Shown here: positions 1 through 62,009 of the stretch, in pieces
How the letters are laid out: every line of letters begins with the position of its first letter
Position numbering within the stretch: position 1 is the stretch's first letter
Source: Deltaproteobacteria bacterium
GTDB taxonomy: Bacteria; Desulfobacterota; Syntrophia; Syntrophales; UBA2210
NCBI GenBank assembly: GCA_026388515.1
Contig: JAPLJO010000032.1
Coordinates: 1-62,009, forward strand
DNA length: 62,009 bases
Direction: 5' to 3'
Made by a program: the position numbers and the translations under genes
Notes under the pieces: generated by a model
Database searches by the model: none
What the model was told of the DNA's origin: nothing
Seen by the model: the letters and a program-made list of their open reading frames with translations, nothing else

Positions 1-33
1 AATGCCCTCTGAAACCTGGTAAAAAAACACGTT

Positions 34-94
34 GGGTAACCCATGTCGTGACACTTTTTACTGTTAAACGCGGGTAACCTATGTGATGACACTT
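34..94 (+). repeat. Two 23-nt direct repeats (34-56 and 72-94, 38-nt period) upstream of the PilZ ORF
   Basis: Read directly: gggtaacccatgtcgtgacactt and gggtaacctatgtgatgacactt are 20/23 identical. Each starts with the near-palindrome GGTAACC. Confidence 0.6.
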
Positions 95-161
95 GGCAGA
101 TATGGAATAAGAATGGGTTTATTAATACCCAAATCGATTCAGGAATCAAAGAAGAAATTAC

Positions 162-530
162 ATGCAATCATTAAAAGGATTAATGCAAAAAAGACGTCCT
201 CATCGCAGAAATGTCAAGCTTCGGGGGTGTTTCCTGTTGAGGGATGAGAAGAGACTTGATAACGATAAAGGCGATGATGCACATGACATTAAGGTAGAGA
301 ATATTTCACAATATGGTATTAGATTCAGATTGCTAAAGCCATTAGAAGTAAAAGTGAATGATACGCTTCAAGTGAAATTTGTATTTGAGAACGAGCGAAG
401 GAGTACGGTCGTTGAAAAGGATATCGTTGTTAAATGGACACAAGGAGATTTTGTGGGTGCTCACTTTGTTCGTCCTATAGATGATTATGAGTCAGAACTC
501 GCTTTCTATTTGTCAGGGGCACGGTTATAA
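162..530 (+). CDS. PilZ-domain protein (putative c-di-GMP receptor), 122 aa
   Basis: ORF track. RRPHR (RxxxR) is followed about 30 aa later by ENISQYG (D/NxSxxG); these are the two PilZ signature motifs. No convincing SD upstream. Confidence 0.7.
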   Translation: MQSLKGLMQKRRPHRRNVKLRGCFLLRDEKRLDNDKGDDAHDIKVENISQYGIRFRLLKPLEVKVNDTLQVKFVFENERRSTVVEKDIVVKWTQGDFVGAHFVRPIDDYESELAFYLSGARL

Positions 531-565
531 ATATATGACCTGTTTACGAAAGAATAATAGGAAAT

Positions 566-627
566 TCGGCGAGTGTTGAGTTTGTTCGTCCCATAATTAT
601 GAGTCACAAATCGCTTTATTATTTGTT
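566..627 (+). pseudogene. Degenerate duplicate of the 3' end of the PilZ ORF
   Basis: 580-627 (gtttgttcgtcccataattatgagtcacaaatcgctttattatttgt) aligns with 464-513 of the intact ORF. The alignment has one 4-nt gap, one 1-nt gap and a few substitutions. Confidence 0.55.
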
Positions 628-640
628 TCTTCCCCAACCC

Positions 641-739
641 TTGACCACACACATCTCACGTAATAAAAAAGGGTCAGCCTTACTCAGCCAACCTTTTATT
701 TTATTCATACAGCCTCTGCCACTTATCTTTCATTGACAA
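641..739 (+). repeat. Intergenic repeat copy 1 (68-nt core 641-708 plus shared tail ending tcattgacaa)
   Basis: The core ttgaccacacac...aaaaaagggtcagcc..cagccaacctttt..ttattcat is shared with copies at 1669 and 2878. The hairpin arms are degraded in this copy, with no compensatory changes. Confidence 0.8.
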
Positions 740-795
740 CTTGAATAAAAAGTGGTTCATAGAAACAGTAGTTGTAGAGGGTTCTACAATTAATA

Positions 796-845
796 AGGAG
801 GGAGTTATGGGTCGTTTCTCGTAATGAGAAACGAGGTCTTTGTAT
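796..845 (+). promoter_or_regulatory. Leader with 5-codon mini-ORF (807-824, MGRFS*) embedded in a perfect 8-bp hairpin (813-833)
   Basis: aaggaggga SD, then atg ggt cgt ttc tcg taa. cgtttctc/gagaaacg form the stem with a gtaat loop, followed by a T-rich stretch. It lies about 40 nt upstream of the YD-lipoprotein start. Confidence 0.3.
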
Positions 846-875
846 TTACAAAATTGAAAAAGGAGACGTAACTGT

Positions 876-1652
876 ATGGATACATCAAAGAGAAAGAAAT
901 ATTTCTTATACTGTCTTATCATTATTACCTCTCTTGTTTTAACAGTCTTTGTTGGATGTGGCGGCGGGGGTGATGGGGATGATAATAGTGTAAGCGAATG
1001 GAGATTAATCGAGCAGGTAAATGATAATGACTATGATGGTACCGTCGACGGCTCTGGGACATATATATATGATGACGCAACCGGCAATAGGATACGGTGC
1101 GATTGGGATAACGGCAATGACGGTTCAATAGATTCTGTTGGTTACTACACGTATGATGCAAGCGGCAACATGACTAAAGAAGAGTGGGACAATGACAACA
1201 ATGGTTCAAAAGATGACGCGTGGCTTTACACGTATGATGCAAGCGGCAACAAGATTAAAGAAGAACGAGACGGCGGTAATGACGGTACGATAAACGCTGT
1301 CAACTACTATACCTATGATGCAAATGGTAATAATATTAAGATGGAATCTGACTACAACAATGACGGAACAATAGAAAACGTTTCCTATTACGAATACAAC
1401 TCAAGCGGGAAAATGACTAAACAGGAAAACGACACGGGGAATGATGGCACCATAGACTACTATGTCAACGTCACCTTTGATGCGGCTGGAAACGCCGTGC
1501 AGTTGGATGGGGTGCAAGCCAGCGACGATACAGTTACCGATATCATATACTATGAATATGATGCGGCGGGGAATAAGATAAGTTATAAACATGACACTGA
1601 CAATGACGGGACAATTAATCGTGCGACCTACTATACGTGGGAAGAGATATAA
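876..1652 (+). CDS. Lipoprotein made of YD-type repeats alternating with DxDxDG-like Ca-binding loops, 258 aa
   Basis: Signal peptide with lipobox (LTVFVGC). About 8 units of N-D-G-T-I-D/N ... Y-Y-T-Y-D-A-S/N-G-N. SD aaaggag lies upstream. Confidence 0.7.
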   Translation: MDTSKRKKYFLYCLIIITSLVLTVFVGCGGGGDGDDNSVSEWRLIEQVNDNDYDGTVDGSGTYIYDDATGNRIRCDWDNGNDGSIDSVGYYTYDASGNMTKEEWDNDNNGSKDDAWLYTYDASGNKIKEERDGGNDGTINAVNYYTYDANGNNIKMESDYNNDGTIENVSYYEYNSSGKMTKQENDTGNDGTIDYYVNVTFDAAGNAVQLDGVQASDDTVTDIIYYEYDAAGNKISYKHDTDNDGTINRATYYTWEEI

Positions 1653-1668
1653 GAAATAAAGAGTATTC

Positions 1669-1765
1669 TTGACCACACACTTATCATAAACAAAAAAGGG
1701 TCAGCTTCATTCAGCTAACCCTTTCATTTTATTCATCACGCCTTTGCCGATTCAATCATTGACAA
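1669..1765 (+). repeat. Intergenic repeat copy 2 (core 1669-1736; hairpin 1694-1724 plus T-run; tail ending tcattgacaa)
   Basis: 60/68 identical to copy 3 by direct count. aaaagggtcagct/agctaaccctttc form the stem, followed by attttatt. It could also act as a terminator for the upstream gene. Confidence 0.85.
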
Positions 1766-1812
1766 TATGCTTTGAAATATGGTTCTCTGAAGCTGATTAA
1801 AGGGGGTCTATT

Positions 1813-2742
1813 ATGTCAGAGGGATGGCAATTAATAGTATCTACCTTAAGAATATTTCAAAGATACCCATTGTTTATAATTCCTATTCTTATTGTCTGGC
1901 TTATCTATGCTGCGATAATTATGTATCTAAAATATTTTTTCCCATGGGATAATTTTGGTTCTGGAGCAGTCTTAGGTATAATTTTTCTTACACTGTTTGT
2001 TTTCTCTTTTATTATTCTGGCTTCTTGTTCCGTAGTGCTTGAGCTAATCCAGCAGCTTGAAACAGGGGGAAAATTGAGTTTAGGTGGTGCGTTTCAAGAA
2101 ACGCTAAGCAAAGATATAACTAAGGTCCTTACTCTTGCTTTTATTTGGGCGATACTTTGGTTTATCTTAACTATCATTGAAGCAATTCTTTCAAAAGAGA
2201 AGGAAGGAAATGAAGAATTTGACGCTGAAAATGTAGCGAAGACGCTGGCAGATTATAGAGAGTTCTCTTTTAGCAGAGCACTTATTGAGGCTTTTGAGAA
2301 AGGCATCAGAATGATTATATTTCTAATACTTCCTGCCGTTGCATGGGAGGATTTAAGTTTTACTGATGCAATAAAAAAGGGGTTGAGAGTTTTGCGAACA
2401 CATTTAGCAGAGTTTGCCAGTGGCTATGCCCTTACTTATGGAGCAGCTATTTTGGTATTTATTCCACCTATAATCATAGCTAAACTTGGTAGCGGCCAGG
2501 ATGGCCATCCTCCATTAATTAATTTTCCTGATTCGGTTTGGGTAGGTGTTATCATATATATAGGTGTTGCGTGGAGTTTTTGTATGTACCTTGAGCAAAT
2601 GTTTACTGCAAATCTATATCTTTGGCATTTAAAATGGGAAAGACAAGTTGAATTAGCTAAAAAACAGGGGCATTCGTTGCCAGACTTTAAGGAAATTAAG
2701 CAACCATCTCTTTTAGACAACATTCCTGATTTAGTAGCTTAA
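1813..2742 (+). CDS. Hypothetical multi-pass membrane protein, 309 aa
   Basis: ORF track. Several long hydrophobic segments; SD aaaggggg upstream. I recognise no family. Confidence 0.6.
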   Translation: MSEGWQLIVSTLRIFQRYPLFIIPILIVWLIYAAIIMYLKYFFPWDNFGSGAVLGIIFLTLFVFSFIILASCSVVLELIQQLETGGKLSLGGAFQETLSKDITKVLTLAFIWAILWFILTIIEAILSKEKEGNEEFDAENVAKTLADYREFSFSRALIEAFEKGIRMIIFLILPAVAWEDLSFTDAIKKGLRVLRTHLAEFASGYALTYGAAILVFIPPIIIAKLGSGQDGHPPLINFPDSVWVGVIIYIGVAWSFCMYLEQMFTANLYLWHLKWERQVELAKKQGHSLPDFKEIKQPSLLDNIPDLVA

Positions 2743-2874
2743 TATATGTATAAACTGTTTCATGAAAATGATGCGATATCTTAGTTAATGAAAAAAGTGG
2801 CTCCGATTCAATCTACCACGCAACTCGTTCAAAAAACTATCTCTATCATATTATTGTCCACCCCCTTGTCCAAA

Positions 2875-2945
2875 TCATTGACCAAACATTAATCAGAAAA
2901 TAAAAAGGGTCAGCTTCATTCAGCTAACCCTTTTGTTTTATTCAT
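2875..2945 (+). repeat. Intergenic repeat copy 3 (core 2878-2945; hairpin 2903-2934), bidirectional terminator abutting tRNA-Leu
   Basis: It starts with tcattgacca, which joins the tail motif of copies 1/2 to the core start. The last T is the complement of the tRNA terminal A. T-runs lie on both strands. Confidence 0.85.
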
Positions 2946-3031
2946 GGTGCCGAAGCCGGGACTTGAACCCGGACGGGTTGTGCCCACTACCCCCTCAAGA
3001 TAGCGTGTCTACCAAATTCCACCACTTCGGC
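2945..3031 (-). tRNA. tRNA-Leu(GAG), 87 nt with long variable arm and encoded CCA
   Basis: Reverse complement GCCGAAGTGGTGGAATTTGGTAGACACGCTATCTTGAGGGGGTAGTGGGCACAACCCGTCCGGGTTCAAGTCCCGGCTTCGGCACCA. Anticodon stem CTATC/GGTAG with loop TTGAGGG. The secG-tRNA-Leu(GAG) synteny matches E. coli secG-leuU. Confidence 0.9.
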
Positions 3032-3092
3032 ATTGCATTCACGATATTTTTTTCTTCCTTTGTTGTCAATAAAAAACAACTCTCAACTCTTG

Positions 3093-3461
3093 TTACTGGC
3101 CTGCCGGGGCCTGGGGTGCAGGTGCCTCAGCCGGAGGAACCGCCGGTACAGGTGCAGGAGCCGTTGGTGCCGGTGTCTGTGGTACTGTCTGTTCAATCGG
3201 CGGCGGTGCCGCTTGGTCCACCACGGAACTGCCCTTGTGGGAGGCGAAGTAGGAGAGCCATAATGAGGTGAGCATAAATATGATGGCGATGACCGTCGTC
3301 ATCTTGTTGAGAAACGTTCCCGGTCCTCCGCTGCCGAATACCGTCTGACTTGATCCCCCGAAGGCGGCCCCCATGTCGGCGCCTTTTCCCGTCTGCAGAA
3401 GCACCACGCAAATGAGAATAATACACATGATCACATGAACAATGGTTACTAAGACTATCAA
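3093..3461 (-). CDS. secG: Preprotein translocase subunit SecG with Pro/Ala-rich C-terminal tail
   Basis: LLQTGKGADMGAAFGGSSQTVFG motif. TTG start overlaps the tpiA stop (TTGA). Confidence 0.85.
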   Translation of the reverse strand: MIVLVTIVHVIMCIILICVVLLQTGKGADMGAAFGGSSQTVFGSGGPGTFLNKMTTVIAIIFMLTSLWLSYFASHKGSSVVDQAAPPPIEQTVPQTPAPTAPAPVPAVPPAEAPAPQAPAGQ

Positions 3462-4225
3462 TTCCCTTTCTCCTTGCTTGCGTTTTGTATGATGGCCGCG
3501 AATGAATCGAAATCGAGACTCGCGCCGCCCACGAGGGCGCCATCGATATCCGGCTCCGCCAGAAGCTTGCCCGTATTTCCGGGTTTCACACTTCCCCCGT
3601 ATATGAGGGGAATATCCGCAGCATCGTGTTCACCGCACGTATCCTTCAGTATAGTACGTATGAAACGGTGAACCTCCTCCGCCTGGATGGCCGTGGCATT
3701 CCTTCCGGTACCGATGGCCCATACCGGCTCATAGGCGATGGAGAGGAGCTTTATATCACCGGAGGAAATATTATTCAACGCCTCTTTTAACTGGCGTTCC
3801 ACCACCGGAAAGGTAAGGTTTTTTTCTCTTTCTTCCAGTGTTTCCCCCACGCAAAGTATAGGTGTGAGCCCGGCGCGAAGGGCCGCTGCAACCTTGCGGT
3901 TGATCCAGTCGCCGGTCTCTTTGAATATCGCGCGGCGCTCCGAGTGGCCAATGATGACGCAGTCGCAGCCGGCATCTACAAGCATGGCCGCGGCGATCTC
4001 TCCCGTGAAGGCGCCCTTTTCCTCCCAGTGGAGGTTCTGCGCCGCAAGATGGATGGCGGAGCCTTTGAGCACGTCACCCACGGCAGCAAGAGCCGTGAAG
4101 GCGGGGGCGATGATGACAGTTCCCTGCGGCTTTGGGAAGGCCGCCTTCAGCGAGCGTGCAAAGTCAGCACTCTCGGCGATGGTCTTGTGCATCTTCCAGT
4201 TTGCGGCGATGACCGGTTTTTTCAT
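3458..4225 (-). CDS. tpiA: Triosephosphate isomerase
   Basis: AANWKMHK, IIGHSERR and AYEPVWAIGTG motifs. Confidence 0.95.
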   Translation of the reverse strand: MKKPVIAANWKMHKTIAESADFARSLKAAFPKPQGTVIIAPAFTALAAVGDVLKGSAIHLAAQNLHWEEKGAFTGEIAAAMLVDAGCDCVIIGHSERRAIFKETGDWINRKVAAALRAGLTPILCVGETLEEREKNLTFPVVERQLKEALNNISSGDIKLLSIAYEPVWAIGTGRNATAIQAEEVHRFIRTILKDTCGEHDAADIPLIYGGSVKPGNTGKLLAEPDIDGALVGGASLDFDSFAAIIQNASKEKGN

Positions 4226-4295
4226 GATTTACGTTCCTGTCTTTTCATGATGATGCGTGCGGGGATATGCATCCTTTTATACATGCGGCGGCGGG

Positions 4296-5306
4296 CTACA
4301 GTTTGCCCGCTACCATTACCGCGAGATCTGCCAGCCGGCAGGCATAGCCCCACTCGTTGTCGTACCACGCTACCACTTTCACAAGGTTTCCCACTACGAG
4401 CGTGTCCAGGGAGCTGAATACGGACGAATACGTGGTGCCGCGGAAATCCGTGGAAACGAGGGGCTCATCGGTTACGTCAAGAATTCCCTTCATGGAGCCT
4501 TTGGCGTATTCCAGCATGGCGGTGCGGATTTCCTCCTTCGAGGCTTCCTTATTGAGGATGGCGGTGAAATCCACCACTGAGACGGTCGGGGTGGGAATGC
4601 GGAAGGCCATGCCGCCGAACTTGCCCTTCAGTTCGGGAATGACAAGTCCCACGGCCCGGGCGGCGCCGGTCTCCGAGGGCACGATGTTCTGTGCCGCGGC
4701 GCGGGCATCGCGCAGGTCCTTGGCGCCCACGTCCTGCAGTTTCTGCGTATTGGTGTAGGCGTGCACGGTGGTAAGGAGGCCCTTGTCGATGCCGAACTTG
4801 TCGTTGAGCACCTTTGCCACCGGGGCGAGGCCGTTGGTGGTGCAGGAGGCGTTGGAAATCACGTGGTGCTTCGCCGGGTCATAATTGTCGCCGTTCACGC
4901 CCAGGACGATGGTGATGTCTTCGTTTTTTGCGGGGGCGGAGATGATGACCTTCTTTGCGCCGCCGGAGGTAATGTGGCCGCGCGACTTGGTGGCGTCGGT
5001 GAAGAGACCCGTGGACTCGATCACGATGTCCACGCCCATGTCGCGCCACTTGATGGCGTTGAGGTCGCGCTCGGCGGTGACTTTGATGGTTTTCCCGTCC
5101 ACGACGATGTTGCCGTCCTTCGCCTCCACGGTGCCGGCAAAGGGGCCGTAGGTGGAATCGTACTTAAGGAGGTGCACGTTCGTCGCGGTATCGAAGAGGT
5201 CGTTGATGGCGGCGACTTCCACTTTGCCGGCAGCACGTTCTTTGATGGTGCGAAATACAAGGCGCCCGATGCGCCCGAATCCGTTGATGCCGATTTTCAC
5301 AGTCAT
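4296..5306 (-). CDS. gap: Glyceraldehyde-3-phosphate dehydrogenase
   Basis: [16 protein letters not shown]-terminus and SNASCTTN active site. The track ORF extends to 5447, but the conserved N-terminus starts at the ATG complement at 5304-5306. Confidence 0.95.
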
Positions 5307-5508
5307 GGTAATGTCTCCTTCGTGTAAATTATATGGGTGCGTGCCGGGGCAGGTGTGGTGAGTGTGGCGGAAAAAATCATCTTCAGTCGTCGCATCTATG
5401 AACCCGATTCCGGGGGTACACAAGCACAAATATAAGGAATATGTCAATCCCTTTTTGGTGAAAAAATGCGGAGGTGTGCCTGCGGGAGAATGAGTGGGGA
5501 ATGAGTGC

Positions 5509-5537
5509 TTGACAGTGAATTGTATCGCTTATAGAGT
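5509..5537 (+). promoter_or_regulatory. Putative sigma70-type promoter
   Basis: TTGACA (5509-5514), 17-nt spacer, TAGAGT (5532-5537); 31 nt before the ATG at 5568. Confidence 0.4.
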
Positions 5538-5567
5538 GAGAACAAATTTCAGTGGTTACCGGGGAAT

Positions 5568-7085
5568 ATGGTATCGAAACATCGGATACGGTTCTGCCTG
5601 TGGATGGTCACTGCGGCGTTCGTGGTTCTTTCGGTACCCGGGACTGTGAAGGGGGTCGAGATGGACACGTCGGTAAGAAAACCCATGATTGCGGGTACAT
5701 GGTATCCGGGAGATCCCGCGATTCTCAAGCGTGATGTGGAATCGTTTCTGAAGAAGACCCCCGCCGTCGATGTGGGGGGCGCGATTGTGGCGATGGTATC
5801 GCCGCATGCGGGCATCGTCTATTCGGGGCAGGTGGCGGCCTTCGGCTACAGGCAGTTGAAGTTGGGGGATTTCGATGCCGTCGTTCTTGTCGGCCCGAGC
5901 CACCGGGTGAGGTTCAAAGGTGCATCCATATTCAGCGGCGACGGTTTTGAATCGCCGCTGGGCGTGATTTCAATCGACCGGAAGCTTGCAGAGGCGATTG
6001 TCGCCAACAGCGGGAATGCCGTTTCCTTTGCGCCCGATGATAAAACACCGGAAAATTCCCTTGAAATACAGGTACCCTTCCTGCAGGTGGCGCAGAAAGG
6101 CGTGCCCTTTGTGCCGGTGCTGATGGGCTCCCAAGATTACCACACCTGCGAGAACATTGCCGAGGCAATCGTGAAGTCAACCGGCAGCCGGAAGGTTCTC
6201 GTGGTCGCCAGTTCCGATTTTTCCCATTATCACGACTATCAGGCCGCTTCGAAGATGGACCGCCGGGCGCTCTCCCATATCGAAAACCTCGATGTGGAAG
6301 GGTTCATCAGTGATATCAGCGGCGGAAGCTGCGAGGCCTGCGGCGCGGGGCCCATTGTGGTTGCCATGCTGGTTGCCCAGAAGCGGGATGCCCACGGGGT
6401 GAAGGTCCTCAAGTATGCAAACTCCGGTGACATTACCGGCGATAAAAGCGGTGTCGTCGGGTATGCGTCGGTGGTTTTTTTCAAGGGTGAATCGGGACAG
6501 GCAAAATCAAAGGAGAAAAAGACCGTCGGCGTGGATATGGGGCTCAGCAATAAAGAAAAGGATACCCTCCTGAAGATTGCCAGAACCAGCATAGAAACAG
6601 GGCTTGCCGGCGAGGAAGCTCCCGATATCAAAGTGGATTCAGAAACTTTGAAGACGAAGATGGGTGCCTTTGTCACTTTGAAGAAACAGGGGCAGCTGCG
6701 CGGCTGTATAGGTTTTATCGAGGGGAGAAAGCCGCTTGCCGACACGGTGGGCGAAATGGCCCGGGCAGCCGCCTTTAATGATCCCCGCTTCAGTCCGGTG
6801 ACGGCGCCTGAAATGAAGGACATTACCATAGAGATATCGGCACTCACGCCGCTCCGACTGATTGCCGATGTCAATGAAATAGAAGTCGGGAAACACGGTA
6901 TTTATATCGTCAAAGGATACCGGTCGGGGCTACTGCTTCCCCAGGTTGCCACGGAATGGAACTGGGACCTCACCACCTTCCTCGAACAGACCTGCCACAA
7001 AGCCGGCCTTCCCACGGATGCCTGGAAGGACAAAGACACAAAAATATACATCTTCTCCGCCCATGTATTCGGCGAGGCAAAGTAA
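5568..7085 (+). CDS. Fusion of Memo-like (AmmeMemoRadiSam system protein B) and AMMECR1 (protein A) domains, 505 aa
   Basis: N-terminal half: PMIAGTWYPGDP ... SPHAGIVYSG ... SSDFSHYH (Memo family). From about 6538: GAFVTLKKQGQLRGCIGF ... SGLLLPQVA (AMMECR1). The first ~28 aa are hydrophobic and signal-like. Confidence 0.8.
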   Translation: MVSKHRIRFCLWMVTAAFVVLSVPGTVKGVEMDTSVRKPMIAGTWYPGDPAILKRDVESFLKKTPAVDVGGAIVAMVSPHAGIVYSGQVAAFGYRQLKLGDFDAVVLVGPSHRVRFKGASIFSGDGFESPLGVISIDRKLAEAIVANSGNAVSFAPDDKTPENSLEIQVPFLQVAQKGVPFVPVLMGSQDYHTCENIAEAIVKSTGSRKVLVVASSDFSHYHDYQAASKMDRRALSHIENLDVEGFISDISGGSCEACGAGPIVVAMLVAQKRDAHGVKVLKYANSGDITGDKSGVVGYASVVFFKGESGQAKSKEKKTVGVDMGLSNKEKDTLLKIARTSIETGLAGEEAPDIKVDSETLKTKMGAFVTLKKQGQLRGCIGFIEGRKPLADTVGEMARAAAFNDPRFSPVTAPEMKDITIEISALTPLRLIADVNEIEVGKHGIYIVKGYRSGLLLPQVATEWNWDLTTFLEQTCHKAGLPTDAWKDKDTKIYIFSAHVFGEAK

Positions 7086-7173
7086 GGCACTTGACATTCC
7101 CTGGAAGGCATTGTAAGGAGGCACCGCGCGTTGTCCCCCCGGGGTGCCCGGCATGCTTAGTATAAAAAAATTC

Positions 7174-7202
7174 TTGACAAATCCGGTTGGGATTAATAAA
7201 CT
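7174..7202 (+). promoter_or_regulatory. Putative promoter of the tRNA cluster
   Basis: TTGACA (7174-7179), 17-nt spacer, TAAACT. An A/T-rich tataaaaaaatt stretch sits immediately upstream (UP-like). Confidence 0.35.
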
Positions 7203-7273
7203 TCCCCCTTCGTTTACCGAGTCTTTTGTAACACACACGGTGTAACACAATCATAATGACAGGGAGTGCGTGC

Positions 7274-7349
7274 GCTGGCGTAGCTCAACAGGTAGAGCAG
7301 CTGATTTGTAATCAGCAGGTTGCGGGTTCGAGTCCCATCGCCAGCTCCA
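7274..7349 (+). tRNA. tRNA-Thr(TGT)
   Basis: GCTGGCG.../...CGCCAGC acceptor, anticodon loop TTTGTAA, GGTTCGAGTCC T-arm, CCA encoded. Confidence 0.9.
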
Positions 7350-7362
7350 TGGATAACGATAG

Positions 7363-7450
<88 letters not shown>

Positions 7451-7522
7451 TAACAACTAAAGGATGACGTTTTCGCAAAATGTCGGAAGTCGGACTTTTT
7501 CGAAGCCATCAAAGATACGAGT

Positions 7523-7598
7523 GCGGGAGTAGCTCAGTGGCTAGAGCGTCAGCCTTCCAAGCTGAGGGTCGCGGGTTCGAATCCCGTTTCCCGCTCCA
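7523..7598 (+). tRNA. tRNA-Gly(TCC)
   Basis: GCGGGAG/TTCCCGC acceptor, anticodon loop CTTCCAA, GGTTCGAATCC, CCA encoded. Confidence 0.9.
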
Positions 7599-7653
7599 TT
7601 ATTTTATACGTGCGAACACATATACAAGAGTGAAGGAGTCGACGTCCCGGCAG

Positions 7654-7729
7654 GCCCACGTAGCTCAGTCGGTAGAGCACATCCTTGGTAAGGATGAGGT
7701 CACCAGTTCAATCCTGGTCGTGGGCTCCA
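7654..7729 (+). tRNA. tRNA-Thr(GGT)
   Basis: GCCCACG/CGTGGGC acceptor, anticodon loop TTGGTAA, AGTTCAATCCT, CCA encoded. Confidence 0.9.
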
Positions 7730-7751
7730 TTTCAGTGGAGGCGGTTTAAGG

Positions 7752-7901
7752 ATGAGAGAGATAATCACACTTGCGTGCAGCCAGTGCAAACAGAGGAACT
7801 ACTCGACGACGAAAAACAAGAAGGAGGACAAGGACCGTCTTGAATTGAAGAAGTACTGCCGGTTCTGCCGGGTCCACACGCTTCATAAGGAAACGAAGTA
7901 A
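7752..7901 (+). CDS. rpmG: 50S ribosomal protein L33 (49 aa, below the ORF-track cutoff)
   Basis: Manual translation gives [49 protein letters not shown], with CxxC...CxxC and SD aagga upstream. Confidence 0.9.
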
Positions 7902-7920
7902 CACTCAATGGCAGACACAC

Positions 7921-7997
7921 AGGCCAGTAGCTCTAATGGCTAGAGCACCGGTCTCCAAATCCGGGTGTTGGGGGTTCGAGTCCCTCCTGGCCTGCCA
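7921..7997 (+). tRNA. tRNA-Trp(CCA)
   Basis: AGGCCAG/CTGGCCT acceptor, anticodon loop CTCCAAA, GGTTCGAGTCC, CCA encoded. Confidence 0.9.
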
Positions 7998-8018
7998 TTT
8001 TATTCTGGTTCCGGGGAT

Positions 8019-8222
8019 ATGGATAAAGCAAAAGAAATCATCGAGAAGATAGAAAAGTTTCTTAAGGAAGCGTGGGTTGAGCTGAAGAAGGTTACCTGGC
8101 CGACGCCCAAGCAGGCGCTCGTGTCCACGTCGGTCGTCATCATCGTGACGCTCATCGTGTCCGCGTTTCTCGGACTGGTGGATTTCGGCCTCACCAAGCT
8201 CATTCGCATGATCCTGGGTTAG
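8019..8222 (+). CDS. secE: Preprotein translocase subunit SecE
   Basis: MDKAKEII...ELKKVTWPT followed by a single TM. The track ORF start (7965) overlaps tRNA-Trp, so the internal ATG at 8019 is used. Confidence 0.85.
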   Translation: MDKAKEIIEKIEKFLKEAWVELKKVTWPTPKQALVSTSVVIIVTLIVSAFLGLVDFGLTKLIRMILG

Positions 8223-8226
8223 GACT

Positions 8227-8757
8227 ATGGCTTTTCACTGGTACGTCATTCATACCTATTCGGGGTTTGAAAACAGGGTGAAGCTCTCGCTCCAGGAGAG
8301 GATTACCTCCTCGGGGATGCAGGATTTATTTTTCGATATCCTGATACCGGAAGAGGATGTGGTGGAGCTGAAAAAGGGCGAGAAGAAAACCTCGAAGCGT
8401 AAATTCTTCCCGGGATACATCCTGGTGAAAATGGAAATGAACGACGATACCTGGCACCTCGTGAAGAATACGCCGAAGGTGACCGGCTTCATCGGGGTCA
8501 GCGACCGGCCTACCCCGATACCCGATCAGGATGTGACGGTACTGCAGACGCGCATCGATGAAGGGACGCTGAAACCGAAACCGAAGTTCGAATTCGAAGT
8601 GGGCGATCACGTGAGGGTCATCGACGGGCCCTTTACCAATTTTGACGGTGTGGTGGATGAAGTGAAGCCCGAGAAAGGAAAGCTCCGGGTGATTGTGAGT
8701 ATTTTCGGAAGGTCCACGCCAGTGGAGCTCGATTTCATCCAGGTGGTCCAGAATTAG
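8227..8757 (+). CDS. nusG: Transcription termination/antitermination factor NusG
   Basis: WYVIHTYSGFENRVK N-terminus and KOW region GDHVRVIDGPF. Confidence 0.95.
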   Translation: MAFHWYVIHTYSGFENRVKLSLQERITSSGMQDLFFDILIPEEDVVELKKGEKKTSKRKFFPGYILVKMEMNDDTWHLVKNTPKVTGFIGVSDRPTPIPDQDVTVLQTRIDEGTLKPKPKFEFEVGDHVRVIDGPFTNFDGVVDEVKPEKGKLRVIVSIFGRSTPVELDFIQVVQN

Positions 8758-8817
8758 GGGCGCCGCGTACGGGCTCATGTATCGTAACGGAAGAATTGAC
8801 GTGAGAAGGGGATTCCA

Positions 8818-9243
8818 ATGGCAAAGAAAGTAATCGCGAGTATCAAGCTGCAGATTCAGGCGGGGAAGGCGACGCCGTCTCCCCCCATCGGACCGGCGCT
8901 CGGTCAGCATGGCGTGAATATAATGGAATTCTGCAAAGCATACAACGCGCTCACCCAGAACCAGGAAGGCACCATCATTCCCGTGGTGATTACCGTGTAT
9001 GCCGACAAGTCATTTACATTCGTCACCAAGACGCCGCCCACCTCGGTGCTGATCAAGCAGGCGGCGAAGATCGCGAAAGGTTCGAGCATCCCCAATCGCG
9101 ATAAAGTGGGCACCATCACCTCGAAACAGCTCAAAGAGATTGCCGAGGTGAAATATAACGATCTCAATGCGGTGAACATGGAAGGCGCGATACGGATTGT
9201 GGAAGGTACGGCGCGCTCCATGGGCATCGATATTGTCGATTAA
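8818..9243 (+). CDS. rplK: 50S ribosomal protein L11
   Basis: [31 protein letters not shown]. Confidence 0.95.
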
Positions 9244-9265
9244 CGGAAAGCGGAGACAGGTCACA

Positions 9266-9976
9266 ATGGGCAAGCGGGGCAAGAAATATCTGGAAGTCAG
9301 GGCAAAGGTTGAGCCGGCGAAACGGTACACGCTGCACGAGGCGGTGGAGATTCTGGTGTCCACCGGGCGGGCGAAATTCGATGAAACTATCGATACGGCG
9401 ATACGATTGGGCGTAAATCCCAAGCACGCCGACCAGATGGTGCGGGGCAGCGTGGTGCTTCCCCACGGCCTCGGGAAGAAAGTGCGGGTGCTGGTATTTG
9501 CGAAGGGCGACAAGGAAAAGGAAGCCCAGGAAGCCGGTGCGGATTTTGTGGGGTCCGACGACCTTATTGAAAAGATAAAGGGCGGGTGGCTCGATTTCGA
9601 CAGGGTCGTTGCCACTCCCGATGTGATGGGCAATGTGGGAAAACTGGGAAAGATACTGGGGCCCCGCGGTTTGATGCCGAATCCCAAGGTGGGAACGGTA
9701 ACGTTCGACGTGAAGAACGCCGTGAAAGAACTGAAAGCGGGCAAGGTGGAATTCCGGGTGGAAAAGGCCGGCATCATCCATACGCCGGTTGGAAAGGTCT
9801 CCTTCGGTGTCGATAAACTGACGGATAATATTCTTTCGCTGATCGACGTGATAGTGAAGCTCAAACCTGCATCAAGTAAAGGGACATACCTCAAAACCAT
9901 TTCTCTCTCCACGACCATGGGGCCTGGTATTAAAGTCGATACAGTGGATATTAGAAACTCATTACGTGCAGGATAG
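9266..9976 (+). CDS. rplA: 50S ribosomal protein L1
   Basis: MGKRGKKY... and [10 protein letters not shown]. Internal ATG chosen over the track start at 9197, which overlaps rplK. Confidence 0.95.
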
Positions 9977-10153
9977 GTAACCGTAAAAAAAGCGATACGT
10001 CAGAGACCGCAGGTACAGTTGTTTAATCGAGTTTCAACTCGGCCTGCCGAGACGGTGAAGGCGTTTCATTGTTCTTCCTGTGTGGCAGGCTGACTTTCGA
10101 GTTATGTACAATGTGCAGGGAACGAAATTAACCGAGTGAAAGGAGGCCGTAGG
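9977..10153 (+). promoter_or_regulatory. rplJ 5' leader (candidate L10-type autoregulatory leader)
   Basis: A 177-nt untranslated gap in the position where L10(L12)4-binding leaders occur in many bacteria. The structure was not verified. Confidence 0.3.
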
Positions 10154-10678
10154 TTGGATCGAGCGACAAAGGAACGGATTGTTGCCGAACTTCATGAGAA
10201 GCTGCAAAAGACGAAATTGGTGGTCCTCGCCGATTATCAGGGGATGAACGTGGCGCAGATGACGGAGTTGCGCTCGGCGCTCCGCAAATCCCGCTGCGAG
10301 GTGAAGGTGATCAAGAATAACCTGATGAAGATCGCCATCCGTGAAACCGATTTTGTCCTGCTCGATGAGCACATCAAGGAGCCGCGGGCACTCATCATGA
10401 ATTTCGGGAATGCGGTTGAATCGACGAAAGCGCTGGTCGACTATGCCCGGAAGAACGACAAGCTGAAAATCGTGACGGGCGTTCTCGACGGCAAACTGCT
10501 CTCGAAGGACCAGCTAAAGACGCTGTCCGAACTGCCGGGCAGAGAAGTGCTTCTGTCAAAACTTCTCTCCGTGATGGTGGGTGTACAGACCCAGTTCGTC
10601 ACGGTGCTCAGCGCGGTACCGAGAAGTTTCGTCCAGGTGCTTGAGTCGTACCGTTTGAAAAAAGAAAACGCCAACTAA
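10154..10678 (+). CDS. rplJ: 50S ribosomal protein L10
   Basis: AGGAGG at 10141-10146, then an in-frame TTG at 10154 ([13 protein letters not shown]...). The track ORF begins at GTG 10136. Confidence 0.9.
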
Positions 10679-10700
10679 AACATACAGGAAGGATAGAGAA

Positions 10701-11087
10701 ATGACAGCGAAAATCACGAAGGAAGACGTAATCAAGTTTATCGAAGAAATGTCCGTTATTGAGCTCTCGGAGCTGGTAAAGGAACTGGAGCAGCGGTTTG
10801 GTGTATCCGCGGCGGCACCGGTGGCGGTGGCGGCGGCAGTGGCGGGCGGTGCGGCGGCAGCGCCGGCCGAAGAAAAAACGGAATTTGATGTTATTCTGAC
10901 CGGCTACGGTGCTGAGAAAATCCAGGTTATCAAAGTCGCCCGCGCGGTGACCGGCCTCGGACTGAAGGAAGCGAAGGACCTCGTTGAGGGCGTGCCGAAA
11001 CCCGTCAAGGAAGGCGTGTCCAAGGCGGAAGCCCAGGAAATCAAGGCGAAGCTCGAGGCAGTAGGCGCCACGGTAGAGGTTCGATAA
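10701..11087 (+). CDS. rplL: 50S ribosomal protein L7/L12
   Basis: Ala-rich hinge followed by the [13 protein letters not shown]-terminal domain. Confidence 0.95.
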
Positions 11088-11138
11088 CACCGGGTTTCCA
11101 TATCGTGCACGGCAGTCACGGCAACTATAAGGAACACT

Positions 11139-14100
11139 ATGAGTGTAACATTCAGAAGAAATTTTGGTCGTATCAAGAAAATCGTTGAGATACCCAATCT
11201 CATCGAAATTCAGAAACGGTCCTACTCGAAGTTTCTGCAGGCCGAGGTCGATTCCGACAAGAGGAAGAACTACGGCCTGCAGGGCGCGTTCAAAAGCGTC
11301 TTTCCGATTATGGATTTTGCCGGGAAGTGCTCGCTCGAGTTCGTGAGCTACAAGATCGGCACGCCCCGGTACGACATGAAGGAATGCACCGAAAAGGGCA
11401 TGACCTACAATGCGCCCCTGCGGATTGTGGTCAGGCTCGTCGTCTTCGAGGGCGGGCGCGGCGGTGAGCAGAGAGTCATCCGGGACATTAAGGAACAGGA
11501 AATTTATTTCGGAGAGATTCCGCTCATGACCGGCAACGGGACCTTTATCATCAACGGGACCGAACGGGTGATCGTAAGCCAGCTCCACCGATCGCCGGGC
11601 ATATTCTTCGATCACGACAAGGGGAAAACCCACGCCAGCGGGAAGCTCATCTATTCCGCCCGGGTCATTCCCATCAGGGGGTCCTGGCTGGATCTTGAGT
11701 TCGATCCCAAAGACCTGATTTACGCCCGCATCGACCGGCGCCGGAAAATGCCCGTCACCATCCTGCTCAAGGCGATGGGCTTCACCGCAGAGGACCTGTT
11801 CCGCTATTTCTACAACATTGAGAGCGTGATCTTCAAAAACGGCAAGTACTATCTCGCCGTTGACGATGCCCTCGTGGGTGAAAAGGCGCCCGAGGACATC
11901 AAGGAGCGCAAATCCGGCGATTCCCTCATCAAGAAGGGCCGCAAAATCAGCAAGGCCCACCTCAAGAAAATGATGGAAACGGGCATCGACAACGTGGAAG
12001 TGAAGGAGGAGTATCTTATCGGCAAGGTGCTTGCCGCGAACGTCATCGATCCGGACACGAAGGAAGTGCTCATCAAATGCAACGAAGTCGTCACCGAGGA
12101 CATGCTCCGGATGCTGCAGGAGAAACGGATTTCCTCCATCAAACTTATTCAGCTCGATGAAGAGGGGACGAACGCCTACATCCGGAATACAATGCTTTCC
12201 GACCGTGTGGAGACCCGGGGTGATGCCATCATCGATATTTACCGGAGGCTGCGGCCGAGCAACCCGCCCACTCCCGAGACGGCGGAGAAATTTTTCATCA
12301 GCCTCTTTTTCAACAATGATACGTATGACCTCTCCGACGTGGGGCGGGCGAAAATCAACTACAAGCTGCGCCTGAAGGATGTGTCCACGGACATCTGCAT
12401 TCTCCGCAGGGAAGACGTGATGGAGGCGGTGAAGTATCTCATCAATCTCAGGAACAATGTCACCGAGTACAGCGTGGACGATATCGATCACTTGGGCAAC
12501 AGGCGGATACGTTCCGTGGGTGAACTCATCGAAAACCAGTACCGCATCGGCCTCGTCCGGATGGAGCGCGCCATCAAGGAGAAGATGAGCCTCCTCGACG
12601 TGGAGACCATGATGCCCCATGATCTCGTCAACGCAAAGCCCGTCATGGCGGTGGTGAACGAGTTTTTCGGAAGCAGCCAGCTCTCGCAGTTCATGGACCA
12701 GACGAATCCCCTTTCTGAAATCACGCACAAACGGCGCCTCTCGGCCCTCGGGCCCGGGGGTCTCACCCGCGAGCGCGCGGGATTCGAGGTGCGTGACGTC
12801 CATAACACCCATTACGGCCGTGTCTGTCCGGTTGAAACCCCTGAAGGTCCCAATATCGGCCTTATCCTGTCGCTCAGCACCTATGCGAGGGTGAACGAGT
12901 TCGGCTTTATCGAGACCCCGTCGGTGGTGGTCACGAACGGAAAAGTCACCGACGAAATCCTCTACCTCACGGCAATCGAAGAAGAGGATCATGTCATCGC
13001 CCAGGCCGACAGCCCTCTCGATTCCCACGGCAGGTTCACAGAGAAACTGGTCACCGCCAAGAAAGGCGGCGACTATGTGACCGTCGATTCCAGGGAAATA
13101 ACCCTGATGGACGTGTCACCCGACCAGCTCGTGAGCGTGGCGGCGGGGCTTATCCCCTTCCTGGAGCATGACGACGCCAACCGCGCCCTCATGGGCTCCA
13201 ACATGCAGCGCCAGTCCGTACCCCTCCTGAAGCCCGAGGCGCCCCTCGTGGGTACCGGCATGGAGGCGGTGGTGGCGCGGGACTCCGGCGCCGTCATCGT
13301 GGCGGAGCGATCCGGCGTCGTGGAGGATGTTGACGCGTCGCGAATCGTCATCAAGTGCGACGAGTCCGATCAGGACAAGTTCAGCACCGGCGTTGACATC
13401 TATAATCTCACGAAGTACCGTCGCTCGAACCAAAACACCTGTTTCAATCACAAGCCGGTGGTCAGTCGGAGTGACCGCGTACGGCGCGGTGATATAATCG
13501 CCGACGGCCCCTCCACCGATAACGGGGAGCTCGCGCTCGGCAGAAACGTGCTCGTCGCGTTCATGTCCTGGGGCGGCTACAATTACGAAGATTCGATTCT
13601 GGTGAGCGAGCGCATCGTCAAAGAAGATATCTACACCTCCGTGCACATCGAAGAATTCGAGACTGTCGCGCGTGACACCAAACTCGGCAAGGAAGAAATC
13701 ACGAAGGATATCCCCAACGTGGGCGAGGAGGCACTGCGCAATCTCGACGAGTCCGGGATCGTACGGATGGGCGTCTCGGTGAAGGCGGGCGATGTTCTCG
13801 TCGGCAAGGTCACTCCCAAGGGTGAAACACAGCTCTCGCCCGAGGAAAAACTGCTCCGCGCCATATTCGGCGAGAAGGCCGGCGACGTGAGGGATACGTC
13901 GCTCCGTGTTCCCCCCGGCGTCGAGGGTATCATCATCGACGCCAAGGTCTTCAGCCGCAAGGGTGCGGACAAGGACAGCCGGTCGCAGATGCTCGAGGAA
14001 GAGGAAATCAGCCGCCTCCACAAGGACCGGGACGATGAAATCAAAATCATCACGGACAGCGTGAAAAAGAAAATCGCGGGGATGCTCTCGGGAAAGAAAG

Positions 14101-15233
14101 TGGCGTCCCGTCTGATGGACAACAAAAAGAAAAAGATTCTTTGTAAAAAAGGGGAAACGCTCAATGCGGACCTCCTCGGTTCCATCCCCTTCAGTTTCTG
14201 GAAGGATATCGCCCTCGACGACTACAAGACGGAAGAAAAGGTAAAGACGCTGCTTTCCAACCTCACGCGGAAAGTGGAGGTCATCGAGACCTTCTTCGAC
14301 GAAAAGATTGCAAAGGTGAAGATGGGCGACGAGCTTCCGCCGGGTGTCATCAAGCTCGTGAAGGTCTACATCGCCAGCAAGAGGACACTCTCCGTGGGCG
14401 ACAAGATGGCGGGCAGGCACGGCAACAAGGGCGTGCTCTCGCGAATCCTTCCCGAGGAAAACATGCCCTTCTTCGAGGACGGCGCCCATGTCGATATCAT
14501 TCTGAACCCCCTGGGTGTCCCCTCGCGAATGAACGTGGGGCAGATTCTGGAAACCCACCTTGGCTGGGCGGCGAAGGACCTGGGAGAAAAAGTCCAGTCC
14601 CTCCTCGATAAAACTTTCAGCGTCAAGACGGCCAGAGAAGAACTGAAGAAACTCTACGGGAGCCCCGAATTTGAGAAATACATTGACGGCGCGGGGGAGG
14701 CGGAAATAAGGCGCTTTGTGCAGCGGCTGAAAAACGGCATCGCCGTGGCGTCCCCCGTGTTTGACGGCGCCACCGAGAAGGAAATAAAGTCGCTCCTCAA
14801 AAAGGCGAAGCTGCCCGAGAGGGGGCAGGTGACGCTCTATGACGGCCGGACCGGCGAGCCTTTTGACCAGTCGGTGACCGTGGGCATGATTTACATGATG
14901 AAGCTCCACCATCTCGTGGATGACAAGATTCATGCCCGGTCCATCGGCCCCTATTCGCTTGTGACCCAGCAGCCTCTGGGCGGCAAGGCCCAGTTCGGCG
15001 GACAGCGGCTGGGCGAGATGGAAGTGTGGGCCATCGAGGCCTACGGAGCGGCCTACTCGCTCCAGGAGTTCCTCACCGTGAAGTCCGATGACGTGGCGGG
15101 CCGGACAAGGATGTATGAAACGATTGTGAAGGGCGATCCCGTACTGGAACCCGGGCTGCCGGAGTCCTTTAACGTGCTCATCAAGGAATTGCAGGGTCTC
15201 GGCATTGATGTGGAACTGGTTGAAGAGGGATGA
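11139..15233 (+). CDS. rpoB: RNA polymerase beta subunit
   Basis: 1364 aa, with conserved blocks such as GNKGV and [24 protein letters not shown]. Confidence 0.97.
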
Positions 15234-15283
15234 GCCGGCTCCTTCCGGATATGCAATACCGTACGTGAAGAGAGGTATCACAC

Positions 15284-19432
<4,149 letters not shown>

Positions 19433-19498
19433 TACAAAACCAAACTTTCTTCGCGTGGTTTCGCAATGTGAAAGCTGCACGACGATGGTGGAGGAATA

Positions 19499-19870
19499 AT
19501 GCCGACGATTAATCAGTTGATACGCAGGGGAAGAACCAATCCGAGCAGGAAAGTGACGACCCCCGCTCTTTCAAAATGCCCCCAGCGGAGAGGGGTGTGT
19601 GTCAGGGTATATACGACGACCCCGAAGAAACCCAATTCCGCCTTGAGAAAAGTAGCCCGTGTGCGACTGACCAGCGGGTATGAGGTAACCGCCTACATAC
19701 CCGGTGTCGGTCATAATCTGCAGGAGCATTCGGTGGTGCTGGTGAGGGGAGGACGCGTGAAGGACCTTCCCGGCGTCAGATACCATATCGTGAGGGGCAT
19801 CCTTGATGCTGTCGGCGTCCAGGACAGGAAACAGGGCAGGTCAAAATACGGCACGAAGCGACAGAAGTAA
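19499..19870 (+). CDS. rpsL: 30S ribosomal protein S12
   Basis: [12 protein letters not shown]... and [11 protein letters not shown]. Confidence 0.97.
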
Positions 19871-19884
19871 CCAGGGATACGTCT

Positions 19885-20355
19885 ATGCCAAGAAAACGAG
19901 CAGTAGCGAAGAGAAAGATATTGCCGGATCCGAAATACAACAGCGTGATGGCGGCGCGTTTCATCAACAGTCTTCTGCGGAAAGGCAAGAAAAGCATTGC
20001 CGAGTCGATATTCTACGGTGCGCTCGACATTATAAAAAGCAAGAAGAACGCCTCCTCGCTGGAGGTATTTGAAAAGGCGCTGGACAACGTCAAACCGGTG
20101 CTCGAGGTGAAATCACGCCGCGTGGGAGGTGCAACATACCAGGTTCCCACGGAAGTGCAGCCTGACAGGAGGGTCGCCCTGGCGATCCGGTGGCTCATCG
20201 GCAATGCGAAAGCCCGTGCGGGACGCACCATGCGCGAAAAGCTCGCCGCCGAACTGATTGATGCCTCTGAAAGCAGGGGCGCCTCCGTGAAGAAGCGGGA
20301 AGATACACATAAAATGGCAGAGGCGAACAAGGCCTTTGCACATTACCGGTTTTAA
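19885..20355 (+). CDS. rpsG: 30S ribosomal protein S7
   Basis: [18 protein letters not shown]... and VGGATYQVP. Confidence 0.97.
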
Positions 20356-20401
20356 CCGCCGGTTCCGGGGGCCGAAAGCGCGAGCTTTCAGGTGATTCAT
20401 C

Positions 20402-22486
20402 GTGGCACGTACCGTTCTTTTACAAAATATTCGAAACATCGGCATCATGGCCCACATTGATGCCGGAAAGACCACCACGACCGAGCGGGTGCTCTACTAC
20501 ACCCGGGTGTCCCACAAGATGGGCGAGGTGCACGACGGTGCGGCCGTGATGGACTGGATGGAACAGGAACAGGAGCGGGGCATTACCATTACGGCTGCGG
20601 CAACGGCCTGTACATGGAACAATACGCTCATCAATATCATCGACACACCGGGGCACGTGGACTTTACGATAGAGGTTGAACGGTCCCTCAGGGTTCTGGA
20701 TGGTGCGGTCGCCCTTTTCTGTGCCGTCGGCGGCGTGGAGCCGCAGTCCGAGGTGGTCTGGAGACAGGCCGATAAGTACCGGGTGCCCCGTATCGCCTTT
20801 GTAAACAAGATGGACAGGACGGGTGCGGACTTCGAGAACGTGGTCCGGGCCATTCGCGGGAGGCTCGGTGCAAATCCAGTCCCGATACAGATTCCGGTGG
20901 GCGCCGAGGAGCATTTCACCGGCGTTATCGATCTCGTTGGGATGAAGGCCATCATCTACGATAAGGATTCCCTGGGTTCGGAGTTCAGCATCACCGACAT
21001 CCCCGCCGATATGGCGGGTGCCGCCTCCGATGCCCGGGAACGACTCGTCGAGTCCCTCGCTGATTCCGACGAGGAACTCATGATAAAGTATGTCGGTGGA
21101 GAAGCTCTTTCACAAACTGATATCGTCACGGCGCTCAGAAAAGCGACGCTCTCGCTGAAGGTCACGCCGGTACTCTGCGGTTCGGCCTTCAAGAATAAGG
21201 GAGTGCAGCCGCTGCTCGACGCGGTGGTCGATTACCTCCCCTCGCCTCTTGATCTGCCCCTGGTGACTGCCCGGGACGATAAGGGCGGCGAAGTCCGGAT
21301 CGAGGTCAGTGATGAGGTGCCGTTCACCTCGCTGGCGTTTAAAATCATGACCGATCCCTATGTCGGCCAGCTCACGTATCTCAGGGTATATTCGGGGGTG
21401 CTGACGACGGGCTCCTATATATACAACGCGACGAAGCGGCAGCGGGAACGGGTCGGCAGGCTCGTCAAGATGCACGCCGATAAACGGGAGGACATCGATG
21501 AGGCCCGCTGCGGGGACATCGTCGCGGTCCTTGGGCTCAAAGGGACGACGACGGGAGATACGCTGTGTGATCCCGCCCATCCGGTGCAGCTCGAAACGCT
21601 CGAAGTGCCGGAACCGGTGATTGCAATTGCCATCGAACCGAAAACGAAGTCCGATGATGAAAAGCTGGGCGTGGCGCTCGCCAAGATTATGAGGGAAGAC
21701 CCCACCTTCCGCGTACGACAGGACCGGGACACCGGGCAGACGCTGATATCGGGGATGGGCGAACTTCACCTCGAAATAATCGTCGACCGCCTTTCACGGG
21801 AATTCGGGCTCGGGGCGAATATCGGCAGCCCCCAGGTTGCCTACAAGGAAACGATACGGAAACACGCCCGGGCCGAAGGAAAGTTCGTCCGGCAGTCGGG
21901 CGGCCGCGGGCAGTACGGTCACGTGTGGCTTGAGATCGAGCCGAGTGAACCGGGGAAAGGGTTTGAATTCCTGGACCGCACCGTGGGAGGTGCCATCCCG
22001 AGGGAATTTATTTCCGCCGTGGAAAAGGGAATCGTCGGTGCCATGGAAGCGGGAGTCGTCGCGGGATACCCCGTGGTTGACGTGAAAGTAAGCCTCGTCG
22101 ACGGCTCGTACCATGAGGTTGATTCCTCGGAGCTGGCGTTCAAAATAGCCGGCTCGATCGCCTTCAAGAGCGCCGCACAGCGGGCCCATCCGGTGCTGCT
22201 CGAACCGGTCATGTCGGTCGAGGTGGTGGCGCCGACGGAATATATGGGCGATGTCATCGGCAGCATCAACTCCCGGCGGGGGAAAATAGTGAGCCTCGAA
22301 TCGAGACCGGCCTCGGAGGCGATTCACGCGGAAGTGCCGCTTTCGGAAATGTTCGGGTATGCGACGGACCTGCGGTCAAAGACGCAGGGACGGGCGGTAT
22401 TCACCATGACGTTTCTTTCATACAACGCCTTATCGGAAGATCTGGCGCGGGATATAATACAGAAAAAGCAGAAAAAAGCAGGGTGA
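20402..22486 (+). CDS. fusA: Elongation factor G (GTG start)
   Basis: [20 protein letters not shown] and DTPGHVDF. Confidence 0.97.
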
Positions 22487-22574
22487 GGAGCGAGGAACAA
22501 TTTTTCAGTGCAACACAATTACAATAATGCATGTACGCAATTAACCTGATGGATACCAAAAGGAGGTAATGGTT

Positions 22575-23768
22575 ATGGCTAAAAAGAAGTTTGAGAGGAC
22601 GAAGCCGCATGTCAATATCGGCACCATCGGCCATGTTGATCACGGGAAAACGACGCTCACGTCCGCAATTACCAAGCATCTTGCTTCAAAGGGACTGGCC
22701 GAGTACAAGGCGTTCGATCAGATTGACAACGCACCGGAAGAGAAGGAACGCGGTGTGACGATTAATATTGCACACGTGGAGTATCAAACCGATAAAAGGC
22801 ACTATGCGCATGTGGATTGTCCCGGCCATGCCGACTATATAAAGAACATGATCTCCGGAGCAGCGCATATGGATGGCGCGATCCTGGTGGTGGCGGCGTC
22901 CGACGGTCCCATGCCGCAGACCCGTGAACATATTCTCCTGGCACGTCAGGTCCAGGTGCCCTGCATGGTTGTGTTTCTGAACAAGGTCGATCTGGTTGAC
23001 GATCCGGAGCTTCTTGACCTCGTCGAACTCGAACTGCGTGAACTTCTCACTGAGTACAAGTTCCCCGGCGATGAAATTCCCATCATCAGGGGTTCGGCAC
23101 TGAAGGCGCTGGAGAGCGATGACCCCAAATCGGAAGACGCCAAATGCATATGGGAACTGCTGAATGCCGTTGATACCTATGTGCCCGAGCCCGTACGCGA
23201 CCTTGACAAGCCATTTCTGATGCCCATCGGCGATGTCTTTTCAATTTCCGGTCGCGGTACCGTGGTCACCGGCAGGGTGGACCGCGGCATCGTCAGGACC
23301 GCTGATGAAGTTGAAATCGTGGGAATCCGTCCCACCTTCAAGACGGTGTGCACCGGAGTGGAAATGTTCCGCAAGACCCTCGATGAAGGCCGCGCCGGCG
23401 ACGATGTCGGCGTCCTCCTCAGGGGCACGAAGCGGGAAGAAGTGGAACGCGGCCAGGTGGTGGCGAAACCCGGCTCCATCACACCCCACACGAAATTCAA
23501 AGCCCAGGTGTACGTGCTCACCAAGGAAGAAGGCGGGCGGCATACCCCCTACTTTGACGGCTACCGGCCCCAGTTCTATTTCAGAACCACCGATGTGACG
23601 GGTGTCTGTACCCTTCCCGAGGGTGTGGAAATGGTAATGCCCGGCGACAATATTGAACTGTCGGTGGAACTGATTACCCCCATCGCCATGGAGGAACAGT
23701 TGCGGTTCGCCATCCGTGAAGGCGGCAGGACCGTTGGTGCCGGCGTCGTAAGCAAGATTATCGAGTAG
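22575..23768 (+). CDS. tuf: Elongation factor Tu
   Basis: [27 protein letters not shown] and DCPGHADY. The track ORF starts two codons earlier, at 22569. Confidence 0.97.
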
Positions 23769-23772
23769 AACC

Positions 23773-24081
23773 ATGGAAAATCAAAAAATACGCATTCGAC
23801 TCAAAGCATACGATTATAAGCTGCTCGATCGGTCGGCGCAGGATATCGTGGAAGCGGCCAAGCGCACCGGTGCCCGCGTGGCGGGCCCCATACCGCTCCC
23901 CACGGTTATTAACAGGTACTGTGTGAACAGGTCGCCGCACGTCGATAAGAAATCCCGCGAGCAGTTTGAAATCAGAACCCATAAACGACTGATTGACATC
24001 ATTGATCCGACGCAGGCAACGGTTGATACGCTCATGAAGCTTGATCTCTCCGCCGGTGTTGATGTCGAGATAAAATTGTAA
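23773..24081 (+). CDS. rpsJ: 30S ribosomal protein S10
   Basis: [15 protein letters not shown]. Confidence 0.97.
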
Positions 24082-24165
24082 GTGAACGGTTGACGAGGAG
24101 GTGTGTCACCGGAAGGTACCATCTTCTCTTTTTTGTCAATAAAGAATCTGGAACGTGTGCGTACC

Positions 24166-24795
24166 ATGAAAAAAGCGCTCATTGGGAAGAAACTGGGAAT
24201 GACCCAGATATTCTGGGAGGACGGCTCGATTGTGCCCGTCACGGTAATCGAGGCAGGGCCCTGCGTGGTGATTCAGCGCAAGGAAGAGGGAAAGGACGGA
24301 TACGATGCCGTGCAGCTCGGCTTCGGACGAATCAAGGAAAAGAACGTCAAAAAGCCTCTCAAGGGTCATTTTAAAAAGGCGGACAAGGGATACTTCCGCG
24401 TGCTCGGAGAGTTTCACATTGATTCCGATGCGGACTTTACGGTCGGCCAGGAACTGAAGGTCGATATGTTCAGCATCGGGGATTATGTGGACGTGGTCGG
24501 CACTACCAAGGGGAAGGGCTTTGCCGGTGGTGTCAAGCGTCACGGATTCCGGGGAGGCGGGGGGTCCCATGGTTCCATGTTTCACCGGGCGCCCGGTTCA
24601 ATCGGCGCCAGCGCAGATCCCTCGCGGGTCTTCAAAGGGAAAAAACTCCCCGGTCACATGGGCAATGCGAGAAAGACAACACAGAATCTGATCGTGGCCG
24701 GTGTCCGTCCCCAGGATAATCTGCTCATGATCAAGGGAGCGGTTCCCGGCAGCAGAAACGGAATCGTGCTGATTACCAGCGCCATTAAAATGTAA
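24166..24795 (+). CDS. rplC: 50S ribosomal protein L3
   Basis: [16 protein letters not shown] at the internal ATG 24166 of the track ORF. Confidence 0.95.
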
Positions 24796-24811
24796 GGATG
24801 TCAAGCGGGCG

Positions 24812-25435
24812 ATGCCAGTTCTCAACGTGTACGATATCGATAAGAATGTGGTGGCCGAAATATCACTGAACGATGCAGTATTCGGTGGGCCGGTTCACGA
24901 GCATATAATCTATGAAGTGGTCAGGATGCAGAGAGTCTCCCGGCGACGGGGCACCGCTTCCACCAAGGGCCGCAGCGAGGTGAGCGGTGGCGGCCGGAAG
25001 CCCTGGCGGCAGAAGGGAACGGGCAGGGCCCGCGCGGGTACAACCCGGTCTCCCATCTGGAGGGGCGGCGGCATCACCTTCGGTCCCAAGCCGCGGGATT
25101 ATTCCTATCGGATACCGAAAAAAGTACGGAAGGCGGCGCTCAGATCGGCGCTCAGCATGAAAGTCCAGGAAAACAAGACATTGATTATCAGGGATTTTTC
25201 CATGGACGAAATCAAGACAAAGAAGTTCAAGGAAGTCCTGGACCGGTTTGAGCTGAAAAACACGCTTATCGTCATCGACAGGGAAAATCCGGTGCTGGAG
25301 CTTTCATCGAGGAACCTCCGGGATGTGAAAATGATGCGGGCGGAAGGTATCAATGTCTACGATCTTTTAAAGTATGAAACCCTCGTGCTCCTGGAACCCT
25401 CGGTAAAAATCATAGAAGGGGCGTTGCTGTCATAA
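24812..25435 (+). CDS. rplD: 50S ribosomal protein L4
   Basis: GGGRKPWRQKGTGRARAG. Confidence 0.95.
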   Translation: MPVLNVYDIDKNVVAEISLNDAVFGGPVHEHIIYEVVRMQRVSRRRGTASTKGRSEVSGGGRKPWRQKGTGRARAGTTRSPIWRGGGITFGPKPRDYSYRIPKKVRKAALRSALSMKVQENKTLIIRDFSMDEIKTKKFKEVLDRFELKNTLIVIDRENPVLELSSRNLRDVKMMRAEGINVYDLLKYETLVLLEPSVKIIEGALLS

Positions 25436-25722
25436 TGGATTTATATTCCGTCATCATACGACCGATTGTCACTGAAAAGAGCACCACCGCCAAAGATGAG
25501 GCGAATAAGTATATATTCGAGGTGGATCGAAGGGCGACCAAGGTGGACATCCGCCATGCCGTCGAGAAGATGTTCAGGGTGAAGGTGGCGGAAGTGCACA
25601 CCATCAATATAAGCGGCAAGCGCAAGCGGATGGGAAGAATATTCGGCAAGAGACAGGATTGGAAGAAGGCGATCGTGACTCTGGCGCCGGGAACAAGTAT
25701 CGATATCTTCGAGGGCGTATAA
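25435..25722 (+). CDS. rplW: 50S ribosomal protein L23
   Basis: 1-nt overlap with the rplD stop. IIRPIVTEKS. Confidence 0.95.
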   Translation: MDLYSVIIRPIVTEKSTTAKDEANKYIFEVDRRATKVDIRHAVEKMFRVKVAEVHTINISGKRKRMGRIFGKRQDWKKAIVTLAPGTSIDIFEGV

Positions 25723-25741
25723 CGTATAAGGATTAAGCTAC

Positions 25742-26566
25742 ATGGCAACGAGAGCATATAAGGCAACTTCACCGGGACGGAGATTTCAGACGTCATCGAC
25801 CTTTGCGGAAATTACCAAGACGGAGCCGGAAAAGCGTCTGGTGAAATCGCTGCAGAGGACCGGCGGCCGCAATAACCTAGGCCGCATCACCAGCAGGCAT
25901 ATCGGCGGCGGGCACAGGAGAAAATTCAGGATTATCGATTTCAGGCGGGACAAGATGGACATTCCGGCGCGCGTGGCGGCGATTGAATACGACCCGAACC
26001 GTTCATCACGCATCGCACTGCTCCATTACGCCGACGGGGAGAAGCGGTATATTATTGCGCCTCTGGGACTCCAGGTGGGGGCGACGATCGTGAGCAGCGA
26101 GAAGGCGGACATCAAGGACGGCAACACCATGCCGCTTCGAAGCATCCCCCTGGGCACCCTCATACACAACCTGGAACTCAAGATCGGCAAGGGGGGGCAG
26201 ATTATCAGGAGCGCCGGCTCCTTCGGCCAGCTCATGGCGAAAGAGGGCAGTTACGCGCAGATACGGCTGCCTTCCGGGGAAGTGAGGAAAATCCACATCG
26301 AATGCCGCGCCACGATCGGACAGGTGGGAAATATCGACCACGAAAACATCAAAATCGGCAAGGCGGGAAGAAACCGCTGGCTCGGCAAAAGGCCCAAGGT
26401 GCGCGGTGTCGCCATGAATCCCGTTGATCATCCCATGGGCGGCGGTGAAGGAAAATCATCAGGCGGCAGGCATCCCTGTACTCCCTGGGGTGTGCCGACG
26501 AAGGGATACAAGACGAGGAAGCGGAAACCTTCCGACAAGTACATAGTAAAAAAGAGAGGTAAGTAA
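25742..26566 (+). CDS. rplB: 50S ribosomal protein L2
   Basis: GGGHRRKFR... and [18 protein letters not shown]. Confidence 0.97.
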
Positions 26567-26569
26567 GGC

Positions 26570-26851
26570 GTGGCGCGTTCATTAAAGAAGGGCCCCTATA
26601 TTGAGGAGAAACTGCTGAAGAAGGTAAGGAACGCTGAAGCGACAGGGAACAGGGCCGTGATAAAAACGTGGTCCCGGCGTTCCACCGTCGTGCCCGAGCT
26701 GGTGGGATTCACATTCGCCGTGCACAACGGAAAGAAATTCATCCCCGTCTATGTGACGGAGGACATGGTGGGACACAAGCTGGGCGAATTTGCGCCGACG
26801 AGAACCTTTTTCAGTCATGCCGGAGACAAGAAGACCCGGGTGAAGAAATAA
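26570..26851 (+). CDS. rpsS: 30S ribosomal protein S19 (GTG start)
   Basis: [10 protein letters not shown]... and FAVHNGKKF. Confidence 0.95.
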
Positions 26852-26878
26852 CAACGACACGGGGAGTGTGAAAGGCTC

Positions 26879-27211
26879 ATGGAAGCGAGAGCTATTGCAA
26901 AATACGTTCGCATATCGCCGCAGAAAGCCAGGCTGCTGGTGGATCTGATACGGGGTAAGAGCGTTCAGGAAGCGAAGACGATACTTACGTTTACACGGAA
27001 GAAGGCCGCACCCATCGTGGGCAAGGTGCTCAAGTCGGCGGTAGCGAATGCGACCCAGAACCCCAACATTGATGAAAACATACTCTTTGTGAAGGAAATA
27101 TTCGTGGGTGCAGGCCCCACACTGAAGCGGTCGCGTGCGCGTGCGCAGGGCAGGGTCGCTCCCATCAGAAAGAGAACGAGCAACATAACCGTCGTTGTGG
27201 ACGAACGGTAA
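26879..27211 (+). CDS. rplV: 50S ribosomal protein L22
   Basis: [17 protein letters not shown]. Confidence 0.95.
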
Positions 27212-27229
27212 TCGCGAGGAGGTGAAGGC

Positions 27230-27877
27230 TTGGGTCAGAAGGTACATCCCGTCGGTTTCAGGCTGGGGATCATCAAGACATGGGATTCGAAATGGTTCGC
27301 CGAGCGGAATTACAGCAAACTCCTGCACGAGGACATACGGGTGCGGGAACACGTGAAGAAGAAATTTTTCCATGCGGGGATCGCGAAGATTGAGATAGAG
27401 AGAGCGGCCGACAAGGCGAAAATCAACATCCATACGGCCCGGCCCGGTATTATCATCGGAAGGAAGGGAACGGAAATCGAAAAGGTCAAGAAGGACCTTG
27501 AAAAAATCATGTCGGGCGAGGTCATCATCAACATACTCGAGGTGCGCAAGCCCGAGATCAACGCTCAGCTGGTGGCCGAGAATATCGCCCTTCAGCTCGA
27601 GCGGCGCGTCGGTTTCAGGAGAGCGATGAAGCGCGGTGTGCTCACGGCGATGAAGTTCGGCGCCCAGGGGATAAGGGTTGCCTGCGCGGGAAGGCTTGGC
27701 GCCTCCGAAATGGCCCGTCGGGAGTGGTACCGCGAAGGACGCGTTCCTCTCCACACGCTCCGGGCCGACATCGACTACGGTTTTTCAGAAGCCAGGACGA
27801 CCTACGGTGCAATTGGGGTCAAGGTCTTGATATTTCATGGTGAGGTGATGCCCGAGAAGAAAGAATCCGTCATGTAG
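27230..27877 (+). CDS. rpsC: 30S ribosomal protein S3 (TTG start)
   Basis: [12 protein letters not shown]... with KH domain. Confidence 0.95.
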
Positions 27878-27922
27878 CAGGTGGCGGAAGCGGCATCATA
27901 AGCACGGGATGGAGTGACGGTA

Positions 27923-28345
27923 ATGCTGGCACCGAAAAGAGTTAAGTTCAGAAAGGTTCAGAAGGGCCGCGTCAAGGGGACGGCCCAGAAGCAGAATAAA
28001 ATCGACTTCGGAGAGTACGGACTCCAGTCAATGGAATGCGGGCGGATTTCAGCACGGCAGATTGAAGCGAGCCGCGTGGCGATTACGCGCCGGATGAAGC
28101 GTGGCGGGAAGGTCTGGATACGGATATTCCCCCATAAGTCCATCACCAAGAAGCCCGCGGAAACCCGAATGGGGAAAGGGAAGGGAACGCCGGAAGACTG
28201 GGTTGCCGTGGTAAAGAAAGGCACCGTCCTCTTTGAAATGGAAGGCGTGCCGAAGGATGTCGCCTACGAGGCGCTCAAACTCGCCGCCCAGAAGCTTCCT
28301 CTGTCGACGAAAATTCTCTCGAGGGACATTTTTGATGAAGATTAA
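27923..28345 (+). CDS. rplP: 50S ribosomal protein L16
   Basis: [16 protein letters not shown]. The track ORF starts at GTG 27914. Confidence 0.95.
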
Positions 28346-28523
28346 GGATATCAGAGATCTCAGCGTGGAAGAACTGAAACAGAAGGGGAAAAGCCTCTCT
28401 GAGGAGTTTTTCAAACTTCGTTTCCGGCTGTCAGGGGGACAGCTGGAATCCCCTGCGGTGGTCAAGAAGGTGCGCAGAGACATTGCCCGGGTGAAGACGG
28501 TTCTCAGGGAAAGGGGGTTGTAA
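28335..28523 (+). CDS. rpmC: 50S ribosomal protein L29
   Basis: [17 protein letters not shown] at the internal ATG. Overlaps the rplP end by 11 nt. Confidence 0.9.
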
Positions 28524-28530
28524 CGCGCAT

Positions 28531-28791
28531 ATGGCGGACAAGAGAGGTAAGAAAAAGACCCTTCAGGCGGTAGTGGTGAGCAATAAAATGGATAAAACCG
28601 TCGTCGTCATGACGGAACGACTGGTCAAGCATCCTAGATTCCATAAATATTTGAAGAAGCACGCCAGGTATAAAGCCCACGACGAACTCAACACGTGCGG
28701 CGTGGGAGACAAGGTGCTCATCGTGGAATCACGGCCTCTCAGCGGTGAGAAGAGGTGGCGGGTCCGGGAGATTCTGGAAAAGGCGAAGTGA
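28531..28791 (+). CDS. rpsQ: 30S ribosomal protein S17
   Basis: [14 protein letters not shown]... and HDELN. Confidence 0.95.
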
Positions 28792-28817
28792 CGCGACAGT
28801 GCGGAGTGTGGTGAGCT

Positions 28818-29186
28818 ATGATACAAATGCAAACCCTTTTGAATGTGGCTGATAACTCAGGTGCCAAGAAGGTCAGCTGCATAAAGGTTCTTGGCGGCAC
28901 GAGGAAACGGTATGCCCGTGTCGGCGACATCATCGTGGTGTCCATCAAAGAGGCGATTCCCAATTCCAAGGTGAAAAAAGGAGACGTGGTGAAGGCCGTC
29001 GTGGTGCGGACCATAAAGGAAATCGGCCGCGAGGACGGTTCATACGTGAGATTCGACGACAATTCGGCGGTCCTCATCAACGAAGCGATGGAACCGCTGG
29101 GAACGCGCATATTCGGCCCCGTGGCCAGGGAGCTGCGGGCGAAGCAGTTCATGAAGATCATATCGCTGGCCCCTGAGGTCATATAA
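28818..29186 (+). CDS. rplN: 50S ribosomal protein L14
   Basis: [17 protein letters not shown]. Confidence 0.97.
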
Positions 29187-29212
29187 CCCTGCACGATGAA
29201 CGTAGGTGTGAA

Positions 29213-29533
29213 ATGCAAGGATTAAACATAAAAAAAGGTGACACGGTGAAGGTCGTGGCCGGCAAGGAAAAAGGCAAGACCGGCAAGGTCGTCAAGGTGG
29301 TGCACGAAGACGGCCACGTGGTGATTGAAAAAGTGAATTTCGTCAAACGGCACCAGCGCGCGAACATGAAGTCGAAAGGCGGTATCGTCGAAAAAGAGGC
29401 CCCCATTCACCTGTCGAACGTGATGGTGATCTGCCACAAATGCAACAAGGGCGTGCGGATAGGGCACCGGGTACTTGAGGACGGCAAGAAGGTTCGTGTG
29501 TGCAGGAAGTGCAACGAGATATTGGATGAGTAA
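29213..29533 (+). CDS. rplX: 50S ribosomal protein L24 (Cys4 C-terminal variant)
   Basis: [21 protein letters not shown] motif. C-terminal CHKC...CRKC, as in Thermus-type L24. Confidence 0.95.
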
Positions 29534-29546
29534 ACCGGAGAAACCG

Positions 29547-30086
29547 ATGGCGCGATTAAAGGATTACTACGAGAAAGAAGTTGTTCCCGCTCTTATACAG
29601 GAGTTCAAGTACAAGAACAGGATGGAAGTCCCCCGAATGGAGAAAATCGTTGTTAACATGGGACTGGGGGAAGCGATTCAGAATATCAAGATTCTCGACA
29701 GTGCGGTAGATGAACTCGGGAGAATCGTGGGACAAAGGCCGGTGATTACCAAAGCCCGGAAATCAATTGCCACCTTCAAGCTCCGGAAGGGAATGTCCAT
29801 CGGGTGCGTGGTCACCCTGCGGCGGGAGCGGATGTACGAATTCTTCGACCGCCTGATGAATGTCGCCGTCCCCCGGATACGGGATTTCAGGGGATTGCCG
29901 CCGAAATCCTTTGACGGCAGGGGAAGCTTTTCCATGGGAATCAACGAACACTATATTTTCCCCGAGATCGAATACGATAAAATTGACAAAGTGAAAGGCC
30001 TGAATATCACGATCGTGACCACGGCAAAGAACGATGATGAAGCCCGGCGGTTCTTGCAGTTGATGGGAGTGCCGTTCAGAAAATAG
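29547..30086 (+). CDS. rplE: 50S ribosomal protein L5
   Basis: [16 protein letters not shown] at the internal ATG of the track ORF. Confidence 0.95.
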
Positions 30087-30098
30087 GGAGGAGTGAGA

Positions 30099-30284
30099 GT
30101 GGCGAAGAAATCCTTGATTACGAAGGCCAAGAGAGAAAATAAATTTTCCGTGCGGGATTATAACCGCTGCCCCCTGTGCGGGAGGCCGCGGGCGTATTAC
30201 CGGAAATTCGATATGTGCAGGATCTGTCTCAGGAAACGTGCCCTCCAGGGTGAACTCCCGGGGGTCATAAAAGCAAGCTGGTAA
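30099..30284 (+). CDS. rpsN: 30S ribosomal protein S14, Zn-binding type Z (61 aa)
   Basis: [10 protein letters not shown]...[23 protein letters not shown] at 30099 follows GGAGG; the track ORF starts at GTG 30093. Confidence 0.9.
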
Positions 30285-30296
30285 AGGAGAAGTATA

Positions 30297-30704
30297 ATGG
30301 GGATGACCGATCCTATTGCCGACATGTTGACGAGAATCAGGAACGCCAGCCGGATCAGATTTAAAAGCGTTGACGTACTCATGTCGGGAGTGAATCTAAG
30401 TATTGCAGAAACCCTGAAGAAAGCGGGCTACATCAGCGGGTATGAGGTGGTGAAAGGCGAAAAGAAAACCCACAGCATGCTGAAAATCTACCTCAAGTAC
30501 TCCCCCGCCTCGAAGGAAGGTATTATTAAAAATATCCAGCGTGTCAGCAAGCCGGGCAGGCGTGTCTATGCCAACAGTCGCAAAATTCCCACGGTACTCA
30601 ACGGGTACGGCATCGCCATAGTGTCGACGTCGAGGGGTGTTTTGACCGACAAGGAGGCCCGCGGGCTGAACGTGGGTGGTGAGATTCTCTGCAACGTGTG
30701 GTAG
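30297..30704 (+). CDS. rpsH: 30S ribosomal protein S8
   Basis: TDPIADMLTRIRNA. Confidence 0.95.
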   Translation: MGMTDPIADMLTRIRNASRIRFKSVDVLMSGVNLSIAETLKKAGYISGYEVVKGEKKTHSMLKIYLKYSPASKEGIIKNIQRVSKPGRRVYANSRKIPTVLNGYGIAIVSTSRGVLTDKEARGLNVGGEILCNVW

Positions 30705-30741
30705 CGGGAAGTCAGGAAGAGGTAAGGCGGGAGATTGATTC

Positions 30742-31281
30742 ATGTCAAGAATTGGCAAGAAACCGATAGAAATACCGGCCGGCGTATCCGTAAAAGTTGA
30801 ACAAGCGGTCATCACCGTGACGGGTCCGAAGGGTAGCCTTTCCCGGACACTTCCCGGCAATGTCGAGGTGGCCGTCGAAGGGGGATCCGTACAGGTCGTC
30901 AGGATGAATGACGAGAAAAGCGGCAGGTCAGAACACGGGCTCACCAGAACGCTGGTGGCCAACATGATCGCCGGTGTCAGCAAGGGTTTTGAAAAGGGGC
31001 TCGAAATCGTCGGCGTGGGATACCGCGGTGAAATCGATGGCCGGACGCTGAAGCTCCTGATCGGATTTTCAACCCCCGTGCTCTTCGCGATACCCGATGG
31101 TGTGTCCATCAAGGTCGAGAAACAGACCGGACTGACGGTTTCGGGAATCAACAAGGAGCTCGTCGGCATGGTGGCCGCAGAAATCAGGGACCTGAAGAAG
31201 CCCGAGCCCTACAAGGGCAAGGGGATACGGTATGTGAACGAACGGGTACGCAGAAAAGTCGGTAAGTCTGCGGGAGCATAA
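30742..31281 (+). CDS. rplF: 50S ribosomal protein L6
   Basis: MSRIGKKPIEIPAGV. Confidence 0.95.
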   Translation: MSRIGKKPIEIPAGVSVKVEQAVITVTGPKGSLSRTLPGNVEVAVEGGSVQVVRMNDEKSGRSEHGLTRTLVANMIAGVSKGFEKGLEIVGVGYRGEIDGRTLKLLIGFSTPVLFAIPDGVSIKVEKQTGLTVSGINKELVGMVAAEIRDLKKPEPYKGKGIRYVNERVRRKVGKSAGA

Positions 31282-31304
31282 TCTTAAAGTACAGGGGAAT
31301 TGCA

Positions 31305-31673
31305 GTGGCATCGTTGAAGAAGCTGAAAAAGGTAAGAACGCGAAGGATCCGGAGAGTCCGGAGCAGGATGGTCGGCACGAAGGAAAAACCGCGGCTCTCC
31401 GTATCTCGGAGCGCCCGGTCAATATCCGTCCAGGCAATTGCCGATGATGTGGGCAGCACCATCGCCGCCGCTTCCACGCTCTGCAAAGAGCTCCGCGGAA
31501 AGCTGGCGGGAATGAAAAAGAAAGACCAGGCGAAGGAAGTGGGGAAGCTGCTCGCACAACGACTGCGGGCACTGAATGTGCAGAAGGCCGTTTTTGACCG
31601 GGGCAGGTTTCTGTATCACGGAAGGGTAAAAGCCCTTGCCGAAGCGGTAAGAGAATCAGGCATCACGATCTAA
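31305..31673 (+). CDS. rplR: 50S ribosomal protein L18 (GTG start)
   Basis: [16 protein letters not shown]... and [17 protein letters not shown]. Confidence 0.95.
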
Positions 31674-31698
31674 CCATCACAGTGCGGAAAAGGGACTT

Positions 31699-32178
31699 AT
31701 GGAAGAACGAGAACTTCTTGACAAGGTTATAAAGATACGAAGAACGGCGAAGGTCGTCAAAGGTGGAAGGCGATTCAGGTTCAGCGCCGTCGTTGTGGTG
31801 GGTGACGGCAACGGTTCGGTGGGAGTCGGACTGGGCAAGGCACAGGAAGTTCCCGAGGCTATCAGAAAGGGAACGGAGATGGCCAAGAAGAACATGATAA
31901 AGGTATCCCTCAGGGAAGGCACCATCCCCCACGAGATTATCGGGCATTTCGGTGCCGGCAGGGTGCTTTTAAAGCCCGCAGCGCCGGGCACCGGGCTCAT
32001 CGCGGGAGGCGCGGTGCGCGCCATACTCGAAGTGGCGGGCGTACAGAATATCCTGACCAAGTGCCTCGGTTCTCACAATTCCCATAATCTTGTCAAGGCA
32101 ACGATGGCCGGACTGAAAAACCTGCGGAGCCAGGGAGAAATAGCTGCACAGCGCGGCATTGAAATGTCACAGAGCTGA
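31699..32178 (+). CDS. rpsE: 30S ribosomal protein S5
   Basis: [22 protein letters not shown]. Confidence 0.95.
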
Positions 32179-32190
32179 GCGAGTGAAGAG

Positions 32191-32397
32191 GTGTGGAAGG
32201 TGGCGAAGCAACTGAAAATCAAACTCATACGGAGTCCCATCGGAAGGCCGCAGAAGCAGCGTGATGTGCTGCGCGGACTGGGACTGAGAAAGATGAACAG
32301 CACGGTGTGTCTGCAGGATACGGTGGAAATCCGGGGCATGGTGAACAAGGTCGCCCACCTGGTATCCGTCCAAGAATGCGAGGGAGATGCACGATGA
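32191..32397 (+). CDS. rpmD: 50S ribosomal protein L30
   Basis: [24 protein letters not shown]. The start may be GTG 32200 rather than 32191. Overlaps the rplO start. Confidence 0.9.
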
Positions 32398-32834
32398 AAC
32401 TGAACGAATTGAAACCCTCCCCGGGTTCACGGAAGAAGAGAAAAAGGATCGGCCGCGGCAACGGTTCGGGGCACGGCGGGACCTCATGCAAGGGCGCCAA
32501 GGGCCAGAAGGCCCGCGCGGGCGGCAGGACGAGGCCCGGATTCGAGGGCGGGCAGATGCCGCTGACGCGGCGACTGCCGAAACGCGGTTTTTTCAACCCC
32601 TTCCGGAAGGAAATCGTCATCGTCAATATCGGGCAGCTCGGCCGGTTCCCCCAGGGGACGGTGGTGGACGCGGCGGCGCTCCTTGAGAAGGGAGTCATCC
32701 GCACGGAAGGTGACGGCATCAAGATTCTCGGCAAAGGAACCATTGAGTACCCCCTGACGGTGAAAACGAACTGGATAAGCCGCCAGGCACGGGAAAAGAT
32801 TGAAGCGTCAGGCGGAACGGTAGAGGTCATATAA
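32394..32834 (+). CDS. rplO: 50S ribosomal protein L15
   Basis: [28 protein letters not shown] at the internal ATG of the track ORF. Confidence 0.95.
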
Positions 32835-32835
32835 A

Positions 32836-34143
32836 TTGTTAGAAGGCTTTAAAAATATTGGGAAGATACCGGAACTGCAGAAGAGGATACTTATCACCTT
32901 TCTTCTTCTCGCGGTGTATCGCGTGGGTGCGCATGTGCCGACGCCGGGTATTGACACCCAGGCACTGGCGGCGTTTTTCGACCAGGCACGGGGCTCTCTC
33001 CTGGGGCTCTTTGACATGTTCGCTGGAGGGGCGCTCTCCCGGCTCTCGGTTTTTGCCCTGGGCATCATGCCGTACATCAGCGCGTCCATCATCCTGCAGC
33101 TCTTGACCGTCGCCGTTCCCTATCTTGAAAAACTCTCGAAAGAAGGCGAGGCGGGGCGGAAGAAAATCATCCAGTACACGAGGTACGGGACGGTGCTCCT
33201 GAGCATCATCCAGGGATTCGGTATCGCCGTCGGCCTCGAGAACATGGCCGGTCCCACGGGACTTTCAGTCGTCATCACGCCGGGCTGGGCGTTCCGTTTC
33301 ATGACGGTTATCACGCTCACGGCGGGAACGGCGTTCATCATGTGGCTCGGCGAACAGATTACGGAGCGGGGCATCGGAAACGGCATCTCCCTCATCATTT
33401 TCGCGGGCATCGTGTGCCGGGGGCCCGAGGCGGTGCTGAACACCATACGGCTCTTCTCCACCGGTGAAATGGGCATCTTTTTTGTTATCCTTCTCATTGT
33501 CCTCATGGTGGGCGTGATAGGGCTCATTGTATTCGTCGAGTCCGGCCAGCGGCGTATTCCCGTCCAGTACGCGAAGCGAATCGTGGGACGCCGCATGTAC
33601 GGCGGTCAGACCACCCATCTTCCCCTGAAAATCAACACCTCCGGCGTGATCCCGCCGATATTTGCGTCGTCCATTATCATGTTTCCCGCGACGATCGCCA
33701 ATTTCGTGCCGCACCCCTGGATGAAGGCGATGTCGGCCTATCTCATGCCGGGACGTCTTGTGTATGAACTGCTCTACGTAACGCTCATTATTTTCTTCTG
33801 CTATTTTTATACCGCAGTGACCTTCAATCCCGTGAATGTGGCCGACAACATGAAAAAGTACGGCGGCTATGTACCGGGAATCCGCCCGGGCAAGAAGACC
33901 GCCGAATATATCGACGATGTACTGACGAGACTCACGTTCAGCGGTGCGCTCTATGTGTCCGCCGTGTGCGTGCTGCCGAGCATCCTGATAGGCAAGTTCA
34001 ACGTACCCTTTTTCTTCGGCGGCACGGCGCTCCTGATCGTGGTGGGCGTCGCCCTCGACACGGCAGGCCAGATCGAAACACATCTTCTGACGCGCCAGTA
34101 CGAGGGGTTCATGAAAAAAGGACGGTTGTCGAGGAGGCGGTAA
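32836..34143 (+). CDS. secY: Preprotein translocase subunit SecY (TTG start)
   Basis: 435 aa, 10-TM pattern, [11 protein letters not shown] and [12 protein letters not shown]. Confidence 0.97.
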
Positions 34144-34177
34144 CGGGCGCGTCTTTGCGCTCCAGGAGAATCGGATA

Positions 34178-34927
34178 ATGGTGGTCCTGAAGTCTCCCGA
34201 TGAAATAGGAAAGATACGTCAAAGCAGCATAATCGTTGCCGAGATACTGCAGGGACTGGCCGGACTGGTCAAACCGGGGGCGACAACCCGGGAGCTCAAT
34301 AACTACGCGGAAACGGAGGCGCACAAACGGGGCGCCCGTCCCGCATTCAAGGGATACAACGGATATCCCTTCGCTCTTTGTACATCGCTGAACCAGGAAG
34401 TGGTTCACGGGTTCCCTTCGGAGCATCCGCTGAAGGAGGGTGACATCGTCAGCCTCGATTTCGGCGTCTGCTACAAGGACTATTTCGGTGATTCCGCCGT
34501 GACGCTGCCGGTGGGCCGGATATCGGAGACGGCGGCGAACCTCCTGAGGGCCACCGAGGAAGCGCTCTACCGGGGCATCAATGAGGCAAAGGAGAATAAC
34601 AGGGTGGGTGACATCTCCTTTGCCGTGCAGAATCATGTGGAGCGTCTGGGATTTTCCGTGGTGAGGGAGTATGTCGGCCACGGTATCGGCAGAAAGCTTC
34701 ATGAAGACCCGCCCGTGCCCAATTTCGGGGTGCGCGGCCGCGGCATCGAGTTGAAGCCGGGCATGGTATTCGCCATCGAGCCGATGGTCAATGAAGGGAC
34801 CCATAAGGTGAAAGTAAAACCCGACGGCTGGACGGTCGTGACGGCGGACGGGAAACTTTCCGCCCATTTTGAGCATACCGTGGCGATTACCGAGAACGGG
34901 CCCGAGGTTTTAAGCACACTGGTGTAG
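34178..34927 (+). CDS. map: Type I methionine aminopeptidase
   Basis: VVHGFPS, D..GD metal ligands, GHGIG..HE and FAIEPM. Confidence 0.95.
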
Positions 34928-34958
34928 CGATACGCCACTGACCGAAAGTGAAGACATT

Positions 34959-35177
34959 ATGCCGAAGGAAGAGTCAATTGTTGTTGAAGGTACGGTGATA
35001 GAACCGCTTCCCAACGCCATGTTTCGTGTGGAGCTTGAGAACGGTCATCGCGTACTCGCTCATATTTCCGGCAAGATGCGCATGCACTTTATCAAGATAC
35101 TGCCGGGAGACAAGGTGACCGTTGAATTGTCACCCTATGATCTGACGCGGGGGCGGATTACCTACCGCGCGAAATAA
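34959..35177 (+). CDS. infA: Translation initiation factor IF-1
   Basis: [31 protein letters not shown]. Confidence 0.97.
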
Positions 35178-35204
35178 TATTCATCGTATCGTGGAGATAC
35201 TACC

Positions 35205-35318
35205 ATGAAGGTACGGGCATCTGTAAAAAAGATATGTGACAAGTGCAAGATTGTACGGCGGCGTGGTGTAATCAGGGTCATCTGTGAGAATCCCAAGCAC
35301 AAGCAGCGCCAGGGATAA
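35205..35318 (+). CDS. rpmJ: 50S ribosomal protein L36 (37 aa, below the ORF-track cutoff)
   Basis: Manual translation gives [37 protein letters not shown]. Confidence 0.9.
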
Positions 35319-35335
35319 GACGGGGAGGACGTGAC

Positions 35336-35707
35336 GTGGCACGAATTGCAGGAGTTGATTTACCAAAGAATAAAAGAATGGAAATCGCGCTGACCTACAT
35401 TTACGGTATCGGGCGCGCCAAAGCACGGACGATACTGGAGCAGGCCAGCATCAGTTATGATACCAAGACGGACGCTCTTCTGGACGAACAGATTGCGGCG
35501 ATACGTAACATTATCGACAAGGAACAAAAGGTGGAAGGCGATCTCCGGAGAGAGATTGCCATGTCCGTGAAGCGTCTCATGGATATCGGCAGCTATCGCG
35601 GCCTGAGACACCGCAAGGGACTTCCCGTAAGAGGCCAGAGGACGGGCACGAACGCCCGCACGAGAAAAGGCCCCCGGAGAGCAGTCGGCGGACGCAAGAA
35701 GAAATAG
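35336..35707 (+). CDS. rpsM: 30S ribosomal protein S13 (GTG start)
   Basis: [23 protein letters not shown]. Confidence 0.95.
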
Positions 35708-35723
35708 CACGCAGGGAGGAGAA

Positions 35724-36113
35724 ATGGCTCAGCCAAAGAAACGAGGCGTCAAGAGAGACAAAAAAAGCATTTCCGAGGGAATCGCTCATATACAGTCGAC
35801 GTTCAACAATACCATCGTGACGATTACCGACCTCAGCGGAAATGTGATTGCCTGGGCATCTGCCGGCGCACAGGGATTCAAGGGATCGCGCAAGAGCACC
35901 CCCTTCGCGGCCCAGGTGACGGCTTCGGAAGCCGTCAAGAAGGCAAAAGCATTCGGGTTGAGGTCCGTACAGGTGTACATCAAGGGACCGGGCGCGGGAC
36001 GAGAGTCGGCTCTGCGTGCCATCCAGGGAGCGGGAGTGACCATCAGTCTCATCAGGGATGTCACGCCGATACCCCACAACGGATGCCGCCCCCCGAAACG
36101 GAGAAGAGTCTAA
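35724..36113 (+). CDS. rpsK: 30S ribosomal protein S11
   Basis: [18 protein letters not shown]... and [16 protein letters not shown]. Confidence 0.97.
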
Positions 36114-36161
36114 CTGCGGGCAAGTTGCCACGCATGAATAATTTCCTGATGGAGGAGTATT

Positions 36162-36788
36162 TTGGCACGATATCGAGAGGCGTATTGCAGATTATGCCGG
36201 GCTGAGGGTATCAAGCTGTTTCTGAAAGGCGACAGGTGTTACAGCGACAAGTGCGCCTTTGAGCGGCGGGGATACGTGCCCGGCGAACACGGACAGACGC
36301 GGAAAAAACAGTCCGACTACGGCATTCAGCTGAGAGAGAAACAGAAGCTCAAACGAATGTCCGGTCTTCTGGAGAAACAGTTCAAAGGATATTTTGAAAA
36401 GGCCGACAGGCAGAAGGGTGTGACCGGTACGAATCTGCTGCTCCTGCTGGAGAAACGGCTCGATAATATGGTGTACCGCATGGGATTTGCGAATTCGAGG
36501 AATGAAGCCCGGCAGCTGGTGAGGCACTGTCATTTTCTTGTGAACGGGAAAAGGGTCACCATACCTTCCTTTCAGGTGAAGGTGGGTGATGTCATTCAGG
36601 TTACTGAAAAAAGCCGGAAAGTGACGCGTATCCTCGATGCGATGGAAACGGTCGCCCGGCGCAGTGTTCCCCAATGGCTCGAACTCGACAAAGGCGCCTT
36701 TTCCGGTATGGTGAAGGCCCTTCCCTCACGCGAAGAACTGACAATGCCCATCCAGGAACAGTTGATCGTCGAATTTTATTCTAAATAG
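36162..36788 (+). CDS. rpsD: 30S ribosomal protein S4 (TTG start)
   Basis: [12 protein letters not shown]...DKC Zn motif and S4 RNA-binding domain. Confidence 0.95.
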
Positions 36789-36823
36789 GAAGTATAACCA
36801 CTTCTTACATAGGAATTGAAAAC

Positions 36824-37822
36824 ATGGATAAAAACTGGCGCAACCTTATTAAACCAAAACGAATAGAGGTTGACGAAAAAACGCATACCCGTTCATACGG
36901 GGAATTTGACTGCCAGCCTCTGGAGAAGGGATTTGGCATTACGCTGGGCAACACGCTGCGCCGCGTCCTCTTGTCCTCGATTTACGGAGCCGCTATTGTA
37001 TCAGTAAAGTTTGCCGGCGTTCTGCACGAGTTCTCCACCGTCCCCGGAGTCAAGGATGATGTGACGGATATCATTCTGAATCTCAAGGGTGTCCGCCTGA
37101 AAATGCATCACGACGGCCCCCGTATTATCCGCATCGATGCCGCGAAAGAAGGCGTCATCAAGGCTGGTGATATCATCACCGACGACTCGGTGGATGTATT
37201 GAATCCCGACCACTATATCGCGACCCTCACGCCCGGTGCGAAGCTGAAGGCCGAGATGGTCGTAAAAATGGGCAAAGGCTACGTGCCGGCGAAACGGGAG
37301 CGGGACCCCGATCAGCCGGAGGGGACCATCAATATCGACGCCCTCTTCTCGCCCATCAAGAAAGTCGCCTACGCGGTTTCCAACGCCCGTGTGGGGCAGA
37401 TTACCGATTATGACAGGCTCACTCTTGAAGTGTGGACCGACGGGAGCGTTCACCCCGAGGATGCGGTGGCCTATGCCGCGAAGATATTGAAGGAACAGCT
37501 CGATGTCTTCATTAATTTCGAGGAAATGGCCCTGCCGGAATCAGGCGTGAAACCCCCGCCGGAAGGCCTGATAAATGAAAATCTCTACAAGAGCGTCGAT
37601 GAGCTGGAGCTTTCGGTCCGCTCGGCAAACTGCCTGAAAAACGCCGGCATCCAGTACATCGGGGAGCTGGTGCAGAAAACCGAGGCGGAGATGCTCAAGA
37701 CGAAAAATTTCGGAAGGAAATCACTCAACGAGATAAAGGAAATTCTCACCGAGATGGGACTGGGTCTTGGCATAAAAATGGAATTCACACCTCCTGTCAG
37801 AAGCAAGGATGAAGATAAGTGA
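36824..37822 (+). CDS. rpoA: RNA polymerase alpha subunit
   Basis: [17 protein letters not shown] and the C-terminal domain [13 protein letters not shown]. Confidence 0.97.
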
Positions 37823-37870
37823 TGGCTTTTACGAAAAGTCATTAGTGACACGTGAAAGGAATGCTCGACA

Positions 37871-38287
37871 ATGCGACACCGTAAGGCGGGTAAGAAATTA
37901 GGAAGAACCTCAAGCCACAGAAACGCCATGCTGAGAAACCTGGTAACCTCGCTCCTGAAGCACGAGCGGGTGGTGACCACCGATACGAAGGCGAAGCTGG
38001 TGCGGAGCACGGCGGAAAAAATGATTACCCTGGGAAAGAAGGGCACTCTTCACGCACGCCGTCAGGCCCTTGCCTTCATCAGGGACCGCGAGGTGGCGGC
38101 ACGGGTGTTTGACGAATACTCGGCGCGCTATGCGACGAGGGCGGGCGGCTACACCCGCGTGGTGAAGACAGGATACCGTGTGGGAGACTCCGCCCCTGTT
38201 TCCATCGTGGAGTTGATTTCCGACGAGAAGAAGAAAAAGGCGAAAGATAAGGCCGCGAAATCAAAAAAGAAGGAAAAAAGCGAATAA
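37871..38287 (+). CDS. rplQ: 50S ribosomal protein L17 with Lys-rich tail
   Basis: [24 protein letters not shown]. Confidence 0.95.
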
Positions 38288-38307
38288 CCCGATAACCGGT
38301 TCGAATG

Positions 38308-38338
38308 AAAAGGCAAGGTTTCCACCTTGCCTTTTTTA
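38308..38338 (+). terminator. Rho-independent terminator of the alpha operon
   Basis: ggcaaggt/accttgcc 8-bp stem with ttcc loop, followed by TTTTTT. Confidence 0.8.
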
Positions 38339-38457
38339 TTCTTGATTTTTGACCGTCAAATGAGATACCTTTCAAAACAATCATAATTATAGAGGTTTAT
38401 ATCAGGTCAGTATAAGCGGCACAAAGTGCCGGTAGAGATGAGCAAGGAGGAAAGACC

Positions 38458-38718
38458 ATGGGAGAAGTCAAGGTGGGCGAGGTGGTGAAATTTTTCGCGA
38501 AACCGAGCGTTGCCGCGGTCAAGATCGTTGCCGGCGAACTCAAGGTGGGCGATACGATTAAATACGTCGGTCATACGACCGATCTTGATGATACAGTCGG
38601 CTCGATGGAAATCAACAACGAGCAAATCGAAAAGGCCGTCGCGGGCGATTATATCGGAATAAAAGTAGCGGACCGGGTACGGCCGGGCGACGAGGTCTTT
38701 GTCGTCACCCCCGACTAA
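38458..38718 (+). CDS. Stand-alone translation-factor domain-II-like beta-barrel protein, 86 aa
   Basis: Strong SD (aaggagg). The pattern V..F.K..VA.VKI..GELKVGD.I...G......V.S.E.....I..A.AGD.IGIKV...VR.GD.V resembles EF-Tu/IF2 domain II. It has its own terminator. Confidence 0.6.
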   Translation: MGEVKVGEVVKFFAKPSVAAVKIVAGELKVGDTIKYVGHTTDLDDTVGSMEINNEQIEKAVAGDYIGIKVADRVRPGDEVFVVTPD

Positions 38719-38756
38719 ACAAGAGGGATTAATTTCATTCGCCATGATGGCGGTCG

Positions 38757-38792
38757 GCCATGGGCAGCCGTAAGCGTGTCCATGGCTTTTTT
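38757..38792 (+). terminator. Rho-independent terminator
   Basis: gccatgg/ccatggc stem with a 16-nt loop, followed by TTTTTT. Confidence 0.6.
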
Positions 38793-38850
38793 ATGCCGGG
38801 GGCGCGACGACAAGAACGCATCAGCACTTCAGGAATGGTGATGCCTTCCC

Positions 38851-40110
38851 ATGAGGCCATTCAATACAGTTAAATATCTTGCCGGACTGGAGCGCCGGGG
38901 AATCCATCTCGGGCTCGGTCCCGTGCGGCGTTTGCTTCACCGGCTGCACGATCCCCAGGATACCTTCCGCTCCATCCTCGTGGGAGGCACCAACGGAAAG
39001 GGTTCGACGGCCGCCTCCCTTGCTTCCATACTGCAGGCGGCTCACTTCCGCGTGGGGCTCTACACCTCGCCGCACCTCGTCGATGTCACCGAGAGAATCC
39101 GCGTCAGCGGCGTTATCATCGGGAAGAATGCCTTTTCCCGGCTCGCCGCAGAAGTGAGCCGGAAGGATGACGGGCACGTCACCTATTTCGAGTTTCTGAC
39201 CGCCCTTGCCTTTCTCCATTTCGCCCGCCTGCGTGTGGATATCGCCGTCCTCGAGGTGGGGATGGGCGGAAGGCTCGATGCCGTCAACACGGTTCTTCCC
39301 GAAGTATCCGTCATTACCAATGTGTCCTCCGACCACCGGGAGTATCTCGGCTACGACCTCGCCTCCATTGCCCGCGAGAAAGGCGGCATCATACCGCGCC
39401 GCGGCGTCTGTGTCACCGCGGCGCAGGGGACATCCGTGCTGGGCACGCTGGAGGAAATATCCGTCCGCAGGAGGGCGAAACTCATACGTGTGGGGCGGGA
39501 CGTGCGCGTCCGTTCTTGCGGCGCGGGTCTTTTTTCATACTATGGGAAAGAAAGAACCGTGAGGAATCTCACGCTCCCCCTCATCGGCAGGCATCAGGCC
39601 GCCAACGCCGCCTGCGCCCTGGGCGCCGTGGAGGTGCTCGGCACAAGAGGTTTTGCAATCGGCGACGATGCAGTGAGGCAGGGGCTCGCACGGGTCACCT
39701 GGGAGGGGCGGCTGGAAGTGGCGGCGCGCAATCCCCTTGTGGTCCTTGACGGGGCGCACAATCCGGCGGCTGTCTCCGCGCTCTGCCGGGCGCTTGCCGG
39801 CTCGTTCTCCTACCGCAGGCTCATCGTTGTCTTCAGCGTCCTTGCGGACAAGGAATATCGACCGATGTTACGGACCCTCGCCCGCTATACCGACCATATC
39901 ATTGTCACCGGTCTCGATGAGAAACGTGCCCTTCCGCCTGCCCGCATCGAAGAGGCGGCGCGGAAATATCATGCCTCCGTGGAACGCATTGATGATCCTG
40001 CGCGCGCCCTTGCCCGCGCGAGGAAGCGTGCGGCAGCCGGCGACCTTATCTGTGTCACCGGGTCCCTCTATCTCATCGGTGCAGTCAAAAGAAACTCTCT
40101 TTTGACGTGA
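38851..40110 (+). CDS. folC: Folylpolyglutamate synthase/dihydrofolate synthase
   Basis: VGGTNGKGST P-loop and Mur-ligase-like layout. 419 aa. Confidence 0.85.
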   Translation: MRPFNTVKYLAGLERRGIHLGLGPVRRLLHRLHDPQDTFRSILVGGTNGKGSTAASLASILQAAHFRVGLYTSPHLVDVTERIRVSGVIIGKNAFSRLAAEVSRKDDGHVTYFEFLTALAFLHFARLRVDIAVLEVGMGGRLDAVNTVLPEVSVITNVSSDHREYLGYDLASIAREKGGIIPRRGVCVTAAQGTSVLGTLEEISVRRRAKLIRVGRDVRVRSCGAGLFSYYGKERTVRNLTLPLIGRHQAANAACALGAVEVLGTRGFAIGDDAVRQGLARVTWEGRLEVAARNPLVVLDGAHNPAAVSALCRALAGSFSYRRLIVVFSVLADKEYRPMLRTLARYTDHIIVTGLDEKRALPPARIEEAARKYHASVERIDDPARALARARKRAAAGDLICVTGSLYLIGAVKRNSLLT

Positions 40111-40172
40111 TTTTGTGTTAATGAAAGGCCGTTTCTCGTAATTCCCTTACATTTCAGAATATTGCAGATAAA

Positions 40173-42344
40173 ATGGGTCGCATAATCCTTTGCCTCATCC
40201 TCATTCTTGCCGCCGGGATCCGGGGCGCTCCTGCCGCCGATATAATATCGGCCGGCAAAGGCCCCGTCAGCATCGAGGCGGCCCGGATGACCTATCACAG
40301 TGAACGGAAGGTCTATGAGGCGGAGGGTGACGTGGTCATCACCTTCCAGGGCGGCACCCTCAGGGCTGACCGGGTCGTCTTCGACAACGTGACACAAGAG
40401 GCCGAAGCCCGGGGCCACGTGGTTGCAGTGAGTGAGGGCGACACCCTCGAAGGTGAGCATCTGCGCTTCAATGTTGAGACGAAGACGGGCATCCTCGACG
40501 GGGGGACGCTCTTCATAAAGAAAAACCACTTCTACCTCCAGGCGGAGGAAATAGCAAAACGGGGGGACGCATCGTATACCTTCCGGGAGGCCCGCGCCAC
40601 CACCTGCGACGGACCGCTCCCCGACTGGCGGTTCACCGGTGCCGAAGCGGATGTCACGATAGACGGCTACGGTACGCTGAAACGCGGGACGTTCCAGGTG
40701 AGGGATGTCCCCGTCCTCTATGTGCCCTATCTGATTTTTCCGGCCAAGACGACCCGCCAGACGGGGTTCCTCTTCCCCCGGATCGCCTACAGCAGCAACG
40801 ACCTCGGCTGGGATGTGGGCATTCCCTTCTACTGGGCCGTGGGCGACAGCGCGGATGCCACCTTTTACCAGCGCTACATGGACAAGCGGGGCTTCCAGGA
40901 GGGAGCCGAATTCCGGTACTGCCTGAGCAAGGGGAACTTCGGCACCATCTACGGAGACTATCTCAACGATACGAAGGAAATCATCGAAAGTGAAGAGGAC
41001 GGACTCTCCCGCAACTGGCGTGAGAACAACAGAAGGTGGTCCTATTATATCAGCCACGAATCGCAACTGCCCGCCGGCATCTCTCTCCGGGCGGACCTCG
41101 CGAAGGTATCGGACATCTGGTATTTCAGGGACTTCGATTCATACAACTATTACCTCGACCACCGTGGTGAGGGCACGTTTGAACGCGTATCCTTTTCGGC
41201 CGACCGGTCGCTCGCCGCACTCGATTCGAAGGTCCGTCTTGTCAAGGAATGGCGTTTTTTCAATCTCATGGCGCTTGCCCAGTATACCGATAACCTTCAG
41301 AGCTACACCAATGACGACACGCTCCAGCGGTATCCCGAGGTAACCTTCACCGCCATCAGGCAGCCGATCTTCCAGACCCCGGTGAATATCGAACTGGAAT
41401 CACGGTACGATAACTTTTACCGGACCGCAGGCTACCGCGGGCATCTCTTCGATCATCACCCCGTCTTTTCTCTTCCCCTGCGGTACGGCTCGTATCTTCA
41501 GTTTACCCCCAAGATGGAACTCCGGTTCACCAGGTGGGATGCCTCTGTCAATCCCGATGATACGCAGGCGACCAACACGAGCAGAAAAATGTATTCCTTC
41601 GGGGGCGAGCTTTCCACCGAGGTATCGCGTATATTCGATGTGAAGATCGGTGCCGCTGAAAAGATTCGCCATGTGGTAAAACCCGAGTTCACCTACACCT
41701 ACACCCCCTATGTGTTTCAGGACGACCGCCCCGATTTCGTCCCGGAAATACCTGAGCAGAACAGCCTCACCTACGCGCTTTCCAACATACTGACGGCGCG
41801 GTACACCGATGATGACGGCACGGTAAAGTATCGTGAGTTTCTTTCACTCACCCTCAGCCAGACCTACGACATTCTTGAGGCCCGGAAGGATCCTGCTATT
41901 CCCGCCGATACACGCAGGCCCTTCGGGCAGATAGGCATGGAGATGGAATGCAATCCCGTGAAATATTTCTCGCTCGATGCCGATACAAAATACGACGTCA
42001 ACAGCGGTGAGTGGAAGGTAATCAATTCGCGGTGCGGCCTGAGTGACTGGCGCGATGACACGCTCTCGGTGGAATACCGCTACACGCAGAATTCCGTGGA
42101 GGAGGTGAATCTCTCGCTTTTGGCAAAGATTTCGGAATTGGTCGATTTCGGCTACGTGCTTCGCAAAAACCTCCTCGATGCACAGTACCTGGAGACGCGC
42201 TATAGTATTGACTACCACCGCCAGTGCTGGAGTGTGAACGCGAGCTACGCGGACGCCGACAACGACCGGCAGTTCATGGTGATTTTCTCGCTCTACGGCC
42301 TGGGCAAGGTGGGGAAAATCTCGGCGACGCCGGCGGAATGGTAA
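40173..42344 (+). CDS. lptD: LPS-assembly outer membrane protein LptD
   Basis: Signal peptide, OstA-like N-terminal beta-jellyroll (EAEGDVVITFQGGTLRADRV) and a large C-terminal barrel rich in Y/F-ended strands. Confidence 0.85.
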   Translation: MGRIILCLILILAAGIRGAPAADIISAGKGPVSIEAARMTYHSERKVYEAEGDVVITFQGGTLRADRVVFDNVTQEAEARGHVVAVSEGDTLEGEHLRFNVETKTGILDGGTLFIKKNHFYLQAEEIAKRGDASYTFREARATTCDGPLPDWRFTGAEADVTIDGYGTLKRGTFQVRDVPVLYVPYLIFPAKTTRQTGFLFPRIAYSSNDLGWDVGIPFYWAVGDSADATFYQRYMDKRGFQEGAEFRYCLSKGNFGTIYGDYLNDTKEIIESEEDGLSRNWRENNRRWSYYISHESQLPAGISLRADLAKVSDIWYFRDFDSYNYYLDHRGEGTFERVSFSADRSLAALDSKVRLVKEWRFFNLMALAQYTDNLQSYTNDDTLQRYPEVTFTAIRQPIFQTPVNIELESRYDNFYRTAGYRGHLFDHHPVFSLPLRYGSYLQFTPKMELRFTRWDASVNPDDTQATNTSRKMYSFGGELSTEVSRIFDVKIGAAEKIRHVVKPEFTYTYTPYVFQDDRPDFVPEIPEQNSLTYALSNILTARYTDDDGTVKYREFLSLTLSQTYDILEARKDPAIPADTRRPFGQIGMEMECNPVKYFSLDADTKYDVNSGEWKVINSRCGLSDWRDDTLSVEYRYTQNSVEEVNLSLLAKISELVDFGYVLRKNLLDAQYLETRYSIDYHRQCWSVNASYADADNDRQFMVIFSLYGLGKVGKISATPAEW

Positions 42345-42353
42345 ACCGTTTCA

Positions 42354-42563
42354 TTGAACAGAGCATATGGGCCAACGTGGGTGAAACAGGCTATGGCCGG
42401 TAAATCTTCCGACAGTCTTCCCGCTGTTCAAAAACCACCGGAGGGGCGTGTCCTGATTTATCAGGATGGAACGCTCAACCTTCAAGTCCGTCTCGAAGGG
42501 AGGATGGTCTGGATGCCGCAGTGTATGAAAAAAGTTGACAATAAAAGGGAAATACCATATTAA
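42354..42563 (+). pseudogene. Fragment of a RhuM-family gene (N-terminal ~26 aa of homology only)
   Basis: The track ORF contains VLIYQDGTLNLQVRLEGRMVWMPQ, matching the conserved RhuM N-terminus (LYQTEDG...EVRLE.ETVWLTQ). It then diverges and stops. Confidence 0.45.
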
Positions 42564-42592
42564 GTCAGTCAAGGTCTGGATTAATTTATTTG

Positions 42593-42639
42593 CCCCCCGC
42601 TGGACCAGCCGTAAGGCCTCTGGCGGGGTTATTTTTTTT
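42593..42639 (+). terminator. Rho-independent terminator after lptD/RhuM fragment
   Basis: ccccgc...gcgggg stem enclosing a gcc-gtaa-ggc inner stem, followed by T8 (42632-42639). A G9 run follows immediately (42642-42650). Confidence 0.6.
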
Positions 42640-42674
42640 CAGGGGGGGGGTGCGGCATGCCAGCTGAGCCCTAA

Positions 42675-43289
42675 GTAAAGCGCACAATTGCCTTTCTTGA
42701 CGGCCAGAATCTTTATTATCAAACCAAGGCCGCCTTCGGCTATCCTTACCCTAACTATGACCCTAAGAAGCTGGCAGAGCATATCTGTGCCGTAAATGGG
42801 TGGCAACTCACCGAAGTTTATTTTTATACCGGAGTTCCTTCCGAGATCGACAAACCGTTCTGGAACCATTTCTGGGCTGCAAAGATGGCCGTTATGGGGA
42901 CCAGAGGAATCAAAACATTCTCTCGCCCTCTCCGCTATAGGAATCAGACCATCGTCCTGCCTAACGGTGCAACAGTCGTGGCCCCGGTTGGTCAGGAAAA
43001 AGGTATCGATGTTCGAATGGCTCTTGATATCGTCCGCTATGCCCTTGATAACCGCTATGATGTAGCCCTGATCTTTAGTCAGGATCAGGATCTTTCCGAA
43101 GCGGTCGAGGATGTGAAAAAGATAGCCGTTCTCAATAACCGCTGGATCAAGCTTGCCTGTGCCTTTCCTGTCAGTCCGACGACTCCCAAGCCGCGTGGTA
43201 TTAACGGAACAGACTGGATTCGTATTGATCGGGCAACTTATGACGCCTGCATCGATCCGAATGACTACCGACCCAGCGAGGAAAGATGA
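42675..43289 (+). CDS. NYN/LabA-like (DUF88) domain protein; start unclear, possibly disrupted
   Basis: The open frame reads VKRTIAFLDGQNLYYQTKAAFGY...GQEKGIDVRMALDIV...ALIFSQDQDLSEAV. The ATG at 42657 is in frame but is followed by a TAA at 42672. The track ORF (42885) begins after the catalytic FLDG segment. Confidence 0.55.
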   Translation, partial: VKRTIAFLDGQNLYYQTKAAFGYPYPNYDPKKLAEHICAVNGWQLTEVYFYTGVPSEIDKPFWNHFWAAKMAVMGTRGIKTFSRPLRYRNQTIVLPNGATVVAPVGQEKGIDVRMALDIVRYALDNRYDVALIFSQDQDLSEAVEDVKKIAVLNNRWIKLACAFPVSPTTPKPRGINGTDWIRIDRATYDACIDPNDYRPSEER

Positions 43290-43402
43290 CACTTATTGAA
43301 GCCAAAGAGAAGGATTTGGGTTATTGGGGTACATATGATCATTTAGGTTTCTATTATTCAGGGAAAATGGGTAAAATTTCGACTGCAACACCTTCACGGT
43401 AA
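43286..43402 (+). CDS. Possible 38-aa ORF translationally coupled to the NYN gene (ATGA overlap)
   Basis: Manual translation gives MTLIEAKEKDLGYWGTYDHLGFYYSGKMGKISTATPSR. No recognisable family. Confidence 0.2.
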   Translation: MTLIEAKEKDLGYWGTYDHLGFYYSGKMGKISTATPSR

Positions 43403-43420
43403 GTCGGGAGACATAAGCTA

Positions 43421-44326
43421 TCAGTTTGAAAAACCATGATGCCTGCGATGCCAATCAAGGTAGTTGTACTCCGGCCAGTACTTCGGATCGCCAGGCAGAA
43501 AAATCCTTCGTCCTTCGAAATCCGCAAGACGCTGTCCCGGCACCCCTTCTTCGATAAACTTTTCTCTATTCACGAGCACCTTGTAATTATCATTTAATGA
43601 CCAGAGGCCGCGATCAAACTGCCAGTGAGCATTCTTCGTGAGGGCTATTCCATTACGCGGGTCATTGTTTCGGGAGTCACGGAATTCTTGAATATGAGCC
43701 GCGTCCACTATGCTTTCCATTTCAAGAGTGGTAATCCGATAACCCGTAAGCGCACAGGTATGTTTATAGGCGAGCACAACCACCTCAATACGAAAACGGG
43801 CATCACGTCCCGTTTGCACACTCGCCTTGAATAATTCTTTGTTATCATGGATTTCAGGTGTGGTTGGTCTGATTTTAAGCATGCTGTAGAGTGCAGCTCT
43901 TTCTTCCGGGCGGAAATACGGCTCCGTTTCGATCAGTACTCTTTGGGCCTGATCACGAAATCGTTGGTCGGCAAGACAGTCGAAAAAAGTCGGGTCAAGT
44001 CTGATTGCAGCAGTGAGTTTTTTGTCCGGTGAAGGAGCACCATCAACAGTCAGGGGTTGCCATATTCCGGACGATCCAAGATGATGGAACGGCAATCGAA
44101 CTTCGGGTGCCTGCTTTCGACGCTGGGCCACAATTGACCAGAATATACTGAACCTGAAAGCGAGATCGGGCGAAAGGGCAACTTCACGGTTCGTGATCTC
44201 GCCCTTGTCCATCATTTCGATGATGACTAACAAAAGAAGTGGTTTGTGTGGCGCCGGATTTCCATGTGCACGATCAATCCGCAACGTTGAGAGTTTATGC
44301 AACCAGTAGCGTTGGTCTTTTAACAT
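43421..44326 (-). CDS. HNH endonuclease (HNH_2-type) with N-terminal putative DNA-recognition domain, 301 aa
   Basis: C-terminus: CALTGYR...VDAAHIQEF...NDPRNGIALTKNAHWQFDRGLWS (HNH). N-terminus: PAPHKPLLLLVIIEMMDKGEI, a motif common in HNH restriction-like enzymes. Confidence 0.75.
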   Translation of the reverse strand: MLKDQRYWLHKLSTLRIDRAHGNPAPHKPLLLLVIIEMMDKGEITNREVALSPDLAFRFSIFWSIVAQRRKQAPEVRLPFHHLGSSGIWQPLTVDGAPSPDKKLTAAIRLDPTFFDCLADQRFRDQAQRVLIETEPYFRPEERAALYSMLKIRPTTPEIHDNKELFKASVQTGRDARFRIEVVVLAYKHTCALTGYRITTLEMESIVDAAHIQEFRDSRNNDPRNGIALTKNAHWQFDRGLWSLNDNYKVLVNREKFIEEGVPGQRLADFEGRRIFLPGDPKYWPEYNYLDWHRRHHGFSN

Positions 44327-44589
44327 TGTGTAGTTTATTTTTAAGAATCCCTAATAGAATGAAGCTGCTTTTTTACTTCACCTGCGGTATGTTCATACAA
44401 ATTCCGGGCGCACCATGCTTACGGTGAATTTTACTGTATTATTAACTCTGTGTGAACGATCAATACGAAGGATGATCCTCAAAGTCAATATGTATATTTC
44501 CCATGTATTTTTCCTGTTTTTGCTTGACAAACCTGCCGTAATTTCATAGCGTACCCGCCTTAGTGAGAAATGAAAGCCAATGGTGAAAC

Positions 44590-45018
44590 ATGAAGACCTA
44601 TAATGCAAAAAAGGATGAGATTACGAGGAATTGGTATCTCATTAATGCAGAGGGGAAAGTGGTCGGCAGGCTTGCCGTCGAAATCGCAAAAAGGCTCAGG
44701 GGAAAGCATAAACCCGTCTATACGCCTCATGTCGATACGGGTGATTTCGTTATCGTCGTGAATGCGAAAAAAGTTGCACTCTCGGGCGCGAAGATGGAGA
44801 AGAAAATATACTACCGCCACAGCGGATATCCCGGCGGATTGAAGCAGACCGCGGCGAAGAAGATGCTGGGCGAAAAGCCGGAAGAACTGCTCCGTCATGC
44901 CGTAAAGGGAATGCTTCCGAAAAATACCCTGGGTCGGCAGATGCTGAAGAAGCTCAAAATATACAGCGGGGGTACCCATCCCCACTCGGCACAGGTGCCG
45001 AAGGTACTGGAAGTATAA
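44590..45018 (+). CDS. rplM: 50S ribosomal protein L13
   Basis: [29 protein letters not shown]. Confidence 0.97.
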
Positions 45019-45027
45019 CGCGAGGAG

Positions 45028-45426
45028 ATGACTATGGCGGCAAAAACGTACTATGCCACGGGACGGAGAAAAACCTCGGTGGCACGGGTGTGGATGAAAG
45101 AGGGGAAGGGAACCTTTACCGTCAATAAAAGAAATTTTGACGACTTCTTTACCCGCGATACTCTGAAGCGCATCATCATGCAGCCTCTTGAGCTGACCGA
45201 TAAGAAAAGCCACTTTGATTTTGACATAAATGTTGCTGGCGGCGGTGCCTCCGGACAGGCGGGAGCCATCAAGCACGGCATATCGCGGGCGCTTGTCGTC
45301 TTCGATGAGGCTCTGAAACCGGCATTGAAGAAGGCGGGATTCCTCACCAGGGATGCCCGTGCCAAGGAAAGAAAGAAATATGGCCAGCCCGGGGCGAGGA
45401 AACGGTTCCAGTATTCGAAACGATAA
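45028..45426 (+). CDS. rpsI: 30S ribosomal protein S9
   Basis: [14 protein letters not shown]...[17 protein letters not shown]. Confidence 0.97.
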
Positions 45427-45438
45427 ACACACTACCTC

Positions 45439-45460
45439 AGGGGGCTTCGGCCCCCTTTTT
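45439..45460 (+). terminator. Rho-independent terminator of rplM-rpsI
   Basis: gggggc-ttcg-gccccc stem-loop, followed by TTTTT. Confidence 0.8.
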
Positions 45461-45480
45461 CATTAAGGGGGGATAGTGCC

Positions 45481-46518
45481 ATGATAAAGACAGGCATATA
45501 CGGGGCGAGCGGTTATACCGGCCAGGAGTTGCTCCGGCTTCTTCTCCGCCATCCCGGGGTGAAGGTCGCGGCCGTGACGTCGCGCACGTACAAGGGGAAA
45601 AAGGTTGCCGATGTGTTCCCCGCATTCAGGAATCTCACGGACCTTCAGTTCATGGACGCCTCTCCGGATGAGACGGCATCCCGGTGCGATGTCGTCTTTA
45701 TCGCCCTTCCTCATGGGGACGCCATGGCCGCCGCAGTTGTCTTCCATCGTGCGGGGGTAAAGGTGATCGATCTCAGTGCGGATTTCCGGCTCCGCGACGT
45801 GAAGGTGTACGAGAAGTGGTATGCACCCCACACCGCACCGGAGCTTCTTGCCGATTCCGTCTACGGACTTCCCGAGTGCTACCGGGATGCAATCAGGAAG
45901 GCGAAACTCGTGGCAAACCCCGGCTGTTACCCCACGAGCGTGATTCTGGGGCTGGCGCCGCTTGTTAAAGGAACGCACGCCGATCTTTCATCCATCATTG
46001 TTGATTCCAAGTCGGGGGTGAGCGGGGCGGGGCGCACACCGGAGCTCGGCATGCTCTTCTGCGAAGTCAGCGAAGGATTCAAGGCGTATAAAATAGGCGT
46101 CCACCGCCACGCACCGGAGATGGAGCAGGAACTGAGCGCCCTCGCGGGAAGCAACGTGTCCGTCGTCTTTGTCCCCCATCTCATTCCCGTAAACCGCGGC
46201 ATTCTGAGCACGATGTACGTATCACTCAAGGTGAAAAAGTCCGCCGCGGAACTCATCGGGATATACCGGGAATTTTACCGGGATGAGCCCTTTGTGCGGG
46301 TGTACGACGAGGGTTCCTTCCCTTCCATTGCATCGGTGAGGGGCTCCAATTTCTGCGATATCGGGCTTGCCGTCGATACGCGGTCAGGCCGGGCGATTGT
46401 CATGTCGTGCATCGACAATCTGGTGAAGGGAGCCGCCGGGCAGGCGATACAGAATATGAATATCATGTGCGGGTTCGACGAAGGCATGGGGCTTGACGCG
46501 GTGCCTCTGTTTCCGTAA
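45481..46518 (+). CDS. argC: N-acetyl-gamma-glutamyl-phosphate reductase
   Basis: GASGYTGQELLRLL and NPGCYPTS active-site Cys. Confidence 0.93.
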   Translation: MIKTGIYGASGYTGQELLRLLLRHPGVKVAAVTSRTYKGKKVADVFPAFRNLTDLQFMDASPDETASRCDVVFIALPHGDAMAAAVVFHRAGVKVIDLSADFRLRDVKVYEKWYAPHTAPELLADSVYGLPECYRDAIRKAKLVANPGCYPTSVILGLAPLVKGTHADLSSIIVDSKSGVSGAGRTPELGMLFCEVSEGFKAYKIGVHRHAPEMEQELSALAGSNVSVVFVPHLIPVNRGILSTMYVSLKVKKSAAELIGIYREFYRDEPFVRVYDEGSFPSIASVRGSNFCDIGLAVDTRSGRAIVMSCIDNLVKGAAGQAIQNMNIMCGFDEGMGLDAVPLFP

Positions 46519-46610
46519 AGAGAAGGGCGCCCTTTGCGCGTGCCCGTGCGTCGGCAGGGGGTTTCCCCGGCGGCCGGTCATGCGGCGATGCGGCAGGGCG
46601 GAAAGAACAA

Positions 46611-48095
46611 ATGGGACTCAGGTTCTACAATACGCTCACAAGAACAAAGGAAGAATTTCAGCCCCTTGAAAAGGGCAAGGTGGGCATGTACGTCTGCGGC
46701 ATCACTGCCTATGATGTCTCTCACGCGGGGCATGCGCGCTCTGCGATCGTCTTTGATATCATTTACAAGTATCTGAAATACCGTGGGTACGCCGTCACTT
46801 TCGTGAAGAACTTCACCGATGTGGACGACAAGATAATCGCAAAAGCCGGCACCGCGGGCGTTGCGATTGCCGAAATCGCGGAGCGCTTTATCCTTGCCTA
46901 TAACGAAGACATGGACAGGCTGAGGGTGGCGCGCCCCACCGTCGCACCCAGGGCCACGGAAAATATCAAACGCATGATACGGCTGGTGGAAACGCTTATT
47001 GAAAAAGGATTTGCCTATGCCACCAATGGTGACGTGTATTTTTCGGTGGATGCCTTTTCGGAATACGGCAAGCTCTCCGGCCGGAACCTCGATGACATGA
47101 TGGCAGGGGCCCGTGTGGAGATAGACGAAAAGAAAAAGAATCCCCTCGATTTTGCCCTCTGGAAGGCGAGCAAGGAAGGGGAGCCCTGGTGGGACAGCCC
47201 CTGGGGGCCCGGACGGCCGGGCTGGCATATAGAATGTTCCGCCATGAGCCAGCGCTACCTCGGGGAGACCTTCGACATCCACGGCGGCGGCGAGGACCTC
47301 ATCTTCCCCCACCACGAGAACGAAATCGCCCAATCCGAGTGCGCCACGGGGAAACCCTTCGCCCGCTACTGGATTCACAACGGTTTCATCAGGGTCAACA
47401 GCGAGAAGATGTCCAAGTCGCTGGGTAATATCTTCACCATAAGGGAAATCCTCGACCAGTATCATCCCGAGGTCCTGCGGTTCTTCCTGCTTCAGAGCCA
47501 CTACCGAAGCTTCATCGATTTTTCCGACGAGGGACTCATCGATGCGCGGGCCGGCATGGACCGGTGCTATGCAACGCTTGGGCGGATAAAGGAAGCGCTC
47601 GCGAACTGGCGCAATAACGGGAACGGCATCACCGAGAGGAAGCTTCAGGGCGCGGATGAAGAAATGTGGGGAAAGGTAAAAGCCGTTCCCGAACGGTTCA
47701 TCGAGGCCATGGACGACGATTTCAATACGGCCCGCGCCATGGGCCACGTCTTTGATCTGATACGGCTCATAAATGGATACCTGGACGGTGCGCAGGCAAC
47801 GCCGGAAACGGAGACGCTTGACGTCCTCAACGAGGCCCGGAAGGCGATTCACGGAACGGGTAAAGTGCTGGGACTCTTTCTTGAAGATCCCGATGAGTAC
47901 TTCGGGGAGGACAAAAAGAGAGAGGCGCGCAAACGGGGGCTCGATATAGGCGAGATTGAGAGGCTGATTGCGGAGAGAAGGGAGGCCCGCGCCGCGAAAA
48001 AGTGGAAACGCGCCGACGAGATTCGGGATTACCTTGCCGGGAAGGGAGTGGTCCTCAAGGACACACCCGCCGCCACCACCTGGAAGATTCAATAG
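46611..48095 (+). CDS. cysS: Cysteine--tRNA ligase
   Basis: [16 protein letters not shown] (HIGH-type) and KMSKSLGN. Confidence 0.95.
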
Positions 48096-48139
48096 AAAAA
48101 CCTGCCCACACATCCGCGGGCTCTCTTTGTGAGTCGGTT

Positions 48140-48625
48140 CTACGGGCGGTTCTGCTCGATGCGTATCTCCGTAATTTCCACGGTTCTTGTTCCCCGCGGT
48201 GTCTTGACGGTCACCACGTCGCCCTCCCGTTTTCCGATGAGCGCCTTGCCCAGGGGCGAGGTGACGGAAATCTTATTTTCGCCGACGTTGGACTCCAGCG
48301 GCCCCACGAGCTGGTAGGTGAAGGTTTCACCGCTTCCATCTTCTTCAAAGGTCACCGTGGCGCCGAAGACCACGCGCTCATTGGTGATGCGGCTGAGATC
48401 GATGACGTGTGCATGCGCCAGATTGTTTTCTATTTCCTGAATTTTTCCCTGAATGAATGACTGCCGCTCTTTTGCCGCGGCAAACTCGGCGTTTTCCGAT
48501 ATGTCGCCGTGGGCCCTCGCCACTTCGATTTCCTTTATGTTCTGCGGAACGAGCACCATCTTGATGTGTTCAAGTTCCTTCTTGAGTTTTTCGTATCCGG
48601 CACGTGTAATGGGAATTTGTGTCAT
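48140..48625 (-). CDS. greA: Transcription elongation factor GreA
   Basis: MTQIPITRAGYEKLKKELE... and SVTSPLGKALIGK. Internal ATG chosen (the track ORF extends to 48667). Confidence 0.93.
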   Translation of the reverse strand: MTQIPITRAGYEKLKKELEHIKMVLVPQNIKEIEVARAHGDISENAEFAAAKERQSFIQGKIQEIENNLAHAHVIDLSRITNERVVFGATVTFEEDGSGETFTYQLVGPLESNVGENKISVTSPLGKALIGKREGDVVTVKTPRGTRTVEITEIRIEQNRP

Positions 48626-48680
48626 GTCGACTCCTTGCAAGACCGCCGGAACTGGTTCCGCCGGCACCTGGTTTTATTCT

Positions 48681-49252
48681 TCACCCGGCCCGGTCCCGGA
48701 ACGGCGGGGGCTTTGCCTCGGGATCAAAATTCGTGCGGGCGTAGACGAGAAAGAAATCGGCCCCTCGCCGCCCACGATAAAGCGTTTCTACCCGTTGAGC
48801 AGAAAGTAATCCCCCTTATCTTCCACCCGCGCCGTGGCGCCGAAGAAATCGGAACCGCCCCTCGGTTCAGTGAGACACTCGGCGGCAAACCGCTCGCCCT
48901 TCAGGAGCGGGACCACGTAGTTTTCTTTCTGCGCGTCCGTGCCGTGCTGGATGATGGCATCGCAGACCAACTCCGCGCCAACGCCGAAGACGCAGGCGAA
49001 TTCATAGCCCAGGGTGCCCACCTCTTCCATCACCGTGCAGGTGGTGCCCCAGTCCATATCGCGCCCGCCCCACTTTTTCGGGTAACGGCACCCCAGGAGA
49101 TTCCGCCGTCCGGCCTCTCGGAGAAACTCCTTGGGAAACTTGATGATGTCCTTATCCATGTCAAGAATCATCTGCCGCGGGACCCATTTGACGAGGTCCC
49201 TGGCTTCGTCGCGTATGGCGCGCTGTGTATCGGTCAAGAGATGATCGAACAT
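48681..49252 (-). pseudogene. Truncated/decayed acyl-CoA dehydrogenase (N-terminal half only)
   Basis: 154-aa ORF with ACAD N-terminal and middle-domain features (CLTEPRGGSDF...YFLLNG), then an in-frame TAG (48788-48790). KRFIVGGE continues, followed by a frameshift near 48760 into GADFFLVYARTNFDPEAK and a stop at 48681. No C-terminal helical domain is present before greA. Confidence 0.6.
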
Positions 49253-49611
49253 CGCCGTCTCCTCCGTTCTCTATGCGTGTGGTGTTCGTGAATGAAAAAA
49301 GCGCCGGGTTCCCTGTATGAGAGCGGTGCCGACGCTGCGGGCCGCGCCTTGCGGTGCGACCGTGTTTTTATGGGAGGTACAATACCAGTTTGTCCGGTTG
49401 TTGTAAAGAAGAAGCTCGATTCCGTGAAGAGACCCTCATTACGGCACAGGTCATGGCCGGGGTCCATGTTTTTCTTGAATCTTCCCGGACCATCTGTTAT
49501 CACCCCTGCGTAATCAATACCGGAGTGAATCCGCGTTATTCACGAACACAGCGTCGGCGTTTCCGGGCAACATCACGGTGCTATGCCGCCTGATCAGACG
49601 AAAGGAAACAC

Positions 49612-51066
49612 ATGCTGAAATCGATCGAAGGGAGCCCGCTCTATCCTATCGTCAATCCCCGCAGTGTGGTCTTCTTCGGGGCATCGAACAGGGCCTCGGC
49701 CATGGGGACATCCCAGCTCCTCTCACTGAAGGTGCTGGGATACCAGGGGGCCGTCTATCCCGTTCACCCGAAGGAAACCACCGTACAGGGACTGCCCGCC
49801 TACCGGCATATCAGGGACATCCCGGAAATACCCGACCTCGCGGTGATTGTCCTTACGGCGCCGCTTGCCTGCGAAGCCCTTGAGGAATGCGCCGAAGCGG
49901 GGATGAAATCCGCCATCGTCATTTCCGGTGGATTCAGGGAGGCAGGCCCTGAAGGCGCCGCGATGGAACGCCGTCTCGTGGAGACGGCAAAGACCCACGG
50001 CATGCGGTTTCTGGGGCCGAACTGCATCGGTGTTGCCAATCCTCACCAGCAGGTGAATACGACATTTCTCAGGTACGAGGGAAACCCCGGGTTCATCGGC
50101 CTGGCGTCCCAGAGCGGAAGTTACGTCACCCAGATGTTCCACTACCTCTCACAGTTCAGTCTCGGGTTCAGCGCAGCCTTCAGTGTGGGGAACGAGGCGA
50201 ACGTGGATATCGTGGACTGCATGGAATACCTCGGCGCCTGCCCTCACACACGGGTGATCGCCCTCTATATCGAGGCGATACGGCGGGGACGGGAGTTCGT
50301 GGAGGTGGCGCGCTCTATTGTCCCCCATAAGCCCATCGTGGCCTACTATGCAGGCGGGTCGGAAATGGGGAGACGTGCCGGCTTTTCCCATACCGGCGCC
50401 ATGGCCGGGCCCGACCGCCTCTACGACGGCGTGTTCCGCCAGAGCGGCGTCCTGCGCGCGCAGTCCATGACGGAGCTTTTCGATTTCTGCATGGCGCTGG
50501 GTAACCTTCCTCCGCCGGCGGGAAGGAGGGTCATGATACAGACCCATTCGGGCGGGCCCGGGGCTGCCGCCGCTGATGCCTGCGGACGTGCGGGGCTGGA
50601 ACTTCCGGAAGTCTCGCGCAATGCCGTGGAAAAACTCTCCCCCTACATCCCTCCCACGGGGAGCACCGCAAATCCGCTGGATATCACCTACAGCAGGAAC
50701 GTCATGGACTATTTTCTAAAAATTCCCAAGGTGCTGCTCGCGGATGACGCTATCGACATCTTTCTCTTCTATATTCTCATGCCTTCGGATATGGTGAGAG
50801 CGTCGTTCCGCGACTTGGGTGTTCCCAGCGAAGAAGTGGAAGAAAAAAGCGAGAGCTTCCTGAATAACCTGAGCTCCTACGTGGCGCACCTGAGAGAGGA
50901 GTACGGGAAACCCCTCGTGGGATTTACTTACCGGAGCTTCAATGAACGCTTTGTCGCCGGACTTCTGGAGCAGGGCATTCCCGTCTATGCGGGACCGGAG
51001 CGGGCCATACGGGCGATACAGGCGCTGGTGCGGTACCATGAGATCAAGAGTAAGATCAGGAATTAA
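49612..51066 (+). CDS. Acyl-CoA synthetase (NDP-forming) alpha-type / CoA-binding protein, 484 aa
   Basis: PRSVVFFGAS...VYPVHPK...LAVIVL (CoA-binding), then ISGGFREAG and FLGPNCIGV (succinyl-CoA-ligase-like). Confidence 0.75.
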   Translation: MLKSIEGSPLYPIVNPRSVVFFGASNRASAMGTSQLLSLKVLGYQGAVYPVHPKETTVQGLPAYRHIRDIPEIPDLAVIVLTAPLACEALEECAEAGMKSAIVISGGFREAGPEGAAMERRLVETAKTHGMRFLGPNCIGVANPHQQVNTTFLRYEGNPGFIGLASQSGSYVTQMFHYLSQFSLGFSAAFSVGNEANVDIVDCMEYLGACPHTRVIALYIEAIRRGREFVEVARSIVPHKPIVAYYAGGSEMGRRAGFSHTGAMAGPDRLYDGVFRQSGVLRAQSMTELFDFCMALGNLPPPAGRRVMIQTHSGGPGAAAADACGRAGLELPEVSRNAVEKLSPYIPPTGSTANPLDITYSRNVMDYFLKIPKVLLADDAIDIFLFYILMPSDMVRASFRDLGVPSEEVEEKSESFLNNLSSYVAHLREEYGKPLVGFTYRSFNERFVAGLLEQGIPVYAGPERAIRAIQALVRYHEIKSKIRN

Positions 51067-51140
51067 CAAAATGGAATCAAATCCTGCTGATCGGGTATCT
51101 TTTTCGGCGTCAATAATCAGCTTTTCTGTAGTGAGGTGAG

Positions 51141-52340
51141 TTGCCGGTGAATGAATCCGCAGGTGGACGTCTCATTATCTATTTTGACAATGCCGCCACG
51201 TCATTTCCAAAGCCTCCCGGCGTGATCGATGCCGTGGTGCATTTCATGACAAGCGCGGGAGGGAATCCCGGCCGGTCGGGGCACCCGCTCTCCGTGGCCG
51301 CGGGCGAGATCGTCTTTGCCGCCCGGAAGGCGGTGGCGCGCCTTTTCGGTGTGGCCAATCCGATGCATGTCATATTCACCGCGAACGCCACCACCGCACT
51401 CAATCTTGCGATCCAGGGCATCACCCGCCAGGGCGATCACGTCATCACCACCTCGATGGAGCACAACAGCGTCATCCGTCCCCTCGTGGAAATGGAACGC
51501 CAGGGCAGAATCATCCTTTCCATCGTTCCCTGCTCGCCGGAGGGAATCATCGACATGAGGGCCCTTGAAAAGACGGTCATGGCGGAAACGCGCGTCATGG
51601 TCGTCAATCATGCCTCGAATGTCGCCGGTACGGTGCAGCCCCTCGTAGAAATCGGGGCCTTCTGCAGAAAGCGCGGCATCATCCTCATTGCCGATTGTGC
51701 CCAGTCGGCGGGCATCATCGATATCAGCGTGGAAGAAGAGTGCGTGGACCTTCTCGCCTTTTCAGGACACAAGGGGCTCTACGGACCCACCGGCACCGGG
51801 GGGCTTGTCATTGCCGAAAACTTCGATGCGTCCCGGCTCTCGCCTCTTATCTTCGGGGGGACGGGAAGCTTCTCCGACAAGCCGGTTCAGCCGCCTTTCC
51901 TGCCGGACCGTTTCGAGAGCGGTACGCTGAACGCCGCCGGAATCAGCGGCCTCGGGGCCGGCATTTCCTATCTCCTTGATGCATACCCCGGCGGCCTCAA
52001 GGGTGTGAGGGTGCACAAGGAACGACTCGTCAATTGCTTCCATGAAAAGGCCGCACGGGACCTGAAGGGATATATCGCCTGTGTGCCGGCACCGCAGGTG
52101 AAAACCGGTGTCGTCTCCTTCAACCTCCGCATGCGGTCGCCCTCCGAGGTGGCGAGGATACTCGCCGGGGAGTACGGCATCATGTCCAGGGCGGGTCTTC
52201 ACTGCGCACCCCTTGCCCACCGGACCATGTCAACCTTTCCCCACGGCACGGTCCGCTTCGGCTTCGGCATTTTTAATACAGAGGAAGAAATCGGGATCGC
52301 CGTCTCGGCACTCAAAGCCATAGAGGAGAGGAACGACTGA
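51141..52340 (+). CDS. Class V aminotransferase, cysteine desulfurase family (TTG start)
   Basis: YFDNAATSFPKP and FSGHKGLYGPTGTGGL (PLP-Lys). 399 aa. Confidence 0.8.
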   Translation: MPVNESAGGRLIIYFDNAATSFPKPPGVIDAVVHFMTSAGGNPGRSGHPLSVAAGEIVFAARKAVARLFGVANPMHVIFTANATTALNLAIQGITRQGDHVITTSMEHNSVIRPLVEMERQGRIILSIVPCSPEGIIDMRALEKTVMAETRVMVVNHASNVAGTVQPLVEIGAFCRKRGIILIADCAQSAGIIDISVEEECVDLLAFSGHKGLYGPTGTGGLVIAENFDASRLSPLIFGGTGSFSDKPVQPPFLPDRFESGTLNAAGISGLGAGISYLLDAYPGGLKGVRVHKERLVNCFHEKAARDLKGYIACVPAPQVKTGVVSFNLRMRSPSEVARILAGEYGIMSRAGLHCAPLAHRTMSTFPHGTVRFGFGIFNTEEEIGIAVSALKAIEERND

Positions 52341-52343
52341 TCC

Positions 52344-52577
52344 ATGGCGCGCCATGCGGTAATCCTCTTCTTTTCCACCAATTACGCCATCTGGGCCTCC
52401 GATGAACTGAAGCGCGCGGGGATTCCCTTCAAGATGATTCCCGTTCCCCGGCACCTGAGTTCCGACTGCGGCGCCTGTCTCCGTGTTGAGAAGGCTGATA
52501 CGGGGCGCGTCGAGGCGCTCCTCAAGGCGCAGTCAATCGACTATGACCGGTGCGAAGACCTTCCGGCGTCTCAGTAG
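52344..52577 (+). CDS. DUF3343 / putative Se-S carrier-like small protein, 77 aa
   Basis: AVILFFSTNYAIWASDELKRAGIPFKMIPVPRHLSSDCGACLRV matches the DUF3343 pattern. It starts 3 nt after the desulfurase stop. Confidence 0.7.
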   Translation: MARHAVILFFSTNYAIWASDELKRAGIPFKMIPVPRHLSSDCGACLRVEKADTGRVEALLKAQSIDYDRCEDLPASQ

Positions 52578-53611
52578 ATGTAAGAAATCATGATCGATCC
52601 GAAATGGTGGTTTCCGTCCTGTCCCTCGAATTCTCGTGTTCTCGTGACCTGCGCGTAGGAGAGCATGAAGCGGTACCAGGTGAGACAGATTCCCGTGGTG
52701 AGGTCCGCCACAAAGAGATTCTTCTCCACATTATTGCTTTTCGTGAAGGTGTTCCCGTCGAGAAAGACATCCCGGAGCACGAGACGTCCTTCCACCGACG
52801 CGAAGGCGTAGAGGCTGAAAGGGTAGTTTTCCGAGAGCCTGGGGTCATGTGAGTCTGCGGGTGCGCTCGTACCGCCCGCGGGCCGGATGAGCGACGTGCC
52901 GAAATCATAGGGAATACTCCAGCCGGCCCTCGCTTCAATGCCCGTCGAAACACAGGTCAGTACGTTTCCCGCGGCACCGCCCAGGTATGTAATCGCGTCG
53001 ATATCAAACTCCTCTGTCAGGCCGGTACGGAAAAACCGGTACTTCCGCTCGCCGGTGATGACAAGGCCCGGTTCATTTCTCAACTGGTTGTCCCAGCCGT
53101 TCGGTATATCGACGTGTTTTATTTTGTGGACAAGCCGCTGGGTATTTTCAGCGTAAGACTGGGGGCCGATAATGCCGAGTGCGAATTCAAGCGAATCCAG
53201 GCGCCGGTCGTTTTTGCTGTGGAAGCCGGTACTGAGATAGGTCCATCCCGCATAGGGGCGGTCATCGGTGACGAGGTCATGACGGTACGTGTCTTCCGGT
53301 GTGTACATGTTCTGTCCGATGGAGAAAGAAATGTTGTGGAGGAGCCCCGGTTCGTTGATGAAGGGAAGTTTTTCAATGACGGGAAGAATCCACCCTGGGA
53401 GTTTTCCTGCTTCGGCGAAGCTTACGAGGTCCCTGGATACCCAGGTGAGCTTCACACCGTTGGTATAGTGTTCATCCGTTCCCGAGAAAAGGTCGTTTTC
53501 AAGGTAGAAGCTGAGTGTATGGGCCTCTTCCAGCTTTACCGCCGCCGCCGGCCCCGTGAGGAGTCCCGTCACCGCGAGTACGAGAAGCACAAGGACGCGT
53601 ATTTTTTTCAT
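52571..53611 (-). CDS. lpxR: Lipid A deacylase LpxR-family outer membrane protein
   Basis: Signal peptide MKKIRVLVLLVLAV, then FYLENDLFSGTDEHYTNGVKLTW. Internal ATG chosen (the track ORF extends to 53716). The 3' end overlaps the convergent DUF3343 gene by 7 nt. Confidence 0.75.
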   Translation of the reverse strand: MKKIRVLVLLVLAVTGLLTGPAAAVKLEEAHTLSFYLENDLFSGTDEHYTNGVKLTWVSRDLVSFAEAGKLPGWILPVIEKLPFINEPGLLHNISFSIGQNMYTPEDTYRHDLVTDDRPYAGWTYLSTGFHSKNDRRLDSLEFALGIIGPQSYAENTQRLVHKIKHVDIPNGWDNQLRNEPGLVITGERKYRFFRTGLTEEFDIDAITYLGGAAGNVLTCVSTGIEARAGWSIPYDFGTSLIRPAGGTSAPADSHDPRLSENYPFSLYAFASVEGRLVLRDVFLDGNTFTKSNNVEKNLFVADLTTGICLTWYRFMLSYAQVTRTREFEGQDGNHHFGSIMISYIY

Positions 53612-53731
53612 GGCATGACCCGGAAGCGCTTTTATCACACGGCAGATGAGAAGCCCGCCGCCGCCATTACTTCTCGCCGCCAGCGATTTGACGGCGTTGC
53701 AGAAAGGCAGGAACACGTCACACTGTGGCGA

Positions 53732-56086
53732 CTACATGTAGCGGCGGTGCTGTATGGCCTGTATGAAACCGACGGCGCCGGGAGAAATCTGCGCCGCGTT
53801 CGCCTCGTCGGTATCGAGGTGCATATCAATCCTGAAGTCGGGGTGAACCCGGATGAGCACGTCGCCGTAAATCAATTCCCGCACACCCGCCACCTTTACC
53901 ATCACCACGTCTCTATCCCTCAGTCCCAGCCGGAGGGCCTCTTCGGTGGACATGTGGATGTGACGCTTCGCGCAGATGACGCCCTTGTCCAGCGTGAAGG
54001 CGCCGGCCGCGCCCTCGATCCTGAGTCCCGGTGTCCCCTCGATGTCTCCCGAATCTCTGATGGGAGCGTCGATGCCGAGCCTGAACTGCTCGGTCCGCGA
54101 GATTTCAATCTGGGACTCTTTTCTGGTGGGGCCGAGGATTCTCACGCGGTCAATCTTTCCCTTGGGTCCGATGAGGTTGACCGTTTCCTCTGCGGCGTAC
54201 TGTCCCGGCTGGCTCAGCTCCGATTTGGGCTTCATGGTCCTTCCGCGGCCGAAGAGTGTTTCGAAATCGGCCTGGCTCAGATGGACATGGTGAGCCGAGG
54301 TGCTCAGCGGCACTCCCGTTGAGCTGAAGGCCAGGATCGTCTCTTCCGGCCGCACCCTGCCGAGGGCATGGATTGTTTCCCGGGCGATCATTTTTTCCTC
54401 ATCCGCGGGGACCACGAGGGCACGCACTTTCGCGCCCGGCTCTGAAATATCGACAACGGTGCCGCGCTGCGCCTTCGTTTTTCTGTTCGTATAGTTGCAG
54501 AGGACGATGCCGAAGGGGTCCAGACCCTGGCAGATGCGCGCCCGGATTTCCGGCGAATTTTCGCCGATTCCCCCTGTGAAGATGAGGGCATCTACACCGC
54601 CCAGGGCAGCAAGATAGGCGCCGACGTATTTTCTCACGCGGTAGCAGAAGACGCTGACGGCCTGCTTGCAGCGCTCGTCACCCCGTTCGGCGGCTTCAAG
54701 CACTTCCCTCATGTCGTTGCTTCTGCCGCTGATTCCCTTGAGGCCGCTCTCCTTGTTCAGCATCTTGTCAATCGCCTCCGGGCTCATGCCTGCGTGCCTC
54801 ATGAGGTGCAGGATTACGCCGGGGTCGATGTCGCCGGCCCTGGTCCCCATGACCAGCCCTTCGAGGGGAGTCATCCCCATGCTCGTATCGATGCTCTGCC
54901 CGTGGTCAACGGCGCACACGGAGGCGCCGCTCCCGAGGTGGCAGGATATGATTTTCAACTCTCCCACGGGATGTTTCAGAAACGTGGCCGCAGAGAGCGC
55001 CACGAACTTGTGGTTGGTGCCGTGGAATCCGTAGCGTCGGATCTGTTCGGCTTCGCAGATCTGGTAGGGGAGGGCGTAGGTATAGGCGCTTGCCGGCATG
55101 GTCAGGTGAAAGGAAGTATCGAAGACAGCCACCTGCGGTGCCTGGGGGATCAGCCGCTGCATGAGATCGATGCCTTCGAGGTTATAGGGATTGTGGAGCG
55201 GTGCGAGGGTGAAAAAGGACCGTATCGATTCGGTCACGTCATCGTCCACCACGACGGAACTGGGATACTTGCTGCCGCCGTGAACCACCCGGTGTCCTAT
55301 CGCTTTTATTTCACCAAGTTCTTTGACGACGCCGAGGGAGGGGTCGGTCAGCGTGGTAACCATGGTCTGAAAGGCGGCCTCGGCATCAGCTACATCCTCA
55401 GCCGGCAGTTCCTTCCGGCCGCCGGGGGTTTTTATCGTGTGAAGCGTGTCCTTTGTGCCGATCCGTTCTATGAGGCCCTCGATGAGGGGGCTCGTTTTCT
55501 GGGTATCGAAGAGGGAGTATTTCAGGGAAGAGCTCCCGCAGTTGACCACGAGGATTTTCATCGCTTCCGAGACGGAGGAAAAATTGAGGTCGTAGGGGTC
55601 TTCGTTTTCCTTGTGGGCCTGTTTCAGCCGTTCCCTCTGGTCCTCGTCCCTCTCATTCTGGAGCATGCGCCTCGTGATGACCCGCGTCACCTTGGCAAGC
55701 GTGGCGTGATTGCCCGCCATCACCCGGGAGAAGACCTCGCGGGGAATTTTCACGACCTTGCAGGTCATTCCCGCCGTCACGTTGGCCGTGGCGGGCTCCC
55801 CCGTCATGATGGACATCTCGCCGAACACCTCGCCCCGTTCGAGGGAGGCAATCACCCTGCCTTCGCCGCCCGCTTCCGGGATCGAGACATCCACATGCCC
55901 GTCATAGACAATCCAGAGATAGCGGCCGATGTCCCCCATTTTTATAATGGAGGCCATGGGTGGATATTCGATGAGTTCGGCCCCGGCGGCGAGGAGCGAC
56001 ACTTCCTCGTCATTGAGGTCAGAGAGCATCCCGATGGACTTGATAAATTGCGAAAGGTTCATCGTTTCCATTCCTTTCCCGGGCAA
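53732..56086 (-). CDS. Triple fusion: cyclic-nucleotide-binding domain + acetate/propionate kinase + PduL-type phosphotransacylase, 784 aa
   Basis: aa ~15-140 cNMP-binding (RGEVFGEMSIMTGEPATA); nt ~55666-56044. aa 176-575 AckA (MKILVVNCGSSSLKY, FHGTNH, IFTGGIGENS); nt 54362-55561. aa ~590-775 PduL (SAHHVHLS, AKRHIHMS, LDTDEANA); nt 53762-54319. One uninterrupted frame. Confidence 0.85.
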   Translation of the reverse strand: MPGKGMETMNLSQFIKSIGMLSDLNDEEVSLLAAGAELIEYPPMASIIKMGDIGRYLWIVYDGHVDVSIPEAGGEGRVIASLERGEVFGEMSIMTGEPATANVTAGMTCKVVKIPREVFSRVMAGNHATLAKVTRVITRRMLQNERDEDQRERLKQAHKENEDPYDLNFSSVSEAMKILVVNCGSSSLKYSLFDTQKTSPLIEGLIERIGTKDTLHTIKTPGGRKELPAEDVADAEAAFQTMVTTLTDPSLGVVKELGEIKAIGHRVVHGGSKYPSSVVVDDDVTESIRSFFTLAPLHNPYNLEGIDLMQRLIPQAPQVAVFDTSFHLTMPASAYTYALPYQICEAEQIRRYGFHGTNHKFVALSAATFLKHPVGELKIISCHLGSGASVCAVDHGQSIDTSMGMTPLEGLVMGTRAGDIDPGVILHLMRHAGMSPEAIDKMLNKESGLKGISGRSNDMREVLEAAERGDERCKQAVSVFCYRVRKYVGAYLAALGGVDALIFTGGIGENSPEIRARICQGLDPFGIVLCNYTNRKTKAQRGTVVDISEPGAKVRALVVPADEEKMIARETIHALGRVRPEETILAFSSTGVPLSTSAHHVHLSQADFETLFGRGRTMKPKSELSQPGQYAAEETVNLIGPKGKIDRVRILGPTRKESQIEISRTEQFRLGIDAPIRDSGDIEGTPGLRIEGAAGAFTLDKGVICAKRHIHMSTEEALRLGLRDRDVVMVKVAGVRELIYGDVLIRVHPDFRIDMHLDTDEANAAQISPGAVGFIQAIQHRRYM

Positions 56087-56342
56087 CTGTGGTGATAAAT
56101 CGACATGCCTTTTTACTGAACGAGGGCTCTCGTGAATGCGTGCGTGGAGAATCGTGTTCGAGCAGGTATATCACCAGCCGGAGAACGAGGCGGAGCGGGA
56201 AATCGATGATAAAAGTGTGCGTGAATTGCCGTCTTCGGCGTGTGACGTTTTTTATCACTAATGGCGTGAGCAATACAGCAATTTTATCGTGTTCCCGTAA
56301 ACGGTGCGCCGGCCGCCATGAATATGATTCCCCCCGTCGCGC

Positions 56343-57248
56343 TCACAGGTATGAATCAAAACGTCCGTCCCTCACGCGGTGGTCGGCCCGCGCCCATTTG
56401 TTTTTACTCACCGTCTCCTGTACCACCGCGAGGCGGTCCGCCATGCCCGGGTGGGTTGAAAAGAATCCCCTCGTGCCCCCGGCTTTTTCTTCCTTTGCAA
56501 GCGTTGCGAGGTAATCGGGCATGCCGTTCGGGTCGTACCCTATGCGGTTCATGATGACGAGCGCGCCCTGATCGGCGGCCCGTTCCTGTTCCCGGCTGTA
56601 CCCGTTTGTGACGAGCGTTTTTACCACGTCGTTCACCGATCCTTCGAAGAGCGACGTCAGCTTCGCGATATCGCCTGAGCCATAGGTGCCGGCGACGTCG
56701 GACCCCAGGGCGGTGACCACTTCGAGCCACCGGGAATTCTGTATCGCCCTGACTCCGTCCCGGTGATTCACGTGGGCGATTTCATGGGCAAGGATTGATG
56801 CCAGCTCCTCTTCGTTTTTCGCCCTTGTAAGCATGCCGCGGCTCACGAAAATAATCCCCCCGGGACAGGCAAGGGCATTGACCTCATCGGTGGCGAGAAT
56901 GGCAAAGTGATACCCGCCGTAGGTCAGGGGAACATCGGATACCATGGCAAGTGCCTGTCCCACCTGGTTGACGTATGTCGTCAGTTTTTCATTCTGATCC
57001 AGTTTATATGTGCCGAGAATCGTCGCCGCGACGGCTCGTCCCAGGAAATATTCTTCCTTTTCCGTCATGGGACGTGCGGCGCGTTCAGCACCCTTTGCCG
57101 TTCGGTCGATGATTTCCTTGTCCTTCGCCGTAATCACCCCCATCTCCTGCCCTGCCGTCGTTCCCACCTTAACAACCTCGGCGCAGCCGGGCATCAGGAG
57201 AAGAAAGGTGAGGATGAATGCCATATGAAGCACGTGGTGACGTTTCAT
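56343..57248 (-). CDS. M48-family Zn metallopeptidase lipoprotein
   Basis: Lipobox LLMPGC and HEIAHVNHRD (HExxH). Confidence 0.8.
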   Translation of the reverse strand: MKRHHVLHMAFILTFLLLMPGCAEVVKVGTTAGQEMGVITAKDKEIIDRTAKGAERAARPMTEKEEYFLGRAVAATILGTYKLDQNEKLTTYVNQVGQALAMVSDVPLTYGGYHFAILATDEVNALACPGGIIFVSRGMLTRAKNEEELASILAHEIAHVNHRDGVRAIQNSRWLEVVTALGSDVAGTYGSGDIAKLTSLFEGSVNDVVKTLVTNGYSREQERAADQGALVIMNRIGYDPNGMPDYLATLAKEEKAGGTRGFFSTHPGMADRLAVVQETVSKNKWARADHRVRDGRFDSYL

Positions 57249-57721
57249 GATTCACCTCCCGGTTCCCTGAGCTTACCGGCCCGAATGAAGGCCTGAATCT
57301 TCTCATCGGTTATTCGATAGGATTCGACCTGGTTCACGAGGTCGTATCTCATCGCCGGGTTTTTATCGTGGAACGCCTTCTCCACCTCCGGGGTGAACCC
57401 CTTGCCGGCAAGGGCCACTTCGTCTTTCGTGGATTCCGCCGCCTTTCCTCCCCCAAGTGCCGTCCAGTCGATCTTCAGTTCCGTAACGGCGCTTTTATGA
57501 ATCCATCCCTGCGTGCCCCTGTAGGTGACGTTCAGCCAGTCTCCCTTTACTTCCCGGCTCTCGACCTTCTCGCCATAGGGTACGCGTATCACGATGGGGG
57601 CGAAGAAACGCCGGTCCTTCCTCACCGCCGCCTCCTCGTTGATGACCCGGTACGTGGCCGCATAGGCCGCGGCGCCCATGGTGAGCAGCACCACGAGGCA
57701 GCACCACAGCATCTTTTTCAT
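57245..57721 (-). CDS. Exported bacterial SH3-domain protein, 158 aa
   Basis: Signal peptide. SH3b-like VRVPYGEKVESREVKGDWLNVTYRGTQGWIHKSAV. ATGA overlap with the M48 gene. Confidence 0.65.
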   Translation of the reverse strand: MKKMLWCCLVVLLTMGAAAYAATYRVINEEAAVRKDRRFFAPIVIRVPYGEKVESREVKGDWLNVTYRGTQGWIHKSAVTELKIDWTALGGGKAAESTKDEVALAGKGFTPEVEKAFHDKNPAMRYDLVNQVESYRITDEKIQAFIRAGKLREPGGES

Positions 57722-57772
57722 GTATGTTCCCCTTCCTTTCCTGTGTAATTGCCGTATCGCGGATTGACGGTA

Positions 57773-59959
57773 CTACTTTGTCGTGAGCCGGTAGACACCG
57801 TCCCACCCTGCGGGCGGTGGATCTTTCATGAAGGCTTCGCACCGCTGAATGAACGTCTTCGAGGGACCATCGCCGGGATTGACCGCCAGCGCCTGCCGGA
57901 AGCTGGAGACGGCCTCGTCCCACCTCATTGCCCTGTACTGTACGAGTCCCTCGGTAAAGAGGCGCGCCGTCTCTTTCATTCCATCGTCGAGGGCGCCCGA
58001 TCTTGCCAGCACCTCGTAAATGCGGACGGGTTTTTCTTTGCCCTTTACCTGAAGAAGATCGAGCTCCCGCACTTCAATCCGGTCCTCTGCCTGCCGCCAG
58101 GTCTCCTCGCTGATGGTGATATGGGTCCCGTATTCCTTTCCGGCACCCTCGAGCCGCGAGGCCAGGTTGACGCTATCCCCGATAACGGTAAAGTCGAAGC
58201 GCTTGCTGGAGCCCATATTCCCGATGATCATCTCACCGGTATTGATGCCGATACGCGCATAGACCGGGGGGAGCCCCGCCCGCTGGAATTCCTCGCGGAG
58301 CCCGACGAGGCGCTCCTGGTTATCCAGGGCGGCGAGACAGGCCCGTGCCGCGTGGTCTTCCTGTTGGACGGGCGATCCCCAGAAGGCCATGATGGCGTCG
58401 CCCTCGTACTTGTCGATGATGCCGCCGCTCTCCAAAATGATGTCCGTCATGGCGGTGAGATATTTGTTGAGGAGGCCCACCACCTCCTCGGGCGAGAGCA
58501 TTTCCGACATCGAGGTGAACCCGGCGAGATCCGAAAAGAACACTGAAAGCACGCGTCGCTCACCGCCGAGCCGGAGCTTTTCAGGATTCCTGAGGAGGTC
58601 CTGAATGAGAAGATCGGACATATAGTGCGAGAAGGTCTGCTTGATCTGGCGCTTGTGCCGGCCTTCCGTGGCGTAACTGAACGCCGCCGTGAAGGCAAAC
58701 GCGAATCCCAGGGAGGCGAGAAGCAAAATCGCATCAACCCAGAGGTTCCGGTGGAAGGCGAAGAGAATAAACGCGAGAAGACCGCCGGTATAACAAAGAA
58801 CGGTGAGGAGCAAAGTCCCGTAGCCGCCGGCGAGCATTACCGTAATCCCCGTGAAGACGGCAACGGCGGCGGAGAGCGAAAACACGGCGGGAGGGGAGAT
58901 GCGTGTCCTGAAGTCTTTCTGAAGGAGGTTTGCGACCAGGGTCGCATGGATGGAGACGCCGGGGTAAATTGAGCTTACCGGTGTTGATTTCATGTCGAAG
59001 AGTCCCGGTGCCGTGAAACCGATAAAGACGATTTTATCCTTGAACGATTCCGGTGCATAGAGAGGCTTCCGCCCCTCCTCAAGGGCGAGAGCAGACGAGA
59101 TGACGTTGTAGGCGGAGTAGCGCTGATATTCCCTGTCCGGATCGTAGTAGGTAAGAAGAAACGTCCGCTGCCCGTCCAGCGGCACCGTAAGGCCGCCGAT
59201 TACCATTCCATCTTTCCTGAAAGAAACTGTACCGCCTCCCTCTGCGTCCCGGAAAGCCGCAAGCCCTATGGCGGGAATCCAGTCGGAGCGGTAACAGAAC
59301 GCCGGGGGAATACGCCGGAATATGCCGTCCGTGTCCGGAAAGGTTTTGACGTTACCAAATCCCCGGGCGGCCTCCGAGAGCGCCCTGACCGGAGGAATCA
59401 TGGAATTGTTTCCGGGTGTGGCGCATTGATCATCTTTCGCGAGAGGAAGTGCCGTTTTCGTAATTATTTCACGTTCCCACGGCTCTTCACCGCGGGCTTC
59501 CCCGCTCAGGAAGACGGGAAGATAGACATGGCCGTTGTCCCTCAGCGCCTCCGCGAGAAGATCATCATCCTCGACACCGTAGGAAGATGGTTCCGTATAG
59601 AGAATGTCGAACACCACCGCCTTTGCGCCGGCGCGCGTGGCGAACCGGACAATGGGCGCATACATCTGCCGCGGCCACGGCCAGTTGATTCCCTGCGCCC
59701 GGGCGGCGTCCAGGCTCCCCTGGTCCACGGCCACCAGGACAATATCCCGGGGAGCGGCCTTGCCGGCAACGAAAAACTGGCAGAGCCGGTCGTACGCCTT
59801 GAGCTCGAAGGATTCGAGAAAGCCGGTGAAATGGAGCGGGAGCATGAGAATCCAGACAATGATGCCGATGACGGTGCCGGCAGCGATTTTGCCTTTTTTC
59901 TCGAAAAGGGTGGCGAAGCGCATGGTAAAATTCTTACCCGGAGGGATACGCGAAGTCAA
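57773..59959 (-). CDS. CHASE2-domain class III adenylate/guanylate cyclase, 728 aa
   Basis: N-terminal TM, periplasmic CHASE2-like region and a TM bundle. Cyclase core VLSVFFSDLAGFTS...GDAIMAFWG...IGINTGEMIIGNMGS..RFDFTVIGDSVNLASRLEG. TPR-like tail. Confidence 0.85.
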   Translation of the reverse strand: MTSRIPPGKNFTMRFATLFEKKGKIAAGTVIGIIVWILMLPLHFTGFLESFELKAYDRLCQFFVAGKAAPRDIVLVAVDQGSLDAARAQGINWPWPRQMYAPIVRFATRAGAKAVVFDILYTEPSSYGVEDDDLLAEALRDNGHVYLPVFLSGEARGEEPWEREIITKTALPLAKDDQCATPGNNSMIPPVRALSEAARGFGNVKTFPDTDGIFRRIPPAFCYRSDWIPAIGLAAFRDAEGGGTVSFRKDGMVIGGLTVPLDGQRTFLLTYYDPDREYQRYSAYNVISSALALEEGRKPLYAPESFKDKIVFIGFTAPGLFDMKSTPVSSIYPGVSIHATLVANLLQKDFRTRISPPAVFSLSAAVAVFTGITVMLAGGYGTLLLTVLCYTGGLLAFILFAFHRNLWVDAILLLASLGFAFAFTAAFSYATEGRHKRQIKQTFSHYMSDLLIQDLLRNPEKLRLGGERRVLSVFFSDLAGFTSMSEMLSPEEVVGLLNKYLTAMTDIILESGGIIDKYEGDAIMAFWGSPVQQEDHAARACLAALDNQERLVGLREEFQRAGLPPVYARIGINTGEMIIGNMGSSKRFDFTVIGDSVNLASRLEGAGKEYGTHITISEETWRQAEDRIEVRELDLLQVKGKEKPVRIYEVLARSGALDDGMKETARLFTEGLVQYRAMRWDEAVSSFRQALAVNPGDGPSKTFIQRCEAFMKDPPPAGWDGVYRLTTK

Positions 59960-60121
59960 TGCGGAAATAGTGCCCGTGAAAAGCGGCGGACTTGAAGAAT
60001 GTAAAATTGATTGACAACTCCGGCAGGAAATGGTTCTTTTGAAGACGGCACATTTATATTACTGGGAACGAATGACTGAGAAGGCAGCCCGGATAGAATC
60101 CCGCCCATAACGATTTGACGG

Positions 60122-61177
60122 CTATTCCAATGTAGTGTCTTTTTTCGGGAACAGCATCGAAATCCCGATACTTCCCACCAGAATACTCACAATGACATAC
60201 AGTGAATGCACCGTGTGAAACCCGATTTCATCCAGCCACTCGTGCCCCAGAAGCTTCAGCCCCACAAAAACAAGGAGGAAGGAAACGCCTGCCTTCAGGT
60301 AATGAAACCGGTCCACGATTTTCATGAGCATGAAAAACATCGAACGCAAGCCATTCACCGCGAAGATGTTGGCGAAGAAGACGATGAAGGGATCGATGCT
60401 CACGGCAAAAATCGCGGGGATGGAATCCAGGGCGAACATGAGATCGGTAAAGGCTATCACGACGAGCACGATGAAAAGAGGCGTCATGCAGAGTTTTGAT
60501 TCGTTTCTCACGAAGAACTTGTTTGCCACATACCGGGGAAACACGGCAAAGTGGTTTGACAGGAACTTGACCAGCCAGTGGTGCTCCGGTTCTATCTTCT
60601 CCTCATCGTGGCGGGTGGCGAACATATGGGCGCCGGTGTAGACGAGAAACGCCCCAAAGATGTAAAGAATCCATTGGAATTTCACGACGAGGGCCGAGCC
60701 GACGAAGATGAAAATGCAGCGCAGAAAGATTGCTCCGACGATTCCCCAGAAGAGCACCTGTTTCTGATGTTCGGCGCGGACAGAGAATGCCGACAGAATC
60801 ATGATAAAGACGAAGATATTGTCAACCGAAAGCGAGTACTCGATGAGATAGCCGGTGATGAAGGTCAGTGCCAGGTTGTGGCGGTATAGTTCGATACTCT
60901 GCGCAAGATCACCTTCCACCAGCTTCAAATTGGGCGCATAGATCGAGGTGACCGCCCGAAGATGCTCCATGGTGCTGATGCCGTGTATGACTTCCCCATA
61001 GAAATAAAGGAATACGTAAAAAATAAGCGCGCAGGATACCCACACCCCACTCCAGATGGTGGCTTCCCTGAAAGACATGACACGCTTGCCCCTCCCGATG
61101 ACGGTGAGATCAAGGGTGAGCATGCCAAGAATAAAAAGCGCGAAGACAGCGAAGAACAGCACTTCATTTATCGGCAT
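60122..61177 (-). CDS. TerC/Alx-family integral membrane protein
   Basis: 351 aa, multi-TM, with the paired motifs EYSLSVDNIFVF and FALDSIPAIFAV typical of TerC. Confidence 0.85.
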   Translation of the reverse strand: MPINEVLFFAVFALFILGMLTLDLTVIGRGKRVMSFREATIWSGVWVSCALIFYVFLYFYGEVIHGISTMEHLRAVTSIYAPNLKLVEGDLAQSIELYRHNLALTFITGYLIEYSLSVDNIFVFIMILSAFSVRAEHQKQVLFWGIVGAIFLRCIFIFVGSALVVKFQWILYIFGAFLVYTGAHMFATRHDEEKIEPEHHWLVKFLSNHFAVFPRYVANKFFVRNESKLCMTPLFIVLVVIAFTDLMFALDSIPAIFAVSIDPFIVFFANIFAVNGLRSMFFMLMKIVDRFHYLKAGVSFLLVFVGLKLLGHEWLDEIGFHTVHSLYVIVSILVGSIGISMLFPKKDTTLE

Positions 61178-61378
61178 GATATCGCTGGAATCCTTTGTTT
61201 TTTATGATGACCATGGATGCATGATGCCGTCAGGCCGGGACATTCATAGCATATTCTTTGGTAAACTCAAAGGGGAAGGGATCATAAGAATTCAGGCTTT
61301 GGGAGAACCCGTCTGTTCTTCAAGTCTTAGAGATGATGGACTGCACGTAAATATGAATAATTCGTATTGGAGAAAAAC

Positions 61379-61654
61379 ATGAAAGCAAAACTAACGAAAG
61401 AAGAAAAGGAACTCCTTAGGGGCTTCGAGAAAGGCGAATGGGTTCCTGTCGCGGACCTTCCGAAAAGAAAGAAGGAACTCATTGAGTACGCACGGAATAC
61501 CCTGAGAAAAGACAAAAGACTGAACATTCGGATTTCCGAAAGAGATCTCGTCGAATTACAAAGAAAGGCAGTCAGGGAAGGACTGCCATATCAGGCTTAT
61601 GTCGCAAGCATTATTCACAAGTTTGTCAATGATACCTTAGTAGAAAAGAAGTAA
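61379..61654 (+). CDS. Ribbon-helix-helix (CopG/BrnA-like) type II antitoxin
   Basis: MKAKLTKEEKELLRGFEKGEW...KDKRLNIRISERDLVELQRKAVREGLPYQAYVASIIHKFV. GGAG lies 6 nt before ATG 61379; the track ORF starts at TTG 61367. Confidence 0.7.
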   Translation: MKAKLTKEEKELLRGFEKGEWVPVADLPKRKKELIEYARNTLRKDKRLNIRISERDLVELQRKAVREGLPYQAYVASIIHKFVNDTLVEKK

Positions 61655-61656
61655 GT

Positions 61657-61746
61657 GGTCGCGTCTTGACTTTTCACGGTTTTAAAATGTTCGTGCTTCT
61701 GTCTGACCTTGTAAGAAATAACTCTGTCAAAAGTAAAGACGCGACC
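61657..61746 (+). repeat. 21-bp imperfect inverted repeat (61657-61677 / 61726-61746) around a 48-nt AT-rich spacer
   Basis: ggtcgcgtcttgacttttcac versus the reverse complement of gtcaaaagtaaagacgcgacc: 19/21 pairs. It starts 3 nt after the antitoxin stop. Confidence 0.7.
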
Positions 61747-61852
61747 CCATGTCAACGAAGGGCACCTCGAAGTCAGGGTTCGTGTCGGCGATGATGGTGC
61801 CGAAGGAATCGTAGTCAACCTGTTTCACCACGTTCCCTGATGAATCGCTACT
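61727..61852 (-). pseudogene. Rhs/YD-repeat protein fragment (~27 aa of homology)
   Basis: Manual translation gives SSDSSGNVVKQVDYDSFGTIIADTNPDFEVPF, then divergence into the inverted-repeat arm and a stop. A TAA lies immediately upstream, so there is no start. Confidence 0.45.
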
Positions 61853-62009
61853 TTATCCAAAAGCCGCTTCTTACACTAGTATGGGATTTCAATTTAACTT
61901 CTTTCTTCTCCCTGAAGAAATAGACGTAGATGGCAGGTATTTCTAAAAACCCAGTTCTTTCATAAATTAAAGAATCGTATTCTGAAACGTATAAAAAATC
62001 ATGACCTCC

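Follow-up and report, generated by a model that had tools for sequence, protein, structure and literature searches.

The low-GC block at positions 1–2945 of the window analyzed here, a 62-kb stretch of DNA from an uncultured sediment bacterium, adjoins the 3′ end of a tRNALeu(GAG) gene and probably arose by accretion of integrase-less mini-elements at the att site of this gene, with the junctions later reshuffled by gene conversion. Very small integrative elements that carry no integrase would form a tandem array, of which the block is the end next to the tRNA, with cassettes of 0.3–1.2 kb, usually of one gene, placed at the att site of a tRNALeu-specific family of tyrosine integrases. Each repeat would represent an att site, the tRNA-proximal copy being attL-like and the other two attP-like internal junctions (Table 1). 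An earlier note had proposed an integration hotspot or an integrase-less cassette array built by att duplication. This reading now has direct comparative support, because the repeats share homology with the attL and integrase 3′ end of this family, and a variable tRNA-proximal slot also agrees with it, whereas the strand assumed for the hairpins and the placement of the crossover at the boxes did not hold.

Table 1. Features of the tRNALeu-anchored block and its host flank (window coordinates)
Feature	Position	Strand	Basis or details
PilZ-domain gene, leftmost cargo; upstream boundary off the contig	162..530	+	ORF; Pfam PilZ
Remnant of a second PilZ gene (its 3′ end), directly before junction 1	559..617	+	Direct repeats D4/D5
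Junction 1, attP-like	641..739	+	Profile E = 2e-21; matches L111 integrase 3′ end/attL
Order of parts in junction 1			TTGACCA box 641–647, spacer, hairpin 672–693, T-run ending TTATTCAT at 708, GCCTCTGCC 712–720, TCATTGACAA 730–739
YD/RHS-repeat lipoprotein gene, cargo, 42% GC	876..1652	+	RHS/YD repeat match; lipobox
Junction 2, attP-like	1669..1765	+	Profile E = 1.6e-26
Order of parts in junction 2			TTGACCA box 1669–1675, hairpin 1694–1725, TTATTCAT ending 1736, GCCTTTGCC 1740–1748, TCATTGACAA 1756–1765
Leader/RBS module, TGGTTCTCTGAAGCTGATTAAAGGGGG...ATG	1766..1812	+	Alignment of junctions
Multi-TM protein gene, cargo, 36% GC	1813..2742	+	ORF
Cargo-linked untranslated stretch 3′ of the multi-TM gene	2743..2853	+	Within the 98.6% identical stretch in L086
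Three tandem boxes (TTGTCCA, TTGTCCA, TTGACCA) resembling P′-arm (arm-type) sites	2854..2884	+	12-nt spacing
Core copy 3, tRNA-proximal, attL-like	2878..2945	+	Holds the tRNALeu terminator hairpin 2903–2934 (minus)
tRNALeu(GAG), anchor of the array	2945..3031	-	ARAGORN; Rfam tRNA 47.6 bits
tRNALeu promoter, sigma-70-like, TTGACA-17-TATCGT; host DNA	3041..3069	-	Identical in L091 and L092
secG, edge of the conserved host gene order tpiA-secG-tRNALeu	3093..3461	-	Pfam SecG 82.8 bits; synteny in relatives

Windowed GC content was 35–43% up to ~2950 and 48–62% in windows past ~2750, against a mean of 56% for the rest of the window, which bears out an AT enrichment previously judged by eye. We recovered the three plus-strand genes reported before (PilZ, YD-repeat lipoprotein, and multi-TM protein) and, separating them, the same three copies of a 68-nt core at 641–708, 1669–1736, and 2878–2945. 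Copies 2 and 3 were again identical at 60 of 68 positions, sharing a hairpin-spanning 32-mer for which the chance expectation in the window is zero, and the diverged copy 1 matched the others at 57/69 and 54/69 positions with two 1-nt indels. The box in the shared tail of copies 1 and 2 was present in both, but the homology extends further than had been stated, to ~760 and ~1787. Where copy 3 has the tRNA gene, these two copies have a second arm, GCCTyTGCC ... TCATTGACAA, after the boxes and hairpin. The box recognized before copy 3 (TCATTGACCA, 2875–2884) was likewise found, but as one of three, starting at 2854, 2866, and 2878. As noted earlier, copy 3 ends on the complement of the tRNA's terminal A, because the tRNA gene occupies 2945–3031 on the minus strand.

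Scoring for intrinsic terminators identified all three hairpins on the minus strand alone, that of the tRNA, on which they also folded better. They do not close the plus-strand genes, as had been supposed, but terminate on the opposite strand, and the hairpin of copy 3 did not score as the bidirectional terminator once proposed. The changes in copy 1, taken at first for an uncompensated loss of pairing, are G·U-compatible on the minus strand. Among relatives, compensatory and wobble substitutions have preserved 13 pairs of the tRNALeu hairpin on the tRNA strand. A dispersed REP- or MITE-like element, or a generic terminator occurring three times here by chance, would also be short, intergenic, and hairpin-containing, and 62 kb of the genome were examined. 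This explanation is nevertheless extremely doubtful: a profile search of the 62 kb found just the three junction copies and none in the other 59 kb, pattern scans for the core in GTDB representative genomes and IMG/VR yielded chance matches only, and all copies elsewhere (contigs L081, L085, L086, L091, and L092) were in array context or at the tRNA. A generic dispersed repeat, a possibility already raised in the earlier note, was rejected on these grounds.

No tyrosine integrase was detectable within the 62-kb window, in agreement with the first reading, or on any array contig. Neither the left end of the array (attR) nor an excised circle was observed. Core copy 3 is homologous to the tRNALeu flank of L001–L006, distant Syntrophales relatives with ~60% TpiA identity. 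The empty-site comparison suggested at the outset was informative: L001–L003 have the order tRNA-hairpin-FBPase-aldolase (fbp-fba) without additional flank copies, and in L006 and L007 tyrosine integrases and HTH/excisionase-like genes abut the same tRNA. A search with the L006 integrase identified 48 related loci, and in ~20 of the 32 related MAG loci scanned for tRNAs, the integrase gene lay 3–12 nt from tRNALeu(GAG/CAG). In all those tRNALeu integrase loci, the hairpin was preceded by GTTGACCAA boxes (12-nt spacing, a third box lying 33 nt upstream), and every integrase gene of the L006/L111 type had this motif and spacing at its 3′ end. The end of the L111 gene, TTGACCAAAACGTTGACCAAATGGGTTTACAGCAATAAAAAAAAGGTCAGCC..GCCAACCCCTTGTTTTATTTA directly before the tRNA, is nearly the same as the junction in the window and L081, and the tRNA-less internal junctions matched precisely these integrase 3′ ends with E-values of 1e-4 to 3e-6 in a search of 0.73 Mb. 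The junction profile covered integrase-bearing attLs from position 1 and empty sites, where the boxes are absent, from position ~19 only, and the boxes are thus element-derived. The second arm (GCCTyTGCC..TCATTGACAA) was absent from every integrase-bearing locus examined, and the 10 kb around the integrases of the tRNALeu family yielded no attR.

The boxes were retained in family members targeting tRNAHis and tRNALys and recurred upstream of int, away from att, as clusters of two to four boxes, the cluster in L006 lying outside the int reading frame. This distribution suggests that the boxes are DNA sites and not only VDQ codons, and the TTGACNA boxes look like arm-type integrase binding sites, not crossover points. 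Their tandem 12-nt arrangement, their persistence at other tRNA targets, and their clustering away from att make TTGAC(C/A)A an unlikely crossover, contrary to the original proposal. In lambda-type attP and attL sites, the core is flanked by arm-type sites, which the heterobivalent tyrosine integrase binds via its N-terminal domain. As in these sites, direct repeats about one helical turn apart adjoin the core and the 3′ end of int, and the tRNA-proximal copy has three boxes, here putative binding sites, like the lambda P′ arm. The integrase, like that of lambda, has an additional N-terminal region (~85 aa), which precedes its SAM-like and catalytic domains; unlike in lambda, this region matches no known arm-binding domain family, and the core overlaps a transcription terminator.

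If the repeat were instead a regulatory or insulator module (terminator, promoter/operator, and RBS) duplicated between accessory genes, the boxes would be -35 or transcription-factor sites. TTGACA is the -35 consensus and is used by the tRNALeu promoter, a leader/RBS block is common to unrelated genes, and A- and T-runs flank the hairpins. However, the junction TTGACAA sites have no -10 partner at 16–18 nt and were not called as promoters, the hairpins are terminators on one strand only, which is not that of the cargo genes, and a local promoter module would not share homology of box and hairpin with integrase 3′ ends and attL at tRNALeu in other genera, which makes this explanation very improbable.

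The array resembles integron arrays and CALINs in its small, mostly single-gene, same-orientation foreign cassettes between conserved recombination-site-like repeats and in a cassette content that varies between close strains. The repeats would then be attC sites that IntI recombines in folded, single-stranded form, and the unrelated cassettes of mostly unknown function, the lack of an adjacent integrase, and the better hairpin pairing on one strand would fit. We give this reading next to no credence, and the core was rejected as an attC: no RYYYAAC...GTTRRRY pair occurs in 1–3100 on either strand and the two motifs never share a strand within a junction, the bounding boxes form direct and not inverted repeats, the single-strand folds consist of the 13-bp terminator stem only, with no long bulged R/L pairing, and the site is homologous to lambda-type integrase attL with tandem arm boxes. 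Unlike integrons, the array has a tRNA gene and not attI/intI as its anchor, and a leader/RBS module accompanies some cassettes.

The array data comprise six short metagenomic contigs. In the window, L085, L091, and L092, the tRNA and promoter region is identical at 153–156 of 156 nt and the following 84 nt at 80–87%, and homology of the window with the other three ends at 2861–2866. Among these near-identical strains, polymorphism rises precisely where the tRNA gene ends, the pattern expected of integration at attB. The tRNA-proximal slot is hypervariable, holding the multi-TM gene in the window, a non-coding cargo "X" in L085, a PilZ gene in L091, and another ORF in L092; four strains with four cargos argue against relatives sharing the same genes here, the other outcome considered in the earlier note. 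The block lies at a contig end and related contigs break within repeats, as might be seen if low-GC foreign contigs had been chimerically joined to the host contig at the tRNA. Such an assembly artifact has almost no probability, since the same join of tRNA, core, and boxes to low-GC cargo occurs in three independent assemblies from other samples (JGI, ENA) and the cores share 88% identity, too little for them to collapse.

The cargo is foreign, with 36–42% GC against 56%, and the multi-TM gene was horizontally acquired: members of its family occur across Omnitrophota, Elusimicrobiota, and Patescibacteria. It has 86% nucleotide identity, over the ORF and ~30–40 nt only, to L087, from a 35% GC organism. 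The encoded protein has roughly 5–6 TM and no match among protein families. The leader/RBS module ahead of it is common to junctions of L081 and L086 (in L086, positions 1–26 and 171–218), where it precedes unrelated genes. The stretch 1756–2853, which includes the multi-TM gene, is 98.6% identical in L086 and is tRNA-proximal in the window but internal there; cargo X (97.6% identical) is proximal in L085 and also present in L086. Junctions flanking shared cargo are only 72–79% identical against 98–99% for the cargo, and neither junction was co-inherited.

In L086, the hairpin of junction b joins a type-B arm to a type-A loop, and the 25 nt ahead of it equal those of junction a on the same contig. 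Such mosaic interiors, together with the identical 32-mer in copies 2 and 3 of the window, show that gene conversion or homologous recombination is also at work. The window and L091 share boxes, spacer, and hairpin yet differ in cargo, so an extra cargo-replacement step is needed. The PilZ relic, recognized from direct repeats D4/D5 (443–505 versus 559–617, 76–88% identical), points to cargo replacement within an older cassette frame. These features could also arise without a site-specific recombinase, if one old integration left an integrase-less attL, its junction was copied, and cassettes turned over by homologous or illegitimate recombination, for example after DNA uptake from other strains with the ~100-nt junctions as portable homology arms. 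Homologous recombination or gene conversion could by itself shuffle pre-existing cassettes, and the mosaic interiors, the copies homogenized inside one genome, the higher identity of cargo than of both flanking junctions, the relic as a trace of illegitimate replacement, the truncated L086 cassette without boxes, and the lack of an integrase on any array contig all agree with this. We consider this explanation unlikely, however. It gives no account of how one pair of arms came to frame each of several unrelated foreign genes, and the variation is concentrated at the proximal slot. Of nine complete junction copies, eight have retained the hairpin and one or more boxes immediately behind the cargo (the truncated L086 cassette has not; one PilZ stop codon abuts a box), which argues for selection on att function.

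Under the favored reading of accretion at the tRNALeu att site, an element would enter beside the tRNA by site-specific recombination, with an L006/L111-type integrase presumably acting in trans and the crossover falling within the segment bounded by the tRNA 3′ end and the hairpin. As an attL, copy 3 would combine the TTGACCA arm-type boxes at 12-nt spacing, the hairpin serving as tRNA terminator, and the tRNA 3′ end. Each entry would displace older units outward and leave one more att copy, and the junction copies would later be altered by gene conversion, deletion, and cargo replacement. The units may remain mobile.

Tandem accretion is known from ICESt1/ICESt3-type elements. In Dehalococcoides, ssrA genomic islands accrete in tandem at one RNA-gene 3′ end (PMC3146451). 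The array resembles these islands and CIMEs in its putative serial integration at an RNA-gene 3′ end, with units divided by att repeats, and in units lacking their own integration module, as some do there and for which mobilization by neighbors was proposed; as in the islands, the integrase ORF 3′ end overlaps attL, and the region has a low GC content and varies between strains (PMC3146451). In contrast to those several-kb to tens-of-kb units, however, the units here span 0.3–1.2 kb, none of those seen carries an integrase, and the repeat is a ~100-nt sequence downstream of the tRNA, not a 20-nt copy of the RNA gene 3′ end. The recombinase family here is of the tyrosine type, whereas DsiB of Dehalococcoides is serine-type (PMC3146451).

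Prochlorococcus tycheposons are tyrosine-recombinase elements at tRNA genes, and in their islands, as proposed for the array, newcomers displace older elements into the island, with partial att/tRNA repeats, degenerate remnants, and strain-variable cargo (bioRxiv 10.1101/2020.12.28.424599). Tycheposons differ in having partial-tRNA repeats and in normally carrying integrase and replication genes (bioRxiv 10.1101/2020.12.28.424599), whereas the array combines the tRNA downstream flank and arm boxes with uniform junctions, and all of its units seen are cargo-only mini-cassettes.

Among the remaining cargo, the leftmost PilZ gene scored 22.8 bits against the 22.5-bit Pfam cutoff, and its paralogues are cargo in L081 and L091. 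The YD/RHS gene contains internal 81-nt repeats (repeat family D2).

An earlier note on this DNA had proposed that three copies of a 68-nt core accompany three small genes and end on a tRNA gene. A repeat search of the window followed by MAFFT alignment recovered all three copies where they had been placed, with copies 2 and 3 identical at 60/68 sites and copy 1 scoring 57/69 and 54/69, with two single-base indels. The three ORFs, for a PilZ protein, a YD/RHS-repeat lipoprotein and a multi-TM protein, were likewise present, and the TCATTGACAA and TCATTGACCA boxes sit at the positions that the note had given them. From the ARAGORN placement of tRNA-Leu(GAG) it follows that the last base of the core is the complement of the terminal A of the tRNA, as had been suggested. 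The low-GC block abuts the 3' end of this tRNA, stopping at the CCA complement, and its GC content of 35-43% up to ~2950, versus a mean of 56% in the remainder of the window, bears out the impression of an AT-richer block.

Coordinates and contents of the array, related contigs and comparison loci
Sequence	Positions	Strand	Feature
Window	34-56, 72-94		23-nt direct repeat GGGTAACCyATGTsrTGACACTT, twice, just upstream of PilZ
Window	162-530	+	PilZ gene
Window	443-505		Segment in the last ~60 nt of the PilZ gene
Window	559-617		Diverged copy of 443-505, between intact PilZ and core copy 1
Window	641-708		Core copy 1
Window	797-834		Leader of the lipoprotein gene: strong RBS and 5-codon ORF (MGRFS*)
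Window	812-834	+	Terminator-like hairpin overlapping that ORF
Window	876-1652	+	YD/RHS-repeat lipoprotein gene
Window	1146-1433		Four in-frame 81-nt (27-codon) tandem repeats
Window	1669-1736		Core copy 2
Window	1766-1812		Leader/RBS module
Window	1813-2742	+	Multi-TM gene
Window	1821-2772		Segment shared with L087
Window	2854, 2866, 2878		Boxes preceding core copy 3
Window	2878-2945		Core copy 3 (tRNA-proximal)
Window	2945-3031	-	tRNA-Leu(GAG)
Window			tRNA-proximal cargo: multi-TM gene
L085			tRNA-proximal cargo: 328-nt non-coding unit X; contig ends within the next junction
L085	2003-2330		X cassette
L091			tRNA-proximal cargo: PilZ paralogue, stop codon abutting a box
L092			tRNA-proximal cargo: another ORF
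L086 (GCA_026391575.1, JAPLEA010000702.1)	1-1746		1.7-kb contig: truncated lipoprotein stub, core, multi-TM, core, X, boxes
L086	1-93		Leader/RBS module, then 19-codon ORF
L086	1360-1688		X cassette
L081			Boxes, core, second arm, leader module, hemerythrin, PilZ
L087	577-1560		Segment shared with window
L006	12772-12800		Box cluster upstream of integrase gene
L105	~9660-9715		Box cluster upstream of integrase gene
L007	2383-2472		TTTGGGGTAC, two copies, adjoining a different integrase
L008	5247-5340		TGGTGTA, two copies
L029	11219-11300		GGGTGC, three copies, then PIN-like gene, without integrase

In all three copies, a G+C-rich stem-loop with a T-run was called as an intrinsic terminator on the minus (tRNA) strand only and not on the cargo plus strand. 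Transcription of secG and tRNA-Leu runs in the sense of the minus strand, that of the cargo genes in the opposite sense, so the notion of a bidirectional terminator closing the cargo genes does not hold. The single-strand hairpin also folds more strongly on the minus strand. The earlier note had considered pairing lost in copy 1; its substitutions, along with those in copies elsewhere, are G.U-compatible on the minus strand, and pairing was therefore not simply lost. The hairpin 32-mer is the same in copies 2 and 3 and arises in no shuffle of the window. Ahead of the tRNA-proximal copy, where one box had been noted, there are three, 12 nt apart. A role of the repeat as a promoter module fails or lacks support on these data, as there is no -10 element and the terminator lies on the wrong strand. 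A sigma-54 reading of TGGTTC..GC was dropped, its spacing being off by one and the motif not being conserved across junctions.

DNA folds of the three junctions on both strands yielded the central 8-13 bp terminator stem only, with the end boxes as direct repeats. This bears on whether the block is an integron cassette array or a CALIN with attC sites, the CALIN alone needing no IntI-type integrase with attI at the array head. The hallmark of an attC site is a pair of inverted core sites, R'' (RYYYAAC) and R' (GTTRRRY), separated by 40-130 nt, together with a single-strand fold that pairs both ends and leaves extrahelical bases. A regular-expression search found no such pair in 1-3100 on either strand, no junction had both motifs on one strand, and neither an attC fold nor R''/R' and L''/L' end pairing occurred in the junction folds of either strand. 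The array is organised like an integron, yet it fails the tests for membership in that family. A dispersed REP/MITE-type repeat is not supported either: no copy was found outside the array within 62 kb, even by profile search, GTDB representatives contain no exact match to the core 32-mer, and two degenerate junction patterns gave only chance matches in GTDB representatives and none in IMG/VR. A metagenome scan with a hairpin-specific pattern returned one contig, L081, whose copy lies in an array context.

We compared the tRNA flank with that of relatives. The source is an uncultured Syntrophales-like bacterium whose closest TpiA among GTDB representatives is 61% identical. The gene order tpiA-secG-tRNA-Leu(GAG) is conserved in these relatives, and BLAST homology reaches 45-80 nt beyond the tRNA. 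A homologous hairpin (GGGGTTAGC...GCTAACCCC) directly follows the tRNA in all six loci L001-L006. Across an alignment of 14 sequences, 13 pairs are supported on the tRNA strand, and the changes seen include wobble and compensatory ones. Three of these loci (L001-L003) are empty sites, in which the hairpin leads directly into the fructose-1,6-bisphosphatase and aldolase genes and no further copy of the tRNA flank occurs downstream, indicating that the hairpin region corresponds to the tRNA-Leu terminator. The block in the window interrupts this order of tRNA-Leu, hairpin, fbp and fba, and its repeats copy the flank downstream of the tRNA.

At L006 and L007, tyrosine integrases with HTH/excisionase-like genes lie directly against the tRNA 3' end. 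The L006 integrase, used as a query, returned 48 loci from GTDB genomes. A tRNA scan of 32 loci placed a convergent tRNA-Leu (GAG or CAG) 3-12 nt from the end of the integrase gene in about 20 of them, and a few members lie at tRNA-His or tRNA-Lys. The last ~130 nt of these loci share a common order: GTTGACCAA, then 33 nt on GTTGACCAAAACGTTGACCAA (12-nt spacing), the hairpin ending GCTAACCCC, a T-rich run and the tRNA. Every family member has the GTTGACCAA boxes spaced 12 nt apart, even where the target is tRNA-His or tRNA-Lys, and the L111 end nearly equals the junction found in the window and in L081. Internal array junctions, which carry no tRNA, match precisely the 3' ends of these integrase genes (E values of 1e-4 to 3e-6 in 0.73 Mb). 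Matches to a 97-position junction profile start at position 1 in the attL of L111, L126, L093, L006 and others (E 4e-8 to 1e-3); on empty sites they begin at about position 19 and so leave the boxes out. We preferred this family match to a reading of TTGTCCAC as a DnaA box.

Judged from sequence comparison, the boxes behave like putative arm-type protein-binding sites that travel with the integrase, since they persist at other tRNAs, recur in clusters of two to four upstream of int and are absent from the empty-site profile matches. The integrase has ~85 extra N-terminal residues before its SAM-like and catalytic domains, an extension compatible with a predicted arm-binding domain, and TTGACCAAAACGTTGACCAA may be a candidate binding sequence for it. 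The earlier proposal of TTGAC(C/A)A as the crossover is at odds with these observations, because the boxes are kept where the target tRNA differs and a crossover sequence would need to match its target. No attR was found within 10 kb of 20 integrase loci, nor was the second junction arm found in them, so these loci do not define the crossover segment of the family. The hairpin borne by elements of this family appears to supply the tRNA terminator, which parallels the restoration of the tRNA 3' end by tRNA-integrating elements.

Several features of the integrase loci are recorded here in their own right. In L006, L105, L099, L104 and L133 the GTTGACCAA clusters precede the integrase gene by a few hundred nt to 1.5 kb; they are inverted in at least L006 and L105 relative to the boxes at the int 3' end, and may be autoregulatory or synapsis sites. 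In L093-L129, integrase ORFs read through the boxes (codons VDQNVDQ) in the last ~80 nt before the tRNA, and most also cross the terminator hairpin to end 3-12 nt from the tRNA; the L111 stop lies just ahead of the hairpin. At the tRNA-Leu flank of L007, L008 and L029, other tandem boxes occur ~11-12 nt apart, and integrase-type-specific box sets may be general at this site. An origin of the leader/RBS module in the integrase 5' region was rejected, that region being HTH-gene coding sequence. Internal array junctions contain a sequence that weakly resembles the acceptor end of the tRNA (CGGCArAGGCnnnA versus CGGCTTCGGCACCA, 8/14 by eye), which could be a decayed core or chance.

Array units have att-like sites of the L006/L111 integrase family at both ends, yet lack an integrase of their own. 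No tyrosine recombinase was found in the window, whose array runs off the contig, and the integrase that is present at the tRNA-proximal site in L006, L007 and ~20 other loci is absent there in the window and in L085, L091 and L092. These last three are the members of the window's TpiA cluster (at least 90% identity) that reach past the tRNA. They match the window at 153-156/156 nt up to CCA, then at 80-87% over the next 84 nt, and past the second box they are wholly unlike it. The earlier note had named repeat-bounded variation as a test, and it is borne out in near-identical strains: one slot holds four different cargos. The orders in L086, L081 and L085 further show that both the neighbours of a given cargo and its distance from the tRNA vary. 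All junction-bearing material consists of six short metagenomic contigs, of which L081 and L085 come from samples Ga0315275 and Ga0315287 and L091 and L092 from ERZ27248036 and ERZ27247851; an assembly artefact is unlikely, as three independent assemblies show the same join.

Shared cargo is near-identical across contexts (multi-TM 1084/1099; X 320/328), whereas the junctions on both sides of it are only 72-79% identical. The cargo-linked sequence runs from TCATTGACAA to the C-rich tract ahead of the boxes, in agreement with the unit borders proposed earlier. Junction b of L086 equals junction a of that contig over the 25 nt ahead of the loop, but window copy 3 in the loop and proximal arm. 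The window and L086 also disagree over 13 nt of the multi-TM leader, a patch that resembles the leader of X. This junction mosaicism is gene conversion among junction paralogues, and it blurs any fixed crossover. In close strains, polymorphism jumps exactly at the tRNA end, and homology of copy 3 with the internal copies stops at the same base, which puts the boundary of recombination somewhere between the hairpin and the 3' end of the tRNA.

With moderate confidence, we interpret the array as the tRNA-proximal end of an accretion array, in which integrase-less mini-elements, with attL-like and attP-like sites of the L006/L111 integrase family at their borders, would have accumulated at the tRNA and later undergone gene conversion, deletion and cargo replacement. 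A bolder possibility, which we hold only tentatively, is a second integron-like gene-capture platform. Each single-gene, integrase-less cassette would bring its own double-stranded lambda-type att site of ~100 nt, combining TTGACCA arm boxes spaced 12 nt apart, a core with the terminator hairpin and an arm with TTGACAA, and an L006/L111-type tyrosine integrase acting in trans would cut the cassettes out as circles and insert them again beside tRNA-Leu. If so, an uncultured Syntrophales lineage would gain a rapidly exchangeable, one-gene-at-a-time accessory pool from distant phyla. The leading alternative keeps the att origin and explains cassette turnover entirely by homologous or illegitimate recombination; we regard it as rather less probable than the accretion array.

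Serial integration at tRNA genes, including that of integrase-less cis-mobilizable units, is known in the form of multi-kilobase islands. Under the accretion reading, this logic appears miniaturised to single genes and uniform ~100-nt junctions. The nearest published parallels include tandem islands and cis-mobilizable elements, among them the Dehalococcoides ssrA islands, in which the integrase ORF overlaps attL and some units lack integration genes (PMC3146451), and the tycheposon-shaped Prochlorococcus islands (bioRxiv 10.1101/2020.12.28.424599). Unlike these, the array has units of single-gene scale and a uniform junction located downstream of the tRNA, not inside it, and none of its units seen carries an integrase. 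Should mobilisation of the units in trans still take place, they would form a cassette system parallel in function to integrons, built on a lambda-type att site and operating in a poorly studied anaerobic lineage.

The deviant GC content of the block is accompanied by foreign cargo, as in genomic islands. The PilZ protein scores just above the Pfam threshold, and the multi-TM protein, with ~5-6 hydrophobic segments, has no Pfam match; none of the three cargo proteins matched NCBIfam or PADLOC, and exact look-ups of the PilZ and multi-TM proteins found no contigs. The multi-TM family is distributed over Omnitrophota, Elusimicrobiota and Patescibacteria MAGs. In L087, from an organism of 35% GC, the window is matched at 86% nucleotide identity over the ORF and ~30-40 nt only. 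Neither L087 nor L088, which has a homologue at 72% amino acid identity, carries junctions. The donor-like copy in L087 shows that only the ORF and ~30-40 nt were captured in the multi-TM cassette, and the array is unusually clean material for the question of cassette birth. The multi-TM gene of L087 adjoins an RDD-family gene.

Other observations concern individual units. Plasmid similarity was sought and none was found, and Rfam gave no match to the junction or the X cassette, with weak GibS matches far below threshold. The X cassette, 328 nt and 97.6% identical between its two contigs, has a strong hairpin (GGCCACGGCGG..CCGCCGTGGCC) with a T-run behind it, and none of its ORFs exceeds 16 codons; it may represent a decayed cassette or encode a small RNA. 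L086 is binned as "Bacteroidia" but has the same junctions as the window and is 96% identical to it over the aligned 1264 nt (98.6% in cargo-linked sequence), and is probably mis-binned. Its first ORF resembles a lipoprotein signal peptide fused straight to a box-less core and is a truncated cassette. A 7154-nt contig of JGI 3300075153 with P0130 has a PilZ homologue (76% identical) ending a run of ~12 small, mostly same-strand genes, with families including DUF3795, LiaF-TM, ArsR-type HTH, SHOCT, DUF6567 and ankyrin; known here from its gene annotation, it may be a long version of the array. In the window, the partial PilZ copy is a relic of an earlier PilZ cargo, one cargo having replaced another within an existing frame. 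The repeat pair upstream of PilZ is not a junction copy and looks like a pair of operator sites. The lipoprotein gene contains tandem repeats that are 64-89% identical, and the arrangement in its leader looks like an attenuator.

Follow-up and report, generated by a model that had tools for sequence, protein, structure and literature searches.

Together, PduL and acetate kinase (Ack) convert acyl-CoA, phosphate and ADP into free acid, CoA and ATP. Among bacterial CNB domains that exert allosteric control over an enzyme, the closest precedent is mycobacterial Pat, a cAMP-regulated protein acetyltransferase composed of CNB and GNAT domains, which controls acetyl-CoA synthetase. Pat has a canonical, Arg-containing phosphate-binding cassette (PBC) and binds cAMP. 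Ack-PduL fusions have been described as PF06130 multidomain proteins annotated as acetate kinases, and channelling was proposed for them (Erbilgin et al. 2016, PLoS Biol, PMC4784909); we found no biochemical characterisation of any Ack-PduL fusion in the literature searched.

The canonical PBC follows the motif FGE[LIV]AL[LIMV]X[PV]R[ANQV] (PMC2246266), in which the Arg neutralises the cyclic phosphate (PMC2246266; PMC10959531). In trypanosomatid PKA-R the residue at the R209 position is small or polar and A210 is replaced by Val, and the CNB domain is re-tuned to purine nucleosides (PMC10959531). A census of the CNB family published in 2007 lists no family linked to acetate kinase (PMC2246266).

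Here we analyse a gene in the window, a 62,009-nucleotide stretch of DNA from a deltaproteobacterium of the order Syntrophales, that had been read from its letters as a cyclic nucleotide sensor, an acetate kinase and a PduL phosphotransacylase in one polypeptide. Like the described Ack-PduL fusions, the protein carries Ack followed by PduL without an encapsulation peptide, and two-module Ack-PduL versions (~590-650 aa; P0134, P0135, P0141) are its direct relatives. It differs from them in an additional N-terminal CNB-fold domain and a conserved linker, which are not mentioned in the description of those fusions (PMC4784909). We found no described CNB-Ack or CNB-Ack-PduL enzyme in the literature searched; as far as that literature reaches, the statement of the sequence-only reading that no enzyme of this three-part architecture has been characterised stands. 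The added N-terminal domain thus appears to be undescribed there, with the Ack-PduL fusion and the channelling idea already known.

Gene structure and the two enzyme modules

The ORF list and translation show an uninterrupted ORF at 53732..56086 on the minus strand. The sequence-only reading named no strand, but the junction coordinates quoted in it fit only this one. All of the motifs quoted there (MKILVVNCGSSSLKY, FHGTNH, IFTGGIGENS, SAHHVHLS, AKRHIHMS and LDTDEANA) were found in the translation. The single uninterrupted frame with three modules is borne out, since the ORF is present and each module is matched by a Pfam profile and by fold comparison. The length of 784 aa has to be revised in part: the frame is open throughout, but translation most likely begins at the ATG at 56062, which would give a product of 776 aa. 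In the homologue alignment, 118 of 120 homologues start at the Met that corresponds to residue 9, and an AAGGA-type ribosome-binding site is present upstream of this ATG; we therefore delimit the coding sequence accordingly (Table 1), and the TTG at 56086 is unlikely to be the initiation codon. A promoter and terminator scan around the fusion gene was uninformative, with counts near the shuffle expectation and no terminator past the stop codon. No riboswitch or structured RNA was found with Rfam in the 280-nt 5' region, and the sole Rfam matches in the window are five tRNAs at 7.3-8.0 kb.

Table 1. Coordinates of the fusion gene and its parts within the window
Feature	Residues (aa)	Position	Strand	Evidence
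Complete three-module CDS, with stop	776	53732..56062	minus	Conserved ATG, AAGGA, translation checked
N-terminal CNB-fold domain	1-148	55619..56062	minus	PF00027, PDB sequence matches, AF2/Foldseek
Non-canonical phosphate-binding cassette FGEMSIMTGEPATANVTA	80-97	55772..55825	minus	PKG/PKA PBC alignments, column counts
Linker motif DPYDLNFSS	155-163	55574..55600	minus	Between alpha-C helix and kinase; invariance among homologues
Acetate/propionate kinase domain	168-567	54362..55561	minus	PF00871, TIGR00016, 1G99/1TUU comparison
Ack-PduL connector	568-585	54308..54361	minus	Short, poorly conserved; pLDDT about 67-69
PduL-type phosphotransacylase domain, both PF06130 repeats	586-776	53735..54307	minus	PF06130, NF011652, 5CUO

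Profile searches matched all three modules: cNMP_binding (PF00027; aa 39-124, E 1e-17, 64.3 bits against a cutoff of 27.5), Acetate_kinase (PF00871; aa 177-569, E 1e-146, 489 bits, profile positions 1-392 of 392) and PTAC/PduL (PF06130; aa 594-767, E 5e-74, 248 bits, profile positions 2-175 of 176), with match positions given in the 784-aa numbering. The acetate/propionate kinase is complete, as had been claimed, with a full-length PF00871 match and a TIGR00016 score of 488.9 against a cutoff of 293.4 (NCBIfam). As to an acetate-kinase or a propionate-kinase equivalog, all NCBIfam equivalog models scored under cutoff (e.g. NF009045, 410 against 580). The domain has 50% identity to the enzyme of Methanosarcina thermophila (1G99/1TUY), and the two have the ASKHA fold (TMt 0.88 to 1G99, Foldseek) and active-site residues in common. 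The 1TUU/1G99 alignment and the family table show that the M. thermophila residues N7, S10, S12, K14, R91, H123, D148, H180, H208, R241, R285 and E384 are kept; the sole checked active-site residue that differs is N211, which is Ser here and in the subfamily of the window's protein. Judged by these residues, the Ack domain looks catalytically competent. The net chemistry is that of the Pta-AckA pathway. In contrast to that pathway, where Pta belongs to PF01515, the partner here is PduL (PF06130) and is covalently fused, and a putative regulatory domain is added to the kinase.

The claim of a PduL-type phosphate acyltransferase with two repeats also holds, with PF06130 covering both repeats and NF011652 scoring 251.2 against a cutoff of 209 (NCBIfam). 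This domain is 48% identical to the Rhodopseudomonas palustris metabolosome enzyme (5CUO, Foldseek) and has the same double PF06130 repeat. Residues H592, H594, E653, H701, H703 and H748 match the His/Glu residues of 5CUO (HxH/E/HxH/H), which we take from that structure to be metal ligands, and are invariant in the family according to the alignment and the residue table; the PduL domain likewise looks competent for catalysis. Unlike the metabolosome PduL, the module has no N-terminal encapsulation peptide, its N-terminus being fused to the kinase of the downstream step, and no shell genes are found nearby: a scan of ORFs from 36.8 to 61.2 kb showed no microcompartment (BMC) shell domain. The BMC EutD model scored under cutoff (226 against 315, NCBIfam). 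Association of the PduL module with a microcompartment was considered and rejected because of the fused N-terminus and the lack of shell domains nearby. The combined reaction from acyl-CoA to ATP that had been proposed for the protein follows from the established enzymology of both families, and the catalytic residues are intact. Channelling of the acyl-phosphate between the two modules would be reasonable, but the idea is not new, having been published for Ack-PduL fusions (PMC4784909).

The pocket of the N-terminal domain

The N-terminal domain consists of a beta-barrel with an alpha-B helix and a long alpha-C helix (aa 119-148). As a fold, the CAP-type cNMP-binding domain is confirmed: in addition to the Pfam match, PDB sequence matches are to CNB domains of PKA, PKG and CAP, and comparison of AF2 models with known structures using Foldseek gave TMt values of 0.84 to 5JIZ and 0.82 to 4QXK, which are PKG/PKA CNB domains. 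Within the PBC, column counts show that G81 and E82 are invariant. The position of the PBC Arg (R209 in PKA RIα, R82 in CAP) is Ala91 in the window's protein, and all family members examined have Ala, Val, Thr, Ile, Ser, Met or Glu at this site; Arg was never found there in 120 close homologues, nor in 24 distant CNB-bearing representatives or loci from six phyla. The next position mostly holds Val or Ile instead of Ser, Thr or Ala, and Asp or Asn predominates at position 94. The sequence-only reading had placed the enzyme under direct control of cAMP or cGMP, and the loss of this Arg throughout the family speaks against that claim; since the Arg is missing, the domain is expected not to respond to cAMP or cGMP, and another signal is probable.

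Mean pairwise identity is 0.75 in the PBC, 0.71 in the beta2-3 loop and 0.82 in the linker motif, compared with 0.46 in the rest of the CNB core. Conservation so far above that of the core points to a pocket or interface with a function, and would be equally compatible with a protein-protein or an intramolecular interface. The pocket residues are degenerate only insofar as the pocket departs from the canonical form and has lost the PBC Arg; it is not decayed, and no other part of the domain is better conserved. R47, which is invariant in the close family, stands where PKA RIα has Asp170, which partners R209, and might conceivably take the place of the missing PBC Arg, leaving room for cNMP binding. 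As an explanation, such a relocated arginine was rejected because only a few of the distant three-domain clades have R47 and most do not, while the PBC Arg is lost in all of them; we keep it as a caveat.

Similarly to Pat, the protein carries an N-terminal CNB-fold domain fused to an enzyme of acetyl-CoA/acetate metabolism, and there is a weak NCBIfam match to NF058543 (E 0.0027); the catalytic partner in Pat, however, is unrelated to Ack and PduL. With trypanosomatid PKA-R (6FLO/6HYI) the domain shares the CNB fold, the retained Gly-Glu, the lost Arg and a Val in place of A210, at 26-27% identity. At the A202 position, where PKA-R has the key Glu that selects for nucleosides, the window's family has Ser or Ala, and for this reason the same ligand cannot be assumed.

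Proposed regulation of the fused enzyme

Because the pocket loop and DPYDLNFSS are the most conserved N-terminal parts, the N-terminal domain is probably a functional regulator with a non-canonical effector. Our reading of the whole protein, to which we give slightly better than even chances, is a bifunctional, non-microcompartment PduL-Ack enzyme with a CNB-fold regulator for an effector other than a cyclic nucleotide. The C-terminal PduL would convert acetyl-CoA (possibly propionyl-CoA) and phosphate into acyl-phosphate and CoA, and the central Ack would pass the phosphoryl group to ADP, yielding ATP and free acid, or run in reverse. The fusion would set a 1:1 stoichiometry and hold the labile acyl-phosphate near the kinase. 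Placed ahead of the enzymes and joined to them via the long alpha-C helix and the DPYDLNFSS linker, the regulator would sense a small effector other than cAMP or cGMP and pass the signal to the Ack dimer. In a more specific and rather tentative form of this proposal, the domain may be a receptor for a non-cyclic-nucleotide metabolite (e.g. nucleosides, adenylates or compounds related to CoA or acyl-phosphate) that allosterically gates the fused PduL-Ack.

The linker is central to the first alternative. Residues D155, P156, Y157, D158, L159 and S163 of DPYDLNFSS are invariant in 71/71 and 120/120 homologues, and a related motif, [DE]PY[DGA]Lx[LF], is found in distant clades, where Y and L recur. 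KCNH channels have a CNB domain that lacks the PBC Arg and binds no ligand, its pocket being occupied by an intrinsic ligand with a Tyr-x-Leu motif. By analogy with these CNBHDs, the domain could be a ligand-free dimerisation or auto-inhibitory module, maybe self-liganded by the DPY-D-L motif, which directly follows the alpha-C helix; the conservation of the pocket would suit such an intramolecular interface. We regard this as unlikely, although it deserves some weight. Against it, the motif is disordered in the AF2 model of aa 1-200 (pLDDT <50 at 154-157) and firmer in the full-length model (pLDDT 63-79), which suggests that the motif lies against the kinase and not inside the CNB pocket; the alignment used was shallow, which makes this weak evidence. 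As for the inter-domain arrangement, whose prediction had been proposed, the single domains of the full-length AF2 model are confident, but the model supports no claim about how they are arranged (pTM 0.59, low-confidence linkers). Mean pairwise identity of the Ack-PduL connector is 0.45.

A genuine cAMP or cGMP receptor that controls substrate-level phosphorylation is less probable still. The cNMP_binding match above cutoff, the cNMP-bound PKA/PKG domains as closest structures, the invariant Gly-Glu that would contact the ribose (2'-OH), and R47, which might bring a guanidinium near the pocket, are all in keeping with it, and a CHASE2-adenylate/guanylate cyclase gene lies 1.7 kb upstream on the same strand and could perhaps feed such a receptor. 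These points are countered by the absence of the PBC Arg from every member, by the residues that follow it and at position 94, by the failure of most distant three-domain clades to keep R47, and by the fact that other Arg-less CNB domains bind other ligands (trypanosomatid PKA-R, PMC10959531; CooA, PMC2246266) or, in KCNH channels, none. Nor is the neighbourhood conserved: no cyclase or CHASE2 gene was found near the fusion in any of three gene-annotated homologous neighbourhoods or, by tblastn, at any of 14 homologous loci. A functional tie to the upstream CHASE2-cyclase/SH3/M48 cluster as a general feature was rejected for that reason.

Distribution of the three-module fusion

The 120 best-matching 90%-identity clusters have the same three Pfam domains and lengths of 771-789 aa, with the exception of one 691-aa entry that lists only the two enzyme domains. 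These clusters come from NCBI, JGI, ENA and Logan assemblies, on contigs of up to 4 Mb. The architecture is also found in Nitrospirota, Verrucomicrobiota (including the cultured Chthoniobacter flavus), Margulisiibacteriota, Binatia and Elusimicrobia, and at the 50%-identity level it occurs in about 13 representative clusters; in all, it occurs in 6 phyla. Within the order Syntrophales, a fused PduL-Ack enzyme is present in many other members (Smithellaceae, Syntrophaceae). Therefore, we conclude that the three modules genuinely form one protein and that this protein is widely conserved. That the single frame is an artefact, in which assembly chimerism or sequencing error joined separate sensor, ack and pduL genes, is effectively refuted and has a negligible chance of being true, given the recurrence of the intact architecture in the best-matching clusters and other phyla from independent assemblies and sources, the 0.7-4 Mb contigs and one cultured isolate genome among the carriers, and the invariance of the junction motif itself.

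Syntrophales live near the thermodynamic limit, and a PduL-Ack fusion that is probably regulated is present in many of them; members of five additional phyla share the architecture. The fusion is a conserved natural case in which a putative allosteric domain is joined to the step of fermentation that yields ATP, and a clear case in which a cNMP_binding Pfam match is not to be taken as cAMP sensing. If the domain is indeed a metabolite receptor, the fusion would constitute a previously unrecognised point at which substrate-level phosphorylation is directly controlled, in several phyla besides the energy-limited syntrophs, and its effector would be a new class of ligand for bacterial CNB domains.

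Automated annotation names the fusion just "acetate/propionate family kinase", and surveys that seek Pta (PF01515) will score carrier genomes as lacking a phosphotransacylase. At one related MAG locus (L007) the copy of the gene is frameshifted.

Architecture and distribution of the fusion protein

The gene is a single unbroken frame on the minus strand (53732..56086, 784 amino acids counted from a TTG), and the ORF listing bears out the uninterrupted frame described in the sequence-only reading. Every motif quoted there was found in the translation, and the junctions 55562-55665 and 54320-54362, when read on the minus strand, are the CNB/Ack and Ack/PduL boundaries. The three modules it recognized, a CNB-fold domain, an acetate/propionate kinase (Ack) and a PduL phosphotransacylase, all gave Pfam matches within one protein (see table). 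In the alignment with 119 homologs, Met at residue 9 of this frame is the start in 118 sequences and an AAGGA sequence lies just before the equivalent ATG; we therefore take the coding sequence as 53732..56062 (minus strand, 776 amino acids), and residue numbers of the fusion protein follow this 776-residue form unless the 784-aa frame is named. Two long antisense ORFs are probably not genes, because strong homology supports the sense frame.

We searched a collection of 5.8 billion proteins clustered at 90% identity. The best-scoring 120 clusters (60-98% identity to the query) have the three Pfam domains in common and are 771-789 amino acids long, except for one entry of 691 amino acids with the two enzyme domains only. 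Their source assemblies are from NCBI, JGI, ENA and Logan, with contigs of up to 4 Mb, and the named entries are annotated as 'acetate/propionate family kinase' from Smithellaceae, Syntrophaceae, Syntrophales and Smithella MAGs. An exhaustive HMMER search over 1.84 billion 50%-identity representatives gave three size groups: full-length three-module proteins (763-799 amino acids, identity down to 34%) in about 13 representative clusters, two-module Ack-PduL proteins (about 590-650) and two-module CNB-Ack proteins (about 570-580). When one genome per GTDB species was scanned, full-length three-module ORFs were found in Syntrophaceae, Candidatus Magnetominusculus (Nitrospirota), several Verrucomicrobiota, including the cultured Chthoniobacter flavus Ellin428, Margulisiibacteriota, Binatia and Elusimicrobia. 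Because the architecture of the best 120 clusters recurs across independent assemblies and several lineages, an assembly or frameshift artifact was ruled out.

Ack, PduL and Ack-PduL fusions are already known kinds. The CNB-capped version carries a generic kinase name in databases, and in the literature searched we found no paper that describes or characterizes it, in agreement with the sequence-only reading, which knew of no characterized enzyme with these three parts. Its biological relevance lies in the contrast with Syntrophus aciditrophicus, which is without Ack and Pta and synthesizes ATP via Acs1 (PMC4992975), whereas many other Syntrophales carry the fusion. In a locus from a MAG labeled S. 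aciditrophicus (L007:6001-7190) the CNB-Ack frame breaks after CHLGSGASVCA and goes on out of frame, so that the locus is a pseudogene with a frameshift unless the sequence is in error; the break is of interest because the cultured organism is reported to be without acetate kinase.

Catalytic modules

The middle part of the protein matched the NCBIfam model TIGR00016 (acetate/propionate family kinase; 489 bits, cutoff 293) and the C-terminal part NF011652 (phosphate propanoyltransferase; 251, cutoff 209); no acetate- or propionate-specific equivalog among the NCBIfam models scored at or above its cutoff. In a Foldseek search with the AlphaFold2 model (mean pLDDT 79), the Ack module matched the M. 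thermophila acetate kinase 1G99 (50% identity, TM 0.88) and the PduL module R. palustris PduL 5CUO (48% identity, TM 0.70). Alignment to 1TUU/1G99 showed that Ack residues N7, S10, S12, K14, R91, H123, D148, H180, H208, R241, R285 and E384 are kept. The sole difference among checked residues is N211, replaced by Ser, so that the PHOSPHATE-2 motif of the subfamily reads CHLGSG, not CHLGNG. In other acetate kinases this position has been linked to specificity for the phosphoryl donor or nucleotide, so the nucleotide preference of the module may differ. The two HxH motifs, Glu and final His of PduL match the His/Glu residues of 5CUO, where they are presumably metal ligands, and are invariant across the family.

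The reversible reaction predicted in the sequence-only reading (acyl-CoA + Pi to acyl-phosphate + CoA, then with ADP to acid + ATP) follows from the established enzymology of these families. The protein would be a dimeric (Ack-type) bifunctional enzyme leading from acyl-CoA to ATP, or activating acetate in reverse, with acyl-phosphate kept between fused active sites at 1:1 stoichiometry. This enzymatic half of the earlier interpretation is sound but not novel, since Erbilgin et al. 2016 already noted the Ack-PduL fusion and the channeling idea (PMC4784909). The PduL module lacks a free N-terminus that could bear an encapsulation peptide, and there are no microcompartment shell genes among the ORFs scanned (36.8-61.2 kb of the window). 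The structure prediction proposed earlier for the inter-domain arrangement yielded a full-length model, but at a pTM of 0.59 AlphaFold2 defines no such arrangement.

In several distant three-module clades (P0122, P0123, P0125, P0127, P0129, P0130, P0132, P0139 and P0147) the Ack catalytic residues (N7, S10, S12, K14, R91, H123 and others) are degenerate and the PduL residues intact, except in P0132, which has lost both; P0124 is the reverse case, having kept the Ack residues and lost the His/Glu residues of PduL. All of these look like pseudo-enzyme derivatives of the three-module architecture.

The N-terminal domain and its pocket

The N-terminal fold is unambiguously a CNB domain; its sequence matches are PKG, PKA-R, CAP and SthK, and Foldseek TM against known CNB structures reaches 0.84. 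The canonical phosphate-binding cassette (PBC) reads FGE[LIV]AL[LIMV]X[PV]R[ANQV] (PMC2246266), and its Arg (R209 in PKA RIα) coordinates and neutralizes the cyclic phosphate (PMC2246266; PMC10959531). The cassette of the fusion protein is FGEMSIMTGEP-A-T-ANVTA, in which HMMER aligns Ala91 with the canonical Arg. Among 120 close homologs, A occupies this position in 100, T in 12, V in 4 and S in 1, and Arg is likewise absent from the other three (one Glu occurs within a 71-sequence subset). The 24 distant CNB-bearing representatives/loci, drawn from six phyla, have A, I, S, T, V or M there and never R. Because Arg is absent in close and distant members alike, its loss is ancient and family-wide, two-module CNB-Ack proteins included.

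Mean pairwise identity is 0.75 in the PBC and 0.71 in the beta2-beta3 loop, against 0.46 in the rest of the CNB core (Ack 0.66, PduL 0.76). The pocket, although non-canonical, is thus not decaying. Degeneracy of the pocket residues, a possibility raised in the sequence-only reading, extends to the lost Arg, whereas the pocket is otherwise well conserved, with Gly81, Glu82 and Met83 invariant in close homologs. Arg47, invariant in the close family, is placed at the RIα Asp170 position beside Gly169, in a loop that contacts R209 in canonical CNB domains (PMC2246266), and could conceivably give the pocket a positive charge; it is not kept in most distant clades, themselves also without the PBC Arg.

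Given these sequences, cAMP or cGMP is an unlikely effector, and the best reading is that the domain answers a non-cNMP small molecule. CooA, a CNB fold without the PBC Arg, binds haem (PMC2246266), and trypanosomatid PKA-R without R209 (Thr or Asn, with A210 replaced by Val) binds nucleosides (PMC10959531). The fusion family resembles the latter in that the residue after the PBC-Arg position is mostly Val or Ile, but the nucleoside-selecting Glu (A202 position) is Ser or Ala here.

The second reading is a ligand-free or self-liganded module. In KCNH channels a CNB-fold domain without the PBC Arg is occupied by the channel's own polypeptide. We considered DPYDLNFSS (aa 155-163), which follows the long alpha-C helix (aa 119-148) and precedes the first kinase strand, as such an intrinsic ligand; its disorder (pLDDT <50) in an AlphaFold2 model of aa 1-200 alone argues weakly against this, and its pLDDT of 63-79 in the full-length model faintly hints at packing on the kinase and not in the pocket. 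DPYDLNFSS is the best-conserved short element of the N-terminal third: D155, P156, Y157, D158, L159 and S163 are invariant across close homologs, mean pairwise identity over aa 153-164 is 0.82, and distant clades keep a related [DE]PY[DGA]Lx[LF]. By its conservation it is the obvious candidate for signal transmission to the kinase, and the CNB-fold domain would exert control via the alpha-C helix and this linker.

A canonical cNMP receptor, and with it the direct cAMP/cGMP control first proposed, comes third: a CHASE2 cyclase gene does lie upstream on the same strand, but the PBC Arg is absent in all members examined, and we regard the adjacency as coincidental because no cyclase or CHASE2 was found in three annotated homologous neighborhoods or, by tblastn, in 14 loci. 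What is surprising is not cAMP control but a conserved non-canonical sensor domain on an ATP-yielding step.

Genomic neighborhood

Features of the fusion protein and of the window
Feature	Position	Strand	Remark
cNMP_binding (Pfam)	aa 39-124 (784-aa numbering)		E 1e-17
Acetate_kinase (Pfam)	aa 177-569 (784-aa numbering)		E 1e-146; whole 392-position profile covered
PTAC/PduL (Pfam)	aa 594-767 (784-aa numbering)		E 5e-74
M. thermophila N211 equivalent	54929-54931	-	PHOSPHATE-2 motif
Antisense ORF	53114-54322	+	402 aa
Antisense ORF	54794-56095	+	433 aa
CHASE2-adenylate/guanylate cyclase	57773-59959	-	upstream cluster
SH3-domain protein	57245-57721	-	upstream cluster
M48 peptidase	56343-57248	-	upstream cluster
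LpxR (lipid A 3'-O-deacylase family)	52571-53716	-	outer-membrane protein; directly downstream of fusion gene
484-aa protein	49612-51066	+	CoA_binding + Succ_CoA_lig + Ligase_CoA_2
Class-V aminotransferase or cysteine-desulfurase-like gene	51141-52340	+	after 484-aa protein gene
Five clustered tRNA genes	7274-7994	+	

The three-gene cluster containing the cyclase (56343-59959) is on the same strand as the fusion coding sequence, ends 280 nt upstream of it and looks like a self-contained membrane signaling module. Homologous neighborhoods are unrelated to one another. Other neighbors of the fusion gene are the housekeeping rpoA, lptD, Mur ligase, asd and terC. No terminator-like site was found between the fusion gene and lpxR; the LpxR Pfam match covers the ORF only from amino acid 47 onward, which may put the true start further downstream than the initial GTG. 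The 484-aa protein is similar to the alpha portion of an ADP-forming acyl-CoA synthetase, and no ATP-grasp domain was seen in it. Encoded 2.7 kb from the fusion gene, it may be a further acetyl-CoA/acetate enzyme.

Follow-up and report, generated by a model that had tools for sequence, protein, structure and literature searches.

A putative envelope-sensing module of a CHASE2 adenylate cyclase, an exported SH3 protein and an M48 protease in a Syntrophales genome and in other bacterial phyla

Comparison of gene neighbourhoods points to a conserved three-gene module, present across many phyla and, as far as could be found, undescribed, in which a CHASE2 receptor adenylate cyclase is accompanied by an exported SH3 protein and an M48 metalloprotease. 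The trio was analysed in a stretch of 62,009 nucleotides from a Syntrophales bacterium (the window). It appears to represent a variant of receptor cyclase signalling that has not been described before, with a mechanism that we infer. A fourth gene next to the trio encodes a fusion of a cNMP-type domain, acetate kinase (Ack) and PduL. A preliminary description of this locus had combined all four genes into one cAMP circuit. We favour, at somewhat better than even confidence, two independent units that happen to be adjacent, namely the trio as a sensing module and a stand-alone cNMP-fold/Ack/PduL enzyme.

Organisation of the locus

The four open reading frames lie in series on the minus strand at the coordinates first given for them, and Pfam searches returned the domains that had been assigned to all four. 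Direct reading of the sequence also verified the 51-nt gap between the cyclase gene and the SH3 gene and the ATGA overlap of the SH3 and M48 genes (...gaatcATGAaacg...), through which the M48 gene is translationally coupled to the SH3 gene; a GGGAGG sits 5' of the M48 ATG. One gene call had to be corrected. The fusion gene almost certainly begins at ATG 56062 (MNLSQ..., 776 aa) and not at TTG 56086; the start of 52 of 52 orthologues falls at the position of this ATG, behind an AGGAGG-type ribosome-binding site, and the homologues in the database are 771-789 aa long. Since the start was moved, the spacer between the M48 gene and the fusion gene measures 280 nt (56063-56342) instead of 256 nt. 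The cyclase gene may start at ATG 59923 (MRFATL...), because its orthologues align from about residue 13.

The CHASE2 adenylate cyclase

The receptor cyclase gene (57773-59959, minus strand) was assigned by Pfam searches, PDB alignment, comparison with orthologues and transmembrane (TM) segments read from the sequence. Its product matches CHASE2 (PF05226, E 2.4e-52) and Guanylate_cyc (E 1.7e-23). A TM helix (residues 24-44), the periplasmic CHASE2 sensor domain (residues 36-370; 58850-59854, minus strand), three TM helices (residues 358-430) and the class III catalytic domain (residues 471-644; 58028-58549, minus strand) follow one another, so that CHASE2 is flanked by TM helices and N-terminal to the output domain, as is characteristic of CHASE2 receptors. 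The C-terminus is a short extension with a weak TPR-like match.

The catalytic residues were aligned against Cya2 (2w01), 6fht and Pseudomonas aeruginosa CyaB (3r5g). D477 (FFSD) and D521 (YEGD) match the metal-binding Asp pair of Cya2 and CyaB, and the transition-state residues N598 and R602 are present in SVNLASRLE. The adenine-specificity pair consists of K517, at the position of Cya2 E488, and T591, at the position occupied by Thr in CyaB and Gly in Cya2. Guanylate cyclases carry Glu and Gly/Cys at the specificity positions, adenylate cyclases Lys and Thr/Asp. Adenylate specificity was assigned because the window protein has Lys at the Cya2 position where the exchange E488K creates an adenylate cyclase (PMC5995499). 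A loss of catalytic residues, which the preliminary description had named as an argument against its proposal, was not observed; D, D, K, T, N and R are all there, and by its residues the protein is classified as a class III cyclase of subclass IIIb-type and adenylate type with a complete catalytic set. Of the catalytic domains with solved structures, those of Cya2 and CyaB are also the closest (E 1e-40 and 1e-39), and they share the metal and transition-state residues. CyaB, which has a different membrane sensor, agrees with the window protein in Lys517/Thr591. Cya2 is natively regulated by CHASE2 (PMC5995499), but it is a guanylate cyclase with Glu/Gly specificity, and the Lys of the window protein is that of its E488K variant.

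The exported SH3 protein and the M48 protease

The SH3 partner gene (57245-57721, minus strand) was recognised by Pfam (SH3_3, E 1.2e-7, 32.2 bits against a gathering score of 27) and by family alignment. Its product is predicted to be exported and consists of a signal peptide ending in AYA/A, an SH3b domain and a flexible C-terminal half. At E<=1e-10 the family numbers 966 representative clusters, most of which match over the full length (150-175 aa). Family alignments revealed a linear motif in the tail, EVALAGKGFTPEVE (residues 101-114; 57380-57421, minus strand), of which E101-F109 and P111-E114 are invariant in a 22-sequence Syntrophales-type alignment and which can be made out in other phyla as [AS][AG]x[KR]G[FL]. 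AlphaFold2 prediction of the SH3 protein alone was unusable (mean pLDDT 46.7). A model of a protein in which SH3 and M48 are naturally fused had confident cores for both domains; its SH3 domain reached a pLDDT of about 90 and matched SH3b domains found in endolysins and in NlpC/P60 enzymes. Docking of the ALAGKGF motif onto the protease was not seen in this model, in which linker and motif had a pLDDT below 50. The motif region is thus of low pLDDT in both predictions, and the fusion model lends no support either way to docking of the motif.

The M48 gene (56343-57248, minus strand) was assigned from its Pfam match (Peptidase_M48, E 1.6e-29), alignments to 3c37 and BepA, the lipobox and HExxH of its orthologues and the overlap with the SH3 gene. 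The HEIAH zinc-binding and catalytic motif noted previously was confirmed by alignment at residues 155-159 (56772-56786, minus strand), and E222 aligns with the conserved Glu of the BepA NEQEAD and 3c37 YENQAD segments. With HExxH and a downstream Glu ligand the protein is classed as an M48 zinc metallopeptidase, and HExxH is found in all trio-linked M48 orthologues for which the region was available. A lipoprotein modified at Cys22 is predicted from the lipobox LMPGC, in which Pro at -2 is unusual; the lipobox of most orthologues is a canonical L[AG]GC or [VA][AG]GC, and in the versions from Syntrophorhabdaceae the signal peptide lacks the Cys. Escherichia coli BepA, LoiP and YcaL and the Geobacter structure 3c37 are the best matches in sequence and fold and share the M48 fold, HExxH and the Glu aligned with E222; NCBIfam names LoiP an M48 lipoprotein (M48_lipo_LoiP), in line with the prediction for the window protein. 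They differ in that their identity is only about 20-30% and in that the window protein, in which Pfam detected no TPR domain, is partnered by SH3b and locked to a CHASE2 cyclase. PDB entry 3c37 was considered as a solved member of the trio family and rejected, since even with the trio protease of Geobacteraceae it shares no more than about 30% identity.

Conservation of the three-gene module

Both the SH3 and the M48 gene adjoin the cyclase gene at 58 of 79 related-cyclase loci, or at 56 of the 70 with at least 1.5 kb of downstream sequence, all counts being among the loci listed by pattern-seeded searches of genomes that include incomplete MAGs. According to record titles, trios occur in Syntrophales, Desulfarculia, Nitrospirota, Elusimicrobiota, Aminicenantes, Geotalea, Syntrophorhabdaceae, Bacteroidota/Ignavibacteriales, Desulfobacteraceae and Oligoflexia, with Geobacterales among the lineages. 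Three gene orders were encountered: cyclase-SH3-M48, SH3-M48-cyclase (loci L095, L145 and L164) and a divergent arrangement (L141). SH3 and M48 are moreover fused into a single protein in Bacteroidota (L127-L133, confirmed by Pfam for L128) and in a Desulfobacterota-like group (proteins P0262 and P0390-P0394). The two fused forms share 28% identity with one another, and P0262 shares 55-70% with M48 proteins that are not fused, which suggests that the fusion arose independently in two lineages.

Reverse look-ups that started from SH3 homologues and from M48 homologues led to the same trio, and a CHASE2 cyclase adjoins every sampled member of either family with enough flanking sequence. The pair is absent at 14 more distant CHASE2 cyclases (32-35% identity, plus L092 at 42%), so that not all CHASE2 cyclases need SH3 and M48. 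The earlier proposal that the two exported proteins belong functionally with the CHASE2 cyclase is upheld by co-inheritance across phyla, the three gene orders, the fusions and the reverse look-ups; gene neighbourhood gives strong support to their partnership with the sensor.

The same data bear on two other roles for the pair. SH3 and M48 could be an ordinary envelope quality-control system of the LoiP/YcaL/BepA kind that merely shares an operon with the cyclase or is a target of its cAMP, a role for which the resemblance of the M48 domain to BepA and LoiP and of the SH3 domain to the SH3b domains of cell-wall hydrolases can be cited. We consider this highly improbable: the protein does not reach equivalog status in NCBIfam and scores far under the cut-offs (99.8 bits versus 570 for BepA, 55 versus 365 for LoiP), the linkage to one cyclase subfamily survives changes in gene order across phyla, and no sampled SH3 or M48 member with enough flank stood apart from a CHASE2 cyclase. 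The protease, with SH3 as its adaptor, could instead act on the sensor itself in a form of regulated proteolysis, trimming or shedding the ectodomain of CHASE2 or breaking down the cyclase, so that the sensor would be activated irreversibly or controlled through its turnover. Conservation and SH3-M48 fusion agree equally well with such cleavage; BepA and its kin, the nearest structural relatives, are by annotation proteases of the envelope with a link to beta-barrel assembly, and they degrade membrane-associated substrates. The invariant motif, however, lies in the SH3 protein and not in the CHASE2 receptor, and receptor cleavage is judged decidedly unlikely.

The fusion enzyme and its neighbourhood

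The fusion enzyme of 776 aa (53732-56062, minus strand) was characterised with Pfam and NCBIfam and consists of a cNMP-type domain (cNMP_binding, PF00027, E 1e-17), acetate kinase (Acetate_kinase, E 1e-146) and PduL (PTAC/PduL, E 5e-74), an architecture found in at least 119 of the 120 homologue clusters listed. Its junction with the trio was recovered elsewhere only on a 100%-identical contig and in a 95%-identical relative, and conservation of the four-gene neighbourhood, proposed earlier as a check, essentially failed. CHASE2, SH3 and M48 genes were found within up to 10 kb at none of the 52 full-length fusion orthologue loci listed, and Ack/PduL at none of the 79 listed cyclase loci. A tie of the fusion gene to the cyclase was not borne out either; its contexts in 52 other genomes are unrelated and non-conserved, the commonest neighbour family occurring at no more than 7 of the 52 loci. 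Assemblies with the fusion gene and assemblies with close trio orthologues show zero overlap among the loci listed, at most 80, by the pattern-seeded searches of incomplete MAGs, and this is a lack of support for a link, not a sign of avoidance.

The spacer was scanned for terminators, promoters, Rfam families and folds. Minus-strand terminator and promoter scans of 56063-56342 found nothing, a type of scan that is uninformative for a non-model organism; with no terminator detected, transcription may read through from the M48 gene into the fusion gene. A GTGAT-N7-GTCAC palindrome at about 56250 was rejected as a CRP-like site, as it is absent from 51 orthologous upstream regions; one of its half-sites is broken in the 95%-identical relative. 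A riboswitch or structured leader was rejected too, with no Rfam match near the spacer and a fold z-score of 0.31.

Other trios have cNMP receptors beside them, namely MscS-type channels with a cNMP domain (L095, L099, L145), stand-alone cNMP proteins (L094, L158) and CRP-type receptors (L106, L112). At three Smithella-type fusion loci a gene for a GAF-GAF-PAS-cyclase lies in the same orientation 0.9-5.3 kb upstream, and fusion locus L025 has a divergent cyclase. At five Syntrophales trio loci a gene resembling ADP-forming acyl-CoA synthetase lies divergently beside the cyclase.

The cNMP-type domain has a beta-roll fold with PDB matches to PKG, PKA, SthK and CAP. Its phosphate-binding cassette, FGEMSIMTGEPATANVTA (55772-55825, minus strand), is degenerate, as judged from alignment with PKG and PKA, from 54 homologues and from canonical neighbours. 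Gly-Glu is kept (FGE, residues 88-90) and retained in most orthologues. Ala99 stands where PKG and PKA have Arg (EPRSA, EPRTA, APRAA), the cassette Arg that contacts the cyclic phosphate in PKA RI-alpha (R209) and CAP (R82). This Arg is missing in 54 of 54 fusion-enzyme homologues and retained in ten other cNMP-domain genes near a trio or fusion gene. The next residue is Thr here and Val, Ile, Met or Ala in most orthologues. The preliminary description held that the first domain binds cyclic nucleotides; this is an assignment of fold only, and the key Arg is missing. The domain probably binds something other than cAMP, or cAMP weakly; the loss of Arg argues against canonical cAMP binding and is no proof of its absence. 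A locally built profile detected no other cNMP-domain gene in the 62 kb window.

Mycobacterial Pat, a cAMP-dependent acetyltransferase to which the fusion enzyme has a weak NCBIfam match, also joins an N-terminal cNMP-type domain directly to an enzyme of acetyl-CoA/acetate metabolism, with a canonical cassette and proven cAMP binding. Pat differs in being a GNAT acetyltransferase and not Ack-PduL. In the trypanosomatid PKA regulatory subunit Gly-Glu is kept, Arg is lost and the next residue is Val, and the protein is insensitive to cAMP and binds nucleosides (PMC10959531). Most fusion orthologues are like it in having Ala followed by Val, Ile or Met at these two positions, and unlike it in having Ser or Ala where trypanosomatid PKA places a Glu, at the RI-alpha Ala202 position, that clashes with the phosphate.

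These observations bear on the circuit first proposed, in which the N-terminal domain of Ack::PduL would read the cAMP that the CHASE2 cyclase makes and an envelope cue would thereby tune the flux from acyl-CoA to ATP, the four genes forming a single functional and perhaps co-transcribed unit. The genes share a strand across a 280-nt spacer without a detected terminator, the junction is kept in the 95%-identical relative, bona fide cNMP receptors beside other trios make a variable effector a recurring pattern, and the cyclases at the Smithella-type loci and at L025 as well as the acyl-CoA synthetase-like genes point the same way. Against this, the neighbourhood is lacking at the 52 other fusion loci and the 79 cyclase loci listed, the two sets of assemblies do not overlap, and the statistics of proximity go in the expected direction without being significant, both for cNMP genes near trios (6 near versus 3 far, p = 0.18) and for cyclases near fusion genes (3 versus 2, p = 0.25). 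The Arg is Ala here and absent from the 54 homologues, the adjacent Ser/Thr/Ala slot is Val, Ile or Met in most, and loss of this Arg abolishes the cyclic-nucleotide response in trypanosomatid PKA (PMC10959531). Control of acyl-CoA/ATP flux by the cyclase is therefore not supported by neighbourhood or by cassette, the circuit appears very unlikely, and the link of the trio to the fusion enzyme is probably a coincidence of one species.

An anti-phage function was rejected as well. Pycsar systems pair a cytosolic pyrimidine cyclase with a cNMP-domain effector that has a TM or TIR killing domain. The PADLOC matches to PycC and PycTIR reflect shared cyclase and cNMP domains only, and the window has a CHASE2 membrane receptor with a purine-type Lys/Thr pair and a metabolic enzyme in place of the effector.

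Discussion

Two adjacent, independent units remain the preferred reading. The first (57245-59959 plus 56343-57248) would be an envelope-sensing module of CHASE2 cyclase, secreted SH3b protein and M48 lipoprotein, in which SH3 protein and protease would act as a periplasmic pair; a physical complex of the two is likely. The input of CHASE2 could then be set by proteolysis, to which we give somewhat less than an even chance. The protease would cut the tail of the SH3 protein itself or, alternatively, an envelope or cell-wall-associated protein caught by the SH3 domain, and presence of the peptide on CHASE2 or its removal would change cyclase activity and with it cytoplasmic cAMP. This cAMP would be read by whichever cNMP receptor the lineage has, elsewhere perhaps an MscS-type channel, a CRP-type regulator or a stand-alone cNMP protein. 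The second unit (53732-56062) is probably expressed independently of the trio, its adjacency being an accident at species level.

A bolder reading, which we regard as unlikely, would extend to a large CHASE2 clade and make its members protease-coupled sensors, with a dedicated M48 lipoprotein, guided by SH3b, making or destroying the peptide that is read, perhaps the invariant ALAGKGF tail, and with the Arg-less cNMP-fold domain gating Ack-PduL. The messenger read in this Syntrophales lineage would in that case be cAMP or a related non-cyclic nucleotide.

Periplasmic proteases are paired with transmembrane signalling proteins in DegS/RseA and in the c-di-GMP system LapD/LapG, which couples proteolysis to signalling by a sigma factor or a second messenger. 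Their proteases belong to other families, and the Lap messenger controls the protease from inside, whereas in the trio it would be the input of the cyclase on which the protease acts. A closer parallel is the CyaD1/CyaD2/CyaK-NsrA-Clr system of Sinorhizobium meliloti, whose CHASE2 cyclases have a dedicated envelope accessory and produce cAMP that is read by a cNMP-domain receptor; there the cyclases receive a protein signal by way of an accessory protein in the outer membrane (PMC13001267), and clr and genes of exported proteins are found near cyaD1 (PMC5498481). The accessory is, however, the outer-membrane beta-barrel NsrA, the neighbours are FecR or TPR proteins with no SH3b or M48 described, and the receptor Clr is of CRP type with proven cAMP binding.

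Gene neighbourhoods thus link the adenylate cyclases of one large CHASE2 clade with two companions, a particular SH3 protein that is exported and an M48 protease. CHASE2 is found in cyclases, kinases and c-di-GMP enzymes and, to our knowledge, the signals that it perceives have mostly not been identified outside one rhizobial case. The trio makes this domain accessible to experiment, with three small genes, an invariant peptide motif and a catalytic glutamate as targets for mutation, and the protease-coupled reading, if true, would be the first general mechanism of ligand generation proposed for CHASE2. It would be unwarranted to take the "cyclic-nucleotide-binding" domain of the widespread Syntrophales Ack-PduL enzymes for a cAMP switch, because the domain is without the residue that defines cyclic-nucleotide binding. 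Its true ligand would be worth finding, since how syntrophs obtain ATP from acetyl-CoA is under active study (PMC4992975).

Gene organization of the cyclase region

ORF calls and Pfam domains confirmed that the four minus-strand reading frames of the preliminary description are present, namely a CHASE2 and Guanylate_cyc cyclase (57773-59959), an SH3_3 protein (57245-57721), a Peptidase_M48 protease (56343-57248) and a fusion enzyme with cNMP_binding, Acetate_kinase and PTAC (PduL) domains (53732-56086). Reading of the sequence also verified the 51-nt gap between the cyclase and SH3 genes and the ATGA overlap of the SH3 and M48 genes. All fusion orthologues start at the position of ATG 56062, with an AGGAGG-type site upstream, and the lengths of the fusion homologues range from 771 to 789 aa; this ATG is almost certainly the start of the fusion gene, which would encode 776 aa. 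A gap to the M48 gene does exist but, with this start, its length would therefore be 280 nt and not the 256 nt initially described. The cyclase itself may start at ATG 59923.

The window is chromosomal, and the closest matches of its genes are found in Syntrophales MAGs (protein identity of at most 71% among the matches listed). The region at 11-38 kb contains ORFs of 1364 and 1382 aa and many short ORFs and, judged by ORF sizes alone, is probably the rpoB/rpoC and ribosomal-protein region. Five tRNA genes are clustered at 7274-7994 on the plus strand, and positions 1-4000 have a low G+C content (0.39-0.46). Upstream of the cyclase, a gene for a TerC-family membrane protein (60122-61177, minus strand) lies within a stretch (60001-62009) that is clearly poorer in G+C (0.47 versus approximately 0.58) and in which neither a yybP-ykoY riboswitch nor any other Rfam family was detected. 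Next after the fusion gene follows a gene for an LpxR-family outer-membrane lipid A deacylase (52571-53716, minus strand), whose start is likely at approximately 53611 (MKKIRVLVLL...), about 120 nt downstream of the fusion gene. It is retained in a 95% identical relative and is found near no other fusion or trio locus examined.

The closest solved catalytic domains in the PDB alignment are those of Synechocystis Cya2 and P. aeruginosa CyaB. Cya2 is itself regulated by CHASE2 and is converted into an adenylate cyclase by exchange of E488 for Lys (PMC5995499). The description of the window protein as a class III cyclase with catalytic residues holds, as all six canonical residues (D477, D521, K517, T591, N598 and R602) are kept in the alignment. 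Lys is present at the position of Cya2 E488 and the predicted product is therefore cAMP, which assigns the cyclase at the sequence level to the adenylate type.

A conserved module of cyclase, SH3 protein and M48 protease

Profiles for the SH3 and M48 families were built from the fetched loci and then applied to 79 loci that contain a relative of the cyclase. Among the matches listed, both genes are found beside the cyclase in 58 of the 79 loci, and in 56 of the 70 loci that extend at least 1.5 kb downstream. According to the record titles, the trio occurs in Syntrophales, Desulfarculia, Desulfobacteraceae, Geotalea, Desulfuromonadaceae and Syntrophorhabdaceae, in many Nitrospira and other Nitrospirota, and in Elusimicrobiota, Aminicenantes, Bacteroidota/Ignavibacteriales and Oligoflexia. 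The commonest order is cyclase-SH3-M48 with overlapping or almost overlapping SH3 and M48 ORFs, while the order SH3-M48-cyclase is present in L095, L145 and L164 and a divergent arrangement in L141. The 14 cyclase loci without the SH3/M48 pair mostly belong to the most distant homologues (32-35% identity; e.g. KSB1 and Caldithrix). The trio was also recovered starting from homologue clusters of the SH3 protein (P0389, P0340) or of the M48 protease (P0481, P0441), and on the short contigs of P0357 and P0315 the M48 gene still overlaps the SH3 gene.

In seven Bacteroidota/Ignavibacteria loci, SH3 and M48 form a single ORF of approximately 405-457 aa, which in L128 comprises the Pfam domains SH3_3 and Peptidase_M48. 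A second group of fused proteins (P0262 and five further clusters) carries a SDEVALAGKGFTPEVE motif identical to that of the window SH3 protein and shares 55-70% identity with unfused M48 proteins and 28% with the Bacteroidota fusion. As the second group is nearer to the unfused proteins than to the Bacteroidota fusion, the two fusion events look independent. The three genes are co-inherited, their translation is coupled, and the two that encode periplasmic proteins have been fused repeatedly. The number of trio loci, the changes in gene order and the fusions provide strong comparative-genomic backing for a role of the SH3 and M48 proteins in serving the CHASE2 sensor.

Further genes were observed around the trio. 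An ORF of approximately 800 aa follows the fused SH3-M48 gene in five Bacteroidota/Ignavibacteria loci (L127, L128, L130, L131 and L133; approximately 1.3-3.9 kb past the cyclase), contains BamB-like PQQ beta-propeller repeats in L128 and may be a fourth, lineage-specific component of the module. In Geotalea/Syntrophorhabdaceae, a second M48 paralogue is located 1.6-2 kb downstream of the trio (L114:11418-12650, L119:11636-12487, L123 and L125); that of L114 is a Ste24-like membrane form with a five-helix N-domain. A divergent gene for an ADP-forming acyl-CoA synthetase-like protein (CoA_binding and Succ_CoA_lig) is found directly upstream of the cyclase in the Syntrophales loci L083, L086, L088, L089 and L090 (at approximately 6.1-7.8 kb, minus strand), and a paralogue with 31-36% identity is encoded in the window at 49612-51066. 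This second acyl-CoA enzyme adjoining the trio may reflect plain synteny among relatives.

Features of the SH3 protein and the M48 protease

In the SH3 protein, a signal peptide precedes an SH3b domain, which carries a GW[IVL]H motif and is followed by a tail that is predicted to be flexible. The tail contains the motif E-V-A-L-A-G-K-G-F-x-P-E-V-E, of which E101-F109 and P111-E114 are invariant in an alignment of 22 Syntrophales-type sequences; the motif reads SAGARGL in Nitrospira, AAAVKGF in Bacteroidota and ASARGL in Desulfobacteraceae. A structure search with a modelled fused homologue suggested similarity of its SH3 domain to SH3b domains found in endolysins and in NlpC/P60 enzymes. The family with this tail is large: a cut-off of E<=1e-10 gives 966 representative clusters, most of them of full-length proteins with 150-175 aa, whose annotations go no further than 'hypothetical' or 'SH3' protein.

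The M48 protease has Cys22 in a lipobox-like site, and most orthologues have a canonical lipobox. It contains the HEIAH motif, the THP segment and E222, which aligns with a Glu conserved in both BepA and 3c37. Its active site, like that of the cyclase, is intact. By fold, it matches 3c37 and BepA best. Membership in the BepA or LoiP families was ruled out by scores far under the family cut-offs, and 3c37 was rejected as an orthologue.

The fusion enzyme and its cNMP-type domain

The preliminary description had proposed that the cyclase signals to the fusion enzyme within the four-gene neighborhood. A scan with one genome per species yielded 188 relatives of the fusion enzyme, and 52 full-length three-domain orthologues, nearly all from Syntrophales, were identified among the best 80 of the 188 loci. 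In flanks of up to 10 kb, none of the 52 loci contains a CHASE2 cyclase, SH3 protein, M48 protease or LpxR gene, and no Ack or PduL gene was found in the 79 cyclase loci among the matches listed. Clustering of all neighbors revealed no family in more than 7 of the 52 loci; the fusion gene is solitary and its context changes from genome to genome. The junction between the M48 and fusion genes was found in only two other contigs, of which one is 100% identical and so represents the same organism, while the other has a DNA identity of 95.4% and so belongs to the same species-level lineage. Assemblies with the fusion gene and those with close trio orthologues did not overlap, which, for the best 80 loci and incomplete MAGs, is an absence of support for a link and nothing more.

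Pfam and the PDB alignment verified the cNMP fold of the N-terminal domain, but its phosphate-binding cassette FGEMSIMTGEPATANV has an Ala in place of the Arg that binds the cyclic phosphate (known domains: EPRSA, EPRTA, APRAA). This Arg is missing in all 54 fusion homologues recovered, most of which have Val, Ile, Met or Ala at the next position, and is kept in all ten other cNMP-domain genes near a trio or fusion gene. Owing to the same kind of loss, trypanosomatid PKA fails to respond to cAMP and responds to nucleosides instead, and restoration of the Arg suffices for a cyclic-nucleotide response (PMC10959531). The domain is well conserved and so probably binds some ligand. It should not be presumed to bind cAMP in the canonical manner.

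Several Syntrophales genomes contain two paralogous cNMP-Ack-PduL genes (L040, L041, L043, L044, L066 and L071 versus L020, L016, L010, L074 and L013). Members of the second clade share 56-58% identity with the window protein and have a still more degenerate cassette (FGDMSVFTGNLVAFDY); the L066 paralogue is apparently frameshifted. For the Ack-PduL fusions L054-L070 from Myxococcota and other MAGs, the alignment to the window protein begins only at approximately residue 150-176. They have no matching N-terminal domain of the cNMP type, and this domain is therefore a lineage-specific extension of an older Ack-PduL fusion. Genome sources annotate the fusion only as 'acetate/propionate family kinase', and a full-text literature search found no paper on it. 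The cultured model S. aciditrophicus is without any acetate kinase (PMC4992975).

Candidate cAMP readers

Genes with cNMP domains were detected in the flanks of ten trio loci. They encode MscS-type channels with a cNMP domain (L095, L099 and L145), stand-alone cNMP domains (L094 and L158) and CRP-type regulators (L106 by Pfam; L112 by similar size and cassette), and are located farther off in L083, L088 and L121. In L099 the channel gene is immediately upstream of the cyclase. Two distant MAGs (L095:6677-12763 and L145:5725-11133) share, on one strand, the order SH3, M48, cyclase, metallo-beta-lactamase-fold protein (Lactamase_B_2) and MscS channel with a canonical cNMP domain. The Lactamase_B_2 protein is a possible cAMP phosphodiesterase, and the array looks like a complete cAMP cassette of sensor, degrader and effector. 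Near the fusion gene, three Smithella-type genomes (L007:4443-6719, L011:2386-4653 and L019:5804-8080) encode a GAF-GAF-PAS-cyclase-TPR protein on its strand, 0.9-5.3 kb upstream; this protein is approximately 40% identical to the window cyclase in its catalytic domain and C-terminus. One Syntrophaceae MAG encodes, at a distance of 2.3 kb on the upstream side of the fusion gene, a Ser/Thr protein kinase whose C-terminal cNMP domain is canonical (L006:5890-7659, minus strand).

These genes bear on the proposed envelope-to-metabolism circuit, in which a link would lead from the cyclase to the fusion enzyme. Neither the cNMP genes around trios (6 near versus 3 far, p = 0.18) nor the surplus of cyclases close to fusion genes (p = 0.25), which would favor such a link, is significant, while the circuit failed its own conservation test and its receptor, lacking the Arg, is doubtful. 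These patterns leave the link as a lineage-specific possibility of low probability. The earlier interpretation is partly supported, its strongly backed part being the service of the SH3/M48 pair to the CHASE2 sensor.

Proposed function of the module

The SH3 protein probably pairs up in the periplasm with the M48 protease, a predicted lipoprotein. Somewhat less probably than not, this pair would set the CHASE2 input by proteolysis, with either the conserved tail of the SH3 protein or a protein captured by the SH3 domain as substrate. Trimming of the CHASE2 receptor itself by the M48 protease would be an alternative that is not separable from this explanation. Under proteolytic control by the SH3/M48 pair, the resulting cytoplasmic cAMP would be read by lineage-specific receptors. 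A supporting precedent comes from rhizobia, whose CHASE2 cyclases perceive a protein signal via an envelope accessory protein (PMC13001267). The module would work like these cascades and, more loosely, resembles protease-coupled envelope sensors; assignment of the trio and fusion to Pycsar was rejected. No earlier description of the trio was found in full-text literature on CHASE2, alone or with M48 or adenylate cyclase, and the linkage of the SH3/M48 pair to CHASE2 defines a widespread three-gene module that represents a variant of known receptor-cyclase signalling.
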